In this document: positions 1 to 64,000 of the stretch, piece after piece
Layout of the letters: each line of letters starts with the position of its first letter
How positions within the stretch are numbered: the stretch's first letter is position 1
Translations under genes and position numbers: made by a program
Notes under the pieces: generated by a model
Told to the model about the DNA's origin: nothing
Database searches by the model: none
What the model saw: only the letters and a program-made list of their open reading frames with translations
Origin: Planctomycetia bacterium
Lineage (GTDB): Bacteria; Planctomycetota; JAJSAM01; JAJVHW01
Direction: 5' to 3'
Length of the DNA: 64,000 nt
Assembly: GCA_031404455.1 (NCBI GenBank)
Contig: JANNHP010000312.1
Coordinates: 25,780-89,779 of the forward strand

Positions 1-38
1 CGGCCCCGGCGACGTCGCGGTTGCGCGGTGCAAGGCCT

Positions 39-839
39 TCATCGGCCTGCGACCTCGATCCGCAGGTCCTTGATCTCGAGGATCGGGCGCGGCTCCTCGC
101 CGACGACGAACGTCCGCTGCCCTATGCCGCGCATCGGGGCGCCGTCGCCGCCGCGCCAGTCCGTCGAGCGCCCGAGCTTCTCGGCCGCGCCGGCGGTGCC
201 CTCGGGGTCGGCGTAGATCGCGGGCAGGAACACCTCGCCGTCCGGGCCGTCCTTGACCGACATCGCCGCGCGGCGCCACAGCAGGTCGCGCGGCCGCGTG
301 GGCACGCGGAACTCGATCGTCGTCACGCGCTCGAAGGGGATCCAGTACGACTTCCCGGTCGTCGTCAGCACCTCGAACACGTCCGCGGTCAGGTCGTCGA
401 GGTCGCGCACTTCGTCGAACGGCGCGCCGTCGCACGTCCCGCGGAGCGGCACGCGGAGTGCCTCCGCCGACTCGAGGAGCTCCATCGCCGCGGCGGCGTG
501 TCCGGCGCGGATCTCGGTGAGCGCGCGGAGGCGGATCGACATCGACTCGGTCGGCAGGCCGATGAACTCGGGCACGCGGCCCTCGGTGTAGAGCTGGCGC
601 CGCGCCTGCTCGGCGCGGACGAGCTGACGCACGAGGGCGATCCCCGCGGCACCCTGCGAGTCCCCCTGTGTCAGGACGTCGAGCTGCGCGTCCGCCTTCT
701 CGAAGTTCCCCGCGAGGCAGTGGAGCTCCGCGAGGAACCCGCGGCGGTCCGTGTCGGTCGGACGGCTCCGCACCTCCTCGTTCATCGCAGCGATCGCCTC
801 GGCAAGTTTCCCCGCGCGGTACAGCTCCTTCGCGTCCAT
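39..839 (-). CDS. tagJ: T6SS-associated ImpE/TagJ family protein
   Basis: 266 aa. N-terminal TPR-like helical region (FLAELHCLAGNFEKADAQLDVL) and C-terminal ImpE-type domain. Lies directly after the tssC pair, as impE does in Agrobacterium/Rhizobium imp operons. Confidence 0.7.
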   Translation of the reverse strand: MDAKELYRAGKLAEAIAAMNEEVRSRPTDTDRRGFLAELHCLAGNFEKADAQLDVLTQGDSQGAAGIALVRQLVRAEQARRQLYTEGRVPEFIGLPTESMSIRLRALTEIRAGHAAAAMELLESAEALRVPLRGTCDGAPFDEVRDLDDLTADVFEVLTTTGKSYWIPFERVTTIEFRVPTRPRDLLWRRAAMSVKDGPDGEVFLPAIYADPEGTAGAAEKLGRSTDWRGGDGAPMRGIGQRTFVVGEEPRPILEIKDLRIEVAGR

Positions 840-852
840 CGGATCTCTCCTC

Positions 853-2445
853 TCAGCCCGCCCGGACCGGGGCGAACTCGGTGACGAGTCTCACGGCCGC
901 AGCGATCTGGTCGAGCTGGTAGTGCGGCCTCAGGTGAACGACGCAGAAGTAGGCGCCCGGCTTCGCGGGGTGCTCGCGCACCTCGACATGAGCGTCGCGC
1001 AGAGGGTAGCGCGCCCTCGTCGCCGGCGATGCGTCGTCGTCGGCGGTGGTGTACTTCCCGAGCCAGTCCTCGAGCTGCCGCTGGCACTCGGCGGCGGTCG
1101 CGTAGCTGCCGACCTTGTCGCGCCCCATGGCCTTCACGAAGTGCGCGAACCGCGAGACGCACAGCATGTACTGGATCATCGACGAGAGCTTCGCGTTGTT
1201 GGCGGCGGCGCGCTTGTCGAAGTGCGGCGGGAGCTGCGCGCTCGGCGTGCCGAAGAAGGCCGCGAGCCGCGTCCCGTCGAGCGGGCAGAGCGCCATGAAC
1301 CCGAGGTCGCCTAGCTCGTGCTCCAGGCGGTCCGTCACGAGGACGTCGGTCGGGATCTTCGGCGCGACGCCCTTCCCGTCGGTCTCGAAGTCCGGGACGA
1401 CGAGCCCTTCGACCACGCCGCGGCGCGCGCCCTCGTCGCCGAGGCCGCGGATCTCGGCCGGCCACGACGACTCCGCGAAAGCGCGCGCGACGACCGAGCC
1501 GAACGCGTAGACGGCGGTCCCGAAGAGCAGCCCCGAGCCGTCGGGAAGCGATGTGTCCTCGTGGTAGCGGAAGCCGTCCGCGCGCGACCCGTCGTCGCGC
1601 CACGGCAGCCGGGAGAGGACACGGGGCAGCGCCAGCGCGACGAACCGCGCGTCGTCCATCCGCCGGAACGCGGTCCAGCGCGTGTACTCGGGCAAGGCGA
1701 ACGTCTTGACGAGATCGAGCTGCTGCGCGATGTCGGCGAAGCGGTCCACCCCGAAGAGCGACGGGTGGCAGCCCACGACGAACGGCGCGAACGCGGCGGC
1801 CGCGACGTGAGCGATCGCCGCGAGCACGGCCACGTCGCCCGCGCCGTGGCCGGGACGCGGGCGGTGCGAGACGTCGTAGTCGCCGAGGACGAGACCGAAC
1901 GGCTCGCCTCCCGCCGCGCCGAACTCCGCGTCGTGGATCTTGCGGAAGAGCTGGCTCTGGTCGAACTCGATGGCGCGCTCGACGTCGCGCGCGAGCTCCG
2001 GCCACGAGCAGCTCATCACGCGGATCTTGACGGGCGGGCCCTCGCCCCCGCGGTGGAGGTCCGCGCGTTCCACGAGGTACATCAGTCCCCGCCACGACGC
2101 CTCGATCTGCTGGAACCGCGGGTGATGGAGCACGGCGTCGACCTGCAGGCGCAGCATCTCGTCGATGCGCGCGATGTCGTTCGCGACGCGGAGGTCGAGC
2201 CGCGCGCGAGCGCGGTCTCCCGCGGGCAGCAGCTCGTCGCCGAACCAGAGCGAGAGCGCGCGATCGGGCAGCGGCTCGGCGAGGAACGCGCACAACGCGA
2301 GATCTGCGCGCGCCGCGCTTTCCCGCGTTGCGAGGACGCCGGCCGAGATCGCGTCTCGCGCCGCCACGCTGCCGCCCGCTGACCCTCTTCCGGACGGTGG
2401 TTGCGCCGATGGGCGCGACGACGGCGGATCGCCCCCGTCGGTCAA
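853..2445 (-). CDS. tssC: T6SS contractile sheath large subunit TssC/VipB, paralog 2, with Pro/Gly-rich N-terminal extension
   Basis: 530 aa. Conserved TssC core blocks ([60 protein letters not shown]). Second tssC copy adjacent to the first. Confidence 0.85.
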   Translation of the reverse strand: MTDGGDPPSSRPSAQPPSGRGSAGGSVAARDAISAGVLATRESAARADLALCAFLAEPLPDRALSLWFGDELLPAGDRARARLDLRVANDIARIDEMLRLQVDAVLHHPRFQQIEASWRGLMYLVERADLHRGGEGPPVKIRVMSCSWPELARDVERAIEFDQSQLFRKIHDAEFGAAGGEPFGLVLGDYDVSHRPRPGHGAGDVAVLAAIAHVAAAAFAPFVVGCHPSLFGVDRFADIAQQLDLVKTFALPEYTRWTAFRRMDDARFVALALPRVLSRLPWRDDGSRADGFRYHEDTSLPDGSGLLFGTAVYAFGSVVARAFAESSWPAEIRGLGDEGARRGVVEGLVVPDFETDGKGVAPKIPTDVLVTDRLEHELGDLGFMALCPLDGTRLAAFFGTPSAQLPPHFDKRAAANNAKLSSMIQYMLCVSRFAHFVKAMGRDKVGSYATAAECQRQLEDWLGKYTTADDDASPATRARYPLRDAHVEVREHPAKPGAYFCVVHLRPHYQLDQIAAAVRLVTEFAPVRAG

Positions 2446-2512
2446 AGGTCCGTTCGGGCGCCGCGGTCCACGAGGGCCGCGGTCCGGCCCTCGTGCGTGC
2501 CGCGGCGGCCGG

Positions 2513-3982
2513 TCATCCGATCTTCGGGACCTGCGCGACCATGCGCATGGACGCCGTCAGCTCCTCCATCTGGAGCCACGGCCTCAGCCACGCGACGGCG
2601 TTGTAGGAGCCCGGTGCGCCCGGGACCTCCTTCACCTCGATCTTCGCGTCGGCCAGCGGGTACTTGGCCTTCAGCGCCTGGCTCGAGGACGCGTCCGCGT
2701 TCACGTAGCCGCTGATCCAGTTGTTCAGCCAGCGCTCGCAGTCGCTCGCCTCCATGAAGGAGCCGATCTTGTCGCGCGCCATCACCTTGAGGAAGTGCGC
2801 GATGCGTCCGGTCGCCATGATGTACGGCATGCGGGCCGAGATGGCCGCGTTCGCGGTCGCCGCGGGCTTGTCGTACTTCTTCGGTTTCTGCGCGGTCTGC
2901 GCGCCGAAGAACACCGCGTAGTCGGTGTGGCTGTAGTGGCAGAGCGGCATGAACCCGAGCTTGCTGAGCTCCGCCTCGCGGCGATCGGTCACCGCGATCT
3001 CGGTCGGGCACTTCGTGTCGATGTCGCCGTCGTCGCTGCGGAACGTGTGCGCCGGCAGCCCGGAGACCTTTCCGCCGCCCTCGGCGCCGCGGATCGCCGT
3101 GCACCAGCCGTTCTGGGCGAAAGCGTCCGTGAGCTTGGTTCCGTACACGTAAGAAGCGTTCATCCAGCAGTACTTGTCGTGGTCGATCTTCCCGGAGCCG
3201 ACTTCCTCGTAGGCGAACTCCTCGATCGGCTTCGTCGCGGCGCCGTAGGGCAGCCGCGCGAGCGAGCGGGGCATCGTGAGGCAGACGAAGCGCGAGTCGT
3301 CGGAGTCGCGGAAGCTCCGCCACTTCGCGTACTCGTCGGACTCGAAGATCTTCTCGAGGTCGCGGGGCTTCGAGAGCTCCTCCCACGAGCTGAACCCCAT
3401 GAGCTTCGGGTCGGCAGCCGTGATGAAGGGAGCGAACGCCGCCGCGGCGACGTTCGACATCTTCGTGAGGAGTTCGACGTCCTCGGGGTGCTTGGTGATC
3501 TCGTAGTCGCCGATGAGCGCTCCGAACGGCTCGCCGCCCGGCGAGCCGAACTCGTTCTCGTAGAGCTTCTTGAAGATCTGGCTCTGGTCGAACTCGACGG
3601 CCTTGTCGAGGTCCTTGAAGAGGGCACTCTTCGAGACGTTCATGACCCGGATCTTGAGCGTGGCGCTCGTCTCCGAGTTCATCACGAGGTAGTTGAGCCC
3701 GCGCCAGCTCCCCTCGAGCTGCTGGAACTTGGGGTTGTGCATCACCGCGGCGAGCTGCGCCGAGACCGCCGCGTCGATCGCCTTGATCGCCTTGTTGATC
3801 GAGACGGTGACGCTCTTCTCCCACTTGAGGGAGCCCTTCATGGCCTCGGTGGTGAGGGCGCGCAGAAGCGACTCGGCCTCCGAGCGCTCGGTCTGCTTCG
3901 TGGCGCCGATGGCGGCCTCGAGGAGGCTCTCGCCCCCCTGGCCTTCGGACTTCCCCTGCGCGGAGCGTTCCTGCGAGCTCAT
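2513..3982 (-). CDS. tssC: T6SS contractile sheath large subunit TssC/VipB, paralog 1
   Basis: 489 aa. Canonical TssC motifs ([52 protein letters not shown]). Start overlaps the tssB stop by 4 nt. Confidence 0.9.
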
Positions 3983-4494
3983 GCCGCACCTCCGCTCTCG
4001 CCGCCCTGGCCGAGGTCGCCCGCCAGCTTGGCGAGGTCCTCCTGGTTCTTCAGCACGCGCTCGAGGAGAGAGTCGAGCTCGTCGGAGCGGTCCGCCTTCG
4101 AGAGGAGGTCGCGCAGCTTGTTGCGCGTCTCGATGAGCTTGCGCAGCGGCTCGACCTGGTTCGCGACGCGCGCGGGCTCGAAGTCCGCCATCGAGCCGAA
4201 CTTCAGCTCGACGCCGATCTCGCTGCCGTCCTTCTGGAGCGTGTTCTCGACCTTCATCTTGAGACCGGGCGTCATCTTCGACATCACGTCGTCGAAGTTG
4301 TCGCGGTCGATCTGCACGAACTTGCGGTCCTTCAGCGGCTTGAGCGCCGTCGTCGGGTCGCCCGAGAAGTCGCCCATCACGCCGACGACGAAGGGCAGCG
4401 TCTTCTCGACCATCGCCCCTTCGGTCTCGACTTCGTAGCTCAGGTGGACGCGCGGCTTCCTGACGCGTCCGAGCTTGTCATGGATACTCGCCAT
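3979..4494 (-). CDS. tssB: T6SS contractile sheath small subunit TssB/VipA
   Basis: 171 aa. Conserved TssB core ([27 protein letters not shown]). Immediately upstream of tssC. Confidence 0.9.
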
Positions 4495-4621
4495 CGGTCG
4501 GTTCCTCCCTCGGTCGCGTTTCGGTGCGGGGCATGCTGCCCGGGTTCGCGGGCGGCCCGCACGCGGTTCGGCATCCTAATGTCCGGCTTCCGCGATCCAC
4601 AAGCAGCGTCTTCAGCCCCCG

Positions 4622-5719
4622 TCAGGCGGACGGCGGCGACATCCCGGTGATGCGGAAGAGCTGCGCGCGGACCCCTTCGTCTGCGATGAGCTCCGTCAGA
4701 AGATCGGGCAAAGGCATCCGGCCCCAGCGGACGGCCTGCTGCAGGGTGTACGAGAGCGGCGAGTGCGGCTCCGTCCGCCGGAAGTACTCCGCGACGAGCT
4801 CGAGCTGGCGGAAGGCGTCTTCGCGCGAGCCGAGCGCACCGCCGCCGCCGCCCGTCGCGCCGCCGGAGACCGCAGGCCCGGCGGAACCCTCCGCCGGCGC
4901 TTCGTCGGCAGCGAGGAACTCGCGCGCGACGAGACGGAGCCTCTCGTCGAACTTCTCGAGCGCCGTGCGGACGTTCGACGTCGGCGGCGCGTCGTACCCG
5001 CACTTCTCGTCGAGCACCTTGCCGAGCGCGTCGAACTCCTCGCGCGCCGCGGCGAGGTCGGCAGCGAGCGTCCGGTAGAAGTCCGCGCCCGCGCTGCGCA
5101 CGGCGGAATCGAACGCGAGGAGCGAGACGGCGCCGTCGGCCACCTTCGCCTGCCGTTCCTCGGCGGGAAGGCGCTCGAGCTCCCCAGCCTTGTCGTGCTC
5201 CCAGGCGCCCCACGGCTCGCCCTCGGGACCGGTCGCGAGAGGCCGTCCGCGGATCGGCGCGACGAGCGTGCCCTCGGCGTCGCTCCCGTTCAGCCCGGTC
5301 AAGGGCGCGACGCGCGTCGCGACGCCCTCTTCGTCGGGCATGGGGAAGATGCCGTCCCAGTACGACTCGCAGAGCCGACGGGCGAGGCGGAACCCGTCGC
5401 GCAGGCCGGCGAACCCGTGCTTCCTGACGAGCGCCTCGATCAGCCACGCCACGATCTCGAGGTCCTTCGACCGCTCGGTCAGGAGCTTCGGCGCGAGATC
5501 GAGCACCGGCGACCAGTCGGGCGGATCCATCTCGGCCGTCGGATCGAGGAGGATCTGACGCTCGGCCGCACGCGCTGCGTTGCGCGCGTCCTTGATCGCG
5601 TAGTACGGCGACGACGGCGTGTCGTCGGCGCGCAGATCGGTGCCGGTCGGGGAGTCTCCGGGGCAGGGCAAGGCCATCGCCTCGACGTCGATCACGGGCG
5701 CGGTCTGCGATTCGGACAT
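4622..5719 (-). CDS. tssA: T6SS protein TssA (ImpA N-terminal domain family)
   Basis: ImpA_N-like N-terminus (PVIDVEAMALPCPGDSPTGTDLRADDTPSSPYYAIKDARN). Start placed at the internal Met (MSESQT) to avoid a 40-nt overlap with tagF; the ORF tool start is 5797. Confidence 0.7.
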   Translation of the reverse strand: MSESQTAPVIDVEAMALPCPGDSPTGTDLRADDTPSSPYYAIKDARNAARAAERQILLDPTAEMDPPDWSPVLDLAPKLLTERSKDLEIVAWLIEALVRKHGFAGLRDGFRLARRLCESYWDGIFPMPDEEGVATRVAPLTGLNGSDAEGTLVAPIRGRPLATGPEGEPWGAWEHDKAGELERLPAEERQAKVADGAVSLLAFDSAVRSAGADFYRTLAADLAAAREEFDALGKVLDEKCGYDAPPTSNVRTALEKFDERLRLVAREFLAADEAPAEGSAGPAVSGGATGGGGGALGSREDAFRQLELVAEYFRRTEPHSPLSYTLQQAVRWGRMPLPDLLTELIADEGVRAQLFRITGMSPPSA

Positions 5720-5756
5720 GGGAGTGACCTCCGGAACTGTGGGCCTGGCACGCGTC

Positions 5757-7283
5757 TCACGCCGGAGCGCGGCCGCCGGGCCGCGGCGTCCTGGCACACG
5801 CCTCGTCGATGCTCCTGAGCAGCCGGTCCTCGGTGGCGCGGTGGACCCGCCGGATCTGCTCGACGAGCTCCAGCGCCTCCGCGTAGTCGGCGATCTGGCT
5901 CTCGATGACGCGGATCGCGGCCGCGGGCACGCCGTCGAGCATCGCGGGGCGCCCCTTGTCGTCGAGGTAGATCAGCGTCGAGGCGCCCGACGCGACGTCG
6001 CCGGTCACGCTGGCCGAGCTCGCGGCGGTCGACGCGCGCACGAGTCGTCCCGAGAGCAGCGGTCCCGCGGCGAGCTGCCGGATCCTCGCGTCGATCGCGT
6101 CGGTCCCCGACATCGGCGCGGCGGGCTGCGCGGTGATCGGCGCGCCGTCGGGCGCCTCGACGAGGATCCCCGCCGTCGTCGGCGCGTCGGTCTGCGGCGG
6201 GCGGGCGCGCACGTCCGCGCTCGCCGTCGTCACCTCGGGTCCCATCTCGCCCGTGATGTCGCCGTCCGCCGTGGCGGGCTCGGCGGACGCTCCCCCGTCG
6301 GGCGGGAGCGCGGGCACGAGCGGCGCGACCTCGGGCGGCGGGAGCGGGTCCCCGGAGATCTCGAGGACGGTCGCGACCGATGGGGACCCTGACGACCAGC
6401 GGCGCTGGAACGCATCGAGCGCGCGCGCGTCCGGCGCGACCGCGGCGGCGCCGCGGAAGCCGATGCTGTCGGCGCGACGGTAGCCGTCGGCCGGCGCGAG
6501 GATGAACCCGAGGTCGGCCGCGGAGAGCGGACGGTGGAACACGAAGAGCGACGGTCCGGGCGCGCTCGCGTGCCTCACGAACAGCGCGCCGTCCAAGTCC
6601 TCAACGTCGAGCCGGCGAGTGAGGATGTGCATCCACCCCGCGGCCTCGGCCTCCGGATCGGTGGCGTGGACGAGCCGCATGCGCAGCGCGAACTCCGGCA
6701 GCTCGGCCGCCCCGCGCAGCGCATCGGCGTATCGCTGGAGCTCCTGCAGGTGCAGGCCGAACGGAGCGGCGTCGTCGCGCCGCAGCAGCGCCCCGTGCGC
6801 GCGGTCGACGAACGCGTGCCAAACCGCGTCGGCGTCGAGAAGCGCCGGCGCCGGCACGTCGAACTTGGCGTACTGCTCGCGGATGCTCTTGAGCCGCGCC
6901 GCTTGCGCGCGAATCTCCCGGATGCCCTGCCACACCGCTGCGGCCGCGATCAGCTTGCGCGGTCCGTGCGGCTCGAGCTGCGCCTCGGGGTACGACGCGA
7001 AGATCGCGAAGGGGAACCGGCGCCCCGCCGCGTCGCTGCTCGGCCACATCGCGCCGACGAGTGCGCGTCTCGTCCCGGGCGGCCGCCACGCGAACGCGAT
7101 CGTCTGATCGGCGGCGACCACGGCGTCGGGGGGCATCGCGCTCGTGCCGTCGGCGAGCCAGCCGGTGAACGCCTGCGCCTCGGCGCCCTCGGCGTTCAGG
7201 CTGACGAAGTCGCCGTAGGTCGGCAGCTTGCCGAAGCACCCGAACCGTATCTCTGGCATGCGCTGCGAGCCGAAGAGGCGCAT
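5757..7283 (-). CDS. tagF: T6SS-associated TagF/ImpM family protein with ~300 aa C-terminal extension of unknown function
   Basis: 508 aa. N-terminal TagF signature (FGCFGKLPTYGDFVS, about 200 aa). Low-complexity Pro/Ala/Thr linker, then a C-terminal ~80 aa domain. No PP2C phosphatase motifs. Confidence 0.7.
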   Translation of the reverse strand: MRLFGSQRMPEIRFGCFGKLPTYGDFVSLNAEGAEAQAFTGWLADGTSAMPPDAVVAADQTIAFAWRPPGTRRALVGAMWPSSDAAGRRFPFAIFASYPEAQLEPHGPRKLIAAAAVWQGIREIRAQAARLKSIREQYAKFDVPAPALLDADAVWHAFVDRAHGALLRRDDAAPFGLHLQELQRYADALRGAAELPEFALRMRLVHATDPEAEAAGWMHILTRRLDVEDLDGALFVRHASAPGPSLFVFHRPLSAADLGFILAPADGYRRADSIGFRGAAAVAPDARALDAFQRRWSSGSPSVATVLEISGDPLPPPEVAPLVPALPPDGGASAEPATADGDITGEMGPEVTTASADVRARPPQTDAPTTAGILVEAPDGAPITAQPAAPMSGTDAIDARIRQLAAGPLLSGRLVRASTAASSASVTGDVASGASTLIYLDDKGRPAMLDGVPAAAIRVIESQIADYAEALELVEQIRRVHRATEDRLLRSIDEACARTPRPGGRAPA

Positions 7284-7324
7284 CGTCTAGTCCTCGCTCC
7301 GCGGACGGCGGGATGACTTCTGCG

Positions 7325-10300
7325 TCATCGCGGCAGGATCCTCACGCAGGTCTCGGGCAGCCGCGTGTCCTCCGGCGCCGCGTTCAGCCGGCGGATGCGG
7401 TCCGCGTTGGCCGTGACCAGGCGGAACTTCGCGTGGTCGCCCTTGAACTCGCCGGTCCCCTCCCAGTCGAGCGCGTCGGAGGAGGTTCCGAGGCCGCTGG
7501 TCAGCGCCGCGACGACGCAGTCCGGAGTGGTCCACGCGCGGAACGTCTTCGAGTCGTTCGTCCGCTCGTTGCGCATGCGGATCGTGAAGTACTCGCCCTT
7601 GTTCGGGGCGAACGTGAACGAGAGCTGCTTCGCGGCGTTGGGCAGCCACTTCTCGGTGGCCGGCGCCTTGCCCTGCTGCTTGTACTCCACCTCGACGAGC
7701 GGGAAGCCCTTGTCGGACTGGCTCGTCGGCACGGCCACGCACTCGATCGTCACCGTGATCTCGTCGAACGCTCCGGGCCCGAGCGTCGCGGCGGCCTGCT
7801 CGAAGCGGCCGACGAACTCCGGCGGGAGCTCGAGCCGCCGGCCCGGCGTGTCGGCGAGGGAGTCGCCGAAGAAGACGACGAAGGCACCGCGCATCCGGGC
7901 CATGGCCTGGCTCGCCGAGCTCGTCGATTCCGGCGACGGGGATTTCAGCGCCGCCTCGATGCGCTGGCGCTCGAGCGACCAGTTCCGGTTGAACCAGTCG
8001 CGCAGCCGCGTGACGAGATCTTCTTCTCCCGCGGCGAGCGCCGCGACGAGGGCCGCCTTCGCGTCGCCGAACGGGCCGTCCTCGGGCAGACGATCCACCG
8101 CACCCGGCTGACGCCACGCCGGCGACGCCGCCGAGCGGCCGAGCTTCGTGGCGAACTCCGCGAGCGACGCCTCGGAGACGTCGCGGCCGGCGCACTTCCT
8201 CAGTTCGTCGGCGGCCCGGCTGCCGCTCGCGACTCCCGCGACGAACGCGCGGTAGCGGGCGATCGGCTTCGCGAGCTTGGCGCGCCAGATCGCCGCGGCG
8301 CCCGAGTCGCCCGCCGTGTCGGCGTCGAACCGGCTCACGCGATCCTCGCCCCAGTTCTGCGTCACGAGGGCGGCGAGCCGTCCGATCGCGCCCGCCGGAT
8401 CGGCCCACGCGTCGATGCAGGACCGCCAGCTCCCGGTGTCGGCGGTCTCGGCTCGGATGCGCTGCGACCACTGCGACTCGGCGGTCGTGACGACGACTCC
8501 GAAACTGTCGGCCACGCGCGCCTCGATCGCCTTGAGGAGCGGCTCCGAGACGAGACGGTTCTTCGCTCCGAGGTCGAGCGGCGCCGCGAGCTGCGCGAGG
8601 TCCTTGTCGAGATCGGCGATACCGGGCGGCGGACGTCGCGCGGTCTCGATGCGCTGCGCGTACGAGGCGAAGCCGTCGGGATCGGTGACGAACTCCTCGA
8701 GCATGCGCTCGAGCCGCAGCGCCTCGCCGAGACGGATGACCGGGTGACGCTGCAGCGTCTCCGCAGTGGAACCCTCGACGAGCGGGAGGAGCTGCTGCAC
8801 CACGGTCTGCGCCCACGGTCCCTGCTTCGAGCGGAACGTCGCGTCGAGCGCGATCGTCGCCTCGGACATCCCGATCGTCACCTGCCACGTCCGCCGCTCC
8901 GCCGGCGACGTCGGCCCCTCGGCGAGGAGTTCGGCGGTCGCCTTGGCGAGCGTGTCGAGCGCCGTCAGCATCCGCCCGCTCGCCTCCGCCTGCGGCGCCG
9001 CGGCGCCCGACTTCACGCGGTCGGCCTCGGCTTGCGCGTACTGCCGGACCGCGGCGTATCCCTCGATCGCGGCGAGCTGCGCGTCCGTGCGCACCTTCGC
9101 ATCGGCGAGCGCCTTCAAGCTCTCCGCGACCGATCCGAGGATCGAGAGGTCGGCGGACGCCGCGGGTCCCGGTCCCGCGGGCGCGGGCTCCGTTGCGAGC
9201 GTCGCGGCGATCGCCTCGAGTTCGCGGCGCAGCTTCTCCTTCGGCACGTTGGCGCTCTGGAGGAGCAGGTCCGCGTGGGCGCACTCCTTCAGGAACGCCG
9301 TCCGGCGCGAGTCGATCTGGGCGCTCGTGCCCGCAGAGATCGCCGAGCGCGAATCGAGCGCCGCCCGCACGCGGCGCAGGTAATCGGCGACGCGCGCGTC
9401 GAACGCCGCGTCGACCGATTCCATCGCCTTCGCCGCCGTCTCGTCGATGCCGCCGTTGCGCCACGCGACCGAGAGGAGCCGCGCGATCTTGCGTTCGGGC
9501 GTGTCCGTTCCGGCCTTCGGGAGGATTCCCGCGGCGACGAGTTCCTCGGCGCGCGCCGTCAGCGCCGCCATCTCGTCCGGCGAGAGCACGCCCGGCGGCA
9601 GGTCGTTCGGATCGGGCGGCGCGGCGCCTTCCTTCGGCGGTTCGGGCGGCGGCGACTTCGTCGCGGCGGGCGGCGCGGTCTTCGCGGCGGCGATCGCTTT
9701 CAGCGCCGAAGCCGTCACGAGGTAGTCCCGGTACGCGGCGACGAGCGGCGCGAGTCCGCCCGCGCCCGTCACGTCGGCGGTCTCGATCGCCTTCCTGCGC
9801 GACTCGAGGAGGGCGCCCACGATCTCGGTCCGGTAGAGACCCGCCTCGCGGTCGGCCATCTCCTTCTGGAGCGGCAGCGGGAGGCTGAGGCCGAGGTTCT
9901 TCCACACTCCGAAGGTCGCCTGCCGCTGCTGCGCGAAGAGACCCTCGCAGCGCGCGAGCACACTCTCGTCGGCCTTGCGCGAATCGCGCAGCGACGCCTC
10001 GACGGCCTCCATGTCGTGGCGCGCGCACGTGCCCGCGGCGAGCACGGCGAGGAACCCGAAGACGCCGAGCGAGCTCGCGGTCAGGTTCATCCCGAGACGC
10101 TTCAGCTTGCCGCGCTCGATCTCGTGCTGCGTCGTCCACGTCATGCCGTGGTCGAGCACGATCCGCTCGCGCATCAGGTCTTTCACGAAGTACGCGTTCT
10201 TGATGAGCACGCCCTGCGCGTCGGCGTCGACCGCGGGCGCGCCGAGGAGCTGTCGCACGCGCGACGCGGCGCGCTGCAGCGGAGTGCCCTGCTGCGTAGC

Positions 10301-11389
10301 GCTCGTGACGTAGAAGCCCCGGTAGAGCGGCGTCTCCTGGTAGACGTTCGGCTCGAAGAGGCGAGCCATCATGCGCCCGAAGGGTTCGCCGAGTGCTGCG
10401 AGCTCGTCGGGGAATCCGAACGCCGCGGGGCGATCGCGCAGCTTCGCGGCACCGACCATGAGCGGCCTGAGTTCGCGCAGCTTGTGGATCAGGTCCGTCC
10501 AGCGCCGTTCGAAGAGCGACTGGTTGAACCGCGCGCCCTCGTCCTGCTCCACCGTCCAGCCCATCATCTGCTGGCGAGTGGCGGCGTCCGCGTTGCCGAA
10601 GAACTCCACGAACCCGCCGACGAGGTCGACCTTCGTCAGCACGATCCACACGGGGAAGTTCACGCCGAGGTGGTCGATGAGCTCGTCGAGCCGCGCGCGG
10701 ATGCGGCGCGCCTCCATCTCCTGCTCGGCGTCGCTGCGCTCGATGATGTCCGCGGCGGGGATGGCCACGATCACGCCGTTGATCGGCGCGGCCGTGCGGT
10801 GGCGGCGCACGAGGTCGAGGAACTGCGCCCATTCGTCCGCGTGCTCGTCGGACATGTAGCGCCCGGCGGTGTCGAGGAACACGCCGACGTTCGAGAACCA
10901 CCAGTCGCAGTTGCGCGTGCCCTGCAGGCCCTTGATCGCCGCGTCGCCGACCGGAAAATCGATTCCCGACTGGCGCAGGAGCGTGCTCTTGCCGCTCGCC
11001 GGCGCGCCCATGATCACGTACCACGGCAGCATCGCGAGCGCGCGGCTGCCGCCGCCGCCGACGGCAGTGCCCTTCAGCTTCCCGACGCTCTCCTTCCAGT
11101 TCTTGCGCAGCGCCTCGATCTCGCCCTTCTGGTCGTAGCGGCCGGTGCCCGACGCGAGGCTGTCCTCGAGCCGGCCCGCTTTCATGCGGCGGCGCATCCA
11201 TCCGGCGAGGAGCACGCCGAGGACCACGAGCAGCGCGACGACGAAGACGACGACGGTCCAGAAGACGCACCGGGCGGGCGGCAGGCCGACGGCGTTCGTG
11301 ATCCCGTACGCGATCCCGCCGAGGAGCAGCGGCACGATGAGCAGCGCGAGCCGCGGCAGGAGTTCGCGGAACTTGCCCGGCGCGCTCAC
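7325..11389 (-). CDS. tssM: T6SS membrane subunit TssM/IcmF
   Basis: 1354 aa. N-terminal TM helices, Walker A GAPASGKST. IcmF-like size and position between tssL and tagF. Confidence 0.9.
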   Translation of the reverse strand: MSAPGKFRELLPRLALLIVPLLLGGIAYGITNAVGLPPARCVFWTVVVFVVALLVVLGVLLAGWMRRRMKAGRLEDSLASGTGRYDQKGEIEALRKNWKESVGKLKGTAVGGGGSRALAMLPWYVIMGAPASGKSTLLRQSGIDFPVGDAAIKGLQGTRNCDWWFSNVGVFLDTAGRYMSDEHADEWAQFLDLVRRHRTAAPINGVIVAIPAADIIERSDAEQEMEARRIRARLDELIDHLGVNFPVWIVLTKVDLVGGFVEFFGNADAATRQQMMGWTVEQDEGARFNQSLFERRWTDLIHKLRELRPLMVGAAKLRDRPAAFGFPDELAALGEPFGRMMARLFEPNVYQETPLYRGFYVTSATQQGTPLQRAASRVRQLLGAPAVDADAQGVLIKNAYFVKDLMRERIVLDHGMTWTTQHEIERGKLKRLGMNLTASSLGVFGFLAVLAAGTCARHDMEAVEASLRDSRKADESVLARCEGLFAQQRQATFGVWKNLGLSLPLPLQKEMADREAGLYRTEIVGALLESRRKAIETADVTGAGGLAPLVAAYRDYLVTASALKAIAAAKTAPPAATKSPPPEPPKEGAAPPDPNDLPPGVLSPDEMAALTARAEELVAAGILPKAGTDTPERKIARLLSVAWRNGGIDETAAKAMESVDAAFDARVADYLRRVRAALDSRSAISAGTSAQIDSRRTAFLKECAHADLLLQSANVPKEKLRRELEAIAATLATEPAPAGPGPAASADLSILGSVAESLKALADAKVRTDAQLAAIEGYAAVRQYAQAEADRVKSGAAAPQAEASGRMLTALDTLAKATAELLAEGPTSPAERRTWQVTIGMSEATIALDATFRSKQGPWAQTVVQQLLPLVEGSTAETLQRHPVIRLGEALRLERMLEEFVTDPDGFASYAQRIETARRPPPGIADLDKDLAQLAAPLDLGAKNRLVSEPLLKAIEARVADSFGVVVTTAESQWSQRIRAETADTGSWRSCIDAWADPAGAIGRLAALVTQNWGEDRVSRFDADTAGDSGAAAIWRAKLAKPIARYRAFVAGVASGSRAADELRKCAGRDVSEASLAEFATKLGRSAASPAWRQPGAVDRLPEDGPFGDAKAALVAALAAGEEDLVTRLRDWFNRNWSLERQRIEAALKSPSPESTSSASQAMARMRGAFVVFFGDSLADTPGRRLELPPEFVGRFEQAAATLGPGAFDEITVTIECVAVPTSQSDKGFPLVEVEYKQQGKAPATEKWLPNAAKQLSFTFAPNKGEYFTIRMRNERTNDSKTFRAWTTPDCVVAALTSGLGTSSDALDWEGTGEFKGDHAKFRLVTANADRIRRLNAAPEDTRLPETCVRILPR

Positions 11390-12132
11390 TTCTTCTCACC
11401 GCTCTCAGGCGCGGACCGCTCGGCCGCGAGCATCTCGCCGATCCTCGTGCCCTGAGCGCTCCAGAGGACGAACCAGAGCCCGACCGCCAGGGCGGCGGAG
11501 AGCGGGATCGGCCACCACCAGAACCAGCCCTTGCCGAGGATGCGTCCCTTCGGCGCGTCGCGGTACGCCTCGCTCCAGACGCGGCGGCGCGCGGCCTCGG
11601 GGCCCTGCGGCCAGAGCAGCGCGACGATTCCGTTCGCGAGGGCGTCGAGCTCGCCGGGGTTCGCACTGCGGTACCTGCCCCGGAACCCGAGCCGGAGACA
11701 TGTGTAGAAGACCTCGAGCGCTCCGAGCACTTGCTCACGCAGCGCGGGATCCTGGACCCCCGCGAGCTGTTGCCGCAGACGGTTGACGCGCTCGAAGAAC
11801 TCCTGGCCCGCGAACGACGTGTTGAAGTGCCGGAGCTCCAGGAGGAACCGGCTCCACTGCTGCGCGTGGTCCCAGTCGCTGTGCAGGCCGAGGTCGTCGG
11901 CGAGCGCCACGACCGCGTACTTCGCCTGCGTGTAGATGTTCCAGTCGAGTCCCGACGACCGCGCCGACATGTCGGCGCCGGCGAGGAGTTCCTCGAGCGT
12001 CCGGTGGAACTGCGCCGGCTGCAGCCGGGCGCGCGTCGATTCGCTGTGGAACGCGGCGATCGCGAGGAAGAAGCCTCGGAAGCAGCCGGTCAGGGCCGCC
12101 CGGGAGGATCCCGCCTCAGCGGCCGAAGACAA
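11386..12132 (-). CDS. tssL: T6SS membrane subunit TssL (DotU/ImpK family)
   Basis: 248 aa. DotU-like cytoplasmic domain plus C-terminal TM helix (WWPIPLSAALAVGLWFVLW). Upstream of tssM with a 4-nt overlap. Confidence 0.8.
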   Translation of the reverse strand: MSSAAEAGSSRAALTGCFRGFFLAIAAFHSESTRARLQPAQFHRTLEELLAGADMSARSSGLDWNIYTQAKYAVVALADDLGLHSDWDHAQQWSRFLLELRHFNTSFAGQEFFERVNRLRQQLAGVQDPALREQVLGALEVFYTCLRLGFRGRYRSANPGELDALANGIVALLWPQGPEAARRRVWSEAYRDAPKGRILGKGWFWWWPIPLSAALAVGLWFVLWSAQGTRIGEMLAAERSAPESGEKK

Positions 12133-13540
12133 CGTACGCCTCCATGCCGAGGTCGGGTGCCGCGCCGCCGGGGACGAGCCCCTCGGTCGCGAAGTGGATG
12201 ACGAGCGTGCGCTCCGAGATCACCGCGCGCCACTCGTCCTGCGCCTCCGGACGCGCGGACGCGTCGTTCTGGAGCCGGTAGTAGACGGCGCCGCTGCGGC
12301 TCGGCAGCTCGCGGGGCTTCGGGCACGGCGCGACGGGCACGCCGTACTTCCTCTGCGCGACGATGTTCGCGATGCGCGTGGCCGCGCCGACCTTCACGTG
12401 TCCGCTGCGGTAGAAGTCGCGCTCCGCGCCGGGCGGGTCGGGGCTCGCGAACGCGAGGTAGACCTGGTTGCGGGCGTTCAGGAGTGCCGGGTCGAGTCCC
12501 GAGGCACCGACGGCGAGTCCGCCGATGCCGAGGTCGCCGCGGGTCAGGGGGACCCGGCGGAAGTTCGCGGCGAGCTGGTCGGCGCGGAGCAGCGCGAGCA
12601 AGGGGCGCGCGACCAGGTCGAAGCACTCGCCGATGTTCGCGTGGTCGTAGATCGGGACGTTCGGCATGGAGGCGCCCGCGCAGAGCGTGGCGAACTGCCC
12701 GAGCAGGCTGCAGAGCAGGTGGTAGACGTCGTAGGGGTGCGGTCGTCCGCCGTCCGCCGCTTCGCGGAGCCAGGGCAGCGCCGCACGCAGGATCTGCAGC
12801 TTCCAGAGCTGGATCACCTCCGCCTCGGTCGCGTTGCCCGCCACCATGTCGGCGACCGACGCGCCGCCCGCGAGGTCCGCCGCCTTGCCGGCGGCCTCTC
12901 CGAAGATCTCCTTCACGAGCGCGTGGACGCCGGACGCCGCGGAGAGCCGCAGCGACGGCGGAGCCCACGCGGCGGAGAGGCGCGACGGCGGCAGGCCGAC
13001 CGCGGGCGCCACGAGCTGCGCGATCGGCACCGTCTCGAAACCGTCGGTCCGGTCGCCGTCGAAGAGCAGGCGCGCGTTCAGCCTGAGGAAGTGGACGTCC
13101 TGGAGGTTGCGGCCGGTCACGAGGTCGGCCACGGTCTCCGTCGCGCGCACGTAGCGCGGCGGATCGGTGTCGTCCTCGTGCGTCTCGCGCACGTTGGGCT
13201 CGTGGTCGCGCAGGCGCCGGGCGCCGACGTGGACCGTGAGCGGGCTCGGCGCGCCCTTCGGGATCTCGCGCGGCGCCAGCGACGCGTTGCCGCCCCCGCG
13301 CGCGTCGAACACGAGAGCCTCACCGCCCGGCAGCATCACCTCGAGCGAACGGACCTCGAAGAACCCGCGTTCGAGCTGGAGCGGGTCCACGTCGATCTCG
13401 GCGACGCCGAAGCGGTACGGCGCGGCGTAGCCGAGCTGGCGCGCGCCGAGCGCCATCGCCCCGTGGGCCTGCTGCTGCATGTGGTGCGGCAGGAGGAAGA
13501 GACCTTCCTCCCAGAGGACACCCCTCGGGATTGGACACAT
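12116..13540 (-). CDS. tssK: T6SS baseplate subunit TssK (ImpJ/VasE family)
   Basis: 474 aa. N-terminus VLWEEGLFLLPHHMQQQ matches the TssK family start. Position between tssJ and tssL. Confidence 0.85.
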   Translation of the reverse strand: MCPIPRGVLWEEGLFLLPHHMQQQAHGAMALGARQLGYAAPYRFGVAEIDVDPLQLERGFFEVRSLEVMLPGGEALVFDARGGGNASLAPREIPKGAPSPLTVHVGARRLRDHEPNVRETHEDDTDPPRYVRATETVADLVTGRNLQDVHFLRLNARLLFDGDRTDGFETVPIAQLVAPAVGLPPSRLSAAWAPPSLRLSAASGVHALVKEIFGEAAGKAADLAGGASVADMVAGNATEAEVIQLWKLQILRAALPWLREAADGGRPHPYDVYHLLCSLLGQFATLCAGASMPNVPIYDHANIGECFDLVARPLLALLRADQLAANFRRVPLTRGDLGIGGLAVGASGLDPALLNARNQVYLAFASPDPPGAERDFYRSGHVKVGAATRIANIVAQRKYGVPVAPCPKPRELPSRSGAVYYRLQNDASARPEAQDEWRAVISERTLVIHFATEGLVPGGAAPDLGMEAYVVFGR

Positions 13541-13697
13541 CGAAACCCTCCGACTCGGTCGCGTCCGCCGGGCCCGGGCCGGCGGCGAGCGAGACTATCC
13601 CGGCTCACGCCCCGGGTCTCGCTCGAAGGCCCGCGTAATCTCCCCGCGGCCAGGCCGCACAGCCGGGCCGCACAGCCGCGCCGCGCCGCCGCCCGCG

Positions 13698-14195
13698 CTA
13701 CTTCGAGGGCCCGACGTTCGTCTCGTCCATCGTGAACCGGACCGCGTGCACCGGCTTCGTCACCTTGTACTCCGGCCGGCCGCTCGCGCAGTCGATGGGG
13801 ACGATCGCGGTGCGCGTGCCGCGCGTGTAGAGCGCGATGAGGCCCACGTGCGTGTAGAGCGAATCCTCGCCGACGTCGAGAGTGCCGGAGCGCTCGGACG
13901 CGGGCTTCATCCACTCGCCGAGGTCGAAGGCCTTCCCGAGCTGCGGGAACTTCTCGGAGTTCTGCGCCGAGGCGAGGTCATCGGGGCGCTCCGACGCCAT
14001 CTTCGCGAAGAGCACCGCGTCGCGGACGGCCCAGGCCTGGAAGCGCACGTGCTGGGCGCCCTGACCCGAGTTGTTCAATCTGTCTGTGGAGGCGACGCTC
14101 ACCTCGACCCGGTCGCCCTTCGCGACGCAGGTGCTGCCGCACCCCGCGAGCGCGAGGATCGCGAGCGACCCGGACAGCGCGACGTGAAGCCTCAT
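13698..14195 (-). CDS. tssJ: T6SS outer-membrane lipoprotein TssJ (SciN-like)
   Basis: 165 aa. Signal peptide with lipobox LALAGC. Size and position typical of TssJ. Start overlaps the stop of the upstream gene (ATGA). Confidence 0.6.
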   Translation of the reverse strand: MRLHVALSGSLAILALAGCGSTCVAKGDRVEVSVASTDRLNNSGQGAQHVRFQAWAVRDAVLFAKMASERPDDLASAQNSEKFPQLGKAFDLGEWMKPASERSGTLDVGEDSLYTHVGLIALYTRGTRTAIVPIDCASGRPEYKVTKPVHAVRFTMDETNVGPSK

Positions 14196-17077
14196 CGTGG
14201 TCTCCTCCCCTCGCGCGCGCGCCGCTTCATGAGCTCGCGCCGCAGGTGTTCCTCGAACGACGGATCGTAGAAGCGCGCGATCAGCTCGCCGAGACCGGCG
14301 TCCATCCGCTGCAGGATATCCTGGACCTTGATCTTCTGCGCCGACGACAGCTCGAGCTCCTTCTGGAACGCAACGCCGAGCGTGAGCAGCAGGCGCCGCG
14401 ACCCGTCCTTCGTCGAGCGGCCGTGCGCCTCGACGAGGAGTCCGATCGTCGAGCCGAGCGACGTCTTCATCGCGCGCAGCGTCTCGACGCACTCCGCGAT
14501 GCGCGCGGCGGAGTCGGGGTCGCCGCGGCCCGCGGACGCGAGCGCTTGCCGCACCATGCGCTGCAGGTTGCGCTGCTCGGAGGCGAACTCCTGGCCGCCG
14601 AGCTCCGCGACGGCGTCGCCTAGGGTGCCGAGCGTCTCGAGTCCCTCCGCGAGGAGCGTGCGGACGAGCACCGCGGCGGGGTCGTCCGGCGAGAGCGGGA
14701 CCGCGGCCGAGCTGCCGGGTTCCACGAGCGATTCCGTGAGGGCGCTCCAGAGACCCTCGTCCGCCGCCGGCGGCGGAGGAGGAGGCGCGCGCTCGACGCG
14801 CGCTCTCGCCATCGAGAGGGCGTCGACTTCCGACTGGAGGCGCGCGATCCGCGCCGCGCCGGAGCGCAGCGATTCCTCCAGCTCGCGGATCCGCGCGTCG
14901 CGCTGGTCTGCGCCCGCCGGCTCGGCGGGCTTCGTTGCGACGTGCGCCGGAGCGCTCGGGCGGCGCTCCGCCGGGATTCGCAGGCGGAGTTCCTGTACGC
15001 GCGTCAGGAGACGTTCGACCGGACGCGCGAACCGCGCGGGGTCCGGGTCCGCGTGCAGGCTGTCCGCGAAACCGACGCCGCCGCGCGTGAGGCACGCGGC
15101 TGCGATCGCGAGCACCTCGGCCCAGATCTCGGGCGGGATGCGGCCCTCGCCGGAGGGCCGCTCGCCGGGGTAGAAGCAGACGTTCTTCGGCGAGAGGAAG
15201 CCGTCGAGCGGCGGCGTGCTCGCGAGCTTCGCGAAGACCTCGACGAGGTCGTCCCACGCGGTGCGGCCGTCGTGGTCGTGCACCGCGCGGCAGAGCGACG
15301 CCGCCGTCGGCACCACGTCCGCGGCGATCCGCTGCACCGACTGCGACGCGTTGTCCAGCATCGCCCGGAGCAGAAGCATCCCGAGCGAGTGCAGGTCGTA
15401 GTACGCGCCGTACGTTCGGTACACGGTCGCCGTGCCGAGGAGCGCCGTCTTGCCGGTCGCTGCGCGCAGATCGAGGAGCTTGCCGGAATCGAGACGCTGC
15501 GGGAACGCCCTGAGCGCGAGCGGGCCGGGCGCGTGACGCTCGGTGTCGCGGCGGCACCAGAGGACGCTGCGCTCCCAGCCGGGCGAGCTGATCTCGATTC
15601 GCACCCGGTCCGTGAGGTCGGCCTTCGACTCCACCCCGGCGAGGCCCTCGACGTCGAGTTCGAACTCCGTCGTGCCGGCCGCCTCGTCGGTCCACACGCG
15701 TCCGACGGAGATCCTCACCGGCGCCGTTCGTGCCCATCGGAACCCGCCCTGGTGCACGTCCGGACCGTCGGGCGGCGCCGTGCCGCGGGGCTCGGCGGCG
15801 CGCGCGACATCGGGGTGCGCGTACGGCTCGACGGCCTCCGGGGGGACGAGCCAGATGACCGGCCCGGGCGGCGGAGACATGACGTCGTCGAGCGCCGGCG
15901 CGCGCAGTCCGCCGCGGATGGCGACGTCGTACTGCTCGCCGGGAGCGACGAAGAGGCGGTGCGAGACGATCGCTCCGGGCGAGAGGCCGAGGTGCGGACG
16001 GCCGTGCGTGCGGTGATACCCGGCGACCGCCTGCACGACGGCCTCGAAGAGCTTCAGCTTCTCGGCGAGCGCGTCGAGCGGCCGGGCCGCCTCCGCGCGG
16101 CCGACGAGCTCCGTCTCGAGCCGTTCGCGCGACTGGCGCCGTCCCGGGAGCGTCCAGTTGGCGACGTGGCGCGCTCGGAACGCGGCCCACGGCGCGCCGC
16201 CGAGGATGTCGCACTGCTCGCCGAAGTCGGCGACGTCCTCGCGGTGCGCGATCGCGCGGAACGGGAGGAACGAGATCGGGGCGAGCCGCTTCGGCGCGAG
16301 CGGCGGACCCGGCGGCGCCGCAGTCGAACCGCGCGCGGGCCGCGAGTAGCACTTCGGGACCTCGGGACATCCGATGCAGGGAAAGCTCTCCGCGAGCCGC
16401 GAGACCGAGGCGTCGCCCGCGGCCTCGCGGTCGAAGATCCGGCCGAGGTCCTTCGCGAACCGCTCGAACGTTCCGACGTCGGCGAGTGCGCCGCGGACGG
16501 GCCGCGGATCCGCCGAGTAGAACTGCGCCGACGCGCCGCGACCCTGCCGCGGGTCGTAGAGGAACCGTTGCGTCGTCGTGGTCCACGCGGGAAGCCTCGC
16601 CGCAAGGAGCGTGTCCGCGTCGCGGCACTCCGCGAGCTCTCCGCCCGCGGAGTGCGGGGACGGTGGACGGAAGACGACGCCGCGCTCGCGGCAGACGAGG
16701 AGCGGCGCGTACTCCTCGTAGCCGAGATCCGGGACCTCCCCCGATTCCGCGTGCGCCGCCGCCGCGATGGCGCGCCGCCGCCACATCGTCTCGATCGCGG
16801 CGTTCCCGGCGTGCGGTCCCCACGTGGCCGGGAGGCGCGCGGGATCGACGACGTCGCGCTGGACCTCGAGCAGGTACGGCGCTCCGCTCGACGAACGGGC
16901 GCGGAAAGTGCGCGCGAGGGCGTCCTCGTGCACGGGGAGCGCATCGCCGGGAGACCCGGTCGGCGGCGGCGCGCTGCCGTCGCGCGACCAGGCCAGATCG
17001 CGGACGTCGGCGTCGCGGCGCCCGCCAGGGACGTCGCGCATCTCGGACTCGCCGATGATCTGCGTTCGTTCGTCCAT
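14192..17077 (-). CDS. Large T6SS-cluster protein with degenerate Ser/Thr protein-kinase-like region (pseudokinase candidate) and C-terminal coiled coil
   Basis: 961 aa. Start taken at internal Met (MDERTQIIGE); the ORF tool merges it into a 1389-aa frame. A central region resembles a kinase catalytic core but with substitutions: YHRTHGRPHLGLSPGAIV where HRDLKPxNIL is expected, DVAIRGG where DFG is expected, and later DLHSLGMLLL resembling subdomain IX. Sits between the FHA gene and tssJ, where TagE/PpkA sits in imp-type clusters. Confidence 0.5.
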   Translation of the reverse strand: MDERTQIIGESEMRDVPGGRRDADVRDLAWSRDGSAPPPTGSPGDALPVHEDALARTFRARSSSGAPYLLEVQRDVVDPARLPATWGPHAGNAAIETMWRRRAIAAAAHAESGEVPDLGYEEYAPLLVCRERGVVFRPPSPHSAGGELAECRDADTLLAARLPAWTTTTQRFLYDPRQGRGASAQFYSADPRPVRGALADVGTFERFAKDLGRIFDREAAGDASVSRLAESFPCIGCPEVPKCYSRPARGSTAAPPGPPLAPKRLAPISFLPFRAIAHREDVADFGEQCDILGGAPWAAFRARHVANWTLPGRRQSRERLETELVGRAEAARPLDALAEKLKLFEAVVQAVAGYHRTHGRPHLGLSPGAIVSHRLFVAPGEQYDVAIRGGLRAPALDDVMSPPPGPVIWLVPPEAVEPYAHPDVARAAEPRGTAPPDGPDVHQGGFRWARTAPVRISVGRVWTDEAAGTTEFELDVEGLAGVESKADLTDRVRIEISSPGWERSVLWCRRDTERHAPGPLALRAFPQRLDSGKLLDLRAATGKTALLGTATVYRTYGAYYDLHSLGMLLLRAMLDNASQSVQRIAADVVPTAASLCRAVHDHDGRTAWDDLVEVFAKLASTPPLDGFLSPKNVCFYPGERPSGEGRIPPEIWAEVLAIAAACLTRGGVGFADSLHADPDPARFARPVERLLTRVQELRLRIPAERRPSAPAHVATKPAEPAGADQRDARIRELEESLRSGAARIARLQSEVDALSMARARVERAPPPPPPAADEGLWSALTESLVEPGSSAAVPLSPDDPAAVLVRTLLAEGLETLGTLGDAVAELGGQEFASEQRNLQRMVRQALASAGRGDPDSAARIAECVETLRAMKTSLGSTIGLLVEAHGRSTKDGSRRLLLTLGVAFQKELELSSAQKIKVQDILQRMDAGLGELIARFYDPSFEEHLRRELMKRRAREGRRPR

Positions 17078-17082
17078 GCGGA

Positions 17083-18543
17083 TCAGCCCCGCGCGCTCGC
17101 GACGACGAGCAGCACGATTCCCGCGGTGATCGCGACGATCATGCTGACGACGCCGGTCACGAGCCACCCCTTGTGCGACGAGCCGCGCCGGGCGACGACG
17201 CGCGGCGACGGTCCGGCACCCGGCGCGGGCGATTCGCGCCGGGGTGCGACGGCCGGCTCGTGCGGGATGGCGGGAGGCGGCGCCGCGGCGTAGGCCACGG
17301 GAGGCGGAGGAGGAGGAGGGACGGACGGTCCGACCGGCGGCGGGCCGGACCACGAAGGTCCCGGCGGCGCGCCGCCGGCGGGGACGTCCCACGCCGGAGG
17401 CGGAGGCGCGGGCGCGACCGGGGCGGCGGGCACGTCCCACGATGCGGGGCCCGCGGCGGCACGCGGCGCGGCGGCCGCAGCCGTCCAGTCGGTGGCCGCG
17501 GCCGGGGCCGTGTCGGACGACGCGGGACGATAGGGCGGGGGTGCGGGAGCGGGAGGAGGAGGTGCTGCCGCCGGCCTCGACCAGTCGGGCGCGGACGACT
17601 GCGCGGCGGAGTGGGCGACCTGATCCCATCGGGGCGGGTCGTCGGTCGCTGCGCGCGGACCGGGCCCTCGCTGGACCTCGGGTGACGGGGCGGGAGCGGG
17701 GGCCCAGCGAGTCTCGCGCTGAACGGGTTCCGCGTCGGCCCGCGCTCCGAACACCGACGCCGACGACGCAGGTGCCGCGGCGTCTGCCTCCGTCACGACG
17801 CGCACGTCCACCGGCCCGACGCCGACGATGTCTCCGTGGGCGAGAGGCGTCTCGCCGAAGATCGGACGCCCGTTGACCCGCAGAGGGTTGCGGGCGCCCG
17901 CGGCGCGGATGTAGATCCGCGTCCCGTCGTAGCGGGCGAGCGCGTGACGCCGCGACACCGAGCCGTTCGCCACGGTGAGGTCGCAGCCCGCCGCGCGGCC
18001 GATCACATATGCCCGCTCGAGTTCTCGCAACTCGAGCCGGCCGGTCTCCGGCGGGCACGCCACGAGCGTGGGGACGACGCGACCGGCCGGGCCGGGCTCG
18101 GCGCCGCCCGCAGGCAGGTGCGTCGGTTCCGCTCCCGCCACCTGCGTCATGAAGCTCGCGCGGGCCATCGTCATGTCGGCCGACGAATCGCGCATCGGCT
18201 CGACCTCGGGGAGGATCGTCTCCCGGCCGTACGACGCGCGGAACACGTACTCGGCGATGACGAACGTGTCGCCGTCCTGTACGCGCCGCGGCTGTCCGTG
18301 CGGGATCGCGACCCCGTTGACGAGCGTGGGCGTGAGGCTTCCCTGGTGCGTGGCGTGCCACGCACCGTGGAGGAGGTCGAGCGTCACGTGCGTCCGCGAG
18401 ATCCCGTCGCCCTCGATGAGGATGAGGGACTGCGCGCTGCGGCCGATGGTGACCGGCCCCGACTCGAACTCGAACGTGCGCGGCGAGCCGCGTCCGGCGT
18501 CGCGCGAGTTCGTCAGGTCGAGTCGCAGGTTCACGCCGCGCAT
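17083..18543 (-). CDS. fha: Tandem-FHA domain protein with Pro-rich linker and C-terminal TM helix (T6SS Fha/TagH-like)
   Basis: 486 aa. Two FHA domains (GPVTIGRSAQSLILIEGDGISRTHVTL.., and YVIGRAAGCDLTVANGSVSRRHALARYDG..VNGRPI). Long poly-Pro/Ala segment. C-terminal TM helix (LVTGVVSMIVAITAGIVLLVV). First gene of the T6SS operon. Confidence 0.8.
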   Translation of the reverse strand: MRGVNLRLDLTNSRDAGRGSPRTFEFESGPVTIGRSAQSLILIEGDGISRTHVTLDLLHGAWHATHQGSLTPTLVNGVAIPHGQPRRVQDGDTFVIAEYVFRASYGRETILPEVEPMRDSSADMTMARASFMTQVAGAEPTHLPAGGAEPGPAGRVVPTLVACPPETGRLELRELERAYVIGRAAGCDLTVANGSVSRRHALARYDGTRIYIRAAGARNPLRVNGRPIFGETPLAHGDIVGVGPVDVRVVTEADAAAPASSASVFGARADAEPVQRETRWAPAPAPSPEVQRGPGPRAATDDPPRWDQVAHSAAQSSAPDWSRPAAAPPPPAPAPPPYRPASSDTAPAAATDWTAAAAAPRAAAGPASWDVPAAPVAPAPPPPAWDVPAGGAPPGPSWSGPPPVGPSVPPPPPPPVAYAAAPPPAIPHEPAVAPRRESPAPGAGPSPRVVARRGSSHKGWLVTGVVSMIVAITAGIVLLVVASARG

Positions 18544-18654
18544 TCTGCGTCAGCGGTGGGCGCGACGGAACGGTTGATTCGCGCGGAGCCGCGGACGCGT
18601 GATCGCGTCAGGCCGGCGCAGGGCCGGGCGCGTCCGCGAATCGGAGGTCCGCCG

Positions 18655-19185
18655 TCAGAACGATCCCTTCGAGCTGATCTTGCCCTTGACCACGCGTCCG
18701 ATGTCCGGTCCCGCAGCGACCGTTCCCGCGAACTTGATCTTGCCGTTCCAGCTCTTCTTCACGCCGCCCGTCGTCTGGCGGCCGGTCACCTTCGCCGAGA
18801 CCGAGGTGACGTCGATGTCCACCTGGTGGAGATCGAGGACGAACGCGTCGGCGACCGCGCGCAGTTCCGGCGTGTCGGCGGCCTTGACGGTGGCCGACCT
18901 GCGGTCGCGGCCGATCGTCGCCGTCCCGGTGAACGTGCCGTACTTCCCGAGCGTGAGGTCGTAGGCGCCGGAGAGTCCGCCGATCGAACCTGAGAGCGCG
19001 ACGTCCGCCGTCGCCTTGACAGGACCGGGCGCCTTGGACCTGGCCCGGAAGAAGGACAGGAACACGATGAACGCCGCAAGCGGGTTGCCCTGGTCGACCA
19101 GACTCTCCACGGGAAAGCATCCGCCCACGAGGAGCGCCGCCGCCGTGAGCCCCGCCGTCGCACGCGTCACGATCCACTTCCGCAT
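18655..19185 (-). CDS. Hypothetical lipoprotein
   Basis: 176 aa. Signal peptide with lipobox (LLVGGCF), Gly/Thr/Lys-rich. Lies 110 nt upstream of the T6SS fha gene. Confidence 0.45.
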   Translation of the reverse strand: MRKWIVTRATAGLTAAALLVGGCFPVESLVDQGNPLAAFIVFLSFFRARSKAPGPVKATADVALSGSIGGLSGAYDLTLGKYGTFTGTATIGRDRRSATVKAADTPELRAVADAFVLDLHQVDIDVTSVSAKVTGRQTTGGVKKSWNGKIKFAGTVAAGPDIGRVVKGKISSKGSF

Positions 19186-19289
19186 AGCTCTCCTCCCGTG
19201 GGCACGCCTTCACCCGCTGCGCGGCGGCAGGCCCGAACGTGCGAACGATATCCACCGACCCCGCCGACAGGCGAATCCGGGCTTCCGCG

Positions 19290-19991
19290 CTACCGCTCGT
19301 CCGCAGCGCTGAACGCACGCCGTGCGGCCGCGACGAACGACTCGACGAGGTCGCGGCGCTTCCTGCCGTCCGGGCGCTCGACGCCGGTGTGGACGTCCAC
19401 GGCGGCGGGACGCACGCGGGCGACGGCGTCCATCACGTTCGCCGGGGTGAGTCCGCCCGCGAGGATGACCGGTCTGCCGCAAGTTTCGACGATCCGGGCG
19501 CTCTCCTTCCAGTCGTGCGTGCGCCCGGTGGCTCCGGTCGCGCCGGTCGCGGGATCGAAGGTGTCCGTGATGAATGCGTCGACGTGCGGAAGGCTCCGCT
19601 CGACCACGGCGTCGAGTTCGGCCGCGTTGCCGGGTCGCACGACGAGGCTCTTCACCACGAGGAGACGTGGAGAGGCGGCGCGCAGCCTCGCGAGCTCCGC
19701 CGTTTCGATGTCGCCGTGGACCTGCACCGCCGCGACGCCGAGGAATTGCGCGAGGTCGCGGATCGCCGTCGCCTCCGCGAGATACGTGATGAGGATCGCG
19801 CGCGTCGAGGACGGAAGTCGGGCGATGATCGCTCTCGCCTCCGACTCGGAGAGATCCTCCCTGTGCACGCTGAGGCGGAGCGGGAACCCCAGCCAGTCCA
19901 CGCCGCACGAGACGAGGAGTTCGGCCTCCTCGAGGTCGACGACGCCCGCGACCTGCACGGCGCCCTTGAACGGGTTCGCAGAGGGGCCCAC
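19290..19991 (-). CDS. trpF: Phosphoribosylanthranilate isomerase
   Basis: PRAI fold motifs (VQVAGVVDLEEAELLVSCGVDWLGF, AAVQVHGDIE, DTFDPATGATGATGRTHDW, ILAGGLTPANV). GTG start chosen; an alternative ATG lies at 20072. Confidence 0.75.
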   Translation of the reverse strand: MGPSANPFKGAVQVAGVVDLEEAELLVSCGVDWLGFPLRLSVHREDLSESEARAIIARLPSSTRAILITYLAEATAIRDLAQFLGVAAVQVHGDIETAELARLRAASPRLLVVKSLVVRPGNAAELDAVVERSLPHVDAFITDTFDPATGATGATGRTHDWKESARIVETCGRPVILAGGLTPANVMDAVARVRPAAVDVHTGVERPDGRKRRDLVESFVAAARRAFSAADER

Positions 19992-20127
19992 GACGTCAAT
20001 ATCGCACGGCGCAGTCCCGCTCTCCGAGCGCCGCGAAAATCCGCGCCCGGCCGCGGAACCGTCCACCAGCATGTGCGCCGACGGGTGCGGACGAGGCCCG
20101 ATGAACCGTGGGCGGGAGGTGTCGTGC

Positions 20128-20421
20128 ATGCCGAGGCACATGTCGAACGCGAATCGCATCGCCAAGCTCGCGGCAGAAGCGGCCGCGACCGCGGAAGAGA
20201 AGGCCCTGAAGAAGGCACAGCAGGCGGCGCAGCCGAAGCGGGCGCGCAAGCCGAGCGGGCCGAAGTCACCCGAGCGCATGAAGATCGTCTGGGCGGTGGG
20301 CGAGCCGGGCTCGGCGAACCCGAAGATCTTCCCCTACCCGGCGAAAGCCGCCGCCGACGCGGAGGCCGCTCGCCTCGGCAAGGGCAACGTCGTGAGGGCG
20401 CTGAAGGTCCCGATGGAGTAG
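20128..20421 (+). CDS. Small Lys/Ala-rich hypothetical protein
   Basis: 97 aa. Composition (KALKKAQQAAQPKRARKPSGPKSPERMKIVWAVGEP) is unlike GC-shadow ORFs. No homology assignable. Confidence 0.3.
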   Translation: MPRHMSNANRIAKLAAEAAATAEEKALKKAQQAAQPKRARKPSGPKSPERMKIVWAVGEPGSANPKIFPYPAKAAADAEAARLGKGNVVRALKVPME

Positions 20422-20520
20422 AGCCCGTCGCGAGGGATTGCCGAATCCCGGGCGTGGGATATCTTCCCCGCTCGCTCCGGGCGGGGTGCCCTGCGCGAAA
20501 GATCCCACCCGGAGGCATCC

Positions 20521-21069
20521 ATGAGGCTCGTCCGCGCCCTTGCCGTCCTCGTCGCGCTCGTCCTCGGTTCGAGCCCCGGATGGGCGCTCGGGGTCAACGG
20601 AGGCCTCGACTCCTTCGACAACGCGCTGCAGCTCGTCCGCACCAATGACACCGACCCCGCGCACCAGGCCGCGATCGACGAGGCGCGCGCGAAGCTCGCC
20701 GACCCGAAGATCACGACCGTCGAGAAGCAGGTGAAGGCGTTCGCGGCCGGGCTCGCGATCGTCGAGAAGAGCTACGGCACGCTCGACGCGTTCGCGACCG
20801 AGGGTGGATTCCTGACGTCGCAGCTCGTCGCGGGGATCGTCCTGCCCGTCTCGGTGCAGGGCGGCATGGCGCAGGGCGTGCTGCTCGAGTACCTGTCCAC
20901 CCCGCTCGCGATCGTCGGCCTCTCGAAGAAGCTCCTGAAGATCTCGAACGGGTTCGCGAAGGCGACCGACCCTGTCCAGACGCCGGACCTGAAGAAGCAG
21001 CTCAAGGGCGTCGCCAAGGCGTCGAAGCAGTTCGCGGCCTTCTACAAGCGCTACCACAAGACGAAGTAG
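20521..21069 (+). CDS. Secreted hypothetical protein
   Basis: 182 aa. N-terminal signal peptide (MRLVRALAVLVALVLGSSPGWALG), Lys-rich C-terminus. Confidence 0.55.
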   Translation: MRLVRALAVLVALVLGSSPGWALGVNGGLDSFDNALQLVRTNDTDPAHQAAIDEARAKLADPKITTVEKQVKAFAAGLAIVEKSYGTLDAFATEGGFLTSQLVAGIVLPVSVQGGMAQGVLLEYLSTPLAIVGLSKKLLKISNGFAKATDPVQTPDLKKQLKGVAKASKQFAAFYKRYHKTK

Positions 21070-21121
21070 CCGGACCGCAGCCTCGAAATCGGGCGCCCCC
21101 TTCCCCGTCCCGGGAAGGTCC

Positions 21122-22384
21122 GTGTACAGTCGCACGCGGACAGGACTTCTCAGGGAGGCCCGTATGGACGACTTCGACCTTCGGCTCGGCGGAGCCCGTA
21201 TCGGGAATCTGCGCAGGCGCGAACTCCTGCGGATGGCGGGACTCGCCGGCGTGAGCGTCGCGTCGGCGGCGGTGCTGGGTCGCGCGGCCGATGCCTTCGC
21301 CGCGCCCGACGCGCCGAAGGCGTCGCCGTACAAGACGAAGCACGTGATCCTCCTCGCGTTCGCCGGCGGCGTGCGCGCCCGCGAGGTCATCGGCGTGAAC
21401 TCGGCCGCGCCGAACCTCATGAAGATCGGCGAGAAGGGCTGCGTGATGCCCAACGTGAAGGCCGCGAACCTCGGCCACTACGGCGCCGCGCTCGCGATCT
21501 TCACCGGCTGTCCGGAAGCGCAGGGCATCCGCCAGAACTACCGCGGCGAGAGCCCGACGGTCTTCGAGTACCTGCGCAAGGACGCGGGGCTCCCCGCCGA
21601 CCAGGTGTGGCTCTCGACGACGGCGGGCGCCCAGACGATCAACTTCTCGTACAGCGAGCACGAGGACTACGGCGCGAAGTACGGCGCCAACCTCATCAGC
21701 ACCGACGGACTCTTCAACACCGAGTTCCGCAACCTCGTCTCGGGCTTCGGCAATGTCTCGCTGCCGACCGAGAAGGAGCAGCAGCAGGTCGCGGATCTTT
21801 CGAAGGCGCTCGATCCGAAGTTCCTGGAGGGCGTGAAGGACCGCTCGTTCGCGAACGACCCCGAGGCGGCGATGCGCATCCAGCGCTACATCCTCGAGGA
21901 GCTGAAGGGCGACACGGCCGACCTCACGGGCCCCGGTGCCGGCGACGCGAAGGCGATCCGCGTCGCGCGCAATCTCCTGCGCCTCTTCAAGCCGAAGGTC
22001 ATCGCGATCGTGCTGCAGAACGCCGACGTCGCGCACGGGAGCTACAACTCGTACGTGGAGGTCATCCGCCGCAACGACCAGGAGGTCGGGGCACTCTGGC
22101 AGTCGGTGCAGCAGGACACGGAGCTCCGGGACTCGACGTCGATGTTCGTCCTGCCCGAGTTCGGCCGCGACCACAACCTGAACGAGCGCAACGGACTCGA
22201 CCACGGCGACGGCTCCGAGGACCTGCAGAAGGTGTTCTGCATCGCCGCGGGCCCGGACTTCAAGCAGGGCAAGACCCTCCAGGCCGGCGCGAACTCGTTC
22301 GACGTCTGCCCCACCGTGGCGGAACTGCTCGGCGCGAAGACGCCGGAAGCGCGGGGCAAGTCGTTGAAGCAGCTCATGGCGTAG
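21122..22384 (+). CDS. DUF1501 family protein (sulfatase-like fold) with twin-arginine signal
   Basis: 420 aa. Tat motif RRRELLRMAGLAGVSVASAA. DUF1501 C-terminal signature (VLPEFGRDHNLNERNGLDHGDG). Confidence 0.75.
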   Translation: MYSRTRTGLLREARMDDFDLRLGGARIGNLRRRELLRMAGLAGVSVASAAVLGRAADAFAAPDAPKASPYKTKHVILLAFAGGVRAREVIGVNSAAPNLMKIGEKGCVMPNVKAANLGHYGAALAIFTGCPEAQGIRQNYRGESPTVFEYLRKDAGLPADQVWLSTTAGAQTINFSYSEHEDYGAKYGANLISTDGLFNTEFRNLVSGFGNVSLPTEKEQQQVADLSKALDPKFLEGVKDRSFANDPEAAMRIQRYILEELKGDTADLTGPGAGDAKAIRVARNLLRLFKPKVIAIVLQNADVAHGSYNSYVEVIRRNDQEVGALWQSVQQDTELRDSTSMFVLPEFGRDHNLNERNGLDHGDGSEDLQKVFCIAAGPDFKQGKTLQAGANSFDVCPTVAELLGAKTPEARGKSLKQLMA

Positions 22385-22387
22385 CCG

Positions 22388-25324
22388 GTGCGGGCACGAC
22401 CCGCTCTCGCGGCCCTCGTCGTCGCGCTCGCCGCGGCTTTCGCGGCGCCGCGCGGGGGACAGGCGGAGGGCGACCGTCCCGCCGCGGTGAACGGTTCCTG
22501 CGCGAACTGCCACACGGGCATCGAGGAGATGCACCCGTGGGCGCCGGTGAGCTGCGTGCAGTGCCACGGCGGCAACTCCGACGCGGCGACGAAGGAGACG
22601 GCGCACGTCACGCAGGGACGCCGCGCTCCCGGCGACGAACGCGTCCTTGCTCCGGGCTTCGAGCCGGAAGCCTCGCGGTTCCTCGACCCGGGAAGTCTCC
22701 GCGCCGCGCCGCAGAGCTGCGGACCGTGCCACGAACGCGCGGTCTACGACGTGACGCACTCTCTCCACGCGACGACTTCGGGTCACCTCGGCGACGGTCT
22801 CTACGAGAACGGCGTCGTGCCCGATCGCCATCCGCGTGTCTCCATCTTCGACGTGAAGGACGAACTCCCCGCCGCTACGCCACGCCCGAAGGAGGCGCTG
22901 CCCTCGCTGAAGCAGATCGAGGCGTTCCAGGCCGCCGGCGACCGCGAGAAGGCCTCGACTCACTTCACCGACCTGCCTCGCAAGACGTGCATGCAGTGTC
23001 ATCTCTGGTCGCACGGACGCGCGGTCCGCGGTCGCGCCGGGATGGACGGCGACTACCGCGGCGAGGGCTGCGGCGCCTGCCACACGCCCTACGCCGACGA
23101 CGGTCTCTCGACGTCGCGCGATCCCACGATCGACAAGTACGAGCCGGGCCATCCGCGCCGTCACGAGATGGTGAAGTTCCCCACCACCGACACGTGCACG
23201 CGGTGCCACTACGGCGATGCGTCGATCGGCCTCTCGTTCCGCGGGCTCGCGCAGCCGGTGCCCGGAATGCCGCAGACGCCCGACGCACCGGGGCTCCACC
23301 GGAAGCGGATGAACGGCGTCTACTACATCGCGGATCCCGCCGCGACGCCCGCCGACGTCCACCACCAGCGCGGGATGCACTGCGTCGACTGCCACACGCG
23401 CAACGACGCGATGGGCGACGGGTTCCTCTACTCGCGGATGGAGGACGCCGTCGAGATATCGTGCGAGGGGTGCCACGGCTCCGCCGGCGAGTACGCGAGC
23501 AGCGTGACGCGCCGCGGCACGCGGCTCACGAACCTCGTGAGGAAGGGCACGGCGGAGTCGCCGGAGTACTTCCTCGAGGGGCGCATCGACGGGAAGCTCC
23601 ACCGCGTGAAGCAGTCGCGCGACGTCGTGCGCCCCGGCAGCGCCGACTTCAACGCGCAGGCCGCTCTCGCGATGACGGGCGACCACGCGCGGCTCGAGTG
23701 CTACGCGTGCCACAGCGGGTGGAACCCGAACTTCTTCGGCTTCCACTTCGACAGGAACGAGCAGTTCACGCAGCTCGACCTCATCTCGGCGCAGCGCACG
23801 CAGGGACGCGCCACGACGCAGGAGAAGGTGTTCTCCACGTTCAAGAGCTTCTACCTCGGCTGGAACAGCCACGGCCGGATCGCGCCGTACATGGTCGGCT
23901 TCTCCACGATGGCGACCGCGCACGACAAGGACGGCGGACTGCTCCTCGACCAGGCGCTCCCCGTGACGCGCGCCGGTCTCTCGGGCATGACGATGATCCA
24001 TCACCAGACGCACACGACGACGGCGCGCGCGCGTCTCTGCGTGGAATGCCACCGCGCGCCGGCGACGTTCGGACGCGGCTCCGTGAACTTCCGGCTGATG
24101 CGGAACTTCATCGTCACGGGCGGCGACACCGGCGTGCGCACGCTGTCGCTCGACAGAAAGTCGCCGGGCGACACGTCGCTGCTCTCGGCACTGCCCGTCG
24201 CGTCGGTCCGCGCGCTGGCGCTCGTCTCGAACCGTGTGACGGGCCGCAGCGAGTGGGCGTACGCCGCGTCGGCGACGGGATCACTCGCGGCGTGCGACGT
24301 GTCGAGTCCGGGCTTCCCGCGGATCGCGTCGTCGCTCGACGCCGCCGCGAAGGACCCGCAGGCGCTCGTCGCCGCGGCGTCGCGTCTCTACCTCGCCGAC
24401 GGCGAGAACGGCGTGACGATCTTCGACATCTCCATTGCGTCGCGCCCGAAGCAGATCGCTCGCGTGCCGGACGTGCCCGCGTACGGACTCTGGCTCGACG
24501 GGACGACGCTCCACGTCGCCGCCGGCAACCGCGGACTCGCCGCGATCGACGTGCGCGACGCAAAGACGCCGCGCATCGTCCATCCCGGCTTCGACCTGAA
24601 CGGCGAGGACACGGCGCCGACGTTCGTCTCGCGCATCTGCGTGCTCTTCCAGTACAGCCGTCCGAACCAGAACGTGCTCGAGGCGCCGCGCACGACGCCG
24701 CGCGCGCTCGCCGTCATCGGCACGCGCGACGCGTCGGTGTGGCTCGTCGACGTGACGGAGCCCGCGATGCCGAGCGTGCTCGCGCCGCTCGGCGGGGCGC
24801 GCGCGGTGCGCGTGCCGGTGACCGACGTGGCGATCGCGACGCTCTACGAGCTCGGAAGCGAGGGCGGCGCCATCGCGACCGACGAGCGCGACTGCGCCTT
24901 CGTGCTGTTCGAGCAGGGCGGGCCGCAACTCCTCGTCCTCGACGTGACCGATCCCGTGCAGTCGAAGTTCAGAGGCGTCGTCTCGCTGCGCGCGCAGACG
25001 CGCGCGATCCGGGTCGCGCGCGTCTACAACCCGCCATTCCTCCAGACGTTCGTAGTGGCCGTCGGGGCACTCGGTACGCAGATCGTGGACGTGTCGAAGC
25101 CCGACACCCCGACCGTCGTCGCCAGCCTCGCCACGCCGCTCAACGCGTTCGCGATCGAGCTCGAGGAGTTCCCGCTCGACCGCACGGTCGACGCGGACGG
25201 GCGGCCGATCATGGACGTGAGCCACGAGGGAGCCCGCTGGCTCGACCAGCAGGAACTCGAACGCGTTCTTCATGTACCATCGTTCTGGTCGATGCCGGCG
25301 ACCCCCGGAGGGACGAAGCGATGA
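22388..25324 (+). CDS. Decaheme c-type cytochrome fused to LVIVD-repeat beta-propeller
   Basis: 978 aa. Signal peptide. Ten CxxCH motifs (CANCH, CVQCH, CGPCH, CMQCH, CGACH, CTRCH, CVDCH, CEGCH, CYACH, CVECH). C-terminal ~380 aa with LVIVD-type repeats (LYLADGENGVTIFDIS, LHVAAGNRGLAAIDV). 4 nt after the DUF1501 stop. Confidence 0.8.
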   Translation: MRARPALAALVVALAAAFAAPRGGQAEGDRPAAVNGSCANCHTGIEEMHPWAPVSCVQCHGGNSDAATKETAHVTQGRRAPGDERVLAPGFEPEASRFLDPGSLRAAPQSCGPCHERAVYDVTHSLHATTSGHLGDGLYENGVVPDRHPRVSIFDVKDELPAATPRPKEALPSLKQIEAFQAAGDREKASTHFTDLPRKTCMQCHLWSHGRAVRGRAGMDGDYRGEGCGACHTPYADDGLSTSRDPTIDKYEPGHPRRHEMVKFPTTDTCTRCHYGDASIGLSFRGLAQPVPGMPQTPDAPGLHRKRMNGVYYIADPAATPADVHHQRGMHCVDCHTRNDAMGDGFLYSRMEDAVEISCEGCHGSAGEYASSVTRRGTRLTNLVRKGTAESPEYFLEGRIDGKLHRVKQSRDVVRPGSADFNAQAALAMTGDHARLECYACHSGWNPNFFGFHFDRNEQFTQLDLISAQRTQGRATTQEKVFSTFKSFYLGWNSHGRIAPYMVGFSTMATAHDKDGGLLLDQALPVTRAGLSGMTMIHHQTHTTTARARLCVECHRAPATFGRGSVNFRLMRNFIVTGGDTGVRTLSLDRKSPGDTSLLSALPVASVRALALVSNRVTGRSEWAYAASATGSLAACDVSSPGFPRIASSLDAAAKDPQALVAAASRLYLADGENGVTIFDISIASRPKQIARVPDVPAYGLWLDGTTLHVAAGNRGLAAIDVRDAKTPRIVHPGFDLNGEDTAPTFVSRICVLFQYSRPNQNVLEAPRTTPRALAVIGTRDASVWLVDVTEPAMPSVLAPLGGARAVRVPVTDVAIATLYELGSEGGAIATDERDCAFVLFEQGGPQLLVLDVTDPVQSKFRGVVSLRAQTRAIRVARVYNPPFLQTFVVAVGALGTQIVDVSKPDTPTVVASLATPLNAFAIELEEFPLDRTVDADGRPIMDVSHEGARWLDQQELERVLHVPSFWSMPATPGGTKR

Positions 25325-26157
25325 CGAAGCGGATGACTGCGATCCTCGTGGGACTCCTCGCGGCGAGCGCCGCGGCGGGCGACGAGCCGAAGATGGACGG
25401 CAAGCCCGCGGCGGACACGCGCACGAAGGCGGAGATCCTCGCCGACGCACAGAAGCAGTTCGGGAAGGCCGACGCCAACGGCGACGGCTGCCTGAAGGGC
25501 GACGAGATCGTGAAGGGCTGGGTCGAACGCTACGACCTCGACGCCGACGGGAGGGTCAGCCGAACCGAGTTCCTCGACATCTCGACGCGCCCGCCGAAGC
25601 TGCGCCACCCGTCGCCGATGCGCGACACCGTCGCGCGCGCGCGCCTGAACATGACGACGTTCGACAAGAACAAGGACGGGATCATCCAGAAGGACGAGTA
25701 CCCGGGCGACCAGGTGAAGTTCCGCAAGTTCGACCGTAACAAGGACGGCGCGCTCTCGCTCGCGGAGACGATGACGATGGCGGACGAGGAGATCGCCGAC
25801 ATCCGCGACAAGATGAAGAGCCCGAACCGCTACGAGTTCCTCGTGCTCTTCGACGTCGATGGCGACAACAGCGTCTCGCAGGACGAGTACGACGGCCCCT
25901 CGGCCGAGTTCAAGCGCTACGACAAGGACTCGGACGGCGTCGTGACGTACGACGAGCTCTATCCGGAGCGCATGATGGACCGGATGAAGAAGTACGAGGA
26001 CATGGGCCCGAAGCCCGAGGACCTTTCGATCTTGGAGACGATGGACAAGGACAAGGACGGCAAGGTCACGCGCTCCGAGTTCAAGGGCACCGACGACGCG
26101 TGGAAGCGCCTCGACAGGAACAGCGACGGAGTCGTCACGATCGCCGACGCGCGCTGA
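25321..26157 (+). CDS. Secreted multi-EF-hand calcium-binding protein
   Basis: 278 aa. Signal peptide. Eight DxDxDG-type loops (DANGDGCL, DLDADGRVS, DKNKDGII, DRNKDGAL, DVDGDNSVS, DKDSDGVVT, DKDKDGKVT, DRNSDGVVT). Start overlaps the cytochrome stop (ATGA). Confidence 0.8.
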   Translation: MTKRMTAILVGLLAASAAAGDEPKMDGKPAADTRTKAEILADAQKQFGKADANGDGCLKGDEIVKGWVERYDLDADGRVSRTEFLDISTRPPKLRHPSPMRDTVARARLNMTTFDKNKDGIIQKDEYPGDQVKFRKFDRNKDGALSLAETMTMADEEIADIRDKMKSPNRYEFLVLFDVDGDNSVSQDEYDGPSAEFKRYDKDSDGVVTYDELYPERMMDRMKKYEDMGPKPEDLSILETMDKDKDGKVTRSEFKGTDDAWKRLDRNSDGVVTIADAR

Positions 26158-27075
26158 TCAGCGGATCCCGAACATCGCCTTGAACACGTGCCCCGCGACC
26201 GCGGGGTTCTCCCTGAGGCGGCGCGTGCTGTAGCCGTACCACGCCTCGCCGTACGGCACGTAGATGCGCACGCGGTGGCCTTTCGCGAGGATCTCGTCGC
26301 GGAGCCACTCGCGCACACCGAGCAGCATCTGGAACTCGTAGCGCTCCTTCGGCGTCGCGAGTTCCGCGAGGAGCGACATCGCGTGCTCGACGAGCACCTC
26401 GTCGTGCGTCGCGATCGCGACCCTGCCGCTGCCGCGCAGCAGCGCCTCGAGGTTTCGCCGGTAGCTCGCGCGGATCTCCTCGCGGTCGTGGTACGTCACC
26501 TCCGGCGCCTCGCGGTAGATGCCCTTGCAGAGACGCACGGGCACGCCCTCGGCCGCGAGCTTCGCGACGTCGGCGTCGGTGCGGCGCATGTACGCCTGGA
26601 TCACGCAGCCGACGGGGAGCCCCTGCGATCGAAGTGACCGCACGAGCGCCAGCGTCCGGTCCGTGTACGGCGAGTTCTCCATGTCGATGCGCAGGAAGCC
26701 GACCTTCGCCGCGGCCTGCCGCGCGAGCACCGTGACGAGTTCGCAGCACACGGCGTCGTCGAGGCCGAGGCCGAACGCCGTGAGCTTCACCGAGACGTTG
26801 GCGCGCAGTCCCTCGCCGGCGATCGCGTCGATCATCCGGCCGTACTCCGCCGCGGTCGAGCGCGCCTCGGAGATGTCGGTGATGAACTCGCCGAGCACGT
26901 CCACCGTCGCCTCGGCGCCCTTCGCGTTCAGCTCGCGGATGACGCGAACGGCATCGGCGATCGTCTCGCCGGCGATGTAGCGGCGCGCCACGAGGCCCAC
27001 GACGAACCTCGGAGTGACGGGAAGCGCCGCGGCGACCAGCCGGTCGAGGACTGACATCGGACGAGGGATAGTCAT
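26158..27075 (-). CDS. Proline dehydrogenase family protein
   Basis: 305 aa from internal Met (MTIPRPMSV). ProDH family similarity over its length (VDVLGEFITD.., RIDMENSPYTDRT, IQAYMRRTDAD). Confidence 0.8.
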   Translation of the reverse strand: MTIPRPMSVLDRLVAAALPVTPRFVVGLVARRYIAGETIADAVRVIRELNAKGAEATVDVLGEFITDISEARSTAAEYGRMIDAIAGEGLRANVSVKLTAFGLGLDDAVCCELVTVLARQAAAKVGFLRIDMENSPYTDRTLALVRSLRSQGLPVGCVIQAYMRRTDADVAKLAAEGVPVRLCKGIYREAPEVTYHDREEIRASYRRNLEALLRGSGRVAIATHDEVLVEHAMSLLAELATPKERYEFQMLLGVREWLRDEILAKGHRVRIYVPYGEAWYGYSTRRLRENPAVAGHVFKAMFGIR

Positions 27076-27129
27076 GCGCCGCGACCGCGCGAAGAGGAAT
27101 CGCCGCGCGCGCGGCCGTAACCTCCGTCG

Positions 27130-28803
27130 ATGGCGCTGGTCCTCGGCCTGAACTCCACGCACGACGCCGCCGCGGCACTGCTCAAGGACGGCGAGATCGT
27201 CATGGCGGTCGAGGAGGAGCGCCTCTCGCGCGTGAAACACCACTTCGGGATGCCCCGGCGCGCGGTCGCGGCGTGCGTCGCGGCCGCGGGCGCATCCATC
27301 GAGGACGTGGAGCACGCGGCCTTCTACATGAACGCGCGGAAGTGGCTCACCGTCAACGCGATCCACTTCCTCCGGAACTTCCCCGCGAGCCGGCGGTACC
27401 TCGCGAGGAAGCCAGCACTCTGGCGCAGCTTCGTCGGCGTCGAGCGGAGCATTCGCGAGGAGACGGGCTTCCGCGGGCGCCTGCACTTCGTCGACCATCA
27501 CACCGCGCACATCGAGAGCGCCTTCTGGCCGAGCGGCTTCAGCGAGGCCGCCGCGCTGACGATCGACGGCGCGGGCGAGGCAGAGACGACGGTCCTCGCT
27601 CGCGTCGACGAACGCGCGCTGACTCGTCTCCACACCGCGCGGTATCCGATCTCGGTCGGGAAGGTGTGGGAGACCGTCAGCGACTGGCTCGGCTGGATGC
27701 CCACGCGCGACGAGGGCAAGGTGATGGGACTCGCGCCGTACGGCGACGACCGGTTCGTCGCGCGCTTCGCCAAGGTCCTCGCGCCGCGCGACGACGGCAC
27801 GTTCCACCAGGGCCTCGAGTACTTCTCGTTCCAGCGCGGCGGGCCGCGCTTCTTCTCCGAGCGATTCGTCGCGGAGTTCGGCGCGCCGCGCCCGGTGGAC
27901 GGCGAACTCCTCGACCATCACCGCGCCGTCGCTTTCGCGCTGCAACGGCAGACGGAGGAGGTCGTGCTCGCCCTCGCGCGGCGACTTCGCGACGAGACGA
28001 AGCTCCCCCGCCTCGTGATGGCCGGCGGCGTCGCGCTGAACTGCGTCGCGAACGGACGCCTGGTGCGCGAGCGCGTCTTCGACGACGTCTTCGTGCAACC
28101 CGCCGCCGGCGACGACGGCGCGTGCCTCGGCGCGGCGTTCCACGTTTCACACCGGCGACTCGGCATCGCGCGCGCGAGCGCGATGCGGCACGCTTTCCAC
28201 GGACCCGAGTTCGACGAGACGGCGACGCTCGCCGCCGCGGCGGTGCGCGGGCTCGTGCCCGAGCGGCCCGCCGACGTCGTCGCGGAGACCGCGCGGATGC
28301 TCGCTTCCGGCGCCATCGTGGGATGGATGCAGGGCCGCATGGAGTACGGTCCGCGCGCTCTCGGCCATCGCTCGATCCTCGCGAACCCGTCCGATCCGAA
28401 CGCGAAGGACGTCGTCAATCGCCTGGTGAAGTTCCGCGAGGGGTTCCGTCCCTTCGCCCCCGCGGTGCCGCTCGAACGCGCCGGCGAGTGGTTCGAGGAC
28501 GCGCGGCCGTCTCCGTACATGCTGCTCTCGTTCCTGGTGCGACCGCAGTTGCGCTCTCGGCTCCCCGGAGTGACGCACGTGGACGGTTCCTCGCGCGTGC
28601 AGACCGTGGCGCGCGAGGACGATCCGCGCTTCCACGGCCTGCTCGCGGCGTTCGGCGGGATCACGGGCGTGCCCGTCCTGCTCAACACGTCGTTCAACGT
28701 TCGCGGCGAGCCGATCGTCTGCTCCCCCGCCGAGGCGCTCGACGCACTCGGTCGGACGGGACTCTCGGCCGTGGTCGTCGGCGATCTGATCTTCCGGAAA
28801 TAG
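27130..28803 (+). CDS. Carbamoyltransferase (NodU/CmcH family)
   Basis: 557 aa. N-terminal LGLNSTHDAAAALLKDGEIVMAVEEERLSRVKH and C-terminal carbamoyltransferase domain (MEYGPRALGHRSIL). Confidence 0.85.
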   Translation: MALVLGLNSTHDAAAALLKDGEIVMAVEEERLSRVKHHFGMPRRAVAACVAAAGASIEDVEHAAFYMNARKWLTVNAIHFLRNFPASRRYLARKPALWRSFVGVERSIREETGFRGRLHFVDHHTAHIESAFWPSGFSEAAALTIDGAGEAETTVLARVDERALTRLHTARYPISVGKVWETVSDWLGWMPTRDEGKVMGLAPYGDDRFVARFAKVLAPRDDGTFHQGLEYFSFQRGGPRFFSERFVAEFGAPRPVDGELLDHHRAVAFALQRQTEEVVLALARRLRDETKLPRLVMAGGVALNCVANGRLVRERVFDDVFVQPAAGDDGACLGAAFHVSHRRLGIARASAMRHAFHGPEFDETATLAAAAVRGLVPERPADVVAETARMLASGAIVGWMQGRMEYGPRALGHRSILANPSDPNAKDVVNRLVKFREGFRPFAPAVPLERAGEWFEDARPSPYMLLSFLVRPQLRSRLPGVTHVDGSSRVQTVAREDDPRFHGLLAAFGGITGVPVLLNTSFNVRGEPIVCSPAEALDALGRTGLSAVVVGDLIFRK

Positions 28804-28876
28804 GCCGGACGCCGGGGTACGCCGCTCCTAGAATCCGCGCCCCGTTCCTCGCGCGTTTCCACAGGAGTGATCCGAC

Positions 28877-30079
28877 ATGGCCGATCCGACCCTCACGACC
28901 GAGAACCTGGAGTGGCAGGCGAAGGCCCGCGAGGTGGCCGACAAGTACATCCGCCCGGTCGCCTGGAAGTACGACCGGCTCCAGGAGTACCCCTTCGAGG
29001 TCCGGGACCGGATGAAGGAGTACGGGCTCTTCGGGGTGTTCATCCCGAAGGAGCACGGCGGCGCCTCGGGCAGCGTGCTGAACCTCTGCATCGTGGTCGA
29101 GGAACTCGCGAAGGCCTGCGGCGGTATCGGCGTGGGGTTCGCGGTGAACGCGCTGGGATCCTTCCCGCTCATGGTCGGCGGCACCGACGAGCAGAAGCAG
29201 CGCTACCTGCCCGCCGTCGCGCGCGGCGAGAAGCTGGTGGCGTTCGGGCTCTCGGAGAGGAACGCCGGGTCCGACGCCGGCGGCATGGTCACGCGGGCGC
29301 AGAAGGTCGACGGCGGCTGGGTCCTGAACGGACACAAGAAGTGGAACACGGCCGGACTCGTCGCGGATCTCAACACGATCTTCGCCGTCACCGACCCCGA
29401 CTCGAAGTCTCGGAGGATCAGCGCCTTCGCGATCGACTGTCCGCACGACGGTCTCAGGATCACGAAGATCGAGGACAAGATGGGGATCCGCGCGATCCCG
29501 GTCGTCGAACTGGCGCTCGAGGATCTTCGCGTCTCCGACGATGCGCTCATCGGCGGACGCGCCGGACTCGGCTTCACGCACGCGATGGCGACGCTCGACA
29601 AGGCTCGGCCCGGCGTCGCAGCGCAGGCGGTCGGCTGCGCGGCGGGCGCTCTCGAGTTCGCGATCGTCTACGCGACCAAGCGCGTGCAGTTCGGGGAGCC
29701 GATCTCGTCGAAGCAGATGGTTCAGCAACTCCTCGCCGACATGGCGATGCAGGTGGAGGCCGCTCGTCAGCTCGTGTACGCCGCCGCGCGGCACGTCGAC
29801 GCCGGGTCGCCGAAGGCGAACAAGTTCGCCGCCATGGCCAAGTGCTTCGCCACCGACGTGGCGATGAAGGTCACCACCGACGCCGTCCAGGTCTTCGGCG
29901 GGTACGGATTCATGCGCGACTACCCGGTCGAGAAGTACATGCGCGACGCGAAGATCACGCAGATCTACGAGGGCACGAACCAGGTCCAGCGGCTCGTGAT
30001 CGCGCGCAACCTCATCAAGGAAGCCGGCGAGCTCGACCGTCTTTCGGCCTACATCCCGATCCCCGAGCACCTGCGCTGA
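28877..30079 (+). CDS. Acyl-CoA dehydrogenase
   Basis: 400 aa. Full-length ACAD similarity (GLSERNAGSDAGGM, YEGTNQVQRLVIAR). Confidence 0.9.
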   Translation: MADPTLTTENLEWQAKAREVADKYIRPVAWKYDRLQEYPFEVRDRMKEYGLFGVFIPKEHGGASGSVLNLCIVVEELAKACGGIGVGFAVNALGSFPLMVGGTDEQKQRYLPAVARGEKLVAFGLSERNAGSDAGGMVTRAQKVDGGWVLNGHKKWNTAGLVADLNTIFAVTDPDSKSRRISAFAIDCPHDGLRITKIEDKMGIRAIPVVELALEDLRVSDDALIGGRAGLGFTHAMATLDKARPGVAAQAVGCAAGALEFAIVYATKRVQFGEPISSKQMVQQLLADMAMQVEAARQLVYAAARHVDAGSPKANKFAAMAKCFATDVAMKVTTDAVQVFGGYGFMRDYPVEKYMRDAKITQIYEGTNQVQRLVIARNLIKEAGELDRLSAYIPIPEHLR

Positions 30080-30321
30080 GTCGCGCAGACCGAGGGCCCG
30101 CCCGGCTCCCCCTCGCGATGAGGCTGAATCGCGGCGCGAGCCGGTCTCCGACATGCGAATCACCGAATCCCGCGGGGGCGGCCCCCAGCGCGCCGCGTCG
30201 AAGCTTGCCGGACAGGGCGTGGAGCCGCTAGGCTCACGGGCCCGGCGCGGCGCTCGCGTGCCGTAAGATATTGCCAGACAATGAGTTATGACGTTCCCCC
30301 GCGGAGCGTCGCGAGGAAACC

Positions 30322-31560
30322 ATGGCACTCCCGCCCAATGCAGTCTCGAGCGACCAGGAGATGGTCGAGTCGTTCATCGACCGCGTGTATCACCCCCACA
30401 AGGGCGCGATCTGGACCGGCGTCACGCTGTTCTTCGCCGCGGTGATCGCGATTCTCGCGGTGCGTGAGTATCGCGCGTCACGTCGAGACGACATGTGGTC
30501 GCGCTATCGCGAGGCGGCCGGCGGCTTCCGCCTGGACCCTCTCAACGAACCCGACAAGGCCGCGGCGACGAAGCAGATCGAAGCGCTGCAGCAAGTCATC
30601 AAAGATTACCCGGACGACAGCGTGACACCGTTCGCGTGGCTCCAGGTGGCGAAGGCGCAGTACGCCACAGGCGATTACGAAGCGGCGCTGAAGTCGATCG
30701 AGTCCCTGCGCTCCGGCTTCAAGGACTTCGCGCTGAACCGGCTTCCCGCCGAACTGAATGCGACCGGTCGCGCTGAGCCGCTCGTCCAGAAGCTCGAGGA
30801 CACATTCAAGAGCGAGCGCGAGTGGTCGAAGAAGCAGACCTACGTGCATCACTGGCCCTCGGAGGACCGGCTCGCCCTGGTCGAGACGACGGCCGGCAAC
30901 ATGTGGCTCGGCTTCTACTCCGATCCGAGCGAGGCGCCCCAGCACGTGGCGGGGTTCATCGAGCGCGCGAAGCGGGGCGACTACAACGGAACCCAGATCT
31001 ACTCGATCATCCAGACGACCGAGGGCGCTCCGTCCCAGTTCGAGGGGGGATCCAAAGCCTCGGGACTCGCCGAGCGCGGGGGCATCCGCGATCCGGCCGA
31101 GCACGACAAGGACGAGCCGACCGACACGATCGAACCCGAGGAGTCTCGCGCGACCGTGCATCACGAGTACCGGGTGGTTTCCTCCGCCAAGCTGGAGTCG
31201 GGTGAGTCGGCCACTCGTTTCCTGGTCGTCGCCAAGCGCGGCGGCCTCAACAAGTTGAACGGCGAGAGCACTCCGTTCGCAGCGGTGATGGAGCGCGAGC
31301 AGTCGCTCGAGACGCTCGACAAGATCGGGCGATCCCCCACCTATGGCAACCACCCAGAGACCAAGGACAGCCCCGGCGTCTATCGCCTGCGCGATCATCC
31401 CTACCCCCCGATCTACATCCGAAGGGTCTCCATCTTCTCCAAGGAGAAACTGGAGGACGGGCACGCATGGGACACTTCCCGCGTGGGGAAGAACGAGCCG
31501 GAGCCGTGGGAAGCCGGCCTGGCGCCGCCCAAGCCCGACGAGTTCACCGACCGGAAGTAG
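30322..31560 (+). CDS. Membrane-anchored cyclophilin-type peptidyl-prolyl isomerase with N-terminal helical/TPR-like region
   Basis: 412 aa. N-terminal TM helix. Cyclophilin core motif (ETTAGNMWLGFYSDPSEAPQHVAGFIERAKRGDYNGTQIYSI). Confidence 0.65.
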   Translation: MALPPNAVSSDQEMVESFIDRVYHPHKGAIWTGVTLFFAAVIAILAVREYRASRRDDMWSRYREAAGGFRLDPLNEPDKAAATKQIEALQQVIKDYPDDSVTPFAWLQVAKAQYATGDYEAALKSIESLRSGFKDFALNRLPAELNATGRAEPLVQKLEDTFKSEREWSKKQTYVHHWPSEDRLALVETTAGNMWLGFYSDPSEAPQHVAGFIERAKRGDYNGTQIYSIIQTTEGAPSQFEGGSKASGLAERGGIRDPAEHDKDEPTDTIEPEESRATVHHEYRVVSSAKLESGESATRFLVVAKRGGLNKLNGESTPFAAVMEREQSLETLDKIGRSPTYGNHPETKDSPGVYRLRDHPYPPIYIRRVSIFSKEKLEDGHAWDTSRVGKNEPEPWEAGLAPPKPDEFTDRK

Positions 31561-31571
31561 GCGCGACCGCC

Positions 31572-31584
31572 GTTTCACGGAAAC
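31572..31584. promoter_or_regulatory. Degenerate parS half-site-like motif GTTTCACGGAAAC
   Basis: One-mismatch variant of the parS core, 20 nt upstream of the perfect site. Confidence 0.3.
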
Positions 31585-31604
31585 CGATCGGACGCGCCTT
31601 CCGG

Positions 31605-31620
31605 TGTTTCACGTGAAACA
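31605..31620. promoter_or_regulatory. parS: Consensus parS site TGTTTCACGTGAAACA
   Basis: Perfect 16-bp palindrome identical to the canonical chromosomal parS consensus. About 140 nt downstream of the parB stop. Confidence 0.85.
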
Positions 31621-31761
31621 CAACGAGCGCCGAGCGGTTAGCCAGCGACGCGAGCCCATCCCGGACTCCCCGCCCCATCGCCGCGTCGTGCTGAACGCGC
31701 CCCGAATTCCGCGGCGGTCTCGATCTGGCGACCTCGGCGGCCTTGGACGAGCGTTCGCGCG

Positions 31762-32640
31762 TCAGGCGCTCACAGTCGACTCCGGCCTGGCATCCACCGG
31801 GCAGGACAGGAGTGACAGCAGTCGCTCGAGGTCCGCTGCCGAGTAGTAGTCGATCACGATCTTGCCGACGTCCGCCCGCTCGCGAATGGCGACGCGAGTC
31901 CCCAGGCGCTCGGCCAACTGGCGCTCGATCTCGGCGAGGTGCGGGCTGCGACTCATCTCGGGATGTCCGACGGGGGGCTTGGCCTCGCCCCAACTCCGCG
32001 CAAGACGCTCGACATCCCTGACGGAGAGTCGCTCAGATTCGACGCGACGCGCCAACGCTCGCTGCGCCTCGGCGTCGCCGACGGCGAGCAGCGCGCGCGC
32101 GTGCCCCATGGACAACGTTCCACGTGAAACAAGCTCCTGCAGATCTCCCGGGAGGTCCAGGAGTCGAAGCATGTTGGCGATGGCTGAGCGGCTCTTGCCC
32201 AGCCGCTGAGCCGCCTGCTCCTGCGTCACGTCGAGCCGCTGGATGAACGACTGGTAGGCGCGCGCCTCTTCGAGCGGCCCGAGGTCCTGCCTTTGGATGT
32301 TCTCGATGAGCGCCAATTCGAGCATCTGCGTGTCATCGGCTGCGCGAACGATCGCCGGGATCGCCTTCAGTCCCAGGCGCTGACAGGCCCGGTACCGCCG
32401 CTCGCCGGCAACGATCTCGTAGCCCTCTCCGGCGGCGCGCACGACGATGGGCTGGATCACCCCGTGCTCGCGGATCGACGCGGCCAGTTCCTCCAGCTCC
32501 TCGGCCCGGAACTCACGACGTGGCTGGAAGGGGTTGGGGCGCAGGCGCTCCAACTCGACCTGAAGAACCTCGGCCGCTTCGACGTCGGCGCTCTCCGACA
32601 AGAGGAAGTCCAGTCCTCGACCCAGTTTCCGGTGCACCAT
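31762..32640 (-). CDS. parB: Chromosome partitioning protein ParB (no adjacent parA)
   Basis: 292 aa from internal Met (MVHRKLGRGLDFLL). ParB box (GVIQPIVVR, YEIVAGERRYRACQ). HTH and C-terminal dimerisation region. Confidence 0.85.
   Translation of the reverse strand: MVHRKLGRGLDFLLSESADVEAAEVLQVELERLRPNPFQPRREFRAEELEELAASIREHGVIQPIVVRAAGEGYEIVAGERRYRACQRLGLKAIPAIVRAADDTQMLELALIENIQRQDLGPLEEARAYQSFIQRLDVTQEQAAQRLGKSRSAIANMLRLLDLPGDLQELVSRGTLSMGHARALLAVGDAEAQRALARRVESERLSVRDVERLARSWGEAKPPVGHPEMSRSPHLAEIERQLAERLGTRVAIRERADVGKIVIDYYSAADLERLLSLLSCPVDARPESTVSA
32116..32131. promoter_or_regulatory. Near-consensus parS (CGTTCCACGTGAAACA, 14/16) inside parB coding sequence
   Basis: Two mismatches to TGTTTCACGTGAAACA. 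Intragenic parS sites within parB are common. Confidence 0.55.
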
Positions 32641-32817
32641 GTTCGCCTCCTGAAAGCACAATGGCATGTGGGTCAACAGTCGAATGCTACCACCAACGGT
32701 CACATTCCCATCGTACCCCGCGCCGGGGACATCGACAGCGCCGGCGGAATCGCCACGGAATCCGCCATCGACGCCGTCCACGCGCGCTGTATTCGTTTGT
32801 AATACTTCCCCCGACGG

Positions 32818-33612
32818 TTGACGCATGTGCTTGTCCCAACTACAGTTCCATCCATGTTTGGACTCCACGGCGCTCTCCCCATTTGCGCCGCCACCTTCGC
32901 AGACCTCCGCCGTCGTCCTGGATCGCTCCTCGCCGCGCTCGCGATCGCGGTGCTCCTAGTCCTGCTTCCCGACATCTGCGCCCGGGCGGTGGACGAAGCC
33001 GATTCGCTCGGCATGCAGGTCGGCCTCTCCACGATCGCTGCATTCCTCTCGCTGGTCGCCGGCTTCGCAGGACTTCGTTGCGGCGCCCCAGAAGGCGACC
33101 TCGGTGCGACCTCCGAGTGGAGAACCTCCCCGCTCACGCCGGGCGCCTACGTTCTCGGGCGCTTCGGAGGCATCACCGCGCTCATCGCCGTGGCGTTCGT
33201 TGTTCTCACGCCCTTCCTGCTCGCGGGGCAGTTCGCCGCCGTGCGCGACGATCCGCCCGCCCTCGAAGCTGCTGCGCTCGCGACTTTGGGCGTCTTGCTC
33301 TCGGCCGCGCTCTTCGGTGCGATCGGTCTCTTCCTCGCGACGACGATGTCCACGCAACTCGCCTCGATCCTCCTGCTCGCCACGATCGTTGCGACGCGGA
33401 CGCTCGTCCCGTCGCTTGCCGCCCGGGGGAGCTTCCTAGCGTGGATCGCGGCGTTCCTGCCCGACGCGTCGCGCCTCGACCTGTCGCGCGAACTCGCGTT
33501 CCATCGTCCGATCGACGCTGCGGCCATGGTGCTGGCGTGCGCGGCCGTCGCGGTGCAGGTGGCCGCGCTCCTGTGCGCGGCGGCGTGGTCGCTCGGACGT
33601 CGCGAGAACTGA
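32818..33612 (+). CDS. Hypothetical polytopic membrane protein (ABC-2 permease-like?)
   Basis: About 6 predicted hydrophobic helices rich in Ala/Leu. No specific family assigned. Start uncertain. Confidence 0.4.
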   Translation: MTHVLVPTTVPSMFGLHGALPICAATFADLRRRPGSLLAALAIAVLLVLLPDICARAVDEADSLGMQVGLSTIAAFLSLVAGFAGLRCGAPEGDLGATSEWRTSPLTPGAYVLGRFGGITALIAVAFVVLTPFLLAGQFAAVRDDPPALEAAALATLGVLLSAALFGAIGLFLATTMSTQLASILLLATIVATRTLVPSLAARGSFLAWIAAFLPDASRLDLSRELAFHRPIDAAAMVLACAAVAVQVAALLCAAAWSLGRREN

Positions 33613-33695
33613 ACGGCTGGGAATGCGCCCCGCCTAGGGCTTTGAGGCAGGTCGGGTATCCCGCATCATCGCGCGACCCAAGTCCAGACCACTCC

Positions 33696-34421
33696 TTGCG
33701 CTACGCAATCCTCGCCGACATCCACAGCAACCTCGAGGCACTCGAGGCGGTGCTCGCGGCGCTGTCGAAATCGCGCATCGACCGCTACGTCTGCGTGGGG
33801 GACGTCGTCGGATACGGCGCGGATCCCAAGCCCTGCATCGATCGCGTGCGGGACATCTGCTCCGTCGTCATCGCCGGCAACCACGACTGGGCCGTCGCGG
33901 GAACGCTGTCGCTCGAGTTCTTCAACAGCTACGCGCGCGAGGCGATCCGCTGGACGCGCGAGCGCCTCGACCCGGTGGACGTCGCGTGGCTTCGCGACCT
34001 TCCGCTCGAGCACGACCTCGACGGCCTCGCGATGCTCGTGCACAGCACGCTGCACAATCCGCAGGCGTTCGACTACCTCCTCACGTCCTACGACGCGCAC
34101 CTCACGATGCGGGTGCTCGAGCGGCCGCTCTGCTTCGTCGGGCACTCGCACATCCCGATCACGTTCATGGAGCGCAACGGACTCGGGTTCACGTTCTCGG
34201 ACACCATCGACCTGACCAAAGTGGACAAGGCGATCATCAATCCGGGCTCGGTAGGGCAACCGCGCGACGAGAACCCCGCGGCCGCCTATGCCATCTACGA
34301 CACCGTCAAGCGCAGGGTGACGCTGCATCGCGTGCCCTACGACATCGACGGGTGCTGCGCGAAGATCGAGCAGGCCAGGCTCCCGCAGGTGCTCGCCGAC
34401 CGGTTGCGCGTCGGCAAGTAG
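33696..34421 (+). CDS. Calcineurin-like metallophosphoesterase
   Basis: TTG start giving LRYAILADIHSN (MPE motif I). Also GDVVGYG and GNHD motifs. Confidence 0.75.
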   Translation: MRYAILADIHSNLEALEAVLAALSKSRIDRYVCVGDVVGYGADPKPCIDRVRDICSVVIAGNHDWAVAGTLSLEFFNSYAREAIRWTRERLDPVDVAWLRDLPLEHDLDGLAMLVHSTLHNPQAFDYLLTSYDAHLTMRVLERPLCFVGHSHIPITFMERNGLGFTFSDTIDLTKVDKAIINPGSVGQPRDENPAAAYAIYDTVKRRVTLHRVPYDIDGCCAKIEQARLPQVLADRLRVGK

Positions 34422-34471
34422 TAGATTCCCCAGCCAGGGCGGCGGCCCTGTAACGTCGCGACCGCCTCCGC

Positions 34472-35872
34472 ATGACGCAACGCCACGGACACCTGCCGCG
34501 CGCGCTCCTCGTCGCCGCCGACACGGCTGCTGCGATCGCCGCCTGCATCGTCGCCTACGTCCTGCGAATCGGATTCGAGATCGTCCCCGTCACGGGACGC
34601 ACGGACGTGCTGCCCGCGCGCTATCTCGAGGCCCTGCCGATCGCCGCGACGGTGATGCTGCTCGCAGTCGCGCTTGCGGGCCTCCACGGACGCGCTTTTT
34701 TCGCCCGCCCCGCCGGCGTCGCCGATTCGCTCCGGGCGGCGGGACTCGCGCTCGCGCTGCTCTCGACCGCAGCGCTCCTCTACTGGCGCAACTTCCAGTA
34801 CAGCCGCCTGACCATCGTCATCGCCGCCGCATCGTTCGCGCCGGCGCTCTTCCTCGCTCGCGCTCTCGCGGCGCGCGCCGTCGCGCTCCTCGCCCGGAGC
34901 CCTCGCTACCGGAGTTCGGCGCTCGTCGTCGGCGGGGGAGCGCCCGCGGCCGCGCTGGCTCGAGCGATCGCCGACGAATCCTGGATGGCGCTCGATGTGG
35001 TCGCGGTGCTCCCGGTGGGGGAGGCGCCTGCGGCCTGGCCGCTTGCGCGGCGGATCGACGACGTCGCCGGAGCGCGGGCCCTCCTCGACGCCGGAGGCGC
35101 GCGCGAAGTGTTCGTCGCGCTCGCGGCCGCGGACGCGCGGCACCTTCCGGCGCTCCTCGCGGAACTCGCGCAGACGCCGGCGGACGTCCGCGTCGTCCCT
35201 GACCTCGGCGGCGCTCTCCTCCTGAACCCGAGCGCCACCGTGGTCGCGGGACTTGCGGTCATCTCCGTCCGGGAACGGCCGCTCTACGGCCTGCGCGCGC
35301 TGGCGAAGCGCTCGACCGACGTCCTCCTCGCCGCCCTTCTCCTGGTGGCGCTCTCGCCCCTCTTCGTGCTCGTCGCGCTGCTCGTCCTCGTCGGCGCCGG
35401 AACTCCGATCCTCTACCGCCAGGAGCGGATGGGCCTCGACGGGCGCCCCTTCGCGATGCTGAAGTTCCGCACGATGCACACCGACGCGGAATCCACGACG
35501 GGTGCCGTCTTCACGCGCCGCGGCGACCCGAGGGTCACCTCCGTCGGCCGTGTGCTGCGCCGCCTGTCGCTCGACGAGTTTCCCCAGCTCTGGAACGTCC
35601 TGCGCGGGGACATGAGCCTCGTCGGACCGCGGCCCGAGCGTCAGCCGTTCATCGAGCAGTTCCGCGCGCGACTCCCGAGCTACATGCTCCGGCAGACCGT
35701 GAAGTCGGGCATGACGGGCTGGGCGCAGGTGCACGGCCTGCGGGGCGAGTCGTCGCTCGAGGATCGGCTCCGCTACGATCTCGAGTACATCGACCGCTGG
35801 AGCCTCCTCTTCGACCTCGAGATCCTCGGACGCACGGCGGTTCAGGTGATGGTGGGCCGCAATGCGTACTGA
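34472..35872 (+). CDS. Undecaprenyl-phosphate sugar phosphotransferase (exopolysaccharide priming glycosyltransferase, WbaP/EpsZ-like)
   Basis: 466 aa. N-terminal TM helices. C-terminal bacterial sugar transferase domain (KRSTDVLLAALLLVALSPLF, KFRTM, GPRPE). Confidence 0.85.
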   Translation: MTQRHGHLPRALLVAADTAAAIAACIVAYVLRIGFEIVPVTGRTDVLPARYLEALPIAATVMLLAVALAGLHGRAFFARPAGVADSLRAAGLALALLSTAALLYWRNFQYSRLTIVIAAASFAPALFLARALAARAVALLARSPRYRSSALVVGGGAPAAALARAIADESWMALDVVAVLPVGEAPAAWPLARRIDDVAGARALLDAGGAREVFVALAAADARHLPALLAELAQTPADVRVVPDLGGALLLNPSATVVAGLAVISVRERPLYGLRALAKRSTDVLLAALLLVALSPLFVLVALLVLVGAGTPILYRQERMGLDGRPFAMLKFRTMHTDAESTTGAVFTRRGDPRVTSVGRVLRRLSLDEFPQLWNVLRGDMSLVGPRPERQPFIEQFRARLPSYMLRQTVKSGMTGWAQVHGLRGESSLEDRLRYDLEYIDRWSLLFDLEILGRTAVQVMVGRNAY

Positions 35873-35950
35873 CGCCGCGATCCGGCGAGGAGAGGCCCCC
35901 TGAGCGAGCACGACTCCGTCCTCGATGCCTACCTGCGCGACATCCAGCGC

Positions 35951-36712
35951 GTGCCGCTCCTCAGCGCCGCGGAGGAGCGCGAGCTCGCCATCCGGATCCG
36001 GACCGGCGACCTCGAGGCCAGGGAGCAGATGATCCGCGCGAACCTCCGACTCGTGGTGTCGATCGCGAAGGTCTACGGCCGCCGCGGCCTCTCGCTCCTC
36101 GACCTCATCGAAGAGGGCAACATCGGCCTCGTCCGCGCCGTGGAGCGTTTCGACCCCGCGCAGGAGTGCCGCTTCAGCACCTACGGCTCCTGGTGGATCA
36201 AGCAGTCGATCCGGCGCGCTCTCGTGAACACCACCAAGACCGTGCGCGTGCCGTCGTACATGGTCGAGATCATCTCCAAGCTGAAGAGCACGTCGTCGCG
36301 CCTCGAGGAGACGCTCGCGCGCCAGCCCACCCACGCCGAGATCGCCGAGGCGATGGGACTGCCCGCCGAGAACGTCGGACTGATCCGCAGGGCGATGCGC
36401 GCGGCGCGCGACGGCGCGCAAGCCATCTCGCTCGACGCGCTCACCGCGGAGCGCCGCGACATCGCCGACGAGCGCGGGAACCCGGAGGACGACACGTTCG
36501 ACCCCGAGGAGTTGGCACAGCTCCAGGGTCTCCTCGACTCGATCGATCCGCGCGAAGCGGAAGTCCTCCGGCTGCGATTCGGTCTCGAGGACCACGCGCC
36601 GCTGACGCTGCGAGAGATCGGCAAGAAGCTCGGCATCTCGCGCGAGCGGGTCCGTCAGATCGAGAGCCGGGCGCTCCAGAAGCTGCACGCACGGATGACC
36701 GGCGCGTCGTGA
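35951..36712 (+). CDS. RNA polymerase sigma factor, sigma-70 family (regions 2-4; RpoD/RpoS-like short form)
   Basis: Region 2 (IRANLRLVVSIAKVYGRRGLSLLDLIEEGNIGLVRAVERFDP.., FSTYGSWWIKQSIRRAL). Region 4 HTH (LTLREIGKKLGISRERVRQIESRALQKL). GTG start; region 1.2-like sequence lies upstream with no canonical start. Confidence 0.8.
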   Translation: MPLLSAAEERELAIRIRTGDLEAREQMIRANLRLVVSIAKVYGRRGLSLLDLIEEGNIGLVRAVERFDPAQECRFSTYGSWWIKQSIRRALVNTTKTVRVPSYMVEIISKLKSTSSRLEETLARQPTHAEIAEAMGLPAENVGLIRRAMRAARDGAQAISLDALTAERRDIADERGNPEDDTFDPEELAQLQGLLDSIDPREAEVLRLRFGLEDHAPLTLREIGKKLGISRERVRQIESRALQKLHARMTGAS

Positions 36713-37902
36713 GTGCCCAGACGGCGCCGGCGCTCGAGACCGACCGGCTCGACGGACCCGGGCCCGCTGCGCTCTACGTGCACGTCCCCTTCTGCGAGGC
36801 GAAGTGCAGCTACTGCGACTTCTACTCAGTCCCCCAGGGCGGCGTTCGCGAATCGCGGTACGTGGAGGCGCTCGCCGCCGAGGCGTCGGCGCGGTCACCC
36901 ACGGGATTCGCGCCGAGGACCGTGTTCATCGGCGGCGGCACCCCGACGGCGCTCGGCGACGACGACTTCGCGCGTCTCCTCGCGCTCGTCCGCGAGATGA
37001 CGCATCCCGGCGGCCGCCTCATCGAGTGGACGATCGAAGCGAATCCCGGGAGCCTCACTCCGTGGAAAGCCCGCGCGATGGCCGACGCGGGCGTCACGCG
37101 GATCTCGCTCGGAGTCCAGAGCTTCGACGACGCCGTGCTGCGCTCCGTGGGTCGCGTGCACGACGCGCGCACCGCGCGCGAAGCGGTCGGCATCGCGCGC
37201 GCGTCGGGCGTGCCGTTCGTCTCGCTCGACCTCCTGTTCGCGATCCCGGGCCAGGGACTCGCGACGTTCGAGAACGATCTGCGCGAAGCGGTGGCGCTCG
37301 GCACGGACCACGTCTCGGCGTACGCGCTCCTCTACGAGCACGGCACGACGATGGAGCGGCGCCGCGACGCGGGACTCGTCGAGCGCGAGGAGGAGGACAT
37401 CGAGCTGACGATGATGCGCCGCGCCCGCGAGGTGCTCGGCGCAGCGGGCTTCGTCCGCTACGAGGTCTCGAACTTCGCCCGCCCCGGGCGCGAGTGTCTG
37501 CACAACATCAACTACTGGCGCAACGGCGAGTACCTGGGGCTCGGCGCCTCCGCGGCCGGGTACCTCGGCGGCGAGCGCCGCACGAACGTGGCTTCCTGGC
37601 GCGACTACGAGACTGCGGCGCTCGCGGGCAGCGACCCGGTGGCGTTCAGCGAACGCCTCGACGCCGGCCGTGCGATGGGGGAGGAGGTCATGCTGCGCCT
37701 GCGCATGGCCGAGGGGATGTCGCTCGCCGCGCTGTCGGCGCGATGGGGCATCGATGCGGCGGCCCGCTACGGCGCTCTCGTCGCGCGGTTCGCGCGCGCG
37801 GGACTGCTCGACGTCACGGACGGCGGCGACCGTGTCGCGTTCGCGGAGCGCGGGCTCGAGGTGGCGGACGGGATCCTCGCGGAGTTCGTGGCGTCGGAGT
37901 AA
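36706..37902 (+). CDS. hemW: Radical SAM heme chaperone HemW (coproporphyrinogen III oxidase-like)
   Basis: CxxxCxxC radical SAM motif (CEAKCSYCDF) and HemN_C-like C-terminus. GTG start overlapping the sigma factor stop (+/-2 nt). Confidence 0.8.
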   Translation, partial: VVSAQTAPALETDRLDGPGPAALYVHVPFCEAKCSYCDFYSVPQGGVRESRYVEALAAEASARSPTGFAPRTVFIGGGTPTALGDDDFARLLALVREMTHPGGRLIEWTIEANPGSLTPWKARAMADAGVTRISLGVQSFDDAVLRSVGRVHDARTAREAVGIARASGVPFVSLDLLFAIPGQGLATFENDLREAVALGTDHVSAYALLYEHGTTMERRRDAGLVEREEEDIELTMMRRAREVLGAAGFVRYEVSNFARPGRECLHNINYWRNGEYLGLGASAAGYLGGERRTNVASWRDYETAALAGSDPVAFSERLDAGRAMGEEVMLRLRMAEGMSLAALSARWGIDAAARYGALVARFARAGLLDVTDGGDRVAFAERGLEVADGILAEFVASE

Positions 37903-37929
37903 CGGCGGAAGAAATTCCGGAATTCGGAT

Positions 37930-37945
37930 GACGCCTTTCGGCGTC
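37930..37945. terminator. GC hairpin GACGCC-TTTC-GGCGTC directly after hemW stop
   Basis: Perfect 6-bp stem with UUUC loop 28 nt after the TAA. No U-tract. Convergent intergenic region. Confidence 0.35.
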
Positions 37946-38349
37946 CCGGACGGACCTAGTCCGCATCGCTCACCACGCTTCGCGCCTGGCCGGCCTTTCG
38001 GGGCGATGGCTTCGTTGAGTCCCTTGCGAAGACCTGTCAAGGTCCGCGCTGCGGGCCTCGCCTTGCCCTCGACCCGAAATTCTCGGCCAGGACACTCTGT
38101 CCTCCGCATCGCGTCCCAAGCATCGGCGGGTGATGCTGCAACCACCTGCGGTCCGGTCCGTTCTCGCGCGAACCCTGGTGAGCGATGCGGGCTAGTGATG
38201 TCGGCACTCTCGGGACGGCGCCCGCCCGAGCATCCGGACATGGCCTCCAACGTCCGCGCTGCGGCAGGGCCGCGCATTGCAGGGAAGCACGACGGCGGTG
38301 GTGGCAGGGGGAGGGCCCTTCGGGCTCGGTCGGCGGGGAGCGGCGCGGA

Positions 38350-39471
38350 TCAGCCGGCGAGGACGCGTTCGTAGAGAGCGACGTACCGGTCCACCACGGC
38401 GGGCCCCGCGAATCGCGCAACGGCGTCGGCGCGACCGGACTCTCCCATGCGACGCCGCAGCCCCTCGTCGCCCAGCAACCTCACCGCGCCCGCGGCGGCG
38501 CCCTCCACGTCGCCCACCTCGACGAGCAGGCCCGTCCGCCCGCTCTGCACGACCTCGGGCAGGCCGCCCGAATCTGTGCCGATCACCGGCACGCCGCAGG
38601 CGAGCGCCTCGAGCGCCGAGAGGCCGAACGATTCGTGCTCGCTCGGCAGGATGAAGAGATCCGACGCCGCGTACACGCGCTCCACGTCCTCCTGCTCGCC
38701 GAGGAAGTGGACGCGCTCCGAAACTCCCGCCGCCGCCGCGGCGCGTTCGGCGGTCGCGATCTCGGGACCGTCGCCGGCGAGGAGGAGGCGCGCCGGCACC
38801 TTCGCAGCCGTCCGCGCGAAGATGTCGATCACGTCCCTGACGCGCTTCACCTCGCGGAAGTTCGACACGTGCGACAGCACCTTCTCGCCCGGCGGGACGA
38901 GACACTTCCTGAGCGGGCTCTCCGCGCGCGGCTGGAAGCGCTCCACGTCGACGAAGTTCGGCAGCACCTCGATCGCGCGCGTCGGCTGGAAGAACCGGAG
39001 CGTCTCGCCGCGCAGCCACTCCGACACCGTCGTCACAGCGTCGCTGCGCTCGATGCCGTAGCGCGTCGGCTGGAAGTACGCGCGGTCGAGACCGACGATC
39101 GTGATGTCCGTGCCGTGCAGCGTGGTGACGATCTTCGGGCGCTTCGTTCCGAGCATGTCGCGCGCGAGCAGCGCCGAGACGGCGTGCGGGATCGCGTAGT
39201 GCACGTGCAGCACGTCGAGCTGGCGCGATTCAGCCACGTCGCGCAGGAGCGACGCGAGGGCGAGGTCGTAGGGCGGGTACTTGAAGAGCGGATACGGCGT
39301 GACCTGCACGCGGTGGAACGACACGTTCGCGTGGTAGCCGGTCAGCCGCGCGGGCCGCGCGTAACTGACGAAGTGGACCTCGTGCCCGCGCGACGCCATC
39401 GCGAGTCCGAGTTCGGTGGCGATCGCTCCGGAGCCGCCGTACGTCGGATAGCAGCAGATTCCGATGCGCAC
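38350..39471 (-). CDS. bshA: N-acetyl-alpha-D-glucosaminyl L-malate synthase BshA (GT4 glycosyltransferase)
   Basis: 373 aa. N-terminus MRIGICCYPTYGGSGAIATELGLAMASRGHEVHFVS closely matches BshA. GT4 C-terminal EX7E region. Confidence 0.8.
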   Translation of the reverse strand: MRIGICCYPTYGGSGAIATELGLAMASRGHEVHFVSYARPARLTGYHANVSFHRVQVTPYPLFKYPPYDLALASLLRDVAESRQLDVLHVHYAIPHAVSALLARDMLGTKRPKIVTTLHGTDITIVGLDRAYFQPTRYGIERSDAVTTVSEWLRGETLRFFQPTRAIEVLPNFVDVERFQPRAESPLRKCLVPPGEKVLSHVSNFREVKRVRDVIDIFARTAAKVPARLLLAGDGPEIATAERAAAAAGVSERVHFLGEQEDVERVYAASDLFILPSEHESFGLSALEALACGVPVIGTDSGGLPEVVQSGRTGLLVEVGDVEGAAAGAVRLLGDEGLRRRMGESGRADAVARFAGPAVVDRYVALYERVLAG

Positions 39472-39472
39472 G

Positions 39473-40192
39473 TCAGACGCTCCCGCCGAAAAGCGCCGCC
39501 ACGTCGGTGACGGCGAGCGCGCCCATCGGCACGAGCGGTTCGCCGAACTCGACGCCCGCGCGGCGTCCCCACACTCGCGCGCGCGCCTCGATGCGCGAGA
39601 AGAAGTCCGGCCGTGCGATCAGGGTCGGGAACTCGCGCTTCGCCTTCGGGTCGTGGAGCTGGCTCGCGAAGCACCGCGCGAGCTCAAGGCGCCGCTTCCA
39701 CACGGGCGTGACGTCGACGACGACCGCGTGCGTCTCCTCGTCGTGCATGAAGTAGTGGAAGACGCGCGCGGGACGGTACGGCCTGCCCGGTGCGTCGAAG
39801 TTCTTCATGCCCGCCGGATAGATCGATTCGGCGACCGCGCGTCCCGCGGCGGCATGGTCGGGATGAAGGTCGCGCGGCAGCGGCGCGAGCACGATCTTCG
39901 GCCGGTGCCTGCGGATCGCGGCGACGATCGCGATGCGAAGGTCCATCGACGCCTCGAGTTCCGTGTCCGGGAACTCCAGCGTCTCGCGCAGCGCGAGCTT
40001 CGCGAGCTTCGACGCGCGGCGCGCCTCGGCGGCGCGCGTGCTGCGCGTCCCGCGGCTCCCCTTCTCACCCGCGGTCAGATCGAGCACGCCGACGCGGAGG
40101 CCCGCGCCGGTGAGGCGCAGGATCGTGCCGCCGCACCCGAGCTCCACGTCATCGGGGTGCGCGCCGACGGCGAGGACATCGAGCCGTTTCAC
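39473..40192 (-). CDS. bshB: LmbE-family deacetylase BshB
   Basis: LmbE/PIG-L motif (LAVGAHPDDVELGCGGT). GTG start overlapping the bshC stop. Confidence 0.7.
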   Translation of the reverse strand: MKRLDVLAVGAHPDDVELGCGGTILRLTGAGLRVGVLDLTAGEKGSRGTRSTRAAEARRASKLAKLALRETLEFPDTELEASMDLRIAIVAAIRRHRPKIVLAPLPRDLHPDHAAAGRAVAESIYPAGMKNFDAPGRPYRPARVFHYFMHDEETHAVVVDVTPVWKRRLELARCFASQLHDPKAKREFPTLIARPDFFSRIEARARVWGRRAGVEFGEPLVPMGALAVTDVAALFGGSV

Positions 40193-41670
40193 GATGGGGA
40201 CTCCTCTCCCGGTCCGGGCGCACCCACGCGGAACATTACGGCCTGGGAGCCCGCCGCGTCCGCCGCAGCGAGCGTAGCGATGTGCTCTGCGAGGGCACCG
40301 TGGCCCATCTGCGCGAGCCACGGAAGCGGAGACACGCTCCTATCCTGCGGTTCGCCGCCGGGGAAGAGCGAGGCGAGGAGCTTCGAGCGTCGCGAATCGG
40401 CCGCCAGCGCCCGCTCCTTCGCTTCGCGCCGAAGCGCGTCGCCGTACGCCTCGACGCCATGCACCAGCGCCGCGTGCCGCCGCTGCACGGCCGCGGATCC
40501 CTCTGACGGCGCCTTCGCGACGAGTTCGCGGAGCGCTGCGACTTCGGCGGGCTCGGGCGCGTCGTCGCGCGCGTCGAGGTCTCTCAGTCCGGCTTCCGAA
40601 AGACTTGCGGGATCGATGCCCAGCGCCCGGCAGCGGCGTTCGTCGCCCGCGGTGAAGAAGAGCCAGGACGTGCGCGCGACGAGCGCCGGCTGCGGCACTC
40701 CGAGGAAAGCGTGCAGCTCCGCGAGCCGCTCGCAGTAGCGAATCTCCGACGGACCGCAGACCTGCGCCGCGACGGGAAGGGCGACGTCCTGAGCGAGCAC
40801 GCGCGTGACGACGTTCCACGAGAACGCTGAGTCGGGGAGCGAGCGCATCTCGTCCGTCGAGAGAATCGAGCCGTCCTCGACGCGCCACTCGTTGCCGGCG
40901 CGCTCGACCTTCAGCCGCCGCCCCGTGTTCTCGACGAGGAAGAAGAGTTCGTCGCGAGCGAGTTCGATCGACGGGGGCTGGCCGAGCGCCGCGGCGATCT
41001 CCTCCGCGGCGCGGATACGCGCCGCGAACTCGCCGGGACGCTCGATCTCGAAGTCCACTACCGGCCTCGCGAACGAGCGCAGCGTCTGCGGCTCGACGAC
41101 GACGAGTCCGTGCGGCCCGAGGACGCGCAGGAGGATGCGCGAGAACCACGACCCCATCGTGTCGTCCGCCGAGGGCTCGATCGCCGCGAGGAGATCGTCG
41201 CGCGACGGGCCCTGCGCAAGCCGCGCCCGCAATGTGCCCACGAGGGCGGTCGCCTCGGCGGGCACCAGCACGTGCGAGAGCATGGTGCGGTCGCCGGCGA
41301 GCGGGACGCGCAGCGTCTCGACGCCGTCGCCGAGCGCCATCGCCACGTGATCGCATTCCGCGTGGTCGTGATCCTCGGACGCGTTCCAGAACACGGCGAC
41401 CGCGGGAACGCCGTGGTCCGCGGAGATCCTCCGCGCGAGCGCGATGGCGTGACACGCCTTCGCCCAGACGAGTCCCGGCCCCGCGAGGAGCACGGGCTGC
41501 TGTCCTGCGACGACGACGACCGAGCGGCGCTCTGCGATCCGGCGCGCCGCGGCGACGGATTCGGACGGAGCGCCGAGCGCCTCGAGGCGCGCCGCGATCG
41601 CCGCCGAGACCTCCGCCCGAGGCATCTCGCGCGCCGACGCGCGGCGGACGGCCGTCTCGATCTGACTCAT
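40189..41670 (-). CDS. bshC: Bacillithiol biosynthesis cysteine-adding enzyme BshC
   Basis: 493 aa from internal Met (MSQIET). BshC/YllA motifs (VVVAGQQPVLLAGPGLVWAKACHAIALAR, FWNASEDHDHAE). Confidence 0.7.
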   Translation of the reverse strand: MSQIETAVRRASAREMPRAEVSAAIAARLEALGAPSESVAAARRIAERRSVVVVAGQQPVLLAGPGLVWAKACHAIALARRISADHGVPAVAVFWNASEDHDHAECDHVAMALGDGVETLRVPLAGDRTMLSHVLVPAEATALVGTLRARLAQGPSRDDLLAAIEPSADDTMGSWFSRILLRVLGPHGLVVVEPQTLRSFARPVVDFEIERPGEFAARIRAAEEIAAALGQPPSIELARDELFFLVENTGRRLKVERAGNEWRVEDGSILSTDEMRSLPDSAFSWNVVTRVLAQDVALPVAAQVCGPSEIRYCERLAELHAFLGVPQPALVARTSWLFFTAGDERRCRALGIDPASLSEAGLRDLDARDDAPEPAEVAALRELVAKAPSEGSAAVQRRHAALVHGVEAYGDALRREAKERALAADSRRSKLLASLFPGGEPQDRSVSPLPWLAQMGHGALAEHIATLAAADAAGSQAVMFRVGAPGPGEESPS

Positions 41671-42404
41671 TGCGCCACCCCCGCGAGCACCAGGCGGTCC
41701 GCGTCGTCGCTCCAGACGCCGCCGGCGAGGTCGCCGTGGACGGAGACGGCGCGCAGGCCCGCCGCCGCGAGCATCGCCGTCATCTCCTCCCTGCCGTAGA
41801 GGCGCACCGATTCCTTCCAGCGGTCCACGCGCTTGCCGTCGGCGCCGCGCACCTCGACCTCCTTCTCCACGCGCCCGTCCTTGATGCAGCGGTGCTCGCG
41901 GACGGTGCGATCGCCCATCGTGCGCTCGGACGACGCCACGAGCGTCGCCGCGACGCGCGGCGCGCTGAGGAAGTCGAGGACGAACGTGCCGCCCGGGCGC
42001 AGCACGCGGCGGACCTCCGAGAGGTGCGCGCGGTCGCCTTCGTCGTCGAAGTAGCCGAACGACGTGAAGAGGGAGACAACGTGCGCGAAGGATCCGCCCG
42101 CGAACGGAAGGTGCCGGAAGTCCGCTCGCACGCAACGCGCGCCGCCGCGCCGCCGCGCCTCGGCGAGGAGTTCCTCCGAGTAGTCGATGGCGAAGACGTC
42201 CGCGCCGAGCGCCGCGAAGGCGCGCGCGTGGCGCCCCGCTCCGCAGCCGGCGTCGAGGAGCCGCGCGCCCGGCGCGACGCCGAGCAGCGACGCGACGAAC
42301 TTCGCCTCGCGTTCCGCGGAGGCGTCGTCGCGGTGCGCGTAGACGTCGAGGTAGGCGCGGCGGAACGCCTTCGTCCACCATTCGGCGCCCGCTCGAGCGG
42401 TCAC
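41667..42404 (-). CDS. Class I SAM-dependent methyltransferase
   Basis: SAM-binding motif I (LLDAGCGAGRHA) and post-I acidic residue. GTG start overlapping the pyrF stop. Confidence 0.75.
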   Translation of the reverse strand: MTARAGAEWWTKAFRRAYLDVYAHRDDASAEREAKFVASLLGVAPGARLLDAGCGAGRHARAFAALGADVFAIDYSEELLAEARRRGGARCVRADFRHLPFAGGSFAHVVSLFTSFGYFDDEGDRAHLSEVRRVLRPGGTFVLDFLSAPRVAATLVASSERTMGDRTVREHRCIKDGRVEKEVEVRGADGKRVDRWKESVRLYGREEMTAMLAAAGLRAVSVHGDLAGGVWSDDADRLVLAGVAQ

Positions 42405-43315
42405 GCGGCTCTCGGGCCTCCGGTCGCGGCGGCGAGGGCGTCGCTCATCTCGTAGACGGCCGCGGCGACGGAGTCGCGCCAGCGCTTGTCGCCGAAACGC
42501 TCCGCGTGCGCGCCCGCGCGGAACGCGAACGTGAGGCCGCGAGAGCTGTTGACGATGGCGCCCGAGCCGTCGGGAAGGAACGCCTTCGCGCTGTCCTGCG
42601 CGGTCGCGCCCTGGGCGCCGTAGCCGGGGACGAGCAGCGGCGTCCTTGGCATCGCCGCGCGAAGCTCCGAGAGCTCGTCGGGGAACGTCGCGCCCGTGAC
42701 CGCGCCGACCGAGGAGAGTCCGCACCTGCCGACGAGCGAAGGGTCGGCGCCGATCTCCTTCACCATCTTCGCCACGCGGCGCGAGAGCGGCGCGTCGCCG
42801 GTTGAGAGGTCCTGCAGGTCGGTCGATCCCGGGTTGCTCGTCTTCACGAGGACGAAGAGCCCCTTGCCCGCGGCGCGGCAGTGCGTGAGGTACGGCTCGA
42901 GCGAGTCGCGGCCCATGTACGGATTGACGGTGATCGCGTCGGCGCCGATGAGTCCGAAGTGCCCCTCGGCGTACGCCTCGGCGGTCGAGCCGATGTCGCC
43001 GCGCTTCACGTCGGCGATGACGAGGAGGCCCTTCTCCTGTGCCGCGATCACCGTCTCGTGGTAGGCGCGGAAGCCCGCGGCGCCGAGCGCCTCGAAGAAC
43101 GCGATCTGCGGCTTGACCACGGGGACGATCGGCGCGATCACGGTGATCAGCTCGCGTGCCCAGTTCGAGATGGCGAGCGCCTGCTCGTTCGGCGTGTCAC
43201 GCTTCGGTTTGAACTCCGCGGGGAGGAGGTTCACGCGCGGGTCGATCCCGACGCACACGGCCGAGCGCTTCTCGCGGCACGCGTTCGTCAGGCGGTCGGC
43301 GAAGTTGGTGGCCAT
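42401..43315 (-). CDS. pyrF: Orotidine 5-phosphate decarboxylase (type 2)
   Basis: 304 aa. Type-2 OMPDC motifs (VCVGIDPR, KPQIAFFE, VIADVKRGDIGST). Confidence 0.85.
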   Translation of the reverse strand: MATNFADRLTNACREKRSAVCVGIDPRVNLLPAEFKPKRDTPNEQALAISNWARELITVIAPIVPVVKPQIAFFEALGAAGFRAYHETVIAAQEKGLLVIADVKRGDIGSTAEAYAEGHFGLIGADAITVNPYMGRDSLEPYLTHCRAAGKGLFVLVKTSNPGSTDLQDLSTGDAPLSRRVAKMVKEIGADPSLVGRCGLSSVGAVTGATFPDELSELRAAMPRTPLLVPGYGAQGATAQDSAKAFLPDGSGAIVNSSRGLTFAFRAGAHAERFGDKRWRDSVAAAVYEMSDALAAATGGPRAA

Positions 43316-43321
43316 GGCGCG

Positions 43322-43942
43322 TCACACCATCGCCGCGAGGGCGTCCGCGAGGAAGTTCGCGAGGAGCGCCGGGCCGCTCGGCGTGAGGTAGGACTCGGGG
43401 TGGAACTGGACGCCCTCGATCGGCAGTTCGCGGTGCCGGAGGCCCATCAGCTCCCCCGAAGCGGTGCGCGCGGTCGCGACGAGTTCCTCCGGCAACGGTT
43501 CGGCGACGACGAGGGAGTGGTATCGCATGGCGACGAGCGGACTCGGGAGACCCCTGAGCACGCCGCGGCCGTCGTGGAGGACGTCGCTCGTCTTCCCGTG
43601 CACGGGCGAGGGCGCGCGGACGACGCTCCCCCCGAACGCGACTCCGATCGCCTGGTGCCCGAGACACACGCCGAGGAGAGGGATGCGCAGCCCGGCGGCC
43701 GCGCGGACGAGGCCGACGGAGATCCCGGCCTCGCGCGGCGTGCACGGCCCCGGGGAGAGGACGATCGCGGAGGGCTCGAGCGCGAGCGCGCCGGCGACGG
43801 ACACGGCGTCGTTGCGCCGCACCATCACCTCGGCGCCGAGCGCCGCGAGCGTCTGCACGAGGTTCCAGGCGAACGAGTCGTAGTTGTCGACGATGAGCAC
43901 GCGCACGCCGCGACCTTCGCACGCCGCGGCACGTGTCCGCAA
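43322..43942 (-). CDS. trpG: Anthranilate/aminodeoxychorismate synthase glutamine amidotransferase component
   Basis: Class I GATase ([28 protein letters not shown]). A GTG start near 43906 is possible. Confidence 0.85.
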
Positions 43943-43996
43943 GTGCGGGGAGTCGGGGGGCGTGACGAACTCCCTCGCGCGCGCCGACGCGTCGCC

Positions 43997-46195
43997 TCAG
44001 GCCTGCTCGGCGGGCAGCGGCGCGCCGAGCGGCAGCGTGAACGCGAAGATGCTGCCGCCGCTGCGCGCCGGCTCGTACCAGATCGTCCCGCCCTGGCGCT
44101 CGAGGATCGCGCGCGCCATCGGGAGACCGAGCCCGAGGCCCGGCGGCTTGTCGGTGAGGACGTCGCCGAGCTGCTTGAACTTGTCAAAGATCACCGCGCG
44201 CAGGTGTTCGGGGATGCCGGCGCCGCGATCGCGCACGTCGATGCGCGCAGCGTCGCCGACGTGGCGGATCGCTACGTGGACCTCCGTGCCCTCGGGTGCG
44301 AACTTCGCCGCGTTCGAGAGGAGCGCGTCGAACACGCGCGCGATCCACCGGGCGTCGGCGCGCGCCGGAGCCATGCCCTCGTCCACGAGCAGACGGACCG
44401 AGATTCCGCGCGCGACGAAGCTCGGCCGGTTGCGCTGGTACGACGCGACGAGGCACTCCTTCATGTCGAGCGTGCCCGCGGTCATGTCGACCTTGCCCGC
44501 CTCGATCCGCGAGAGGTCGAGGAGCGTCTGGACCATCTCCGTCAGGCGCGCCGCCTCGCGGTGGATGATCGTCGAGAACTCCGTGCGCTCCGCCGCGGAC
44601 GCGGGCGCCGAGTCGCCGGCGATCCCGGCGAGGATCTCCGCGAAGCTGGAGATGGACGTGAGCGGCGTCAGGAGCTCGTGGCTCATCGACGAGAGGAAGT
44701 CGTCCTTCAGCCGGTCGAGCACCTGCAGGTCGCGGCACGCCTGCTCGAGTTCGCGCGTCCTCTCGGCGACCTTGCGCTCGAGGTCACGGTTCAGCGTCTC
44801 GACGCGCGCGAAGAGCCGCGAGTTCTCGAGCGCCACCGCCGCCTGCGACGCGATCGCGGTGAGGAACCTGAGGCGCATCGCGACGTCGTGGTCGAGCGAC
44901 CCGGTCGGCAGGTACGCGACGATCGCGCCGAGGACCTCGGTCTGGTGGACGAGCGGCGCCACGAGCGCGAGCAGCGGCGCCTCCGCGGCGCAACCCGGCG
45001 CCGGGTCGGAGCCGTCCCGGGAGAGCTCGATCTGGAAGGCGCGGCGTTCGAGCACCCGCTGGAGGATGCCCGGATCGGTCCGTCCGCCGCGGGCCAGCGG
45101 GTCCCTGCTGAAGCCCTGCACCATGCGTTCGACGAGCGAGTCGCCGCCGTCGCCGACGAGGAGGACGCTGCCGAGCGACGAGCCGACCGTCCGGAGCGAC
45201 GCGTCGAGGATGCGCTTGAGGAGGCGGTCGCCGTTCAGCTCGGAGGAGACGACGACGCCGGTCTCGTGGAGGGCGGCGAGCTGCCTCACGTGGTCGCCGA
45301 GGCGGTGCTTCACCTCGTTCAGCTCGGAGACGAGCTCCGCCGACGCGATGTGGGTGTCGACCGCGCGCTCGAGCAGCTTCTCGACATCGGGCGTGTCGTC
45401 GTCGCCGTCCTTCGCGACCTCGATGATCGTGTCGGTCCGCTGCATGTCGGGGCCCGCGCCGACGAGCTCGGCGCTCGCCCACACGACACCCGTGGTCGGC
45501 TCGGGCGACGGGACGGGCGGTGTCGGCGCGGAGCGCGCCGTGGCGGACCTGCCGAGCGCCGCGAGCCGCTCGCGCAGCACCTCGCGGGCGGCGGCGGGGT
45601 CGCCGATGCGGTACTCGCGCGCGATGTTCGACATCATCCCCGAGCAGACCTCGGTGAACGCCTCGAACACTCCGTTGCCCGTCGTCGCGATCGTCTGGAA
45701 GTCGGGAACCCCGCGCGAGTTGAGCGTCGTCCGGAGCCGCGCCGCGGGCGCGGCTCCCGGCGCGTCGCGCTTGTTGTACTGGAGCACGAGCGGGACGCTC
45801 TCGGGGTCGAGACTGTTCGCCTCGAGGTTCTCGCGCAGCGTGACGAGCGACTTCACGTTGTCCTCGAACGCCTCGGAGCGCGAGTCGGCGACGAAGATGA
45901 CCGCGTCGGCGCCGCGCAGCACGTAGCGGCGCGTCAGGTTGTACTTCACCTGCCCCGGCACGGTGAACGCCTGGAGCTTCACCTGGTAGCCCGAGATCGA
46001 GCCGAGCGCGATCGGCAGGAAGTCGAAGAAGAGCGTGCGGTCGCCCTCGGTGTTGAGCGACACGAGCTCGATCCGCCGCTCCGGGTCGATGACCCGGTGG
46101 ACGTATTTCAGGCTCGTCGTCTTGCCGGAGAGTGCGGTGCCGTAATAGACGATCTTCGCGTTGATCGTCTTGTCCCGAACGTTGATCAGGCTCAT
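43997..46195 (-). CDS. Fusion protein: MglA-like Ras-family GTPase + GAF domain + histidine kinase (HisKA/HATPase_c)
   Basis: 732 aa. Residues 1-190 resemble MglA (INAKIVYYGTALSGKTTSL P-loop, TEGDRTLFFDF, TVPGQ, YNKRD). A GAF-like middle region. HisKA H-box (SMSHELLTPLTSI) and N/G1/G2 boxes (LLSNAAKFAP, DRGAGIP, GLGLGLPMA). Confidence 0.8.
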   Translation of the reverse strand: MSLINVRDKTINAKIVYYGTALSGKTTSLKYVHRVIDPERRIELVSLNTEGDRTLFFDFLPIALGSISGYQVKLQAFTVPGQVKYNLTRRYVLRGADAVIFVADSRSEAFEDNVKSLVTLRENLEANSLDPESVPLVLQYNKRDAPGAAPAARLRTTLNSRGVPDFQTIATTGNGVFEAFTEVCSGMMSNIAREYRIGDPAAAREVLRERLAALGRSATARSAPTPPVPSPEPTTGVVWASAELVGAGPDMQRTDTIIEVAKDGDDDTPDVEKLLERAVDTHIASAELVSELNEVKHRLGDHVRQLAALHETGVVVSSELNGDRLLKRILDASLRTVGSSLGSVLLVGDGGDSLVERMVQGFSRDPLARGGRTDPGILQRVLERRAFQIELSRDGSDPAPGCAAEAPLLALVAPLVHQTEVLGAIVAYLPTGSLDHDVAMRLRFLTAIASQAAVALENSRLFARVETLNRDLERKVAERTRELEQACRDLQVLDRLKDDFLSSMSHELLTPLTSISSFAEILAGIAGDSAPASAAERTEFSTIIHREAARLTEMVQTLLDLSRIEAGKVDMTAGTLDMKECLVASYQRNRPSFVARGISVRLLVDEGMAPARADARWIARVFDALLSNAAKFAPEGTEVHVAIRHVGDAARIDVRDRGAGIPEHLRAVIFDKFKQLGDVLTDKPPGLGLGLPMARAILERQGGTIWYEPARSGGSIFAFTLPLGAPLPAEQA

Positions 46196-46294
46196 GCCAC
46201 CTCGGTGCGGGCTGGAAACGACTCCTCCTCATCGTCCCGCCGCACCCCCCGGCGTTAGCCGGACGGACCGGCTCCCGCGAGCTAGCTTCCTCGC

Positions 46295-47428
46295 GTGGAC
46301 GAGATCTACCTCGACGCGAACGCCTCCTCCCCCCTGCGCGCGGAGAGTCGCGCGGCGCTCCTCGCCGTCCTCGACCTCGGGCCGGGCAACGCGTCCTCGC
46401 CGCACGGGGCGGGCCGGCGCCTTCGCAAGGCGCTCGGCGACGCCCGCGAGTCGGTCGCGGCGCTCGTCGGAGCGCGGCCGGCGGAGATCGTCTTCACGTC
46501 GGGCGCGACCGAGTCGAACGCTCTCGCGATCCTCGGCACGCTCGCCGCTACGCCGGGGGCGCTCGTCGCGACGCGGGCCGAGCACGCGTCGGTCGTGCGG
46601 GTCGCCGAGCGTGTGGCGGCGACGGGCGGCGAGGTCCGGTGGGCGGGCGTGGACCGATGGGGGAGGTACGACGCCGGCGAGGTCGTGACACTCTGCGCGG
46701 GCGCGGCGCTCGTCGCCGCCACGATGGCGCAGTCGGTCACCGGGGCGATCGAGCCGGTCGTCGAGGTCGGGCGACGTCCCGGTCCCACGGCGTTCCACGT
46801 CGACGCCGCGCAGGCCGCGGGGCGGGTCGGCGTGCTGGTCCGCGAGATCGCCGCGACGACTCTCTCCCTCTCGGGCCACAAGATCGGCGGTCCCCAGGGC
46901 ATCGGCGCCCTCTACGTGCGGGAGGGGACGGCGTGGCGCAACCCGTTCGGCGAGGGGACGCAGGAGCTGGGACGGCGCGGGGGAACCGAAGCGGTCGCCC
47001 TCGCCGCGGCGTTCGGCGAAGCGGCGCGAGCCGTCCTCCTGGATGCCGGGGGCGAGGCGTCGCGCATGCAGGGCCTCGTCGGGACACTGAGGGACGCCGT
47101 CGCCGCGATGCCCGGCGCCGAGATCGTCACGCCGGCGCAGGGCGCCCTCGCGAACACGCTTCTCGTGGCGTTCGACGGCTGTCCGGGCGACGCCGTGATG
47201 GCGGCGCTCGACGCGCGCGGCATCCGCGTGTCGACCGGATCCGCGTGCGCGAGCGGCGCGCGGCTGCCGCCCGAGGTGCTCCTCGCAGGCGGCCGCTCTC
47301 GCGAGGAGGCGGCGCGCGCGGTCAGGATCTCGGCCTCCTGGGCCACCACGGCAGCGGAGATTCGCGCTCTCGTCGCTGCGCTGCCCGAGGTGCTGACGCG
47401 CGTGCGCGCGGCCCGGCCAACGAGTTAG
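46295..47428 (+). CDS. Cysteine desulfurase (class V aminotransferase, IscS/NifS-like)
   Basis: 377 aa. PLP-lysine motif (SLSGHKIGGPQGIGALYV), active-site Cys loop (STGSACASG). Confidence 0.85.
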   Translation: MDEIYLDANASSPLRAESRAALLAVLDLGPGNASSPHGAGRRLRKALGDARESVAALVGARPAEIVFTSGATESNALAILGTLAATPGALVATRAEHASVVRVAERVAATGGEVRWAGVDRWGRYDAGEVVTLCAGAALVAATMAQSVTGAIEPVVEVGRRPGPTAFHVDAAQAAGRVGVLVREIAATTLSLSGHKIGGPQGIGALYVREGTAWRNPFGEGTQELGRRGGTEAVALAAAFGEAARAVLLDAGGEASRMQGLVGTLRDAVAAMPGAEIVTPAQGALANTLLVAFDGCPGDAVMAALDARGIRVSTGSACASGARLPPEVLLAGGRSREEAARAVRISASWATTAAEIRALVAALPEVLTRVRAARPTS

Positions 47429-47475
47429 GCGCGTCGCTCAGAGCGAAGAATAATTCTTCGTTCCCGCGACGCGCC
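47428..47475. terminator. Nested inverted repeat (GGCGCGTCGC ... CGAAGAAT-A-ATTCTTCG ... GCGACGCGCC) at the cysteine desulfurase stop
   Basis: Outer 10-bp arms enclose a perfect 8+1+8 AT-rich palindrome. Candidate factor-dependent terminator or protein-binding site. No U-tract. Confidence 0.3.
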
Positions 47476-47746
47476 ATCCGCGCGGCTTCCGGCGCGGTCG
47501 CGATTCGGCGGCTACCTTGGAAGCGAGGATTCGCCTAGCTTTCGTGGCGAAGGACGGGGTGTCACGCGGCTTTTGACACGCGCAGCGCGAGGGCTAGAAT
47601 TCTCCACTGTCGGCGGCGCGACGGCGGCGCGCGGCCCCTCGACGAGAGGGTCCCCGCTCCGGTGTCCAGCGGCCGTTCTTCATCTGAACGAACGTGATTC
47701 GCTCAATGGGAGACGCGGCCCTCTCGGCCGGTCTTCGGGAGAGGCC

Positions 47747-49306
47747 GTGGACCAGGATCGAGTCGTCGCGCGCCCCGAGGATTGGGCATCGATCGTCGAG
47801 GCGCTGCGAGGGACCGTGAGCCGTCAGCAGTTCGAGACCTGGTTCCGGACGATGCGCCCGGTGTCGCTCGAGCCGGGCCGCTACGTCTTCTCGGTCCCGA
47901 ACGCGTTCCTCCGGGACTGGATCCAGGGCTACTACGCCGACCTCTTGCGCAACTGCGTGGCGAGCGCCCTCGGCGCCGCCTCGGCGGCGGGAGCCGACGG
48001 CCGTCCGTCCGAGATCCGGATCGACGTGAGTGCCGGCCCGGACGACGACGCCTCGCCGTCGCAGGGCGCGACCGGTCCGAACGGATCGGCCGCGCCCGAC
48101 CGGCGCTCCGCGGCGCCGTCCACGCTGTCCAACCTGGCCACCCTCTGCTCCCCAGCCGAGCCGCGGCGCGAAGCGCTTCCCGTCGCGGGTCGCCGGCGCG
48201 GGCACGGGCGCGTCCCCCGTCCGCTCGATGACATCCGCGGGCAGCTCTTCGGTCACCCGAAGTACCGCCACTTCCTCTCGGACGTGATCCTGAACGAGGA
48301 CTACGTCTTCGACAACTTCGTGCGCGGACCCTCGAACCAGCTCGCACACGCCGCGTCGCTCGCGGTCGCCGACGCGCCCGCGCAGGCCTACAACCCGCTC
48401 TTCCTGCACGGCTCGGTCGGCCTCGGCAAGACGCACCTGCTCCAGGCGATCTGCCAGCGCGTCCTCGCGCGGAGGCCGGACACGCGGATCATCTACCTCT
48501 CCTGCGAGACGTTCGTGAACCAGTTCATCTCCGCGGTGGAGGCGGGCGACCTCGAGGACTTCCGCTACCGCTACCGGCACGCGGACATGCTCCTGATCGA
48601 CGACATCCACTTCCTCGCGAAGAAGGAGCGGACGCAGGAGGAGTTCTTCCACACCTTCAACACTCTCTACAACAGCAAGAAGCAGATCGTGCTCTCCTGC
48701 GACAGCCCGCCGCGCGAGATCCCGACGCTCGAGGACCGCCTCGTCAGCCGCTTCAAGTGGGGCCTGGTCACGGAGATCGAGGAGCCCGACCACGAGACGC
48801 GCGTGTCGATCGTGAGGCGCAAGGCGGAGCGCAAGGGCGTCCAGTTGCCCGACGGCGTCGGCGAGCTCATCGCCGACAACATCGCCACGAACGTGCGCGA
48901 GCTCGAAGGCGCCGTGCTTCGGGTGATCGGCTACGCGTCGCTCAGCGGCAAGCCGCTGACGATGGCGCTCGCGCACGAGGCACTGCGCGACGTCATCCAG
49001 CCGAAGGAGCGCAAGGTCACCATCGAGACGATCCTGCGCACCGTCGCGGACCATTACGGCGTCAAGGCGTCCGAGATCACGGGCCGCCGCCGCCACAAGT
49101 CGATCTCGTCGCCGCGGCAGGTGTGCATGTACCTCGCGCGCCGGCTGACGGAGTACTCGCTCGTCGAGATCGGCGGGCAGTTCGGCGGCCGCGACCACAC
49201 GACCGTCATCTACGCCAACGAGAAGATCGCCGGCGAGCTCGAGACGAACCATCGCCTCAAAGAAGACCTCGACACGATCCTGCGCCGCATCCGTTCGGGC
49301 GAGTGA
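47747..49306 (+). CDS. dnaA: Chromosomal replication initiator DnaA
   Basis: N-terminal domain I (WFRTMRPVSLEPGRYVFSVPNAFLRDWI). AAA+ domain (NPLFLHGSVGLGKTHLL). DnaA box-binding domain IV. GTG start in frame. Confidence 0.9.
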   Translation: MDQDRVVARPEDWASIVEALRGTVSRQQFETWFRTMRPVSLEPGRYVFSVPNAFLRDWIQGYYADLLRNCVASALGAASAAGADGRPSEIRIDVSAGPDDDASPSQGATGPNGSAAPDRRSAAPSTLSNLATLCSPAEPRREALPVAGRRRGHGRVPRPLDDIRGQLFGHPKYRHFLSDVILNEDYVFDNFVRGPSNQLAHAASLAVADAPAQAYNPLFLHGSVGLGKTHLLQAICQRVLARRPDTRIIYLSCETFVNQFISAVEAGDLEDFRYRYRHADMLLIDDIHFLAKKERTQEEFFHTFNTLYNSKKQIVLSCDSPPREIPTLEDRLVSRFKWGLVTEIEEPDHETRVSIVRRKAERKGVQLPDGVGELIADNIATNVRELEGAVLRVIGYASLSGKPLTMALAHEALRDVIQPKERKVTIETILRTVADHYGVKASEITGRRRHKSISSPRQVCMYLARRLTEYSLVEIGGQFGGRDHTTVIYANEKIAGELETNHRLKEDLDTILRRIRSGE

Positions 49307-49797
49307 CTCGTCTCCGCGCGCCGGCACGTCCCGCGGGCGGCCCGCTCGTGACCCGTCCGCTTCGTCGGCGATCCTCCGGCCGGTGTTCGCTCCAATCGAA
49401 GACCACGCGCGGCGCCGCGCGTGTCCGGCAGGCCATCCCGGGGGGACCACCGAACCGTCGCGGAGGCCTTCGCGGGCGGCGCGCGTTCGTCGTCGCCGGG
49501 GCCGTCGCAACCCGTTGGCGAGGTGTGCGAACTGTCTTCGGAAGGGGGGTCCGCGGTGGGTAGAATTCGGCCTCGAACCCACGGCTCCCGCGGGTTTCTC
49601 CCCGGTCGCGTCCGAAGGGACACAGGGCGCACACCGCGCCTCCACGATGGACGTCTCGGGGGAGAACCGCGCGAACCCGCGGAACGGCGCGGCCCGGGGC
49701 CGTGTGAGGCGTGTGGATCCACGCTGTCCACCGACCTGATGATGAAGATGAAGAGAAGACAAGACTAGTCACAGACCCCGAACGTGGAGAGCCGCCC
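49307..49797. other. oriC: Putative oriC (dnaA-dnaN intergenic): DnaA-box-like motifs and an AT-rich unwinding element
   Basis: 491-bp non-coding gap. TGTGGATCC (49711-49719) and CTGTCCACC (49724-49732) resemble high-GC DnaA boxes. At 49736-49774 the stretch tgatgatgaagatgaagagaagacaagactagtcacag is unusually AT-rich for a 72% GC genome. Confidence 0.45.
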
Positions 49798-50904
49798 ATG
49801 CGCTTTCGGTGCGATCGCGAAGACCTGCTGAGCGCCGTCCAGGCCGTCAGCGGCGTCGTGGCCAGCAAGGGCGTTCATCCGGTCTACGAGAGCGTCTCGA
49901 TCGTGGCGCAGCCGGACTCGCTGACGTTGCTCGCCACGGACCTCGAGATCGGGATGAAGCTCCGGCTCGGCACGAACGACAGGGTCAGGGTGGAACGGCC
50001 GGGCACCGCCGTCGTTCCCGCGCAGCGGCTCGGCGCGGTCGTGAGAGAACTGCCGAAGGGCGAGGTGGTCTTCACCTGGAACCCCGACAACCGCGAGAGC
50101 ACGATCGAGGCGGGCCGCGGCCGCTTCAAGCTCCAGGGCCAGTCGCCGGAGGACTTCCCGGAGGTCATCGAGGTCGACGACTCCCGTTCCGTGATCGTGC
50201 CCGCGGCGACGTTGCGCGAGATGATCCGCCGCACACAGTTCGCGGCTGCGAAGGAGCGGATGCGGTTCGCGCTGAACGGCGTTCTGCTCCGCGCCGAGGG
50301 CGACACGATCGAACTCGTCGCGACCGACGGCAGACGGCTTGCGCGCGACGCGGGAATGTGCACGAACCCGTCCGGCGCGGCGCTCTCGGCGATCGTGCCG
50401 ACCAAGGGACTCCTCCAGCTCGACCGGTCGATCGAGGCGGGCGACGAGAACGTCCGGCTCGCCGTCGGGAACAACCATTTCTGCGCCCGCACCGCCCGCA
50501 CGACGCTCGTCTCGCGCCTCGTGGAGGGGAGCTTCCCGAACTACAAGGACGTGATCCCGCAGAACTGCAAGCAGAAGGCGATCCTCCCGCGCGAGGCCTT
50601 CGTGTCGGCGCTGCGCCGAGCGTCGCTCGTGACGAGCCGCGATGCTCAGAGCGTGCGCCTGCAGTTCCACGCCGAGGGACTGACCGTGTCGGCGCGCTCC
50701 GCCGACGGTTCCGCCGAGGAGACTCTCGCGGTCGACTACACCGGCGCCGGCGATGTGCTCGGCTACAACCCCGAGTTCCTCCTCGACGCGCTCAACGTGC
50801 TGCGAGCCGAGTCGGTTCCGTTCGAGTGGGAGGGCAAGACCTCCCCCGGCAAGCTGACGGAGGGCAGCTACACGTACGTCGTCATGCCGGTGAGCCTCGA
50901 TTGA
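49798..50904 (+). CDS. dnaN: DNA polymerase III beta sliding clamp
   Basis: 369 aa with three-domain clamp similarity. Follows dnaA. Confidence 0.9.
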   Translation: MRFRCDREDLLSAVQAVSGVVASKGVHPVYESVSIVAQPDSLTLLATDLEIGMKLRLGTNDRVRVERPGTAVVPAQRLGAVVRELPKGEVVFTWNPDNRESTIEAGRGRFKLQGQSPEDFPEVIEVDDSRSVIVPAATLREMIRRTQFAAAKERMRFALNGVLLRAEGDTIELVATDGRRLARDAGMCTNPSGAALSAIVPTKGLLQLDRSIEAGDENVRLAVGNNHFCARTARTTLVSRLVEGSFPNYKDVIPQNCKQKAILPREAFVSALRRASLVTSRDAQSVRLQFHAEGLTVSARSADGSAEETLAVDYTGAGDVLGYNPEFLLDALNVLRAESVPFEWEGKTSPGKLTEGSYTYVVMPVSLD

Positions 50905-50957
50905 CGGCGGCCGGAGGCAGGCCCGGAACCGAGCAGCGAGGCGGCGCCCCCGAGACC

Positions 50958-53717
<2,760 letters not shown>

Positions 53718-53718
<1 letters not shown>

Positions 53719-53914
53719 GAGGGTGTGAAGAAACCCCACGCGAGCGTCGGTTGCCGCCTGGCGAGCCTGCTGCAAGGCGATCGCGCGAAGGCAACTCCGC
53801 TGAGTTTCCGAGCGCGAGCCACGCAGCAGCAGGCCGCCAGGGCGCAATCCCCCGTCGCTCAGTTCGGTGCGCACGAGTCGCGCCGGCGCCGCGCGGGGTC
53901 TCTTCACACCCTCT
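53718..53914. repeat. 197-bp palindromic element bounded by 20-bp inverted repeats (AGAGGGTGTGAAGAAACCCC / GGGGTCTCTTCACACCCTCT) immediately after the gyrB stop
   Basis: Terminal inverted repeats match 19/20. The interior also folds as a long imperfect hairpin (GCCTGCTGC...GCAGCAGGC, CCGCCTGGCG...CGCCAGGGCG). The 63-aa ORF inside is not credible. Confidence 0.5.
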
Positions 53915-54025
53915 GAGGCCGGGGACCCCGTCGCGCCCGCTCGGGGCGAGGCCGCCGGTGCGGTTTCTTCCCGGCCGGCGCGTCTCGACTTGAGACGCCC
54001 GGTGCCGATTGCCGATGGTTGCGGC

Positions 54026-54979
54026 ATGTACCTCGCTCACCTGGAGAAGCTGCTCAGGACCCGCCTCTCCGACATCCTCGTGGAAGAGGGCATCCTCGAG
54101 CGCTCGCGCGTGGAAGAGGCGCAGGCGGACCAGGACGACACGGGCAAGCAGCTCGGCGAGATCCTGGTCGAGCAGGAGGTCCTGACGGACTACGACCTCG
54201 CGAAGATCGTCACGACCCACTACGCGCTGCCGTACCTCGACCTCGCGGGCTACTCGGTGCGCCGCGAGCTGATGGAGCTGCTCCCGCCCGACTTCTGCGC
54301 CAAGAACTCGATGCTCCCGCTCGACCAGTTCGGGAGCATGCTCACGCTCGCGGTGGCGGAGATGCCGTCGTCCGAGATGATCGACGAGGTCGTGAAGGCG
54401 ACGCAGCTCACGCCGATCCTCTTCGTCGCCACGCGGCGCGGGATGCTGAACGTGATCGAAGAGGAGCGCAAGCGCGGCGCCGCCCGGCCGGCGAAGGCGG
54501 CGGCGAAGACGTCCGCGACCGCGCAGCCGACGACGGCGAGCGTCGATGCTGCTCCGAGCGCCGTCGCGGCCGCGCCCGCGGGCGACCCGACCCAGGAATC
54601 CGACCTCCCCGAGTTCGACCTCCCCACCGTCCCGCTCAAGCTGGCCGGTTCGATGGCCCGGAACAAGCCGGGTGCCGCGCCCGCGGCCAAGCCTGCTCCG
54701 GTCGGGAACAAGAAGTCCCCCGCTGCGGCGTTGCGCTGGATGGACACCGCGGCGAAGAGCGACGCCCCGAAGACCGGCGAAGCGCCGAAGCCGGTGGAGA
54801 CACCGAAGCCGAACGTCTCCAAGTACGGCGGCACTGCTGCCGCTCCGCGGCCGACGGCTCCCGCGGCGGCGCCCGCCGGGAAGCCTCCCGTGCCTGCGGC
54901 GAAGCCCGCGGGGGACGCTTCGTGGCAGTCGATGTTCGACGTCGCCGACGAAGCCGTGAAGAAGGTCAAGCCGAACTAG
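54026..54979 (+). CDS. Stand-alone MshEN/T2SSE N-terminal-like domain protein with Ala/Pro/Lys-rich tail
   Basis: N-terminal ~140 aa resemble the GspE N-terminal (MshEN) domain (LSDILVEEGILERSRVEEAQ, LGEILVEQEVLTDYDLAKIV). The rest is low complexity. Confidence 0.55.
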   Translation: MYLAHLEKLLRTRLSDILVEEGILERSRVEEAQADQDDTGKQLGEILVEQEVLTDYDLAKIVTTHYALPYLDLAGYSVRRELMELLPPDFCAKNSMLPLDQFGSMLTLAVAEMPSSEMIDEVVKATQLTPILFVATRRGMLNVIEEERKRGAARPAKAAAKTSATAQPTTASVDAAPSAVAAAPAGDPTQESDLPEFDLPTVPLKLAGSMARNKPGAAPAAKPAPVGNKKSPAAALRWMDTAAKSDAPKTGEAPKPVETPKPNVSKYGGTAAAPRPTAPAAAPAGKPPVPAAKPAGDASWQSMFDVADEAVKKVKPN

Positions 54980-55286
54980 GGCCCTTCGGAGCATCCGGCG
55001 GCGGATCGCGCGGCGGGGACGGCTCGACCGCGGCCGAGGAGATGTCCTCCTTCGCGAGGTCCTCGTGCTCCCGGTGGATGCGCAGGATGTCGCGGCGCGG
55101 TGCCTCGGAGTCATCCAGGTTGCCGGCGTCGAGCTGCGACGCGACCGCGTCCTTCGTCTCCGTGAGGCCGCGCTTCAGCTCCCCGAAGCTGTGGCCGACG
55201 GCGCGCGCCACGTCGGGCAGGCGGCCGCCGTAGACGAGCAGTGCCACGACGAGGATGAGGAGGATCTCGCCCGAGCCGAGTTCCAT
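54966..55286 (-). CDS. tatA: Twin-arginine translocase subunit TatA/E
   Basis: 106 aa from internal Met (MELGSGEILLILVVALLVYGGRLPDVARAVGHSFGELKRGL). TatA TM plus amphipathic helix signature. Confidence 0.8.
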   Translation of the reverse strand: MELGSGEILLILVVALLVYGGRLPDVARAVGHSFGELKRGLTETKDAVASQLDAGNLDDSEAPRRDILRIHREHEDLAKEDISSAAVEPSPPRDPPPDAPKGPSSA

Positions 55287-58261
55287 TACTTCCCCCCCTC
55301 GATCACGCGCACCCGATCGACGTCGCTCCACTCGTGCGTCACGTAGTCGAAGGTCGCGGCGTCGTAGAGCACCTGCCGGCCCGACGCGGTCTCGTGCACG
55401 TACACGCTGTTCTCGGACGTCGTCAGGAGGCGCAGCTTGTTCGTCGCGCAGTCCATCTCCACACGGTCGGCGCGGCCGCGGAAGTCGGGGTGGTCGAGGA
55501 CGACCTGCCGTCCGCCTCCGCCCGTCGCCTCGAGCGTGCGCAGCCGGTCGCGCGACGAACCCGTCGCGGCGGGGTCGAACGTCATGCGGACGCGTTCGCA
55601 GTACATCGTGCCGCCGGCGACGGTCCAGTCGCCCGAGGGCGCCAGCGAGAACATGTCGGCGCGCACGTTCGTAACGGCGGTCGCCTCGCTCCGCGTCACC
55701 TCGATGGGGCCGTCGCTCACGACCTGCATGCGCCGGGGGATCGAGCCAGGGGCGGGCGTCCCGTCGGGGCCCGGCGGATCGAAGTATCGGACGATCGTCC
55801 CGCCCTTCGGGCACGTCGCGCGGAGGAGGTCGCCCTTCCTCGAGGCGTCGCCGGACACGTCGAAGTACGCGCGGATGAGCTCCGCGTTGACGAAGCTCGT
55901 GTAGCGCTCGCTCTCCACCGTGGAGACGAGGCGGGCCGGCTGGCCCGTGACCTCGGCGATGCCGGTGACGCCGTCGAACGTGAGGTCGCGGCCCGAGACG
56001 CGGTGCAGTTTCCCGTCGACGAGCACGCCGCCCGTCGCGACCACCTTCCTGAGCTGCGGCGCGCCGCCGCCCGTCCCCGCCTCCGCGAGCTCGACGCGCG
56101 CCTCAGCGGCGGTGATCTTCACGGCGCCGTCGACGATCTTCGGCGCGCGCGACTCGGGTGCCGTGCCGCGCCCCTGAACGGACACGTTCGCGATGACGTT
56201 GCCTGTCGCAGTGATGAGAGAGCCGTCCTCGTCCCAGCGCAGCGTCTCGCCGCGCACGTCGTGCCGCGCGCCGTCCTTTTCGCGGACGATCGCGACCGCG
56301 GGCGCGGACTCGTCGCCGAGGGCGGTGACCTGGGCGTGGCGCGGCGCGTCCTTCGGCGCGCCCGCGGGCAGCGTCAGTTCGTCGAGGACGATCCGCGTGC
56401 CGTAGACGTCGCGCTGCTGGCCGTCCGGTCCCGTGCCCCAGATGTGCGCGCCGCCGGAGGCGCGCACCTGCTCGAGGCGGCCTCCCTGCGCGATCGTCGC
56501 GTCGAGCTGGTCGGCGGTCGCGCGCGAGACCTCCTCGCCGTCGGCGGTCTGGACGAGGACCACGCGCGGTCCGGCCGCGAGCGTCGCGCTGGGCCTCGGC
56601 GGCGCCCCGGACGCCGGCGGCCGGTCGTCGTAGACGTCGATCTTCACGCTGTCCGCCGATTCGAGCACGAGTCGCGAGTCGCGCGCCGCCCTCGGCCTGC
56701 CGAACGTAGGCAGCGGCCGCACGCCCGAGTAGACGACCTTCGGGTTTCCCGCGAGGAGGTACCGGTCGATGCCGAGATCCGTGACCGGCGACCACGCGGC
56801 GGTCTCCGACCGCGAGGTGAAGTCCTGCCGCACGAGGTCCACGCCGCCCTCGGCGGTGAGCGTGTCCGGCTGGAAGTCGCCGCCGGGGAGCCGGGTGCCG
56901 TAGAGCGTGGCCCGCGGCGCGCGGAGCTCCCCGGTCGGCGCCTCGAGCGTCTCGTCGTCCCACTGCTTCGCGACGACGTTCTTGTCGAAGACGACGTTCG
57001 TTCGGGTTGCGGCGGCCGTTCCGGCGCGCCGTGTCGTCATCGTCGCGTCGCCGTCGCAGCGCACTTCGAGGCGGCCCTTCGAGGCGGGACCCTTCGGCGC
57101 CGTCGCCTGCCCGGGCGTGCGCGCCGTCCGGAGCGGACCGTGGACGTTCATCACCGGGGTGCCTTCGAACACGATGACGTCCGCCTCGTTGCCGACGCTG
57201 CCGGTCAGGGTCCGCGTCGCTTTCGCCGCCGCGATGTCGAAGGTGTCGCCCGACTCCGTGCGTCCGTGCGCGCGGACGTTGCCGGTGGCGACGATGCTGT
57301 CGGCCGGGATCTGCCCCTTCACGTCCGGGCCGCCCGTGCGGAACTCGATCTCGAGGAGATCGCAGAGGAGTGCGTGGGCGCCCTGCGTGACGCGCACCTC
57401 CTCGTGGAACGTGGCGCGCCAGCGCGTGCTCGCGCCGCGGGCCTTCGGATCGACGGAGACGAGCTCGCACGCGCCGGAGCAGACGACGTCGGTCGCGACC
57501 AGCTTCGAACCCGGCGAGCCGCCCGTCGCGGTGAGCGAGCCGGGTGCTGCGTCGAAGCGCCCCTTCACGTTGCGCAGGATCGTCACGCGGCAGTCGTCGC
57601 CCGCGAGGTCGGCGTCGAGGCCGTCGCCTTCGATGTGCGCGCGGGCGCCGTCGATCTTCACGTGGTCGGCGGTCTGCGCGGTCCGCCGGTCCGCCGAGCC
57701 GTGCGATTCCATGGAGCAGTCGAGCGTCTCGGTGCGCAGTTCGATGTCGCCGCCCTCGGGGTCGAACCGCTGGAGCAGCACGTCGCCCGTGAGGCGCACG
57801 GACGTGCGCACGTCCTTCTGGTGCTGGAGCACTCCCGACTTCGACGTGATCCGCGTCGAGCCGGGGGCGCCCTCGGGGAACTGCGCGGACTTGGCGGAGG
57901 AAGGCTCGGGGTGGAGCACGATGCGCGGCGACACGAGGTCCTGCACGCCGACCTCCGGGTCGGTGCTCTTCCTCGGCGCCGACTTCGCCCACTCGGCCGT
58001 CCACGCGCGGTAGCGGCAGGGCTTCGAGTCGATCACCTTGACCGCGTCGTGGGAGAGGAGGCCGCCGCTCGTCTCGCCGACGCTCAGGTTGCGTGCGACC
58101 CGCGCGTCGGGGCCGGGCGGCACGGCTTCCACTGCGGGCGACTCGTCGGCGGCCTCCGAACTCGTCCGGAGCCGTCCGCCGGCCGCCCATGCGAGGAGGC
58201 CGATCGCGCCCCCGAAGAGGAGCACGAACACCGTGGCCCGCCGGATCGTGCCTGCGTCCAT
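55286..58261 (-). CDS. Giant membrane-anchored protein with repeated LptA/OstA-like beta-jellyroll modules (LptC/LptA-position gene)
   Basis: About 990 aa. N-terminal TM anchor. Repeated [ATGNV...LTG.V] OstA-like segments. Sits directly downstream of kdsD where lptC-lptA normally lie. Start placed at internal Met to avoid overlap with kdsD. Confidence 0.45.
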   Translation of the reverse strand: MDAGTIRRATVFVLLFGGAIGLLAWAAGGRLRTSSEAADESPAVEAVPPGPDARVARNLSVGETSGGLLSHDAVKVIDSKPCRYRAWTAEWAKSAPRKSTDPEVGVQDLVSPRIVLHPEPSSAKSAQFPEGAPGSTRITSKSGVLQHQKDVRTSVRLTGDVLLQRFDPEGGDIELRTETLDCSMESHGSADRRTAQTADHVKIDGARAHIEGDGLDADLAGDDCRVTILRNVKGRFDAAPGSLTATGGSPGSKLVATDVVCSGACELVSVDPKARGASTRWRATFHEEVRVTQGAHALLCDLLEIEFRTGGPDVKGQIPADSIVATGNVRAHGRTESGDTFDIAAAKATRTLTGSVGNEADVIVFEGTPVMNVHGPLRTARTPGQATAPKGPASKGRLEVRCDGDATMTTRRAGTAAATRTNVVFDKNVVAKQWDDETLEAPTGELRAPRATLYGTRLPGGDFQPDTLTAEGGVDLVRQDFTSRSETAAWSPVTDLGIDRYLLAGNPKVVYSGVRPLPTFGRPRAARDSRLVLESADSVKIDVYDDRPPASGAPPRPSATLAAGPRVVLVQTADGEEVSRATADQLDATIAQGGRLEQVRASGGAHIWGTGPDGQQRDVYGTRIVLDELTLPAGAPKDAPRHAQVTALGDESAPAVAIVREKDGARHDVRGETLRWDEDGSLITATGNVIANVSVQGRGTAPESRAPKIVDGAVKITAAEARVELAEAGTGGGAPQLRKVVATGGVLVDGKLHRVSGRDLTFDGVTGIAEVTGQPARLVSTVESERYTSFVNAELIRAYFDVSGDASRKGDLLRATCPKGGTIVRYFDPPGPDGTPAPGSIPRRMQVVSDGPIEVTRSEATAVTNVRADMFSLAPSGDWTVAGGTMYCERVRMTFDPAATGSSRDRLRTLEATGGGGRQVVLDHPDFRGRADRVEMDCATNKLRLLTTSENSVYVHETASGRQVLYDAATFDYVTHEWSDVDRVRVIEGGK

Positions 58262-58263
58262 CG

Positions 58264-59259
58264 TCAGAACGCGACGCCCCATTCGAGGACGTCCTGCACG
58301 TCGAGCATTCCCGCCGCGCGCCCCGCGGCGTCCACGACCGGCAGTTCGTCGATCTCGAACTCCTTCAGCCGCTTGTACGCGTCGGCGAGGAGCTCGTCCG
58401 ACCTCGCGAACTTCGGGTTGCGCGTCATGGCGTCCGCGATCGCCCTCTCGAGGACGCCCGCGTCCGCGACGACGCGGCGGCGCAGGTCGCCGTCGGTGAA
58501 GATCCCGAGGAGCATGCCCGCGTCGTCGGTGACGAGGATGGCGCCGCTGCGCGCGCGGCCCGGCCGCGGCCGCGCCATCTCGGCGAGAGCGTCGCGGACT
58601 CGCGCCGAGGGGCGCACGATCGTGGCCTCCGCCGCCGGGCGCATCACCTCACCGACGGTGACGAGCTGCCGGCCGAGCGCGCCGCCCGGGTGATAGAGCG
58701 CGTACTCCTCGCGATTGAAGCTCTTCCTCGCGGCGACCGTCATGGCGAGCGCGTCGCCCATCGCGAGCATCGCGGTCGTGGACGACGTCGGGGCGAGTCC
58801 GATGGGGCAGGCCTCCGCGACCGTGCCGACCGGGAGCGCGATGTCCGAGTGCTTCGCGAGCGCGACGTCGGCCGTCGAGGTGATGGCGACGATCGCGGCG
58901 CCGAGCTTCTTGAGAGCGGGGACGAGGCGCAGCACCTCGTTCGTGGTGCCGCTGTAGCTGAGAGCGAGGACGACGTCGTCCCTTCGCACGCGGCCGAGGT
59001 CGCCGTGCACGGCCTCCCCCGAATGGAGGAAGATCGACGAGGTGCCGGTCGACGCGAGCGTCGCGGAGATCTTCTGTCCGATGAGGCCGGACTTTCCGAC
59101 GCCCGTCACGACGACCTGGCCGCGGCAGCCGTGCAGCAGTTCGACCGCGCGGGCGAAGCGCTCGTCGAGGAGCGGCCCGAGATCGCGGATCGCAGCGAGC
59201 TCCGTCTCGAGCACCCGTCGGCCGTATTCGACGTCGGCCCTGGCCTGGGAGGGTTCCAT
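58264..59259 (-). CDS. kdsD: Arabinose-5-phosphate isomerase (KdsD/KpsF; SIS + tandem CBS)
   Basis: 331 aa. SIS domain (VVVTGVGKSGLIGQKISATLASTGT) and C-terminal CBS pair. Confidence 0.85.
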   Translation of the reverse strand: MEPSQARADVEYGRRVLETELAAIRDLGPLLDERFARAVELLHGCRGQVVVTGVGKSGLIGQKISATLASTGTSSIFLHSGEAVHGDLGRVRRDDVVLALSYSGTTNEVLRLVPALKKLGAAIVAITSTADVALAKHSDIALPVGTVAEACPIGLAPTSSTTAMLAMGDALAMTVAARKSFNREEYALYHPGGALGRQLVTVGEVMRPAAEATIVRPSARVRDALAEMARPRPGRARSGAILVTDDAGMLLGIFTDGDLRRRVVADAGVLERAIADAMTRNPKFARSDELLADAYKRLKEFEIDELPVVDAAGRAAGMLDVQDVLEWGVAF

Positions 59260-59391
59260 CGGGCCCGATTACACCACGCACCGGCGCGCCGGGTCAGCGC
59301 GAACGAAGGCGCGGGTCTCGCGGCGGGCCGCGGCGCGAGCGGGCGATTCGCTTCTCCTTCCCCCCTTTCCCTCTCTCGTAGCTTCTTCGCC

Positions 59392-60216
59392 GTGACCGAG
59401 CCGTCCTTTTCCGACTACCGCGTCGAGCTGGAGCACTTCTCCGGTCCGCTGGAGCTGCTCCTCCACCTCCTCGACGAGGAGGAGCTCTCGGTCGTTGGCA
59501 TCCAGGTCTCGCGGATCTGCGACCGCTACCTCGAGCACTTGGAGCGGATGGAGAAGATCGACATCGACGCCGCCGGCGAGTTCCTCGTCATGGCGGCGAC
59601 GCTGATGCGGATGAAGTCGCGGAGCCTCCTGCCGGTCGAGGAGCAGGTGCTGGAAGAGGAGGACCTCGATCCGCGGTTCGAGCTCGTGCGGCAGCTCATC
59701 GAGTACCGTCGGTTCCGCCGCGCGGCCGAGAGCCTCGACGCGCGCGCGGCGGAGACGGCGCTCCGGTTCGCGCGCGGAATGCGGCCCGAGATCCTCGACC
59801 TTCCGCCGGTCCCGCTCGACACGGCGCCCATCGAGCCGACGAGCGCCGACCGTCTCTTCGCCGCGTTCGCGCGGCTCCTGCGCGAGACGGAGGCCGGCGG
59901 CAGCTACGTGCTCGCGCGCGACGACACGCCGCTCGAGCAGCACATCCTGCGGCTCGAGCGCCTGATCGCGCCGGGGCAGCGGGCGACGTTCGAGGAACTC
60001 TTCGCCGAGCGCCGGACGCGCGCGTACGCGATCGGCGTCTTCCTGGCGATGCTGGAGCTCCTGAAGCGCGGGCGGATCTCGGTCGAGCAGGAGGGAGAGT
60101 TCGGCGAGATCTGGATCGAGGGCAAGGAACCGCCGCCCGATTCGCCTCGCTCGCCCAGCGCGCAAACCGCCGCCCAGTCCAACGCCGCGCCCGAGGACGG
60201 GAGCGTCGCGAGCTGA
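59392..60216 (+). CDS. scpA: Segregation and condensation protein A
   Basis: ScpA family (FSGPLELLLHLLDEEELSVVGIQVSRICDRYLEHL). GTG start. Confidence 0.8.
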   Translation: MTEPSFSDYRVELEHFSGPLELLLHLLDEEELSVVGIQVSRICDRYLEHLERMEKIDIDAAGEFLVMAATLMRMKSRSLLPVEEQVLEEEDLDPRFELVRQLIEYRRFRRAAESLDARAAETALRFARGMRPEILDLPPVPLDTAPIEPTSADRLFAAFARLLRETEAGGSYVLARDDTPLEQHILRLERLIAPGQRATFEELFAERRTRAYAIGVFLAMLELLKRGRISVEQEGEFGEIWIEGKEPPPDSPRSPSAQTAAQSNAAPEDGSVAS

Positions 60217-61199
60217 GCGGCGTCGTCTTCCTCGGCAGCGACGACGTCGCCGCGGCGTGCCTCGGCCTGCTCGCGCGCGAAGCCGAGGTCGCGCTCGTCG
60301 TCACGCAACCGCGCCGCCGCCGCGGCCGCGGCGGGCCGGAGCGGCCGACGCCGGTCGCGGAGGAGGCCGTCCGTCTCGGAATCGCGGTCCTCGAGACCGC
60401 CGACGTCAACGCCCCGGCCGACGTCGCGCGCATCGCGGCCGCGGCGCCGCGGCTCCTCGTGGTCGTCGCGTTCGGGCAGATGCTGCGCCGCGCCGTCCGC
60501 GAGACGGCACCGCTCGGCGGCGTCAACCTCCACTTCTCGCTGCTCCCCAGGTGGCGCGGCGCGGCTCCCGTGCAGCGCGCGATCCTCGCGGGCGACGCCG
60601 AGACGGGTGTCGCGGTGCAGCGTCTCCTCGCGAAGCTCGACGCGGGGCCGGTGCTCGCGTGCTCGCGCGTCGCGATCGGGCCGCGCGACACGACGCCCGC
60701 GCTCCTCTTGCGGCTCACCGAGATCGGCGCGCCGCTCCTCGCGGACGTGGTCCGGCAACTCCTCGCGGACGCGCCGCCCGCGGAATCGGCGCAAGACGAG
60801 TCGCTCCTCACCTATGCGTCGAAGATCGACCGCGCGGAAGGGGACCTCGACTTCGCCGCCGAGGACGCGGACGCGCTCGACCGCCGGGTCCGCGCCTTCG
60901 CTGACGCGCCCGGCTGTCGCGCGTCGCTCGTGCGCGAGGGCGCTGCGCCGATGGACGTCCTCGTCCGCGAGGCCTCGCCGGAGCCGGGCCGCGCGGGGGC
61001 GCCGGGACGCGTGCTCGCGGCCGGCGCGGACGGCGTCGTCGTCGCGGCGAAGGGCGGCGCGCTGCGGATCACGCGACTCCAGCGTGTCGGCGGCAAGGAC
61101 GTGGACGTGCGCTCGTTCCTGAACGGATTCCCCATCCGGCCGGGGGACCGCTTCCAACGTCCGGTTCAGCGCGACAGCTCGGCGAGCACCGCTTCGTAG
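60213..61199 (+). CDS. fmt: Methionyl-tRNA formyltransferase
   Basis: Fmt motifs (VVVAFGQMLR, NLHFSLLPRWRGAAPVQRAI) and C-terminal Fmt domain. No ATG/GTG/TTG at the expected N-terminus, so the start is unresolved. Confidence 0.75.
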   Translation: MSGVVFLGSDDVAAACLGLLAREAEVALVVTQPRRRRGRGGPERPTPVAEEAVRLGIAVLETADVNAPADVARIAAAAPRLLVVVAFGQMLRRAVRETAPLGGVNLHFSLLPRWRGAAPVQRAILAGDAETGVAVQRLLAKLDAGPVLACSRVAIGPRDTTPALLLRLTEIGAPLLADVVRQLLADAPPAESAQDESLLTYASKIDRAEGDLDFAAEDADALDRRVRAFADAPGCRASLVREGAAPMDVLVREASPEPGRAGAPGRVLAAGADGVVVAAKGGALRITRLQRVGGKDVDVRSFLNGFPIRPGDRFQRPVQRDSSASTAS

Positions 61200-61792
61200 G
61201 CGTCGCGCAGTTCCTGGAACCGCCGCTGCGACTCGGCGAGGACGACCGGGTCGGCGGTGCGGAGGCGGTCCGGGTGCCAGCGCTTCACGGCGGCGCGCCA
61301 CGCGTGCCTCACCTCGTCGACCGTCGCCGCGGGACCGACGCCGAGGACCCCGCGCGGATCGGTGGGCGCGGCGGTTGCCGAGGGCGCCGCCGCGACGCGG
61401 GACTTCGTCGTCCGCGGTCTCGGCGGCGGCTTGGGCGCAGGCGTGCCGGCAGCGCTCTCGTTGCGGCCGGTCCTCCTGAAGCGCTCGACGTTCCCCGCGT
61501 TGCGGAGCCACCACTCCCGCGCGCGGACCGAGTGCTCGCGGCCCCGCCTCGGGACGAGGCGGTCGATGAGCGTCGGCTCCGTGGCGCCTTCGAGCGGGTA
61601 GAGCATCCAGTCGCCACGGCGGTTGCGGAGCGCGCCCGAGCGCGTGCGGCACACCGTGCAGGTCATCGTCCGGAAGGGTCCGCCCTCGGCGGCGGTGCGC
61701 GATTCGATCACGGCTTCGACTTCCGCGCGCGACGAGGAGATCGGCGCGGAGCAGAACCAGCAGGCTGATCGGCGAGTTCCCGGCGAAGTCAT
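61166..61792 (-). CDS. J-domain (DnaJ-like) protein with N-terminal Cys-rich zinc-ribbon
   Basis: C-terminal J-domain-like segment (DPRGVLGVGPAATVDEVRHAWRAAVKRWHPDRL). N-terminal CWFC...CTVC pairs. Its 3-prime end overlaps the fmt 3-prime end by about 34 nt (convergent). Confidence 0.55.
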   Translation of the reverse strand: MTSPGTRRSACWFCSAPISSSRAEVEAVIESRTAAEGGPFRTMTCTVCRTRSGALRNRRGDWMLYPLEGATEPTLIDRLVPRRGREHSVRAREWWLRNAGNVERFRRTGRNESAAGTPAPKPPPRPRTTKSRVAAAPSATAAPTDPRGVLGVGPAATVDEVRHAWRAAVKRWHPDRLRTADPVVLAESQRRFQELRDAYEAVLAELSR

Positions 61793-62061
61793 GGTGATGA
61801 TTCGTGCCCAGGTTACCGATATAGACGCGAAGGGGCCGCCGGACCCGAGACCGGCCGGCCCACGACGCCCGGGCGCTTCCCCGGGGAGCCTTGGAAACGC
61901 CCGCTGTCACCGTGGAGTCGGACGGTGTCCACGCGCGACGTCATGGAGGCTCGGCGAAGAGCCTCTTGGCGGCCCCGGACGCTTGGCACTGCCTGTGCTT
62001 CACGCTCACCGGTTGCGCCGCGCGGACCAGTGAGCCAAGGCGGCGGCAACCGGAGCCGACC

Positions 62062-62250
62062 ATGCTGAGGATGCGCAACAAGTACTGCTCGAACTGCCTC
62101 TCGACGCAGAGGTTCCTCGACCTCGGCAGCTACCTCGTGTGCGAGCGCTGCAGCAAGCGCCTCGACCACATCCTCCCGGCCGGCCAGCGCCCCGACGCAC
62201 GGATCGTTCCGTGGGTCGAGCGCGTGGAGCCCCGGCGCGAGGCGATGTAG
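62062..62250 (+). CDS. Small zinc-ribbon protein
   Basis: 62 aa with CSNC...CERC (MLRMRNKYCSNCLSTQRFLDLGSYLVCERCSKRL). Confidence 0.35.
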   Translation: MLRMRNKYCSNCLSTQRFLDLGSYLVCERCSKRLDHILPAGQRPDARIVPWVERVEPRREAM

Positions 62251-62253
62251 CGG

Positions 62254-62607
62254 CTAGCGCCTGCGTTCCAGCACGACGGCGACCTCGCCGACGCCCTCGA
62301 CCGCCCCGGGCTTGCTGACCTTGACCGAGACTGCGGTCACGCGCGGCTCGGCGAGGCACACCCGCGCGATCTCTCCGGCGAGCGCCTCGATCAGCCGGTA
62401 GCTCGACGCCGCGCAGGCTTCGCGCACGCGCGACGTCAGCGCGAAGTAGTCGATCGTGTCCTCCAGGCGGTCGCTCGCCGCGGCCGCCGAGAGGTCGCAG
62501 GAGAGTTCCAGGTCGACCCGGAGCGGGCGCTTCGCGAGGCGCTCCCACTCGAACACGCCGACGAGCGCCTCGACCGCGACGTCGCGGAGAAGGACGACGT
62601 CCGTCAT
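62254..62607 (-). CDS. folB: Dihydroneopterin aldolase
   Basis: 117 aa from internal Met. FolB motifs (VGVFEWERLAKRPLRVDLEL, YRLIEALAGEIA). Confidence 0.8.
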   Translation of the reverse strand: MTDVVLLRDVAVEALVGVFEWERLAKRPLRVDLELSCDLSAAAASDRLEDTIDYFALTSRVREACAASSYRLIEALAGEIARVCLAEPRVTAVSVKVSKPGAVEGVGEVAVVLERRR

Positions 62608-63269
62608 CGCCCGGCCGGGCCGCCGGGCCTGCCGCGGGCGATCTCCATGTGGCGCAGCGCCGACCGCCTCCATTCGGCGAACCGCCGGTCGAGCGCCTCG
62701 CGCGCCGTGCGACGTAGCGCTTCGATGCGCTCGCGGGCCGCGGCCACGCGCGACTTCAGGTCCGAGAGAGACACGCGGAGCGGTTCAGGGGCGACCTCCC
62801 GCCCCGCGGCGTCCACGAGGGAGAGGCCTTCGACGTCGTTCCTGCAGGTCGCGACGCCGGTCTTCGTGTCCGTCTCGACGCGGAAGACGCCCTGCGCCAT
62901 GCCGACGACTTCCCGCGCGCCGTCCGACTCGGGGCCGAGGAACGCCACCACGCGCTCGCCGTCGCCCATGCGTGCGGCGCCGATCGTCTCCTGGACGAGC
63001 GTCCCGACCTTCCCGCCGCGCACGCGGACGACGATCTCCTTCGCCGGCTCGCCGAGGAGCGAGGCATCGACGCGGACGCGGTGACGCGTCCAGACGACTC
63101 CCGCGGCGCGGTCGAGGTGCGTCGCGTGGTCGAGGACGACGCCCTCCACGGCGCACGTCGACGCCTCCGCGAGATCCTCGATGCTCGCGCGAACGGCGAC
63201 CGACGCTCGCGCCGTCGCGGCGAGCGCGACGAGCACCACGGCGATCGATCGGACGAGGCTCCGGCTCAC
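62604..63269 (-). CDS. Secreted hypothetical protein
   Basis: 221 aa with N-terminal signal peptide (MSRSLVRSIAVVLVALAATARA). Stop overlaps the folB start (ATGA). Confidence 0.5.
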   Translation of the reverse strand: MSRSLVRSIAVVLVALAATARASVAVRASIEDLAEASTCAVEGVVLDHATHLDRAAGVVWTRHRVRVDASLLGEPAKEIVVRVRGGKVGTLVQETIGAARMGDGERVVAFLGPESDGAREVVGMAQGVFRVETDTKTGVATCRNDVEGLSLVDAAGREVAPEPLRVSLSDLKSRVAAARERIEALRRTAREALDRRFAEWRRSALRHMEIARGRPGGPAGR

Positions 63270-63620
63270 GGACCGGATCGTACCACGCGGGCTAGGCCGA
63301 CTTGGGCCGGAGCATCCCGCTCAGGTTGCGCGCGAGCGCTTCGCGCTGCGAAGGCGTCAGATCGAGGACGCGCGCGCCCGCCTGCATGCGCCGGGTGTGG
63401 AGACGCCGTGGAACGAGCCGCAGGAGCGCCCGGAACGCGGCGGACAGAAAACGATGCTGAGGCATGAGTTACGTCGATGGGTCCGGCGCCGGGGGCGGGC
63501 GCGTCCACAGTGTAGACAGGTTGTGGACAACCGAAAGTAAAGCACGATATGTAGTGCCCCGTCGGTCCGCGCTCCCGAACCCTCTCGCGGGGCGGGCGGC
63601 CGATCGCTACGCTCCGGGCC

Positions 63621-64000
63621 ATGCCGCGATCGCTCGCCGCCGTCCTACGTGTCGCCCTCCTCGCCGTCGCGGGGTGCACCTCGCCGCCCGCTGGGGAGTC
63701 CGCCTATCGCGCCGTGCTCTCGGCCGACCTCTGCCCGCTCACGGCGTCCACCGCGGGCTTCGTGGAGATGAAGGACTCGTCGGCCCGCACGCTGCGCGTT
63801 GAACCGCTCGAGGACGACGCCGCGCGCCTCGTCCTCGACGTGCCGGGTGCCCCGCCCCGCGAGATCCGCGTGGCGCGTCGAGACGGCTCGGTCTTCTTCG
63901 CCGGGAGCATCGGCCCGGGGACCGAGATCCTCCGGCTCGGCGCGGCGCCGGGCGACACGTGGGAGAGCGACGGCCGCAGGGTCACGTTCGAGGGTTGGGA
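63621..64000 (+). CDS. Hypothetical lipoprotein (5-prime partial, runs off window)
   Basis: Signal peptide with lipobox (VALLAVAGCTSP). Open to the window end. Preceded by an AT-richer promoter-like stretch at 63500-63560. Confidence 0.35.
   Translation, partial: MPRSLAAVLRVALLAVAGCTSPPAGESAYRAVLSADLCPLTASTAGFVEMKDSSARTLRVEPLEDDAARLVLDVPGAPPREIRVARRDGSVFFAGSIGPGTEILRLGAAPGDTWESDGRRVTFEGW

Follow-up and report, generated by a model that had tools for sequence, protein, structure and literature searches.

A predicted pseudokinase beside a tandem-FHA protein in a Planctomycetota T6SS operon

The T6SS cluster described here raises the following question: what could serve as its control switch, given that its operon opens with a tandem-FHA protein followed by a kinase-like protein of 961 aa? 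T6SS threonine phosphorylation is carried out by the PpkA (TagE)/Fha1 (TagH)/PppA (TagG) system, as described for the H1-T6SS of P. aeruginosa, for S. marcescens and for A. tumefaciens (PMC3953482). A preliminary description of the locus had suggested a scaffold-only pseudokinase variant of this pathway. The window, i.e. the whole stretch of DNA that was analysed, comprises 64,000 nucleotides of contig JANNHP010000312.1 from a Planctomycetia bacterium, and all genes discussed below lie on its minus strand.

The operon and its tandem-FHA protein

The T6SS operon opens with an ATG open reading frame at 17083-18543, which encodes a 486-aa analogue of TagH/Fha, while the second gene, also an ATG open reading frame, occupies 14192-17077 and encodes the 961-aa kinase-fold protein, a predicted pseudokinase; independent assemblies give identical calls for both. 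The stop codon of the FHA gene (TGA, 17083-17085) and the ATG of the 961-aa gene at 17077 are 5 nt apart, and at the other end of the 961-aa gene its TGA and the start codon of the following gene share the four letters ATGA (14192-14195), so that the 961-aa gene is translationally coupled on both sides, downstream to the run tssJ-K-L-M-tagF-tssA-B-C. This run begins with a TssJ-like lipoprotein of 165 aa (13698-14195), recognized by reading its signal sequence and Cys lipobox; its orthologues in five other loci (L004, L008, L005, L011 and L014) match PF12790 (T6SS-SciN), while the window copy has no Pfam match. There follow tssK (12116-13540; PF05936, E=7e-59), tssL, or DotU (11386-12132; PF09850, E=4e-33), tssM (7325-11389; PF14331, E=1e-70), tagF (5757-7283; 508 aa, PF09867 with E=1.6e-17, and TIGR03373) and, identified by their Pfam matches, tssA, tssB, two tssC paralogues and tagJ/impE (39-5797). 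The cluster runs past the left window edge, continuing as ImpE-TssE-TssF-TssG and then a probable ClpV N-terminus, as seen in locus L009.

The 486-aa protein resembles TagH/Fha in having an N-terminal FHA domain with phosphothreonine-binding residues and in lying inside a T6SS cluster. It matches Pfam FHA (PF00498, E=3e-25) in two stretches, reaches 80 bits with TIGR03354 (TagH) against a cut-off of 120 bits, and gave no match to PF20232 (T6SS_FHA_C) in Pfam, having a Pro-rich linker and a TM anchor instead. FHA domain 1 (approximately aa 31-100; 18244-18453), read from the translation and the second Pfam stretch, carries GR, SRTH and NG, and FHA domain 2 (aa 179-243; 17815-18009), which is the best Pfam stretch, carries GR, SRRH and N and aligns to the FHA domains of GarA and Rv0020c with the binding residues matched. 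In other words, the Gly-Arg, Ser-x-x-His and Asn residues are intact in both domains, in the window protein as well as in one full-length orthologue (L004). The linker (aa 250-457; 17173-17796), delimited by composition and orthologue alignment, is rich in Pro and Ala (27% and 26%, respectively, of residues 251-460) and has W-D at residues 306, 369 and 385, in WDVP motifs whose columns are conserved in four orthologues. The C-terminal TM anchor (aa 458-486; 17086-17172) is the sole hydrophobic segment of the protein, with a 19-residue Kyte-Doolittle maximum of 2.7 at residue 464, and both the anchor and the RRGSSxKGWL that precedes it are conserved in all four clade loci. This architecture, which is kept in the orthologues of L004, L003 and L008, is the one that the preliminary description had reported, i.e. 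two FHA domains, a poly-Pro linker and a C-terminal TM helix, and it differs from that of Fha1 (TagH) in the second FHA domain, the membrane anchor and the lack of T6SS_FHA_C.

Kinase fold and catalytic positions of the 961-aa protein

Is the second protein a kinase at all? Compared with Pfam, NCBIfam and the PDB sequences, it yielded no recognized match and no usable result; in particular, the Pkinase profile (PF00069) does not match it, and even the best-scoring member of the wider family, at 26.1 bits, stays below the cut-off of 31.7 bits. A TM segment was sought and not found (the maximum 19-residue Kyte-Doolittle score is 1.41), and neither was a VWA domain, by Pfam. That said, a profile of the family, when compared with the PDB sequences, matches kinases best, at the catalytic loop, the DFG motif and alphaF. 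What is more, when hhalign was run against four aligned kinase sequences, two of them entered by hand, the probability was 97.6% (E=3.5e-12) over 250 columns spanning the whole kinase domain for the spliced sequence, with splice points picked from the structural model, and 44% and 27% for the unspliced one. The AlphaFold model itself, built on a 100-sequence alignment, has a pLDDT of 86.1 and a pTM of 0.78 (a poor model from only five sequences, with a pLDDT of 45.6, was set aside) and is bilobal, as in a kinase-like fold, its N-lobe comprising beta1-5 and alphaC and its C-lobe alphaE to alphaI. Together, the spliced alignment and the model uphold the similarity to a kinase core that had been claimed for this gene. 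Judging from sequence and model, the 961-aa protein is predicted to be cytoplasmic, with a complete Hanks-type kinase fold broken by two inserted modules.

The N-lobe segment with beta1-beta3 and alphaC (aa 48-128; 16694-16936), placed by the columns of the family alignment (A5), is followed by insert 1 (aa 129-262; 16292-16693), which is Cys-rich and zinc-ribbon-like by its Cys column statistics and the clade sequences, and in which the window subclade has lost four (140, 143, 175 and 178) of the nine Cys of the family. Insert 2 (aa 446-553; 15419-15742), between the activation segment and alphaF, is beta-rich (modelled strands at 451-553, pLDDT >90), and Foldseek relates it to FAD-binding beta-barrels, weakly only (E ~0.3). 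The second part of the C-lobe (aa 554-705; 14963-15418) runs from alphaF, where YDLHSLG aligns to the kinase DxWSxG, through the terminal helices, and the alphaF residues Asp561 (139/147 sequences) and Gly566 (138/147) are near-invariant. Finally, a C-terminal extension (14207-14905), delimited by the AlphaFold helices and confined to the window clade, comprises a coiled coil (aa 725-763), a Pro stretch and a helical domain (aa 774-957). Scanned separately against Pfam, the two inserts and the C-terminus gave no match. Two origins for the C-terminal domain were considered and rejected, namely a disguised T6SS_FHA_C (hhalign probability 0.2%) and homology to the small genes located after the family gene in L011 and L005 (BLASTP E >0.7).

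The catalytic positions tell a different story from the fold: all five are substituted, with Glu71 for the beta3 Lys, Arg102 for the alphaC Glu, Gly364 for the Asp of HxD, Ala369 for the Asn and Gly389 for the DFG Asp. In the catalytic-loop region, residues 354-371 read YHRTHGRPHLGLSPGAIV, and the loop equivalent proper, HRTHGRPHLGLSPGA (aa 355-369; 15971-16015), which also has Ser366 in place of the Lys, aligns to HLDLKPQN of ULK3 and HRDIKPAN of PknB. Arg-Gly-Gly (aa 388-390; 15908-15916) aligns to the DFG motif, in a family where the DFG-Asp column holds Asp in 70/147 sequences and Gly in 57/147. Both readings agree with those of the preliminary description and confirm the catalytic substitutions that it had pointed out at the HRD and DFG equivalents (Gly364 and Gly389); the VAIK Lys is replaced as well (Glu71). 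The glycine-rich loop is absent as well, the corresponding stretch being EDALARTFRA. Across the family alignment, Lys occupies the beta3 position in 105/147 sequences and Glu the alphaC position in 92/147, and the paired states are K/E in 86 sequences, a swapped E/R in 7 and L/A in 8; this covariation supports a beta3-alphaC contact. Operationally, a pseudokinase is a kinase fold missing at least one of the VAIK Lys, HRD Asp and DFG Asp, and here all three are missing. With all five residues for ATP/Mg binding and phosphate transfer lost, the sequence supports the prediction of a pseudokinase.

Could the protein still be an active atypical kinase, or some other nucleotide-dependent enzyme, which uses relocated residues, as WNK, SelO and SidJ do, and which phosphorylates the FHA protein or TssL in place of PpkA? 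In line with such activity, the clade conserves Arg and His around the former active site (H355, R356, H362, R388 and R392), and the full Lys/Glu/Asp/Asn/Asp set is kept by about 7% of the family, although by only that fraction, one example being P0032, which belongs to a complete T6SS locus. Since this fraction exists, the family ancestor may have been active. However, the window protein lacks all five canonical residues and the glycine-rich loop, the Glu/Arg charge swap preserves the structure while removing the contact to the ATP phosphates, and the best structural match is itself a pseudokinase, the eukaryotic IRAK3 domain (PDB 6ruu), a likeness of fold only, at 8% sequence identity. For these reasons, we find an active enzyme unlikely here. 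Two of the arginines, Arg388 and Arg392, are invariant gains of the window clade around the old DFG and could, by analogy with what has been proposed for ULK4 and DLHK, allow metal-independent binding of a nucleotide or phosphate.

The family and its genomic partners

The family of the 961-aa protein comprises more than 600 clusters, and those of its source names that give an organism are all Planctomycetota. T6SS core genes or TagH adjoin the family gene in all nine loci examined: each of the five close homologues is encoded immediately upstream of tssJ-K-L-M, and wider family members adjoin TagH and/or tssJKLM. An FHA domain is fused to the kinase-like protein in 11 of 154 representatives (~7%), and 7 of 40 scanned members carry T6SS_FHA_C. 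Throughout the family, the constant genetic partner is the FHA protein (TagH/Fha), adjacent or fused, where the tssJKLM operon begins. Two further searches, one for homologues with a 60-sequence alignment and one for loci in the genome collection with the clade alignment, returned, respectively, only the same five close proteins and a single locus that was already known.

The kinase-like family forms a lineage of its own and is not more closely related to PpkA than to other kinases. The window protein differs from PpkA in lacking the catalytic residues, a TM segment, the periplasmic VWA domain and a Pkinase match in Pfam, and in having the two inserted modules. The size of the family, its distinct architecture and its frequent occurrence alongside a canonical Pkinase gene led us to reject the idea of a recently decayed PpkA. 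Nor does the protein look like a decaying, functionless relic of a PpkA-like gene, as one might suspect from the loss of the catalytic residues and of four of the nine zinc-ribbon Cys in the subclade. Namely, intact full-length orthologues at 44-51% identity, with many invariant columns, are spread over at least six metagenomic lineages, the fold is predicted confidently by AlphaFold, synteny and translational coupling are conserved, and the subclade has gained a conserved C-terminal domain of its own, all of which makes decay extremely improbable.

The family appears to be undescribed and lacks annotation. Our literature searches on a T6SS pseudokinase or a T6SS regulator of Planctomycetota found nothing relevant, and a review (PMC12599244) mentions neither T6SS, nor Planctomycetes, nor zinc; among the bacterial pseudokinase families described there (ActPs1-3, GLW, CP1, DYD and DLHK), the accounts given of CP1 and DLHK do not fit.

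Which enzymes could write or erase a phosphothreonine in this system? Pfam scans of the gene-sized open reading frames found no Pkinase or PP2C match in the 64 kb of the window or in 5.7 kb of L009, the window-clade loci seen contain neither gene, and in TagF, searched for PP2C with Pfam and NCBIfam, TagF_N was the only domain. The cluster, as far as it is visible, consequently shows neither a PppA (TagG) nor a TagF-PppA fusion, just as the preliminary description had stated. These absences, along with the position of the 961-aa gene, translationally coupled at the head of tssJKLM, would suit a structural adaptor, in the T6SS membrane complex or its baseplate, that works independently of phosphorylation, with the FHA domains binding unphosphorylated partners and with no threonine-phosphorylation input. 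Against such an adaptor, which we consider rather doubtful, stand the intact phosphothreonine contacts of the FHA domains in the window protein and L004, as well as the canonical Pkinase gene found next door in three of four wider-family loci. The same two observations weaken the scaffold-only half of the earlier proposal, which was too strong; its pseudokinase half stands, all five residues being gone. Phosphorylation by a kinase encoded elsewhere is the more likely input.

A proposed mechanism and its meaning

The best mechanistic analogy is MviN/FhaA/PknB. In M. tuberculosis, PknB phosphorylates the pseudokinase MviN, to which FhaA then binds (Gee et al. 2012, summarized in PMC12599244), so that there, too, a dead kinase domain meets an FHA protein, at a docking site created by a separate active kinase. 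The analogy has its limits: MviN serves peptidoglycan synthesis and not a T6SS, there is no sequence kinship beyond the fold, and the membrane-bound partner there contains the pseudokinase, while here it is the FHA protein that is membrane-anchored, in a putative interaction. EssB/YukC, the pseudokinase scaffold of T7SSb (PMC12599244), is likewise a dead kinase fold acting as a structural or recruiting part of a bacterial secretion machine, although in another secretion system and phylum, and EssB, which sits in the membrane as a monotopic protein, has no FHA partner.

In our judgement, the 961-aa protein is probably a kinase-fold pseudokinase, of a Planctomycetota T6SS family with FHA partners, and its dead domain would most likely act as a docking platform. 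We infer every interaction in what follows, as well as the direction of regulation. A conventional Ser/Thr kinase, with its gene elsewhere in the genome, would phosphorylate a threonine, either on the pseudokinase or on the linker of the FHA protein; such action in trans is likely because both FHA domains keep their phosphothreonine-binding residues. A candidate target, guessed from six or seven sequences, is Thr5, which is invariant and belongs to the motif M-[DE]-x-x-T-x-x-[IVL] of the disordered N-terminal tail. The membrane-anchored partner would bind the phosphothreonine with its two FHA domains, and the resulting complex would license the TssJLM membrane complex and the TssK baseplate to assemble, with TagF as a separate brake.

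More broadly, and more tentatively, the family may represent an unrecognized, phylum-wide control module of Planctomycetota T6SSs, a possibility to which we would give somewhat less than even chances: a kinase fold with zinc-ribbon and beta-barrel inserts, serving mainly for non-catalytic FHA docking and having lost catalysis repeatedly and independently. The window clade would be its extreme, having lost the five catalytic residues and about half of the zinc ligands, swapped the charges of the Lys-Glu bridge, gained a new C-terminal domain and replaced TagH by a membrane-tethered tandem-FHA protein. If true, a pseudokinase component would here be described for the first time in a T6SS, and bacteria would have a second secretion-machine pseudokinase, after EssB/YukC in T7SSb. 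To our knowledge, nearly everything understood about the post-translational control of T6SS firing comes from the PpkA-Fha-PppA system of a few Proteobacteria. A whole phylum appears to use another, mostly dead, kinase-fold partner for its FHA proteins, which annotation pipelines label "hypothetical", and a family model made from our alignment would unite several hundred such proteins. Ranging from the full catalytic set to fully dead members, the family is also well suited to studying the passage from kinase to pseudokinase, for example through the charge-swapped salt bridge. In particular, it provides a defined and testable candidate for the gating of T6SS assembly in Planctomycetota.

Layout of the T6SS cluster and its surroundings

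The window is ~72% G+C, and codon-position GC was used to sort real genes from the many spurious ORFs. A T6SS cluster on the minus strand fills the window's left end up to position 18543. By Pfam gene assignment, it comprises impE/tagJ (39-839), two tssC paralogues of 530 aa (853-2445) and 489 aa (2513-3982), tssB (3979-4575), tssA (4622-5797), tagF (5757-7283), tssM (7325-11389), tssL (11386-12132), tssK (12116-13540), a gene for a 165-aa lipoprotein (13698-14195) whose orthologues in other loci match the TssJ family, the gene for the 961-aa protein (14192-17077) and that for the 486-aa FHA protein (17083-18543), all on the minus strand. Only 5 nt separate the FHA gene stop from the ATG of the 961-aa gene, whose own stop overlaps the tssJ start in an ATGA, so that these genes are expressed as a single unit. 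Past the window edge, the cluster goes on in another assembly of the same organism with tssE, tssF and tssG, followed by what is probably the N-terminus of clpV. On its 5' side, the FHA gene is flanked by trpF and an unrelated lipoprotein-like ORF. The latter (176 aa, 18655-19185, minus strand) directly adjoins the FHA gene; it matches no family and has no conserved counterpart in the homologous locus L004.

The tssC (VipB) paralogues stand in tandem after one tssB, and in two homologous loci (L004, 6481-8316; L011, 20090-21598) VipA and VipB domains share a single gene, which looks like a TssB-TssC fusion. As stated in the preliminary description, TagF lacks a PP2C domain, with only its N-terminal TagF domain being matched. 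Its C-terminal extension of ~200 residues (aa ~310-508) consists of a Pro/Ala-rich stretch followed by ~100 aa without a Pfam match; TagF measures 527-530 aa in loci L003 and L004, and only 314-327 aa in loci of the wider family. Among gene-sized ORFs across the window, neither Pkinase nor PP2C has a Pfam match, so that the claimed lack of a phosphatase gene holds for the part of the cluster lying within the window.

Elsewhere, dnaA, dnaN and gyrB follow in a row (47573-53718, plus strand), with parB ~15 kb away (31762-32868, minus strand), and the window probably includes a chromosomal replication origin region. A 732-aa histidine kinase (43997-46195, minus strand; GAF, HisKA, HATPase_c) matches the family of Arf small GTPases at its N-terminus (E=1.8e-5; 24.7 bits, the cut-off being 22.3). 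At 21122-25324, on the plus strand, the gene for a DUF1501-like protein precedes that for a multi-haem cytochrome c of 978 aa, which has c7/c3 motifs and an LVIVD repeat. Finally, a 730-aa protein (40189-42381, minus strand) matches the Rossmann-like domain of bacillithiol synthase BshC (E=1e-46), and its gene, adjoined by a PIG-L deacetylase and a GT4 glycosyltransferase, may belong with them to a bacillithiol-like thiol pathway.

Fold and active site of the 961-aa protein

In direct searches the 961-aa protein matched nothing in Pfam, NCBIfam or PDB sequences, and a word-indexed search returned no more than four relatives, among them one protein whose name assigns it to a Planctomycetes MAG. 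In an exhaustive profile search, the number of cluster representatives recovered was 847 at E<=1e-3, falling to 606 at E<=1e-10 and to 106 at E<=1e-30. Family members are mostly 700-760 aa long, their product labels read "hypothetical protein" or "FHA domain-containing protein", wherever a source name includes an organism it is Planctomycetota (or Planctomycetes), and NCBIfam holds no model for them. The top PDB-sequence matches of a 60-member profile are protein kinases (ULK3, a LAMMER kinase, twitchin, DAPK3 and titin), with the family motifs PHL-x-L-x-P-x-N-[VI], I-D-L-G-S and C-D-L-x-x-L-G aligned on the catalytic loop, DFG and the alphaF motif, respectively.

The AlphaFold model reached pLDDT 86.1 and pTM 0.78 with 100 family sequences (pLDDT 45.6 with five). 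Foldseek with the whole model gave no significant match; in structural comparison, the IRAK3 pseudokinase scored 17.7 over 249 aligned residues (3.1 A), M. tuberculosis PknB 15.9 and the T6SS kinase PpkA 14.9. Two modules are inserted in the model, at residues 129-261 and 446-552. With both spliced out, 147 family sequences were compared by hhalign with an alignment of four kinases and matched it over 250 columns, corresponding to PknB residues 9-272, with 97.6% probability (E=3.5e-12). If the inserts are left in, the match splits into two parts, with probabilities of 44% and 27%. The spliced test calls for caution, in that its splice points were taken from the model and two of its four kinase sequences were entered by hand, the other two being Pfam-verified kinases from loci of this analysis. 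No transmembrane segment occurs in the protein. The first insert (window 16292-16693, minus strand, aa 129-262) is where the family has a nine-Cys pattern (C129, C140, C143, C151, C175, C178, C234, C237, C243), suggestive of an insertion with two zinc sites in the N-lobe/hinge region of the kinase. Of these nine, the window subclade has lost Cys 140, 143, 175 and 178 and retains five.

Catalytic-residue states were read from the 147-sequence family alignment. The beta3 Lys (Lys in 105 sequences) is Glu71 in the window protein, the alphaC Glu (Glu in 92) is Arg102, the HxD Asp (Asp in 50, Gly in 32, Ala in 29) is Gly364, the catalytic-loop Asn (Asn in 47) is Ala369 and the DFG Asp (Asp in 70, Gly in 57) is Gly389. 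Lys, Asp, Asn and Asp are kept together in only 10 of the 147, all 10 of which also keep the alphaC Glu. Near-invariant are the structural landmarks Pro361-His362-Leu363, Pro367, Asp561 and Gly566. Moreover, the Lys and Glu positions covary (K/E in 86 sequences, L/A in 8 and a swapped E/R in 7, namely four of the window clade plus the representatives P0076, P0096 and P0107), which is what a conserved beta3-alphaC contact predicts. In the window protein the salt bridge seems to persist with its charges reversed, and the ATP contact is lost.

Both the profile alignment and the predicted structure therefore bear out the initial impression of a kinase-like protein with substituted catalytic residues: together they show a kinase fold without catalytic residues. 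One could argue, from the clade-conserved Arg and His residues near the old active site, that it is an atypical active enzyme; this is unlikely, since all five catalytic residues and the glycine-rich loop are missing. That the gene is a decaying relic is contradicted by intact orthologues at 44-51% identity, the confident fold prediction, the gain of a C-terminal domain and translational coupling.

The FHA partner and neighbouring genes

The tandem-FHA architecture noted earlier, with its Pro-rich linker and C-terminal transmembrane helix, was recovered in full: Pfam matches FHA in two stretches (E=3e-25), Pro and Ala make up 27% and 26% of residues 251-460, and the sole hydrophobic segment is 458-486, at the extreme C-terminus. 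With the TagH model TIGR03354 the protein reaches 80 bits, short of the 120-bit cut-off, and Pfam and NCBIfam scans show no T6SS_FHA_C domain. The one full-length orthologue, in L004, shares the tandem layout; the linker WDVP motifs, an RRGSSxKGWL motif and the tail anchor are common to it and two C-terminal fragments (L003, L008). The short W-D-V-P motifs, repeated in the linker (window 17173-17796, minus strand; columns 380-400 of the orthologue alignment A8) and conserved in four orthologues, may be linear binding motifs. The phosphothreonine-contacting Gly-Arg, Ser-x-x-His and Asn are kept in both FHA domains, the second of which aligns residue for residue with the FHA domains of mycobacterial GarA and Rv0020c. 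Judging by these residues, both domains still look able to bind phosphothreonine.

Directly downstream of close homologues of the 961-aa protein lie tssJ-tssK-tssL-tssM (5/5 loci), with tagF, tssA and tssB next wherever the contig reaches far enough. Neighbourhoods of four distant members were also looked up. In L011 the member is followed by two small genes and tssK-L-M-tagF; in L012 it is fused to FHA and T6SS_FHA_C, ahead of tssJ-K-L-M; in L014 a member with the full catalytic set precedes TagH and tssJ-K-L-M-tagF-tssA; and in L010 a member and TagH stand with core genes absent nearby. An FHA domain occurs in 10 and T6SS_FHA_C in 7 of 40 scanned members, and among the 154 best representatives 11 are fused to an FHA domain. 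At the genetic level the family is obligately paired with FHA proteins, at the start of the operon for the membrane complex.

The visible parts of the window-clade loci hold no Pkinase gene. A canonical one does stand beside the kinase-like/TagH module in L010 (6418-9789, minus strand), L012 (1251-4808, plus strand) and L014 (8008-9917, minus strand, paired with an FHA-GAF-HTH_8 regulator), which suggests a trio of kinase, pseudokinase and FHA protein in these lineages. This bears on the preliminary description, which proposed a scaffold-only (pseudokinase) variant or a different signal input. While a phosphorylation-independent scaffold fits the absence of kinase and phosphatase genes from the visible region, it has against it that the FHA pockets are intact and that kinase genes adjoin the module in relatives. 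The earlier interpretation is thereby supported in part, its pseudokinase half standing, and considerably broadened.

A putative docking platform and its precedents

Within the searchable literature, no description of a T6SS-linked pseudokinase or of this family was found, and a 2025 review of bacterial pseudokinase families mentions neither T6SS nor Planctomycetes (PMC12599244). The components of the module, namely a kinase fold, an FHA domain, the T6SS phosphorylation pathway and pseudokinase scaffolds, are of kinds already known. For T6SS, the canonical pathway has been described together with the Agrobacterium TagF-PppA fusion (PMC3953482). Among secretion machines, the nearest precedent for a pseudokinase component is EssB/YukC of T7SSb, and the closest worked precedent for the docking proposed here is the mycobacterial pseudokinase MviN, which PknB phosphorylates and FhaA then binds (PMC12599244).

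On the most likely reading, the 961-aa protein would serve as a docking platform without catalytic activity. A conventional kinase, with its gene elsewhere, would phosphorylate a threonine of either the pseudokinase or the FHA linker; a speculative candidate is Thr5, an invariant residue of the disordered N-terminal tail, with a hydrophobic residue at +3 in most clade members. The membrane-anchored tandem-FHA protein would then bind that phosphothreonine, and the resulting FHA-pseudokinase complex would license assembly of TssJLM/TssK.

Follow-up and report, generated by a model that had tools for sequence, protein, structure and literature searches.

The window, a 64,000-nt stretch of a Planctomycetia bacterium contig, carries a three-gene module (g1-g2-g3) that is co-inherited as a cassette in at least 80 Planctomycetota species and is best read as a previously undescribed variant of the DUF1501-partner systems of PVC (Planctomycetes-Verrucomicrobia-Chlamydiae) bacteria. 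The module had been reported from sequence in a first-pass annotation; it is real, as its open reading frames (ORFs), domains and gene order were all confirmed, and the domain content stated for the three proteins was borne out by Pfam domain search. All three ORFs lie on the plus strand with a coding-type GC3 of about 0.9. The operon-like packing is also genuine: the g2-g3 overlap is 4 nt (ATGA), as first described, and the gap between g1 and g2 is 3 nt rather than the 4 nt originally given. The start codon of g3 lies inside its overlap with the g2 stop, with GGAGG upstream. Export of all three products, also proposed earlier, is predicted from a Tat signal on g1 and Sec signals on g2 and g3, and none of the three proteins carries a lipobox or another recognisable sorting signal. 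Rfam and tRNA scans gave no matches.

The arrangement was followed across 80 species-level Planctomycetota loci from uncultured species, with counts taken over testable loci only. In this set, g1 immediately precedes g2 in 68 of 73 loci, and g2 is immediately followed by an ORF with at least four EF loops in 73 of 75. The adjacency of g1 and g2 is held down to 46% identity, and the genes called on four independent contigs show the identical order, with overlaps or short gaps. The module had been made to depend on synteny in relatives, and this synteny is strongly supported by both counts. A shared order in about 80 species lies far outside what chance would give. In all, g2 occurs in roughly 187 MAGs, and the source habitats are groundwater, Lac Pavin and lake water columns. 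One g1 homologue (L084) stands alone, without g2. All-against-all ORF clustering of the neighbourhoods with a GC3 filter revealed no further conserved gene family in 84 loci; just g1, g2, g3 and an upstream partner recur. Likewise, no outer-membrane beta-barrel or porin gene was found in the window flanks or conserved beside the module (84 loci), and no secretion-system gene is conserved there. In the window, the module is flanked by trpF-like, proline dehydrogenase and carbamoyltransferase genes. The secreted ORF at 20521-21069 (g0) was considered as a fourth member and rejected; it has no Pfam match and no counterpart in 83 loci.

The recurrent upstream partner is a DUF1549/DUF1553/DUF1800-like gene, located directly upstream of g1 in 55 of 69 relatives (about 80% of those with enough upstream sequence). 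Among 20 partner proteins, the C-terminal 340 aa match PSCyt2 in 19, DUF4214 in 17, PSD1 in 11 and DUF1800 in 9. This contradicts the earlier view of the cytochrome as a stand-in for the DUF1800 partner; the retention of the partner in most relatives implies instead that a canonical DUF1501 pair was extended by the cytochrome and the EF-hand protein. A profile of the partner domain has no match in the 64-kb window (E<=10), nor in its close clade (L002, L004-L010), and the window's subclade, alone, has lost the partner gene from the locus. An FHA protein encoded at 17083-18543 on the minus strand was rejected as the equivalent of the FHA-containing partner of L003, as the match is confined to the FHA domain and the gene adjoins T6SS genes.

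The g1 ORF was listed as 21122-22384 from a GTG codon, which would give 420 aa; the ATG at 21164, 6 nt downstream of GGGAGG, is the likelier start, so that g1 probably spans 21164-22384 and encodes 406 aa. Its twin-arginine signal (RRRELL) has an RR motif that is invariant across 29 homologues, 18 of which match the TAT_signal model. Against Pfam DUF1501 (PF07394), g1 scores 28.4-28.6 bits, a marginal pass over the gathering cutoff of 27. DUF1501 is nevertheless the top family for the whole set, matched at E<=0.01 by 29 of 29 homologues (best E 1e-8), and the marginal score places g1 in a divergent DUF1501 subfamily. The predicted fold is that of the alkaline-phosphatase superfamily: in Foldseek searches, the AlphaFold model of g1 matches sulfatases, NPP and LtaS at E ~1e-10 and TM 0.45-0.5. 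With 46-72% identity, g1 is the best-conserved subunit of the module. The residues H105, T114, D288, H291, E332-F-G-R-D336 and G344-L-D-H-G-D349 are invariant in the 29 homologues, and the polar ones are placed in the fold's active site, where they are candidate metal ligands. The superfamily's first metal-ligand Asp is absent in g1; the first beta-strand ends AFAGGVR, whose GGVR presumably stands where DUF1501 proteins carry GGxD. In profile alignment, the invariant His105 aligns with the formylglycine Cys of sulfatases. Because the first ligand Asp is gone and His105 occupies the formylglycine position, the chemistry of g1 is not predictable. Weak sequence matches to sulfatase and NPP were also obtained; membership of g1 in sulfatase family S1 was rejected, since both the C/S-x-P-x-R motif and the N-terminal DD metal ligands are missing.

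The second gene, g2 (22388-25324, plus strand), encodes 978 aa. Its hydrophobic N-terminus, VRARPALAALVVALAAAFAAPRGGQA, is a predicted Sec-type signal peptide of about residues 1-27 (22388-22468, the end coordinate being approximate). It is followed by an ExtM-like decaheme cytochrome c domain (residues 35-565; 22490-24082) with exactly ten CxxCH motifs, whose first cysteines are C38, C56, C111, C201, C228, C270, C332, C359, C438 and C551. The motif count and the predicted signal peptide thus agree with the original description of ten CxxCH sites in a secreted protein. The Pfam matches of g2 are Cytochrome_C7, Cytochrom_c3_2 and LVIVD. The NCBIfam ExtM model NF040943 is matched with 198 bits (E 2e-58, model positions 19-511 of 599), and all 35 aligned g2 homologues match the same model. 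Nine of the ten CxxCH motifs never vary among these 35 sequences, and the remaining one, the first, survives in at least 90% of them. The alignment contains 11 invariant extra His residues, and 13 conserved ones for ten hemes; the invariant His would be enough for bis-His ligation of all ten. By its conserved motifs and export signal, g2 is a putative multiheme cytochrome c with predicted heme attachment. Atypical heme motifs, CxxCK included, are absent from g2. Its invariant residues lie mostly in the heme half, which includes long invariant non-heme segments such as FFGFHFDRNE and GDASIGLxFRG; the few in the propeller are chiefly repeat-motif residues. Searched against the PDB by sequence and by profile, g2 had no significant match (E 0.002-0.1); faint sequence similarity to NrfA and to octaheme nitrite reductases was seen among these matches. 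Heme-only relatives of 600-700 aa with 33-38% identity to g2 are numerous.

The C-terminal half of g2 (residues 569-960; 24092-25267) is a LVIVD/YVTN-like beta-propeller. LVIVD repeats (PF08309) form it, and the AlphaFold model confidently predicts seven blades. No catalytic signature was found in the propeller and no heme motif C-terminal of it, where a conserved acidic tail follows. The third gene, g3 (25321-26157, plus strand), encodes a 278-aa protein with a Sec-type signal peptide. It contains eight canonical 12-residue EF loops arranged as four closely spaced pairs (starts 51, 72, 115, 138, 178, 201, 242 and 265), and Pfam EF-hand_1 matches it at E 4e-27. By these sequence features g3 is an EF-hand protein, for which Ca2+ binding and its metal selectivity are predicted. 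Single-protein fusions of g2 and g3 occur (P0069, P0072, P0241, P0243 and P0244), in at least four divergent lineages that are 40-46% identical between groups, and their linkers contain no signal peptide. Its attachment to the C-terminal end of g2 in these lineages makes g3 more likely a structural, calcium-loaded subunit than the Ca sensor or buffer first suggested.

We propose, tentatively and with somewhat less than even confidence, that g1, g2 and g3 together form a single redox complex of the periplasm, restricted to Planctomycetota. The ExtM-like decaheme domain would serve as a wire that brings electrons from the respiratory chain or delivers them to it. The seven-bladed propeller would be non-catalytic and serve docking and assembly, and the EF-hand subunit, loaded with calcium, would sit on the propeller's C-terminal face. 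The DUF1501-type metalloprotein g1 would provide the substrate-handling site, its reaction being coupled to the heme chain, and would cooperate with the DUF1549/DUF1553/DUF1800-like partner in most relatives. In its favour are the conserved synteny, the g2-g3 fusions, the invariant Tat motif and candidate metal ligands of g1, the homology of the heme domain to ExtM and the link to known DUF1501 pairs. Against it, no alkaline-phosphatase-superfamily enzyme is known to work with a cytochrome, g1 has lost predictable chemistry with its first metal-ligand Asp, one g1 homologue (L084) occurs without g2, and the window's clade is without the DUF1549-like partner. The long invariant non-heme segments suggest that the heme domain could itself be catalytic, which counts against a wire-only role. 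It might then be, for example, a reductase of a soluble oxyanion such as selenite, tellurite, sulfite or nitrite, with g1 and g3 as accessory proteins for substrate binding, processing or complex stability. The very high conservation between hemes 6-7 and 9-10, the 13 conserved extra His for ten hemes, the faint similarity to NrfA and to octaheme nitrite reductases, and the operon of ExtM, the nearest named family, with its genetic tie to selenite and tellurite reduction, all point in this direction. However, the heme motifs are all regular and the invariant His could make every heme bis-His, the PDB matches are non-significant, and ExtM has no demonstrated activity; a catalytic heme domain is therefore considered unlikely.

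It is quite unlikely that the module is a cell-surface device for extracellular electron transfer or adhesion, in which the propeller and dockerin-like EF-hand pairs would anchor the cytochrome to the envelope or a solid substrate. Neither a porin/beta-barrel gene nor a secretion-system gene is conserved nearby, the three proteins show no lipobox or recognisable sorting signal, and g1 is a Tat substrate, as is typical for periplasmic enzymes. The fold of g1, its weak sulfatase and NPP matches and the one solitary homologue would also fit a conventional hydrolase of phospho- or sulfo-esters that depends on calcium or another metal, with a cytochrome that is unrelated or just regulatory and co-transcribed for other reasons. 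This is very unlikely in view of the persistent adjacency of g1 and g2 (68/73 loci, down to 46% identity), the absence from g1 of both the CxPxR motif of sulfatases and the first metal-ligand Asp, and the recurrent pairing of DUF1501 genes with heme-c proteins in PVC bacteria. There is also a slight chance that alkaline-phosphatase-fold proteins of the DUF1501 type are not hydrolases but redox enzymes that pass electrons to c-type hemes. They might, for instance, oxidise or reduce a tetrahedral oxyanion, or an ester of one, with phosphite, sulfite, selenite and arsenite as the types in question; alkaline phosphatase of E. coli is known to oxidise phosphite. If this were true, the module would be the most explicit example of such coupling, with a dedicated ten-heme wire and a calcium-stabilised docking propeller, and it would explain the very large PSCyt/DUF1549/DUF1553-DUF1501 pair families of PVC bacteria.

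DUF1501 genes and their DUF1549, DUF1553 or DUF1800 partners are among the largest uncharacterised gene-pair families of Planctomycetota and Verrucomicrobia, and no functional study of DUF1501, DUF1549 or DUF1553 was found in the literature. A gene of a DUF1501 subfamily is stably linked in at least 80 species to a putative ten-heme wire and to a calcium-binding subunit frequently fused with it, which on genomic grounds argues strongly for a tie between DUF1501 systems and electron transfer. In addition, the compact cassette of three or four genes is workable for expression, biochemical and structural study. The module also gives the ExtM-type multiheme domain a new architecture, with a C-terminal propeller and with or without EF-hands. 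No description of a multiheme-LVIVD-EF-hand system was found in the searchable literature, in agreement with the initial claim that this is not a described system.

Among known systems, ExtM is a Geobacter multiheme cytochrome encoded beside a bc-type complex (PMC5877670), and GSU2935 is the 12-heme ExtM of the Geobacter extHIJKLMNOPQS cluster (NCBIfam NF040943). It is homologous to g2 over about 490 of 599 model positions, heme spacing included. However, g2 falls short of the ExtM equivalog (198 bits against a cutoff of 800), has ten hemes rather than twelve and carries a propeller in place of the C-terminal part of ExtM. The ext operon context is missing around g2, with no porin ExtI, rhodanese ExtH, ExtKL or bc-like ExtOP, and the host phylum is Planctomycetota instead of Desulfobacterota. 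The ext operon has been linked genetically to selenite and tellurite reduction, with no activity demonstrated for ExtM (PMC5877670). The oxyanion connection of the module consists of the operon name of the ExtM family and nothing else. Mtr/Pcc-type porin-cytochrome conduits have an adjacent outer-membrane beta-barrel gene, whereas the module has none. Hydrazine synthase beta/gamma-like multiheme-propeller proteins exist in Planctomycetota (PMC12758564); a beta-gamma kinship of g2 was rejected (profile E 0.23; no post-propeller gamma diheme motif).

Similarly, g3 resembles the bacterial multi-EF-hand proteins lanmodulin, XopAW and the dockerin type in its canonical DxDxDG loops with short spacing within pairs, and its scores are below threshold for XopAW (72.6 against 120 bits) and LanM (40.2 against 135 bits). 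The hallmarks of lanmodulin are a Pro at loop position 2 and an extra Asp at position 9. Lanthanide binding of the lanmodulin type (NF053806) was rejected for g3, as the score is low and all eight loops lack Pro2 and the extra Asp9. Compared with these modules, g3 has eight loops, a fixed place after the cytochrome and, often, a fusion to it. DUF1501-family genes beside heme-c (PSCyt) genes are already known in PVC bacteria (PMC5615132). The DUF1501 match, the Tat signal and the alkaline-phosphatase fold are shared with the pairs of DUF1501 and DUF1549/DUF1553 (PSCyt2/PSD1) or DUF1800 in Planctomycetes-Verrucomicrobia and Proteobacteria; in contrast to these pairs, the module has its heme part on a protein of its own, ExtM-like with ten hemes and a propeller, and this is joined by an EF-hand protein.

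The G+C content of the window is ~70%, and long spurious open reading frames (ORFs) are therefore common; in the analysis of third-codon-position G+C content (GC3), three successive plus-strand genes stand out at 21.1-26.2 kb. The first, g1, encodes a Tat-exported DUF1501-type protein and was listed with a GTG start at 21122. The likelier start is an alternative ATG at 21164, 6 nt after GGGAGG, and translation from it gives 406 aa with the N-terminus MDDFDLRLGGARIGNLRRRELLRMAGLAG..., a twin-arginine signal. The second gene, g2 (22388-25324), encodes a 978-aa protein that starts with a hydrophobic Sec-type segment and contains CxxCH exactly ten times. The product of the third, g3 (25321-26157), is 278 aa long and carries eight canonical EF-hand loops behind a signal peptide. 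The 4-nt overlap of g2 and g3 given in the first-pass annotation is correct (ATGA, with GGAGG upstream), but the g1-g2 gap reported there as 4 nt comprises 3 nt between stop and start. The g3 stop (TGA) meets that of a convergent proline dehydrogenase gene (plus-strand TCA) without a spacer, forming the palindrome TGATCA at 26155-26160, so the transcription unit ends there; no terminator-like hairpin was found between the two genes. Directly upstream of g1 is a plus-strand ORF (20521-21069, 182 aa) with a signal peptide and coding-type GC3; it matches no Pfam family, and none of 83 related loci has an equivalent of it.

The genes flanking the module are unrelated to it: a trpF-like isomerase, an FHA protein by the type VI secretion genes, a carbamoyltransferase, an acyl-CoA dehydrogenase and a cyclophilin. 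The type VI secretion genes lie on the minus strand in 7325-13594 (IcmF/TssM-like, 1356 aa; VasE/TssK-like, 492 aa); the nearby FHA protein (17083-18543, minus strand) carries two FHA domains, and a 936-aa ORF without a Pfam hit (14192-17000, minus strand) lies between it and these genes. Elsewhere, dnaA, dnaN and gyrB lie in a row (47429-53718, plus strand), and for this reason the window probably adjoins the chromosomal replication origin; the cumulative GC skew of the window has no sharp switch. A GAF-HisKA-HATPase sensor kinase (43997-46228, minus strand) matches the Arf small-GTPase family over an N-terminal segment, residues 78-194 (E 1.8e-5), an unusual combination. A 1120-aa protein (55286-58648, minus strand) with LptC-like and LptA/LptD_N-like segments greatly exceeds the usual length of Lpt bridge proteins.

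The g2 homology search returned more than 600 relatives, most of them full-length, at 44-90% identity. Those that have a name at all are called hypothetical or after a domain (LVIVD repeat, EF-hand), and those listed with an organism stem from Planctomycetota metagenome-assembled genomes (MAGs). Scanning one genome per GTDB species gave 187 g2 loci, 80 of which were kept. All 80 are from MAGs, mostly labelled Planctomycetota or a subgroup and in a few cases only 'bacterium'. A g1 homologue (46-72% identity) lies directly upstream of g2 in 68 of the 73 loci with enough upstream sequence, is displaced within the locus in three and is absent from two. Immediately after g2, 73 of the 75 loci with enough downstream sequence have a plus-strand ORF containing four or more EF loops. 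Gene calls on four independent contigs agree with this order and show overlaps or short gaps. The synteny of the module genes is conserved, and the module thus withstands, by a wide margin, the refutation test set in the first-pass annotation, a lack of conserved synteny in relatives. Three MAGs each hold two divergent copies of the module on different contigs (L017/L036, L016/L037 and L033/L058), one copy of each pair being without an adjacent module part: g1 is displaced in L037 and missing from L033, and the EF-hand ORF of L036 is too divergent for tblastn detection. L013 (g2 at 5001-7772) is the only locus with downstream sequence where no EF-hand ORF follows g2, and its g1 lies ~750 nt from g2.

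Clustering of the flanking ORFs revealed only one further conserved family, a plus-strand gene that immediately precedes g1 in 55 of the 69 loci with enough sequence. Its N-terminus varies (an FHA domain and a transmembrane segment in L003, PKD domains in others), and 11 of 57 such ORFs contain a single CxxCH motif. The C-terminal 340 residues are conserved and match PSCyt2/DUF1549 (19/20), DUF4214 (17/20), PSD1/DUF1553 (11/20) and DUF1800 (9/20); this fourth gene is the canonical DUF1501 partner. In PVC bacteria, PSCyt2-domain genes adjoin a conserved family of unknown genes whose function is not known (PMC5615132); the paper is among the few in the searchable literature that mention DUF1501. 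The partner-domain profile has no match in the 64 kb window or in its closest clade (L002, L004-L010). Since the partner precedes g1 in relatives and is absent here, the cytochrome and the EF-hand protein are additions to the DUF1501-partner pair, and the window holds a three-gene derivative. The earlier idea that the cytochrome stands in for a DUF1800 partner is not supported, as the partner is still upstream of g1 in those 55 loci.

The g1 protein scores just above the Pfam DUF1501 threshold (28.4-28.6 bits against 27), and all 29 aligned homologues match DUF1501 at E<=0.01, with further matches to Tat-signal (18), Phosphodiest (10) and Sulfatase (4); these profiles place g1 in a divergent DUF1501 subfamily. 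Its AlphaFold model has a pLDDT of 71.5 and a disordered insert spanning residues 184-240. The model resembles sulfatases, NPP, LtaS-type enzymes and phosphonate monoester hydrolases with E values near 1e-10, which confirms an alkaline-phosphatase-superfamily fold for the predicted structure. The invariant residues are AFAGGVR (65-71), N102, G104, H105, T114, D288, H291, PEFGRD (331-336) and GLDHGD (344-349), a pattern that suggests a preserved but non-canonical metal site. In the profile alignment to S1 sulfatases, PEFGR lies opposite GDHG and the invariant His105 opposite the formylglycine Cys; g1 is not a sulfatase. At L084, a solitary homologue of the g1 subfamily (6001-7176, 52% identity) is flanked by a tRNA methyltransferase gene on one side and a 563-aa helical-repeat ORF on the other, and the 6 kb around it contain neither a cytochrome gene nor an EF-hand or partner gene.

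Residues 35-565 of g2 match the NCBIfam model ExtM (E 2e-58, model positions 19-511 of 599), as do all 35 aligned homologues (best E 9e-67). Of the ten heme motifs, all but the first are invariant, and the first persists in at least 90% of homologues. Another eleven histidines are invariant and two nearly so, which suffices to ligate every one of the ten hemes in bis-His fashion. For the C-terminal half, the model shows a high-confidence propeller of seven blades, followed by a conserved acidic tail (EEFPLDRxVDxxGRPxKDISHEGARYL). In the homologue alignment no cysteine of the propeller is conserved and few of its residues are invariant, mostly repeat-motif glycines and aspartates; it may serve as a platform for binding and not for catalysis. 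A relationship to hydrazine synthase was rejected (profile E 0.23, different domain order), as was a porin-cytochrome conduit. The EF loops of g3 form four pairs, with starts 21-23 residues apart within a pair, and match Pfam EF-hand models at E 4e-27. The protein falls below the thresholds of the lanmodulin and XopAW models and its loops carry no proline at position 2; lanmodulin was rejected on both its threshold and this proline. In five proteins (P0069, P0072, P0241, P0243 and P0244) g2 is fused to a tail of five to eight EF loops. P0069 and P0072 are 80% identical to each other. Because identity among the four fusion groups is only 40-46% and the linkers contain no signal peptide, the fusions are real and widespread rather than frameshift artefacts, and they are strong evidence for a predicted binding of g3 at the C-terminal end of g2.

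The module genes are co-inherited, all products carry export signals, and conservation extends to the active-site residues of g1 and to each of the ten heme sites of g2; g1, g2 and g3 very probably form one functional module. The preferred reading, somewhat less likely than not in this particular division of labour, is that the products assemble into one periplasmic complex, in which the ExtM-like decaheme chain would relay electrons and so connect the DUF1501-type site with the respiratory chain, while the propeller and the calcium-loaded EF-hand subunit would serve as a docking and assembly scaffold. Among the less likely alternatives, a heme domain that is itself the catalyst would fit the invariant non-heme segments of g2. 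The surface-type propeller and the dockerin-like EF spacing are consistent with a surface-anchored or extracellular device for electron transfer or adhesion, but the module is without a porin gene. Another alternative is that g1 is an ordinary esterase and the cytochrome is unrelated to it.

No publication describing the module was found in the searchable literature. With the cassette, DUF1501 systems are for the first time linked explicitly, at the genomic level, to a long heme wire, and its small size makes direct experiments feasible. ExtM itself is GSU2935, an uncharacterised 12-heme cytochrome of Geobacter; in the extHIJKLMNOPQS cluster, its gene adjoins those of a Rieske/cytochrome-b type complex (PMC5877670). 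The heme domain of g2 is homologous to ExtM but is no equivalog of it, its 198 bits being far under the 800-bit cutoff. Within the DUF1501 family, the module is a divergent member that in the window has no adjacent partner; it is a variant of a known but uncharacterised kind and of moderate interest.

Follow-up and report, generated by a model that had tools for sequence, protein, structure and literature searches.

The stretch of DNA analysed here (the window, 64 kb) comes from a member of the Planctomycetia, and all positions below refer to it. On the minus strand, 43997..46195 form a single ORF of 732 codons plus a TGA stop in the ORF listing. On the basis of this listing, Pfam, homologs and GC3, it is a complete gene for an MglA-GAF-HisKA-HATPase_c fusion of 732 aa, in which an MglA-type G domain is followed by an amphipathic helix, a tether, a putative coiled-coil helix, the GAF domain, a signalling helix, and the HisKA and HATPase_c domains. 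The ATG at 46195 is preceded, at a distance of 4 nt, by a GAGG motif resembling a Shine-Dalgarno sequence (46200..46203, minus strand), and this start is supported by the alignment of the N-terminus with MglA from residue 1.

In the Pfam search, GAF, HisKA and HATPase_c all score above the gathering score, and Gtr1_RagA gives only a weak, sub-threshold match. Together with the single ORF and more than 100 homologs, this bears out the preliminary description of the locus, made from the sequence alone, according to which a GTPase, a GAF domain and a complete HisKA/HATPase_c transmitter are present in one polypeptide. The motifs quoted in that description, which gave no strand, were all recovered, with the sequences given, on translating their coordinates. 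No transmembrane segment is found in the protein by hydropathy. A membrane sensor was rejected, as the sole hydropathy peak (aa 408–426) falls on β strands of the GAF domain.

It is important to consider whether the gene could be an artefact, that is, whether a frameshift or an assembly error has joined a stand-alone mglA to the gene of a GAF histidine kinase, or whether the N-terminal part is a generic P-loop NTPase without the MglA switch residues. Both concerns had been raised together with the original description. One relative, P0044 with 906 aa, appears to have been read through into the GATase gene downstream, so that gene-calling fusions do occasionally occur at the locus. However, there are more than 100 full-length homologs of the same architecture from independent assemblies, with 28–96% identity, of which 107 were used for the residue conservation given below; the window protein is also identical to an entry of the public collection (P0001). 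Furthermore, GC3 is 0.90–1.00 per 60-codon block, and since it is uniform throughout, linker included, no frame change is indicated. A frameshift or mis-assembly is ruled out by these homologs and the uniform GC3, and a generic P-loop NTPase by an MglA-specific match at E ca 1e-55 that is colinear from residue 1 and by MglA signature residues that are all invariant in the 107 homologs. The probability of an artefact of either kind is thus practically negligible.

The MglA-type G domain

The Ras-like G domain comprises aa 1–195 (45611..46195, minus strand), as identified by phmmer against the PDB and by Foldseek. The best phmmer matches are MglA structures (6hjh, 6h17 and 5ymx with E ca 4e-55, and 3t12 with 3e-51), and the next ones, Arl3 and KRas, reach only ca 1e-5. 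Over the first ca 190 residues, the alignments with the MglA proteins of M. xanthus (E=3.6e-55) and T. thermophilus (2.8e-51) are free of gaps, and the identity of the G domain to the former is 47% over the aligned columns. Foldseek matches the domain to the MglA-GTPγS structure 6h17 with a TM score of 0.93 and an rmsd of 1.7 Å, and the N-terminal β0 strand is present in the AF2 model of the G domain.

All the motifs lie on the minus strand. The P-loop GTALSGKT (aa 19–26, 46118..46141), located by translation, has Ala21 at the position of Gly12 in Ras and Gly21 in MglA. Translation and conservation identify the switch I/arginine-finger loop TEGDRTLFFDF with R53 and T54 (aa 49–59, 46019..46051), the G3 motif TVPGQ with the catalytic Gln82 (aa 78–82, 45950..45964), which is the Group 1 MglA signature, and the G4 motif NKRD for guanine specificity (aa 141–144, 45764..45775). 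G24, K25, D52, R53, T54, T78–Q82, N141, K142 and D144 are invariant in 107 of the 107 homologs, as are F56, F57 and D58 of switch I, while T26 is found in at least 90% of them; Ala170 in the G5 region is likewise invariant among the homologs. Column entropy is lower in the G domain than in any other segment, which makes it the most conserved part of the protein, more so than the kinase core. The loop 52–56 has a pLDDT below 50 in the isolated G-domain model, presumably as expected of a mobile switch; the role of the MglA switch residues R53/T54 has been described (PMC6876712).

According to the published classification, Group 1 MglA proteins have TVPGQ as their G3 motif instead of DxxGQ, Groups 2–5 have GTPGQ, and Group 1 has in addition an intrinsic arginine finger next to the G2 threonine (PMC4316618). 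The present domain shows the G1–G5 motifs, TVPGQ and the R53–T54 arginine finger, but departs from Group 1 in not being a single domain of ca 195 aa, in having no mglB nearby and in lacking Gly at P-loop position 21. The E values, the TM score, TVPGQ and the intrinsic arginine finger firmly place the N-terminal ca 190 residues in the MglA family, as proposed originally. With the catalytic residues R53, T54 and Q82 present and invariant in the 107 homologs, the residue set for GTP binding and hydrolysis is complete, and both activities can be predicted for the domain. A Roco (Roc-COR) protein was also considered and rejected, since Pfam Roc scores 14.1 bits against a cut-off of 27 and COR gives no match.

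The connecting segments and the kinase part

Following α5 of the G domain, there is an extra amphipathic helix (aa 200–222, 45530..45598, minus strand), identified by AF2 and by its conserved hydrophobic face. When aa 1–225 are modelled alone (pTM 0.89), this helix has pLDDT values of 91–95, and its hydrophobic face is conserved at positions 203/207/211/214, with L211 at 90%. Next comes a disordered Pro/Ala-rich tether (aa 226–266, 45398..45520, minus strand; pLDDT below 50 for 226–254 and 263–266), which is the least conserved segment, with an alignment occupancy of 0.66. The long conserved helix preceding the GAF domain in the AF2 model (aa 271–318, 45242..45385, minus strand) has a mean entropy of 1.83, is better conserved than the GAF domain itself and probably forms a dimeric coiled coil.

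The GAF domain (aa 323–457, 44825..45229, minus strand) is supported by Pfam and by an α/β fold at 322–434 in the AF2 model. The matches to GAF_2 (1.9e-9; 38.3 bits against a cut-off of 28.6, covering profile positions 5–136 of 136), GAF (4.3e-6) and GAF_3 (5.8e-6) are all above the gathering score. D365, P414 and Y428 are conserved in the domain, and no NKFDE-type motif is seen by eye in the fusion sequence. The signalling helix connecting GAF to DHp (aa 458–496, 44708..44824, minus strand), with a mean entropy of 1.64, is part of a continuous helix 435–525 in the AF2 model. The model of the full-length monomer has a pTM of 0.59.

The HisKA/DHp domain (aa 497–567, 44495..44707, minus strand) is matched by Pfam with 1.3e-15 and 57.6 bits, compared to a cut-off of 26.9. 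The phospho-acceptor His506 is located in SMSHELLTPL (503–512), its codon being 44678–44680. H506, E507 and T510 occur in at least 90% of the homologs, P511 is invariant, and the HExxT phosphatase motif is present. The HATPase_c domain (aa 614–723, 44027..44356, minus strand; Pfam 4.9e-23, 82.1 bits against a cut-off of 26.4) contains the N box with N628, the G1 box D656-x-G658-x-G660, F673 and the G2 box GLGLGL; N628, D656, G658, G660 and F673 are invariant in the 107 homologs. In a Foldseek search, the kinase part matches HK853 with a TM score of 0.83, and partial matches to phytochrome and LOV kinases are obtained. Pfam and the translation thus confirm the complete transmitter, with the H-box histidine in SMSHELLTPL, and as the H, N, G1, F and G2 boxes are all kept, the protein is predicted to be an active kinase.

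Gene neighbourhood

Downstream of the fusion gene, a block of genes on the same strand spans 38350..43942. Pfam identifies these as GATase (43322–43942), pyrF (42401–43315), a SAM methyltransferase (41667–42428), bshC (40189–41676), bshB/PIG-L (39473–40321) and bshA/GT4 (38350–39471), all on the minus strand. The gap from the stop of the fusion gene to the GATase gene is 54 nt and contains no terminator-like site, and the block is possibly an operon. The gene order is identical in the relatives L001 and L002 (55% and 44% identity, respectively), and in the Planctomycetota clade the fusion gene heads the block, divergent from nifS-like-dnaA-dnaN-dciA-gyrB. The window is assigned to the Planctomycetota by its named relatives and by a GyrB 69% identical to that of a Planctomycetes MAG. 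In the acidobacterial L003, the gene is instead flanked by an RND efflux operon on one side and a menaquinone-related gene on the other. Since the synteny holds only in the Planctomycetota clade, we take it as context and not as an indication of mechanism. The preliminary description also envisaged a regulator of polarity or motility. This role finds no support, as the context is a conserved housekeeping block beside dnaA and no motility, pilus or RomR-like genes are linked in any of the contexts examined, which limits the immediate impact of the fusion.

MglB, response regulators and position 21

No MglB-like ORF is found in the 64-kb window, either by phmmer --max with a PDB-validated MglB probe or with an iterated MglB profile, and no receiver-like ORF is found there by phmmer --max with four receiver probes or with an iterated receiver profile; an MglA probe, used as positive control for the phmmer searches, was recovered. 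The lack of an adjacent mglB and of an adjacent response regulator, noted originally for the immediate surroundings, thus extends to the whole window. There is no mglB within 10 kb of any GAF-HK relative, and an mglB-like ORF lies within 2.5 kb in 32 of 35 stand-alone mglA controls, compared to 1 of 20 long fusions. In a published survey, 390 of 449 MglAs have a coupled MglB (Roadblock/LC7) within a few genes (PMC4316618).

Position 21, the equivalent of Gly12 in Ras, is the only G-domain column that separates fused from stand-alone MglA. Among 111 GAF-HK fusions it is Ala in 83, Pro in 20 and Gly in 8, that is, Ala or Pro in 103 (93%), while it is Gly in 130 of 140 stand-alone MglAs (93%). 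Gly21 of MglA is reported to co-occur with mglB (PMC3983030), and A/S21 has been linked to the absence of MglB. A change at this position in MglA or Ras is known to slow hydrolysis and to blunt GAP action, the G21V variant of MglA having a 7-fold lower kcat; the residue here is Ala, which is milder than Val. The change from Gly21 to Ala suggests that the G domain is not part of a canonical MglB-driven cycle, and we infer a loss of MglB coupling from the class-specific A/P21 in combination with the lack of a linked mglB. Hydrolysis is probably still under selection, since R53 and Q82 are invariant, and the domain may cycle with a GAP or GEF encoded elsewhere, outside the 64 kb.

As to the phosphotransfer partner, no receiver gene is found near the Planctomycetota relatives L001, L002 and L004. 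Some other relatives have adjacent receiver genes, namely a single-domain REC (L007), a REC protein (L005) and a REC-GGDEF (L011), and in L029, L037 and L047 the receiver is fused. Sister architectures include MglA-PAS-HK-REC hybrids and MglA-HisKA-HATPase_c, and L010 and L011 are MglA-kinase variants without GAF. The change at position 21, the several types of MglA-kinase fusion and the relatives with adjacent response regulators are all points that did not appear in the preliminary description.

Comparison with known systems

With the Group 1 MglA of M. xanthus and T. thermophilus, the G domain shares TVPGQ, the intrinsic Arg53 next to Thr54, NKxD and the β0 strand. Compared to these proteins, the fusion has the extra amphipathic helix and ca 530 further residues including the kinase, it has Ala21, and it lacks an adjacent mglB and a motility-gene context. 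The MglA of Bdellovibrio bacteriovorus is similar in having a non-Gly residue at position 21 (Ser21), in having lost mglB coupling and in keeping the other catalytic residues, but it is a stand-alone protein whose action at the invasive pole involves RomR and a TPR partner.

The Streptomyces conservon resembles the fusion in that an MglA-family GTPase is functionally coupled to a histidine kinase. There, however, four proteins are involved, the histidine kinase CvnA, the Roadblock protein CvnB, CvnC and the MglA-like GTPase CvnD. The conservon GTPase belongs to Group 2, with GTPGQ and without the arginine finger, whereas the fusion has the Group 1 signature. The conservon kinase is a membrane protein that has HAMP and, at the C-terminus, an LPxR motif, whereas the fusion is soluble and its C-terminus, FTLPLGAPLPAEQA, has no LPxR; nor is there a Roadblock or CvnC gene near it. 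Membership of the actinobacterial conservons was rejected on these grounds (one polypeptide, TVPGQ with arginine finger, no transmembrane segment, no Roadblock, no LPxR).

Cytoplasmic GAF/PAS-HisKA kinases, of the HK853 type or with a bacteriophytochrome-like stalk, share the GAF domain, the continuous signalling helix, DHp and CA with the fusion, but none of those compared has an additional N-terminal Ras-like GTPase. The Rag/Gtr GTPases offer an analogy only, in that a G domain is followed by a dimerising α/β sandwich in the same chain; in their case the sandwich is a Roadblock domain, while here an MglA-type G domain is followed by GAF and then the kinase. No description of an MglA-kinase fusion was found in the searchable literature, a coverage that does not extend to subscription journals and database-only annotations.

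Possible mechanisms

We now turn our attention to how the protein might work. Our tentative preference is for a soluble, presumably dimeric HisKA sensor kinase that takes its input from an MglA switch operating independently of a GAP. In such a mechanism, the G domain would work without MglB, and the amphipathic helix packed on α5 may hold one nucleotide state in cis. Carried by the flexible tether of ca 40 residues, the G domain would in one nucleotide state dock on the coiled-coil/GAF/DHp stalk and thereby shift the kinase/phosphatase balance of the transmitter, and the phosphoryl group would be passed to a response regulator encoded elsewhere in the genome. The GTP/GDP state, optionally in combination with a GAF ligand, would in this way be converted into a two-component output. 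That MglA is the input and not the output is argued by its N-terminal location, where sensor domains sit, by the sister hybrids and by the receiver genes adjacent in relatives. A point against the switch-kinase model is that it does not account for the conserved location of the gene, next to dnaA and to pyrF, GATase and the bacillithiol genes. We consider it rather unlikely that the MglA domain gates the kinase in the specific sense of being freed by G21A/P and the in-cis helix, reading GTP/GDP or an exchange factor and docking reversibly. Helix 200–222 would in that case fill the allosteric α5/β2–β3 pocket that is normally taken by the C-terminal helix of MglB, and the placement among dnaA, nucleotide and thiol genes would hint at a checkpoint for growth state or guanine nucleotides in the Planctomycetota.

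Instead of acting allosterically, the MglA domain could be an address tag, bringing the kinase to MglA effectors or landmarks according to the bound nucleotide, an option that we judge unlikely. Possible landmarks include the cell pole, machinery for pili or secretion, and complexes resembling RomR/RomX, and signalling would then be spatially confined. The characterised function of MglA-GTP is indeed the binding of polar and effector proteins, and the long disordered tether would suit such fishing-line recruitment as well as allostery. In addition, among 100 C-terminally extended MglAs sampled, ca 80 have a tail without a catalytic domain, so that many extended MglAs are probably adaptor-like. 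The strong conservation of the pre-GAF and signalling helices, however, is what would be expected of a signal path through the stalk, and the lack of linked motility, pilus or RomR-like genes noted above also speaks against a localisation role. The localisation and allosteric models are not mutually exclusive.

The flow of information could also be the reverse, with the GAF/kinase part sensing the signal and controlling the GTPase as an in-cis GAP, GEF or platform, so that the G domain becomes the output. GAF and Roadblock domains share the profilin-like α/β sandwich fold class, and a dimeric GAF would here take the platform role that Roadblock domains have for MglA and for the Rag GTPases, which carry Roadblock in cis. 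A precedent is provided by the conservon, which combines a kinase with a Roadblock protein and an MglA homolog and has no response regulator, the GTPase being the posited output; no response regulator is linked in the window's clade. We nevertheless regard this scenario as improbable, since the conserved H box, HExxT and ATP-binding boxes indicate selection for phosphotransfer to a receiver, sister proteins have a C-terminal receiver or adjacent receiver genes, and the pairing of MglA with a kinase without GAF in L010 and L011 means that GAF is not an obligatory partner. Another option considered was that the G21A/P domain does not switch at all but is a constitutive GTP-binding or dimerisation/stability module, with GAF as the real sensor; at most, the G domain would then report bulk GTP availability. 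This would fit the class-specific loss of Gly21 and the precedent of Bdellovibrio MglA with S21, which has been proposed to be permanently GTP-bound after the loss of mglB. However, the residues R53, T54 and Q82, whose role is in hydrolysis and not in binding, are invariant in the 107 sequences, the G domain is conserved above the kinase core, and Gly is kept in 8 of the 111 members, all of which makes a permanently GTP-bound domain decidedly improbable.

Returning to the fusion as a kinase with an MglA switch as its input, bacteria usually connect their Ras-like GTPases to two-component systems only via separate proteins, examples being RomR, FrzX/Z and the conservon. The covalent fusion constitutes a Rosetta-stone link, the MglA switch having repeatedly been wired into histidine kinases (GAF-HK, PAS-HK-REC and HK alone). 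As one soluble protein, it offers a simple in-vitro system for the control of a kinase by the nucleotide state of a small GTPase, and it allows one to ask how MglA functions without MglB. The replacement of Gly21 by Ala or Pro could also be used as a sequence rule to predict MglB-independent MglAs.

Finally, the fusion is conserved in two phyla, Acidobacteriota and uncultured Planctomycetota, and its architecture is under purifying selection in both. An ortholog is also encoded by the cultured Thermotomaculum hydrothermale (TTHT_0653, P0107). The family points to a large, as yet uncharted class of MglA proteins with C-terminal extensions: ca 1,800 representative clusters match aa 1–320, and among the best 150, almost every protein exceeds 300 aa. 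Fused or multidomain MglA proteins are not mentioned in the published survey of prokaryotic small GTPases, which took single-domain members of the Ras superfamily as its basis. A neighbour-joining tree of the G domains, a weak method that does not settle monophyly, contains at least two pure fusion clades, with 27 Planctomycetota and 12 Acidobacteriota members. The fused G domains of the two phyla, which are 47% identical, show no greater similarity to one another than to stand-alone MglAs, with which they share 47–53% identity.

Identity and conservation of the fusion protein

The gene at 43997–46195 (−) is a single open reading frame of 732 codons, and the proposal that it encodes an MglA GTPase, a GAF domain and a histidine kinase in one polypeptide is confirmed. 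All sequence motifs quoted in the preliminary description were found on translating the coordinates. In a Pfam search, HATPase_c (aa 614–723, 4.9e-23), HisKA (aa 497–567, 1.3e-15) and GAF_2/GAF/GAF_3 (aa 323–457, 1.9e-9 and weaker) all score above their gathering scores, while the N-terminus gives only weak Arf/Ras matches. NCBIfam yields only generic histidine-kinase similarity, well under all equivalog cut-offs. In a comparison of aa 1–215 with all PDB chains, M. xanthus MglA matches without gaps (1–189 on 1–189, E=3.6e-55) and T. thermophilus MglA follows at 2.8e-51; the next best chains are Arl3 and KRas, at ca 1e-5. This sequence comparison settles the N-terminal domain as MglA-like, as had been claimed. 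GC3 is 0.90–1.00 in each 60-codon block, the linker included (G+C of the window ca 71%). A GAGG motif is located 5' of the ATG, and the protein aligns with MglA from residue 1.

Among 5.8 billion proteins searched there is an exact copy (P0001, on a 96-kb NCBI contig), besides more than 100 clusters that agree in length and Pfam set and range from ca 28% to 96% identity. As these come from independent assemblies (JGI, ENA, NCBI and Logan), the possibility that the fusion is an artefact is ruled out. The named hosts are Planctomycetes/Planctomycetota MAGs, Acidobacteriota/Holophagae MAGs and the cultured Thermotomaculum hydrothermale (TTHT_0653). Public annotations read 'GAF domain-containing protein' or 'signal transduction histidine kinase/SRP receptor subunit beta'. 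One relative of 906 aa (P0044) is apparently joined in frame to the downstream GATase (Pfam GATase, Peptidase_C26, GAF and HisKA), which is either genuine read-through or an error of gene calling or sequencing in that assembly.

In a 107-sequence alignment, G24, K25 and T27, the switch-region residues D52, R53, T54, F56, F57 and D58, the stretch T78, V79, P80, G81 and Q82, and N141, K142, D144 and A170 are all invariant. The same is true for N628, D656, G658, G660 and F673 of the kinase, and H506, E507 and T510 are present in at least 90% of the sequences. Conservation is highest in the G domain, where column entropy averages 1.31, against 1.64 for DHp, 2.03 for CA and 2.42 for GAF.

An AlphaFold2 model built from this alignment (mean pLDDT 84, pTM 0.59) predicts a Ras-like fold that includes the N-terminal strand typical of MglA alone, with alpha5 at aa 176–195, and then an additional helix (aa 200–222), a disordered Pro/Ala-rich stretch (aa 226–266), a long helix (aa 271–318) and an alpha/beta GAF fold (aa 322–434). 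A single continuous helix (aa 435–525) starts at the GAF domain, includes the signalling helix and continues as DHp alpha1, followed by DHp alpha2 (aa 531–565) and the CA domain (aa 574–723). In Foldseek searches against the PDB, the N-terminus matches MglA-GTPgammaS (6h17, TM 0.93, 1.7 A) and the C-terminus HK853-type kinases (TM 0.83). No transmembrane segment was found by hydropathy, the sole peak falling on GAF strands. When aa 1–225 are modelled in isolation (pTM 0.89), helix 200–220 keeps a pLDDT of 91–95, which indicates that it packs on the G domain; only the arginine-finger loop 52–56 falls below 50. In this extra helix, residues 203/207/211/214 form a conserved hydrophobic face, with L211 at 90%.

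An MglA without a linked mglB

In Group 1 MglAs the G3 motif is TVPGQ and the G2 threonine has an intrinsic arginine beside it; Groups 2–5 have GTPGQ and lack the arginine (PMC4316618). The fused G domain carries both Group 1 features invariantly. That survey is built around single-domain Ras-superfamily GTPases, and no mention of fused MglA proteins was found in it.

The absence of mglB and of a response regulator next to the gene, noted in the preliminary description, holds for the whole window. Among all ORFs of at least 50 aa in the 64 kb, neither an MglB-like one (M. xanthus MglB probe, first validated against PDB 6h5b) nor a receiver-like one (four receiver-domain probes) was detected; an MglA positive control scored 1e-56. 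We collected 80 loci by scanning species-representative genomes, iterated an MglB profile on them and classed them by protein length after the G domain. An MglB-like ORF lies within 2.5 kb in 32/35 cases for stand-alone mglA (tail <60 aa), compared with 8/29 for intermediate tails (60–249 aa) and 1/20 for long ones (>=250 aa), and none was found at the scanned GAF-HK loci. Planctomycetota loci of other mglA genes do have mglB (e.g. L032, L064, L071), which shows that the module occurs in this phylum.

A column-by-column comparison of 111 fused and 140 stand-alone G domains revealed only one class-separating column, position 21, the equivalent of Ras G12. It is Ala in 83, Pro in 20 and Gly in 8 of the fusions, and Gly in 130/140 stand-alone MglAs. 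In Thermus MglA, G21V lowers kcat 7-fold. Gly21 co-occurs with mglB, and A/S21 MglAs tend to lack MglB (PMC3983030). Given this published meaning, the substitution and the lack of a linked mglB, the fused domain looks like an MglB-independent MglA.

Possible mechanism

What the analysis shows directly is the set of domains and their conservation, the lack of a linked mglB, the substitution of G21, and the presence of the tether and of the helical stalk. We infer a dimeric soluble kinase whose tethered G domain would, in one nucleotide state, engage the stalk or the transmitter and set the kinase/phosphatase balance, independently of MglB. According to published work, the C-terminal helix of MglB binds in an alpha5/beta2-beta3 pocket, thereby stabilising the GTP-competent state, and in Rag GTPases a Roadblock domain is present in cis. 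These precedents make it attractive that the extra helix 200–222 could take the part of the MglB helix in cis and that the dimeric GAF could serve as a platform.

Other roles were also considered. The G domain could be a locked structural GTP-binding domain, and a permanent GTP-bound state has been proposed for Bdellovibrio MglA (Ser21, no MglB; PMC3983030). That R53 and Q82 are invariant argues, however, that selection on GTP hydrolysis by the fused domain persists. The GTPase could also be the output, as proposed for the Streptomyces conservon. We favour MglA as the input module of genuine two-component kinases, since it is N-terminal and receivers are fused or adjacent in relatives: L029, L037 and L047 (Holophaga) encode MglA-PAS-HK-Response_reg hybrids, L007 has a single-domain receiver (145 aa) directly upstream, L005 a receiver protein and an NtrC-type regulator upstream, and L011 a directly adjacent downstream REC-GGDEF. 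Finally, MglA could be a localisation tag. As for the suggested role as a polarity/motility regulator, no context gene points there, the neighbours being housekeeping genes.

Each part of the fusion is of a known kind, and domain shuffling is common in sensor kinases. In the literature searched, we found no account of a fusion between MglA and a histidine kinase. The family links Ras-like GTPases to two-component signalling in a way that is clear and conserved and has apparently not been described before, and it has a testable sequence signature.

Related proteins and genomic surroundings

The Holophaga-type hybrids (ca 790 aa; L029 10001–12364, L037 494–2863, L047 10001–12373) combine MglA, PAS, a HATPase_c kinase core and a C-terminal receiver, that is, a complete phosphorelay module with a small GTPase domain at its head. 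L013 encodes MglA-PAS-HATPase_c, L011 (Planctomycetota) and L010 (Vicinamibacteria) MglA-HisKA-HATPase_c without GAF, and L022, L015, L026 and L074 MglA with unrecognised C-termini. When 1.84 billion representatives were searched exhaustively with aa 1–320, 1,804 clusters matched at E <=1e-30; in the best 150, nearly all have MglA at residues 1–~200 of 300–890-aa proteins. In a sample of 100 such proteins, GAF occurs in 14 and HisKA with HATPase_c in 9, and ca 80% have a tail without a Pfam family. Loci L009–L083 and proteins P0241–P0377 represent a large MglA class with C-terminal extensions of 100–700 aa, many of them Pro-rich, and mostly without adjacent mglB. In P0095 (710 aa), a domain matching the N-terminal MglA part (ca 29% of the query) at 59% identity is joined to an RsbW-type HATPase_c_2, and the neighbouring match P0042 (562 aa) is named RsbU-like phosphatase by JGI; both hint at a possible connection of MglA domains to partner-switching (anti-sigma) modules as well.

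The fusion gene is the first of seven genes on one strand (38350–46195, −) that overlap or are separated by short gaps, being followed by a trpG/pabA-like GATase (54 nt past the stop), pyrF, a SAM methyltransferase and the bacillithiol genes bshC, bshB and bshA. Divergently upstream are a class-V aminotransferase, dnaA, dnaN, gyrB and, directly after gyrB, a protein (53867–54979, +) with MshEN, a c-di-GMP-binding domain. The gene order, including the MshEN position, is identical in relatives with 55% and 44% kinase identity (L001 and L002, on ca 2-Mb contigs), always beside the dnaA-dnaN-dciA-gyrB origin region; it differs around the acidobacterial fusion relative. By contig-length fingerprints, at least 11 assemblies have a GyrB homolog and a fusion homolog on one contig. 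The GyrB closest to that of the window among named ones (69% identity) is from a Planctomycetota MAG, as are several fusion homologs, which makes an uncultured lineage of this phylum the most likely origin of the window.

A near-consensus sigma-70-type promoter, TTGACA-16-TAGAAT (47573–47600, +; 11/12, 0.0 expected in shuffles), is found a short way 5' of the dnaA coding region. Because it overlaps the listed TTG start and coding-type GC3 begins around 47760, the true dnaA start is probably further downstream. Elsewhere in the window, a T6SS cluster (3979–12219, −) is present in this apparently uncultured Planctomycetota genome, with VipA/TssB (3979–4575, 4e-60), DotU/TssL (11386–12219, 5e-33) and, between them, an ORF of 1357 aa (7325–11395) that is probably TssM.
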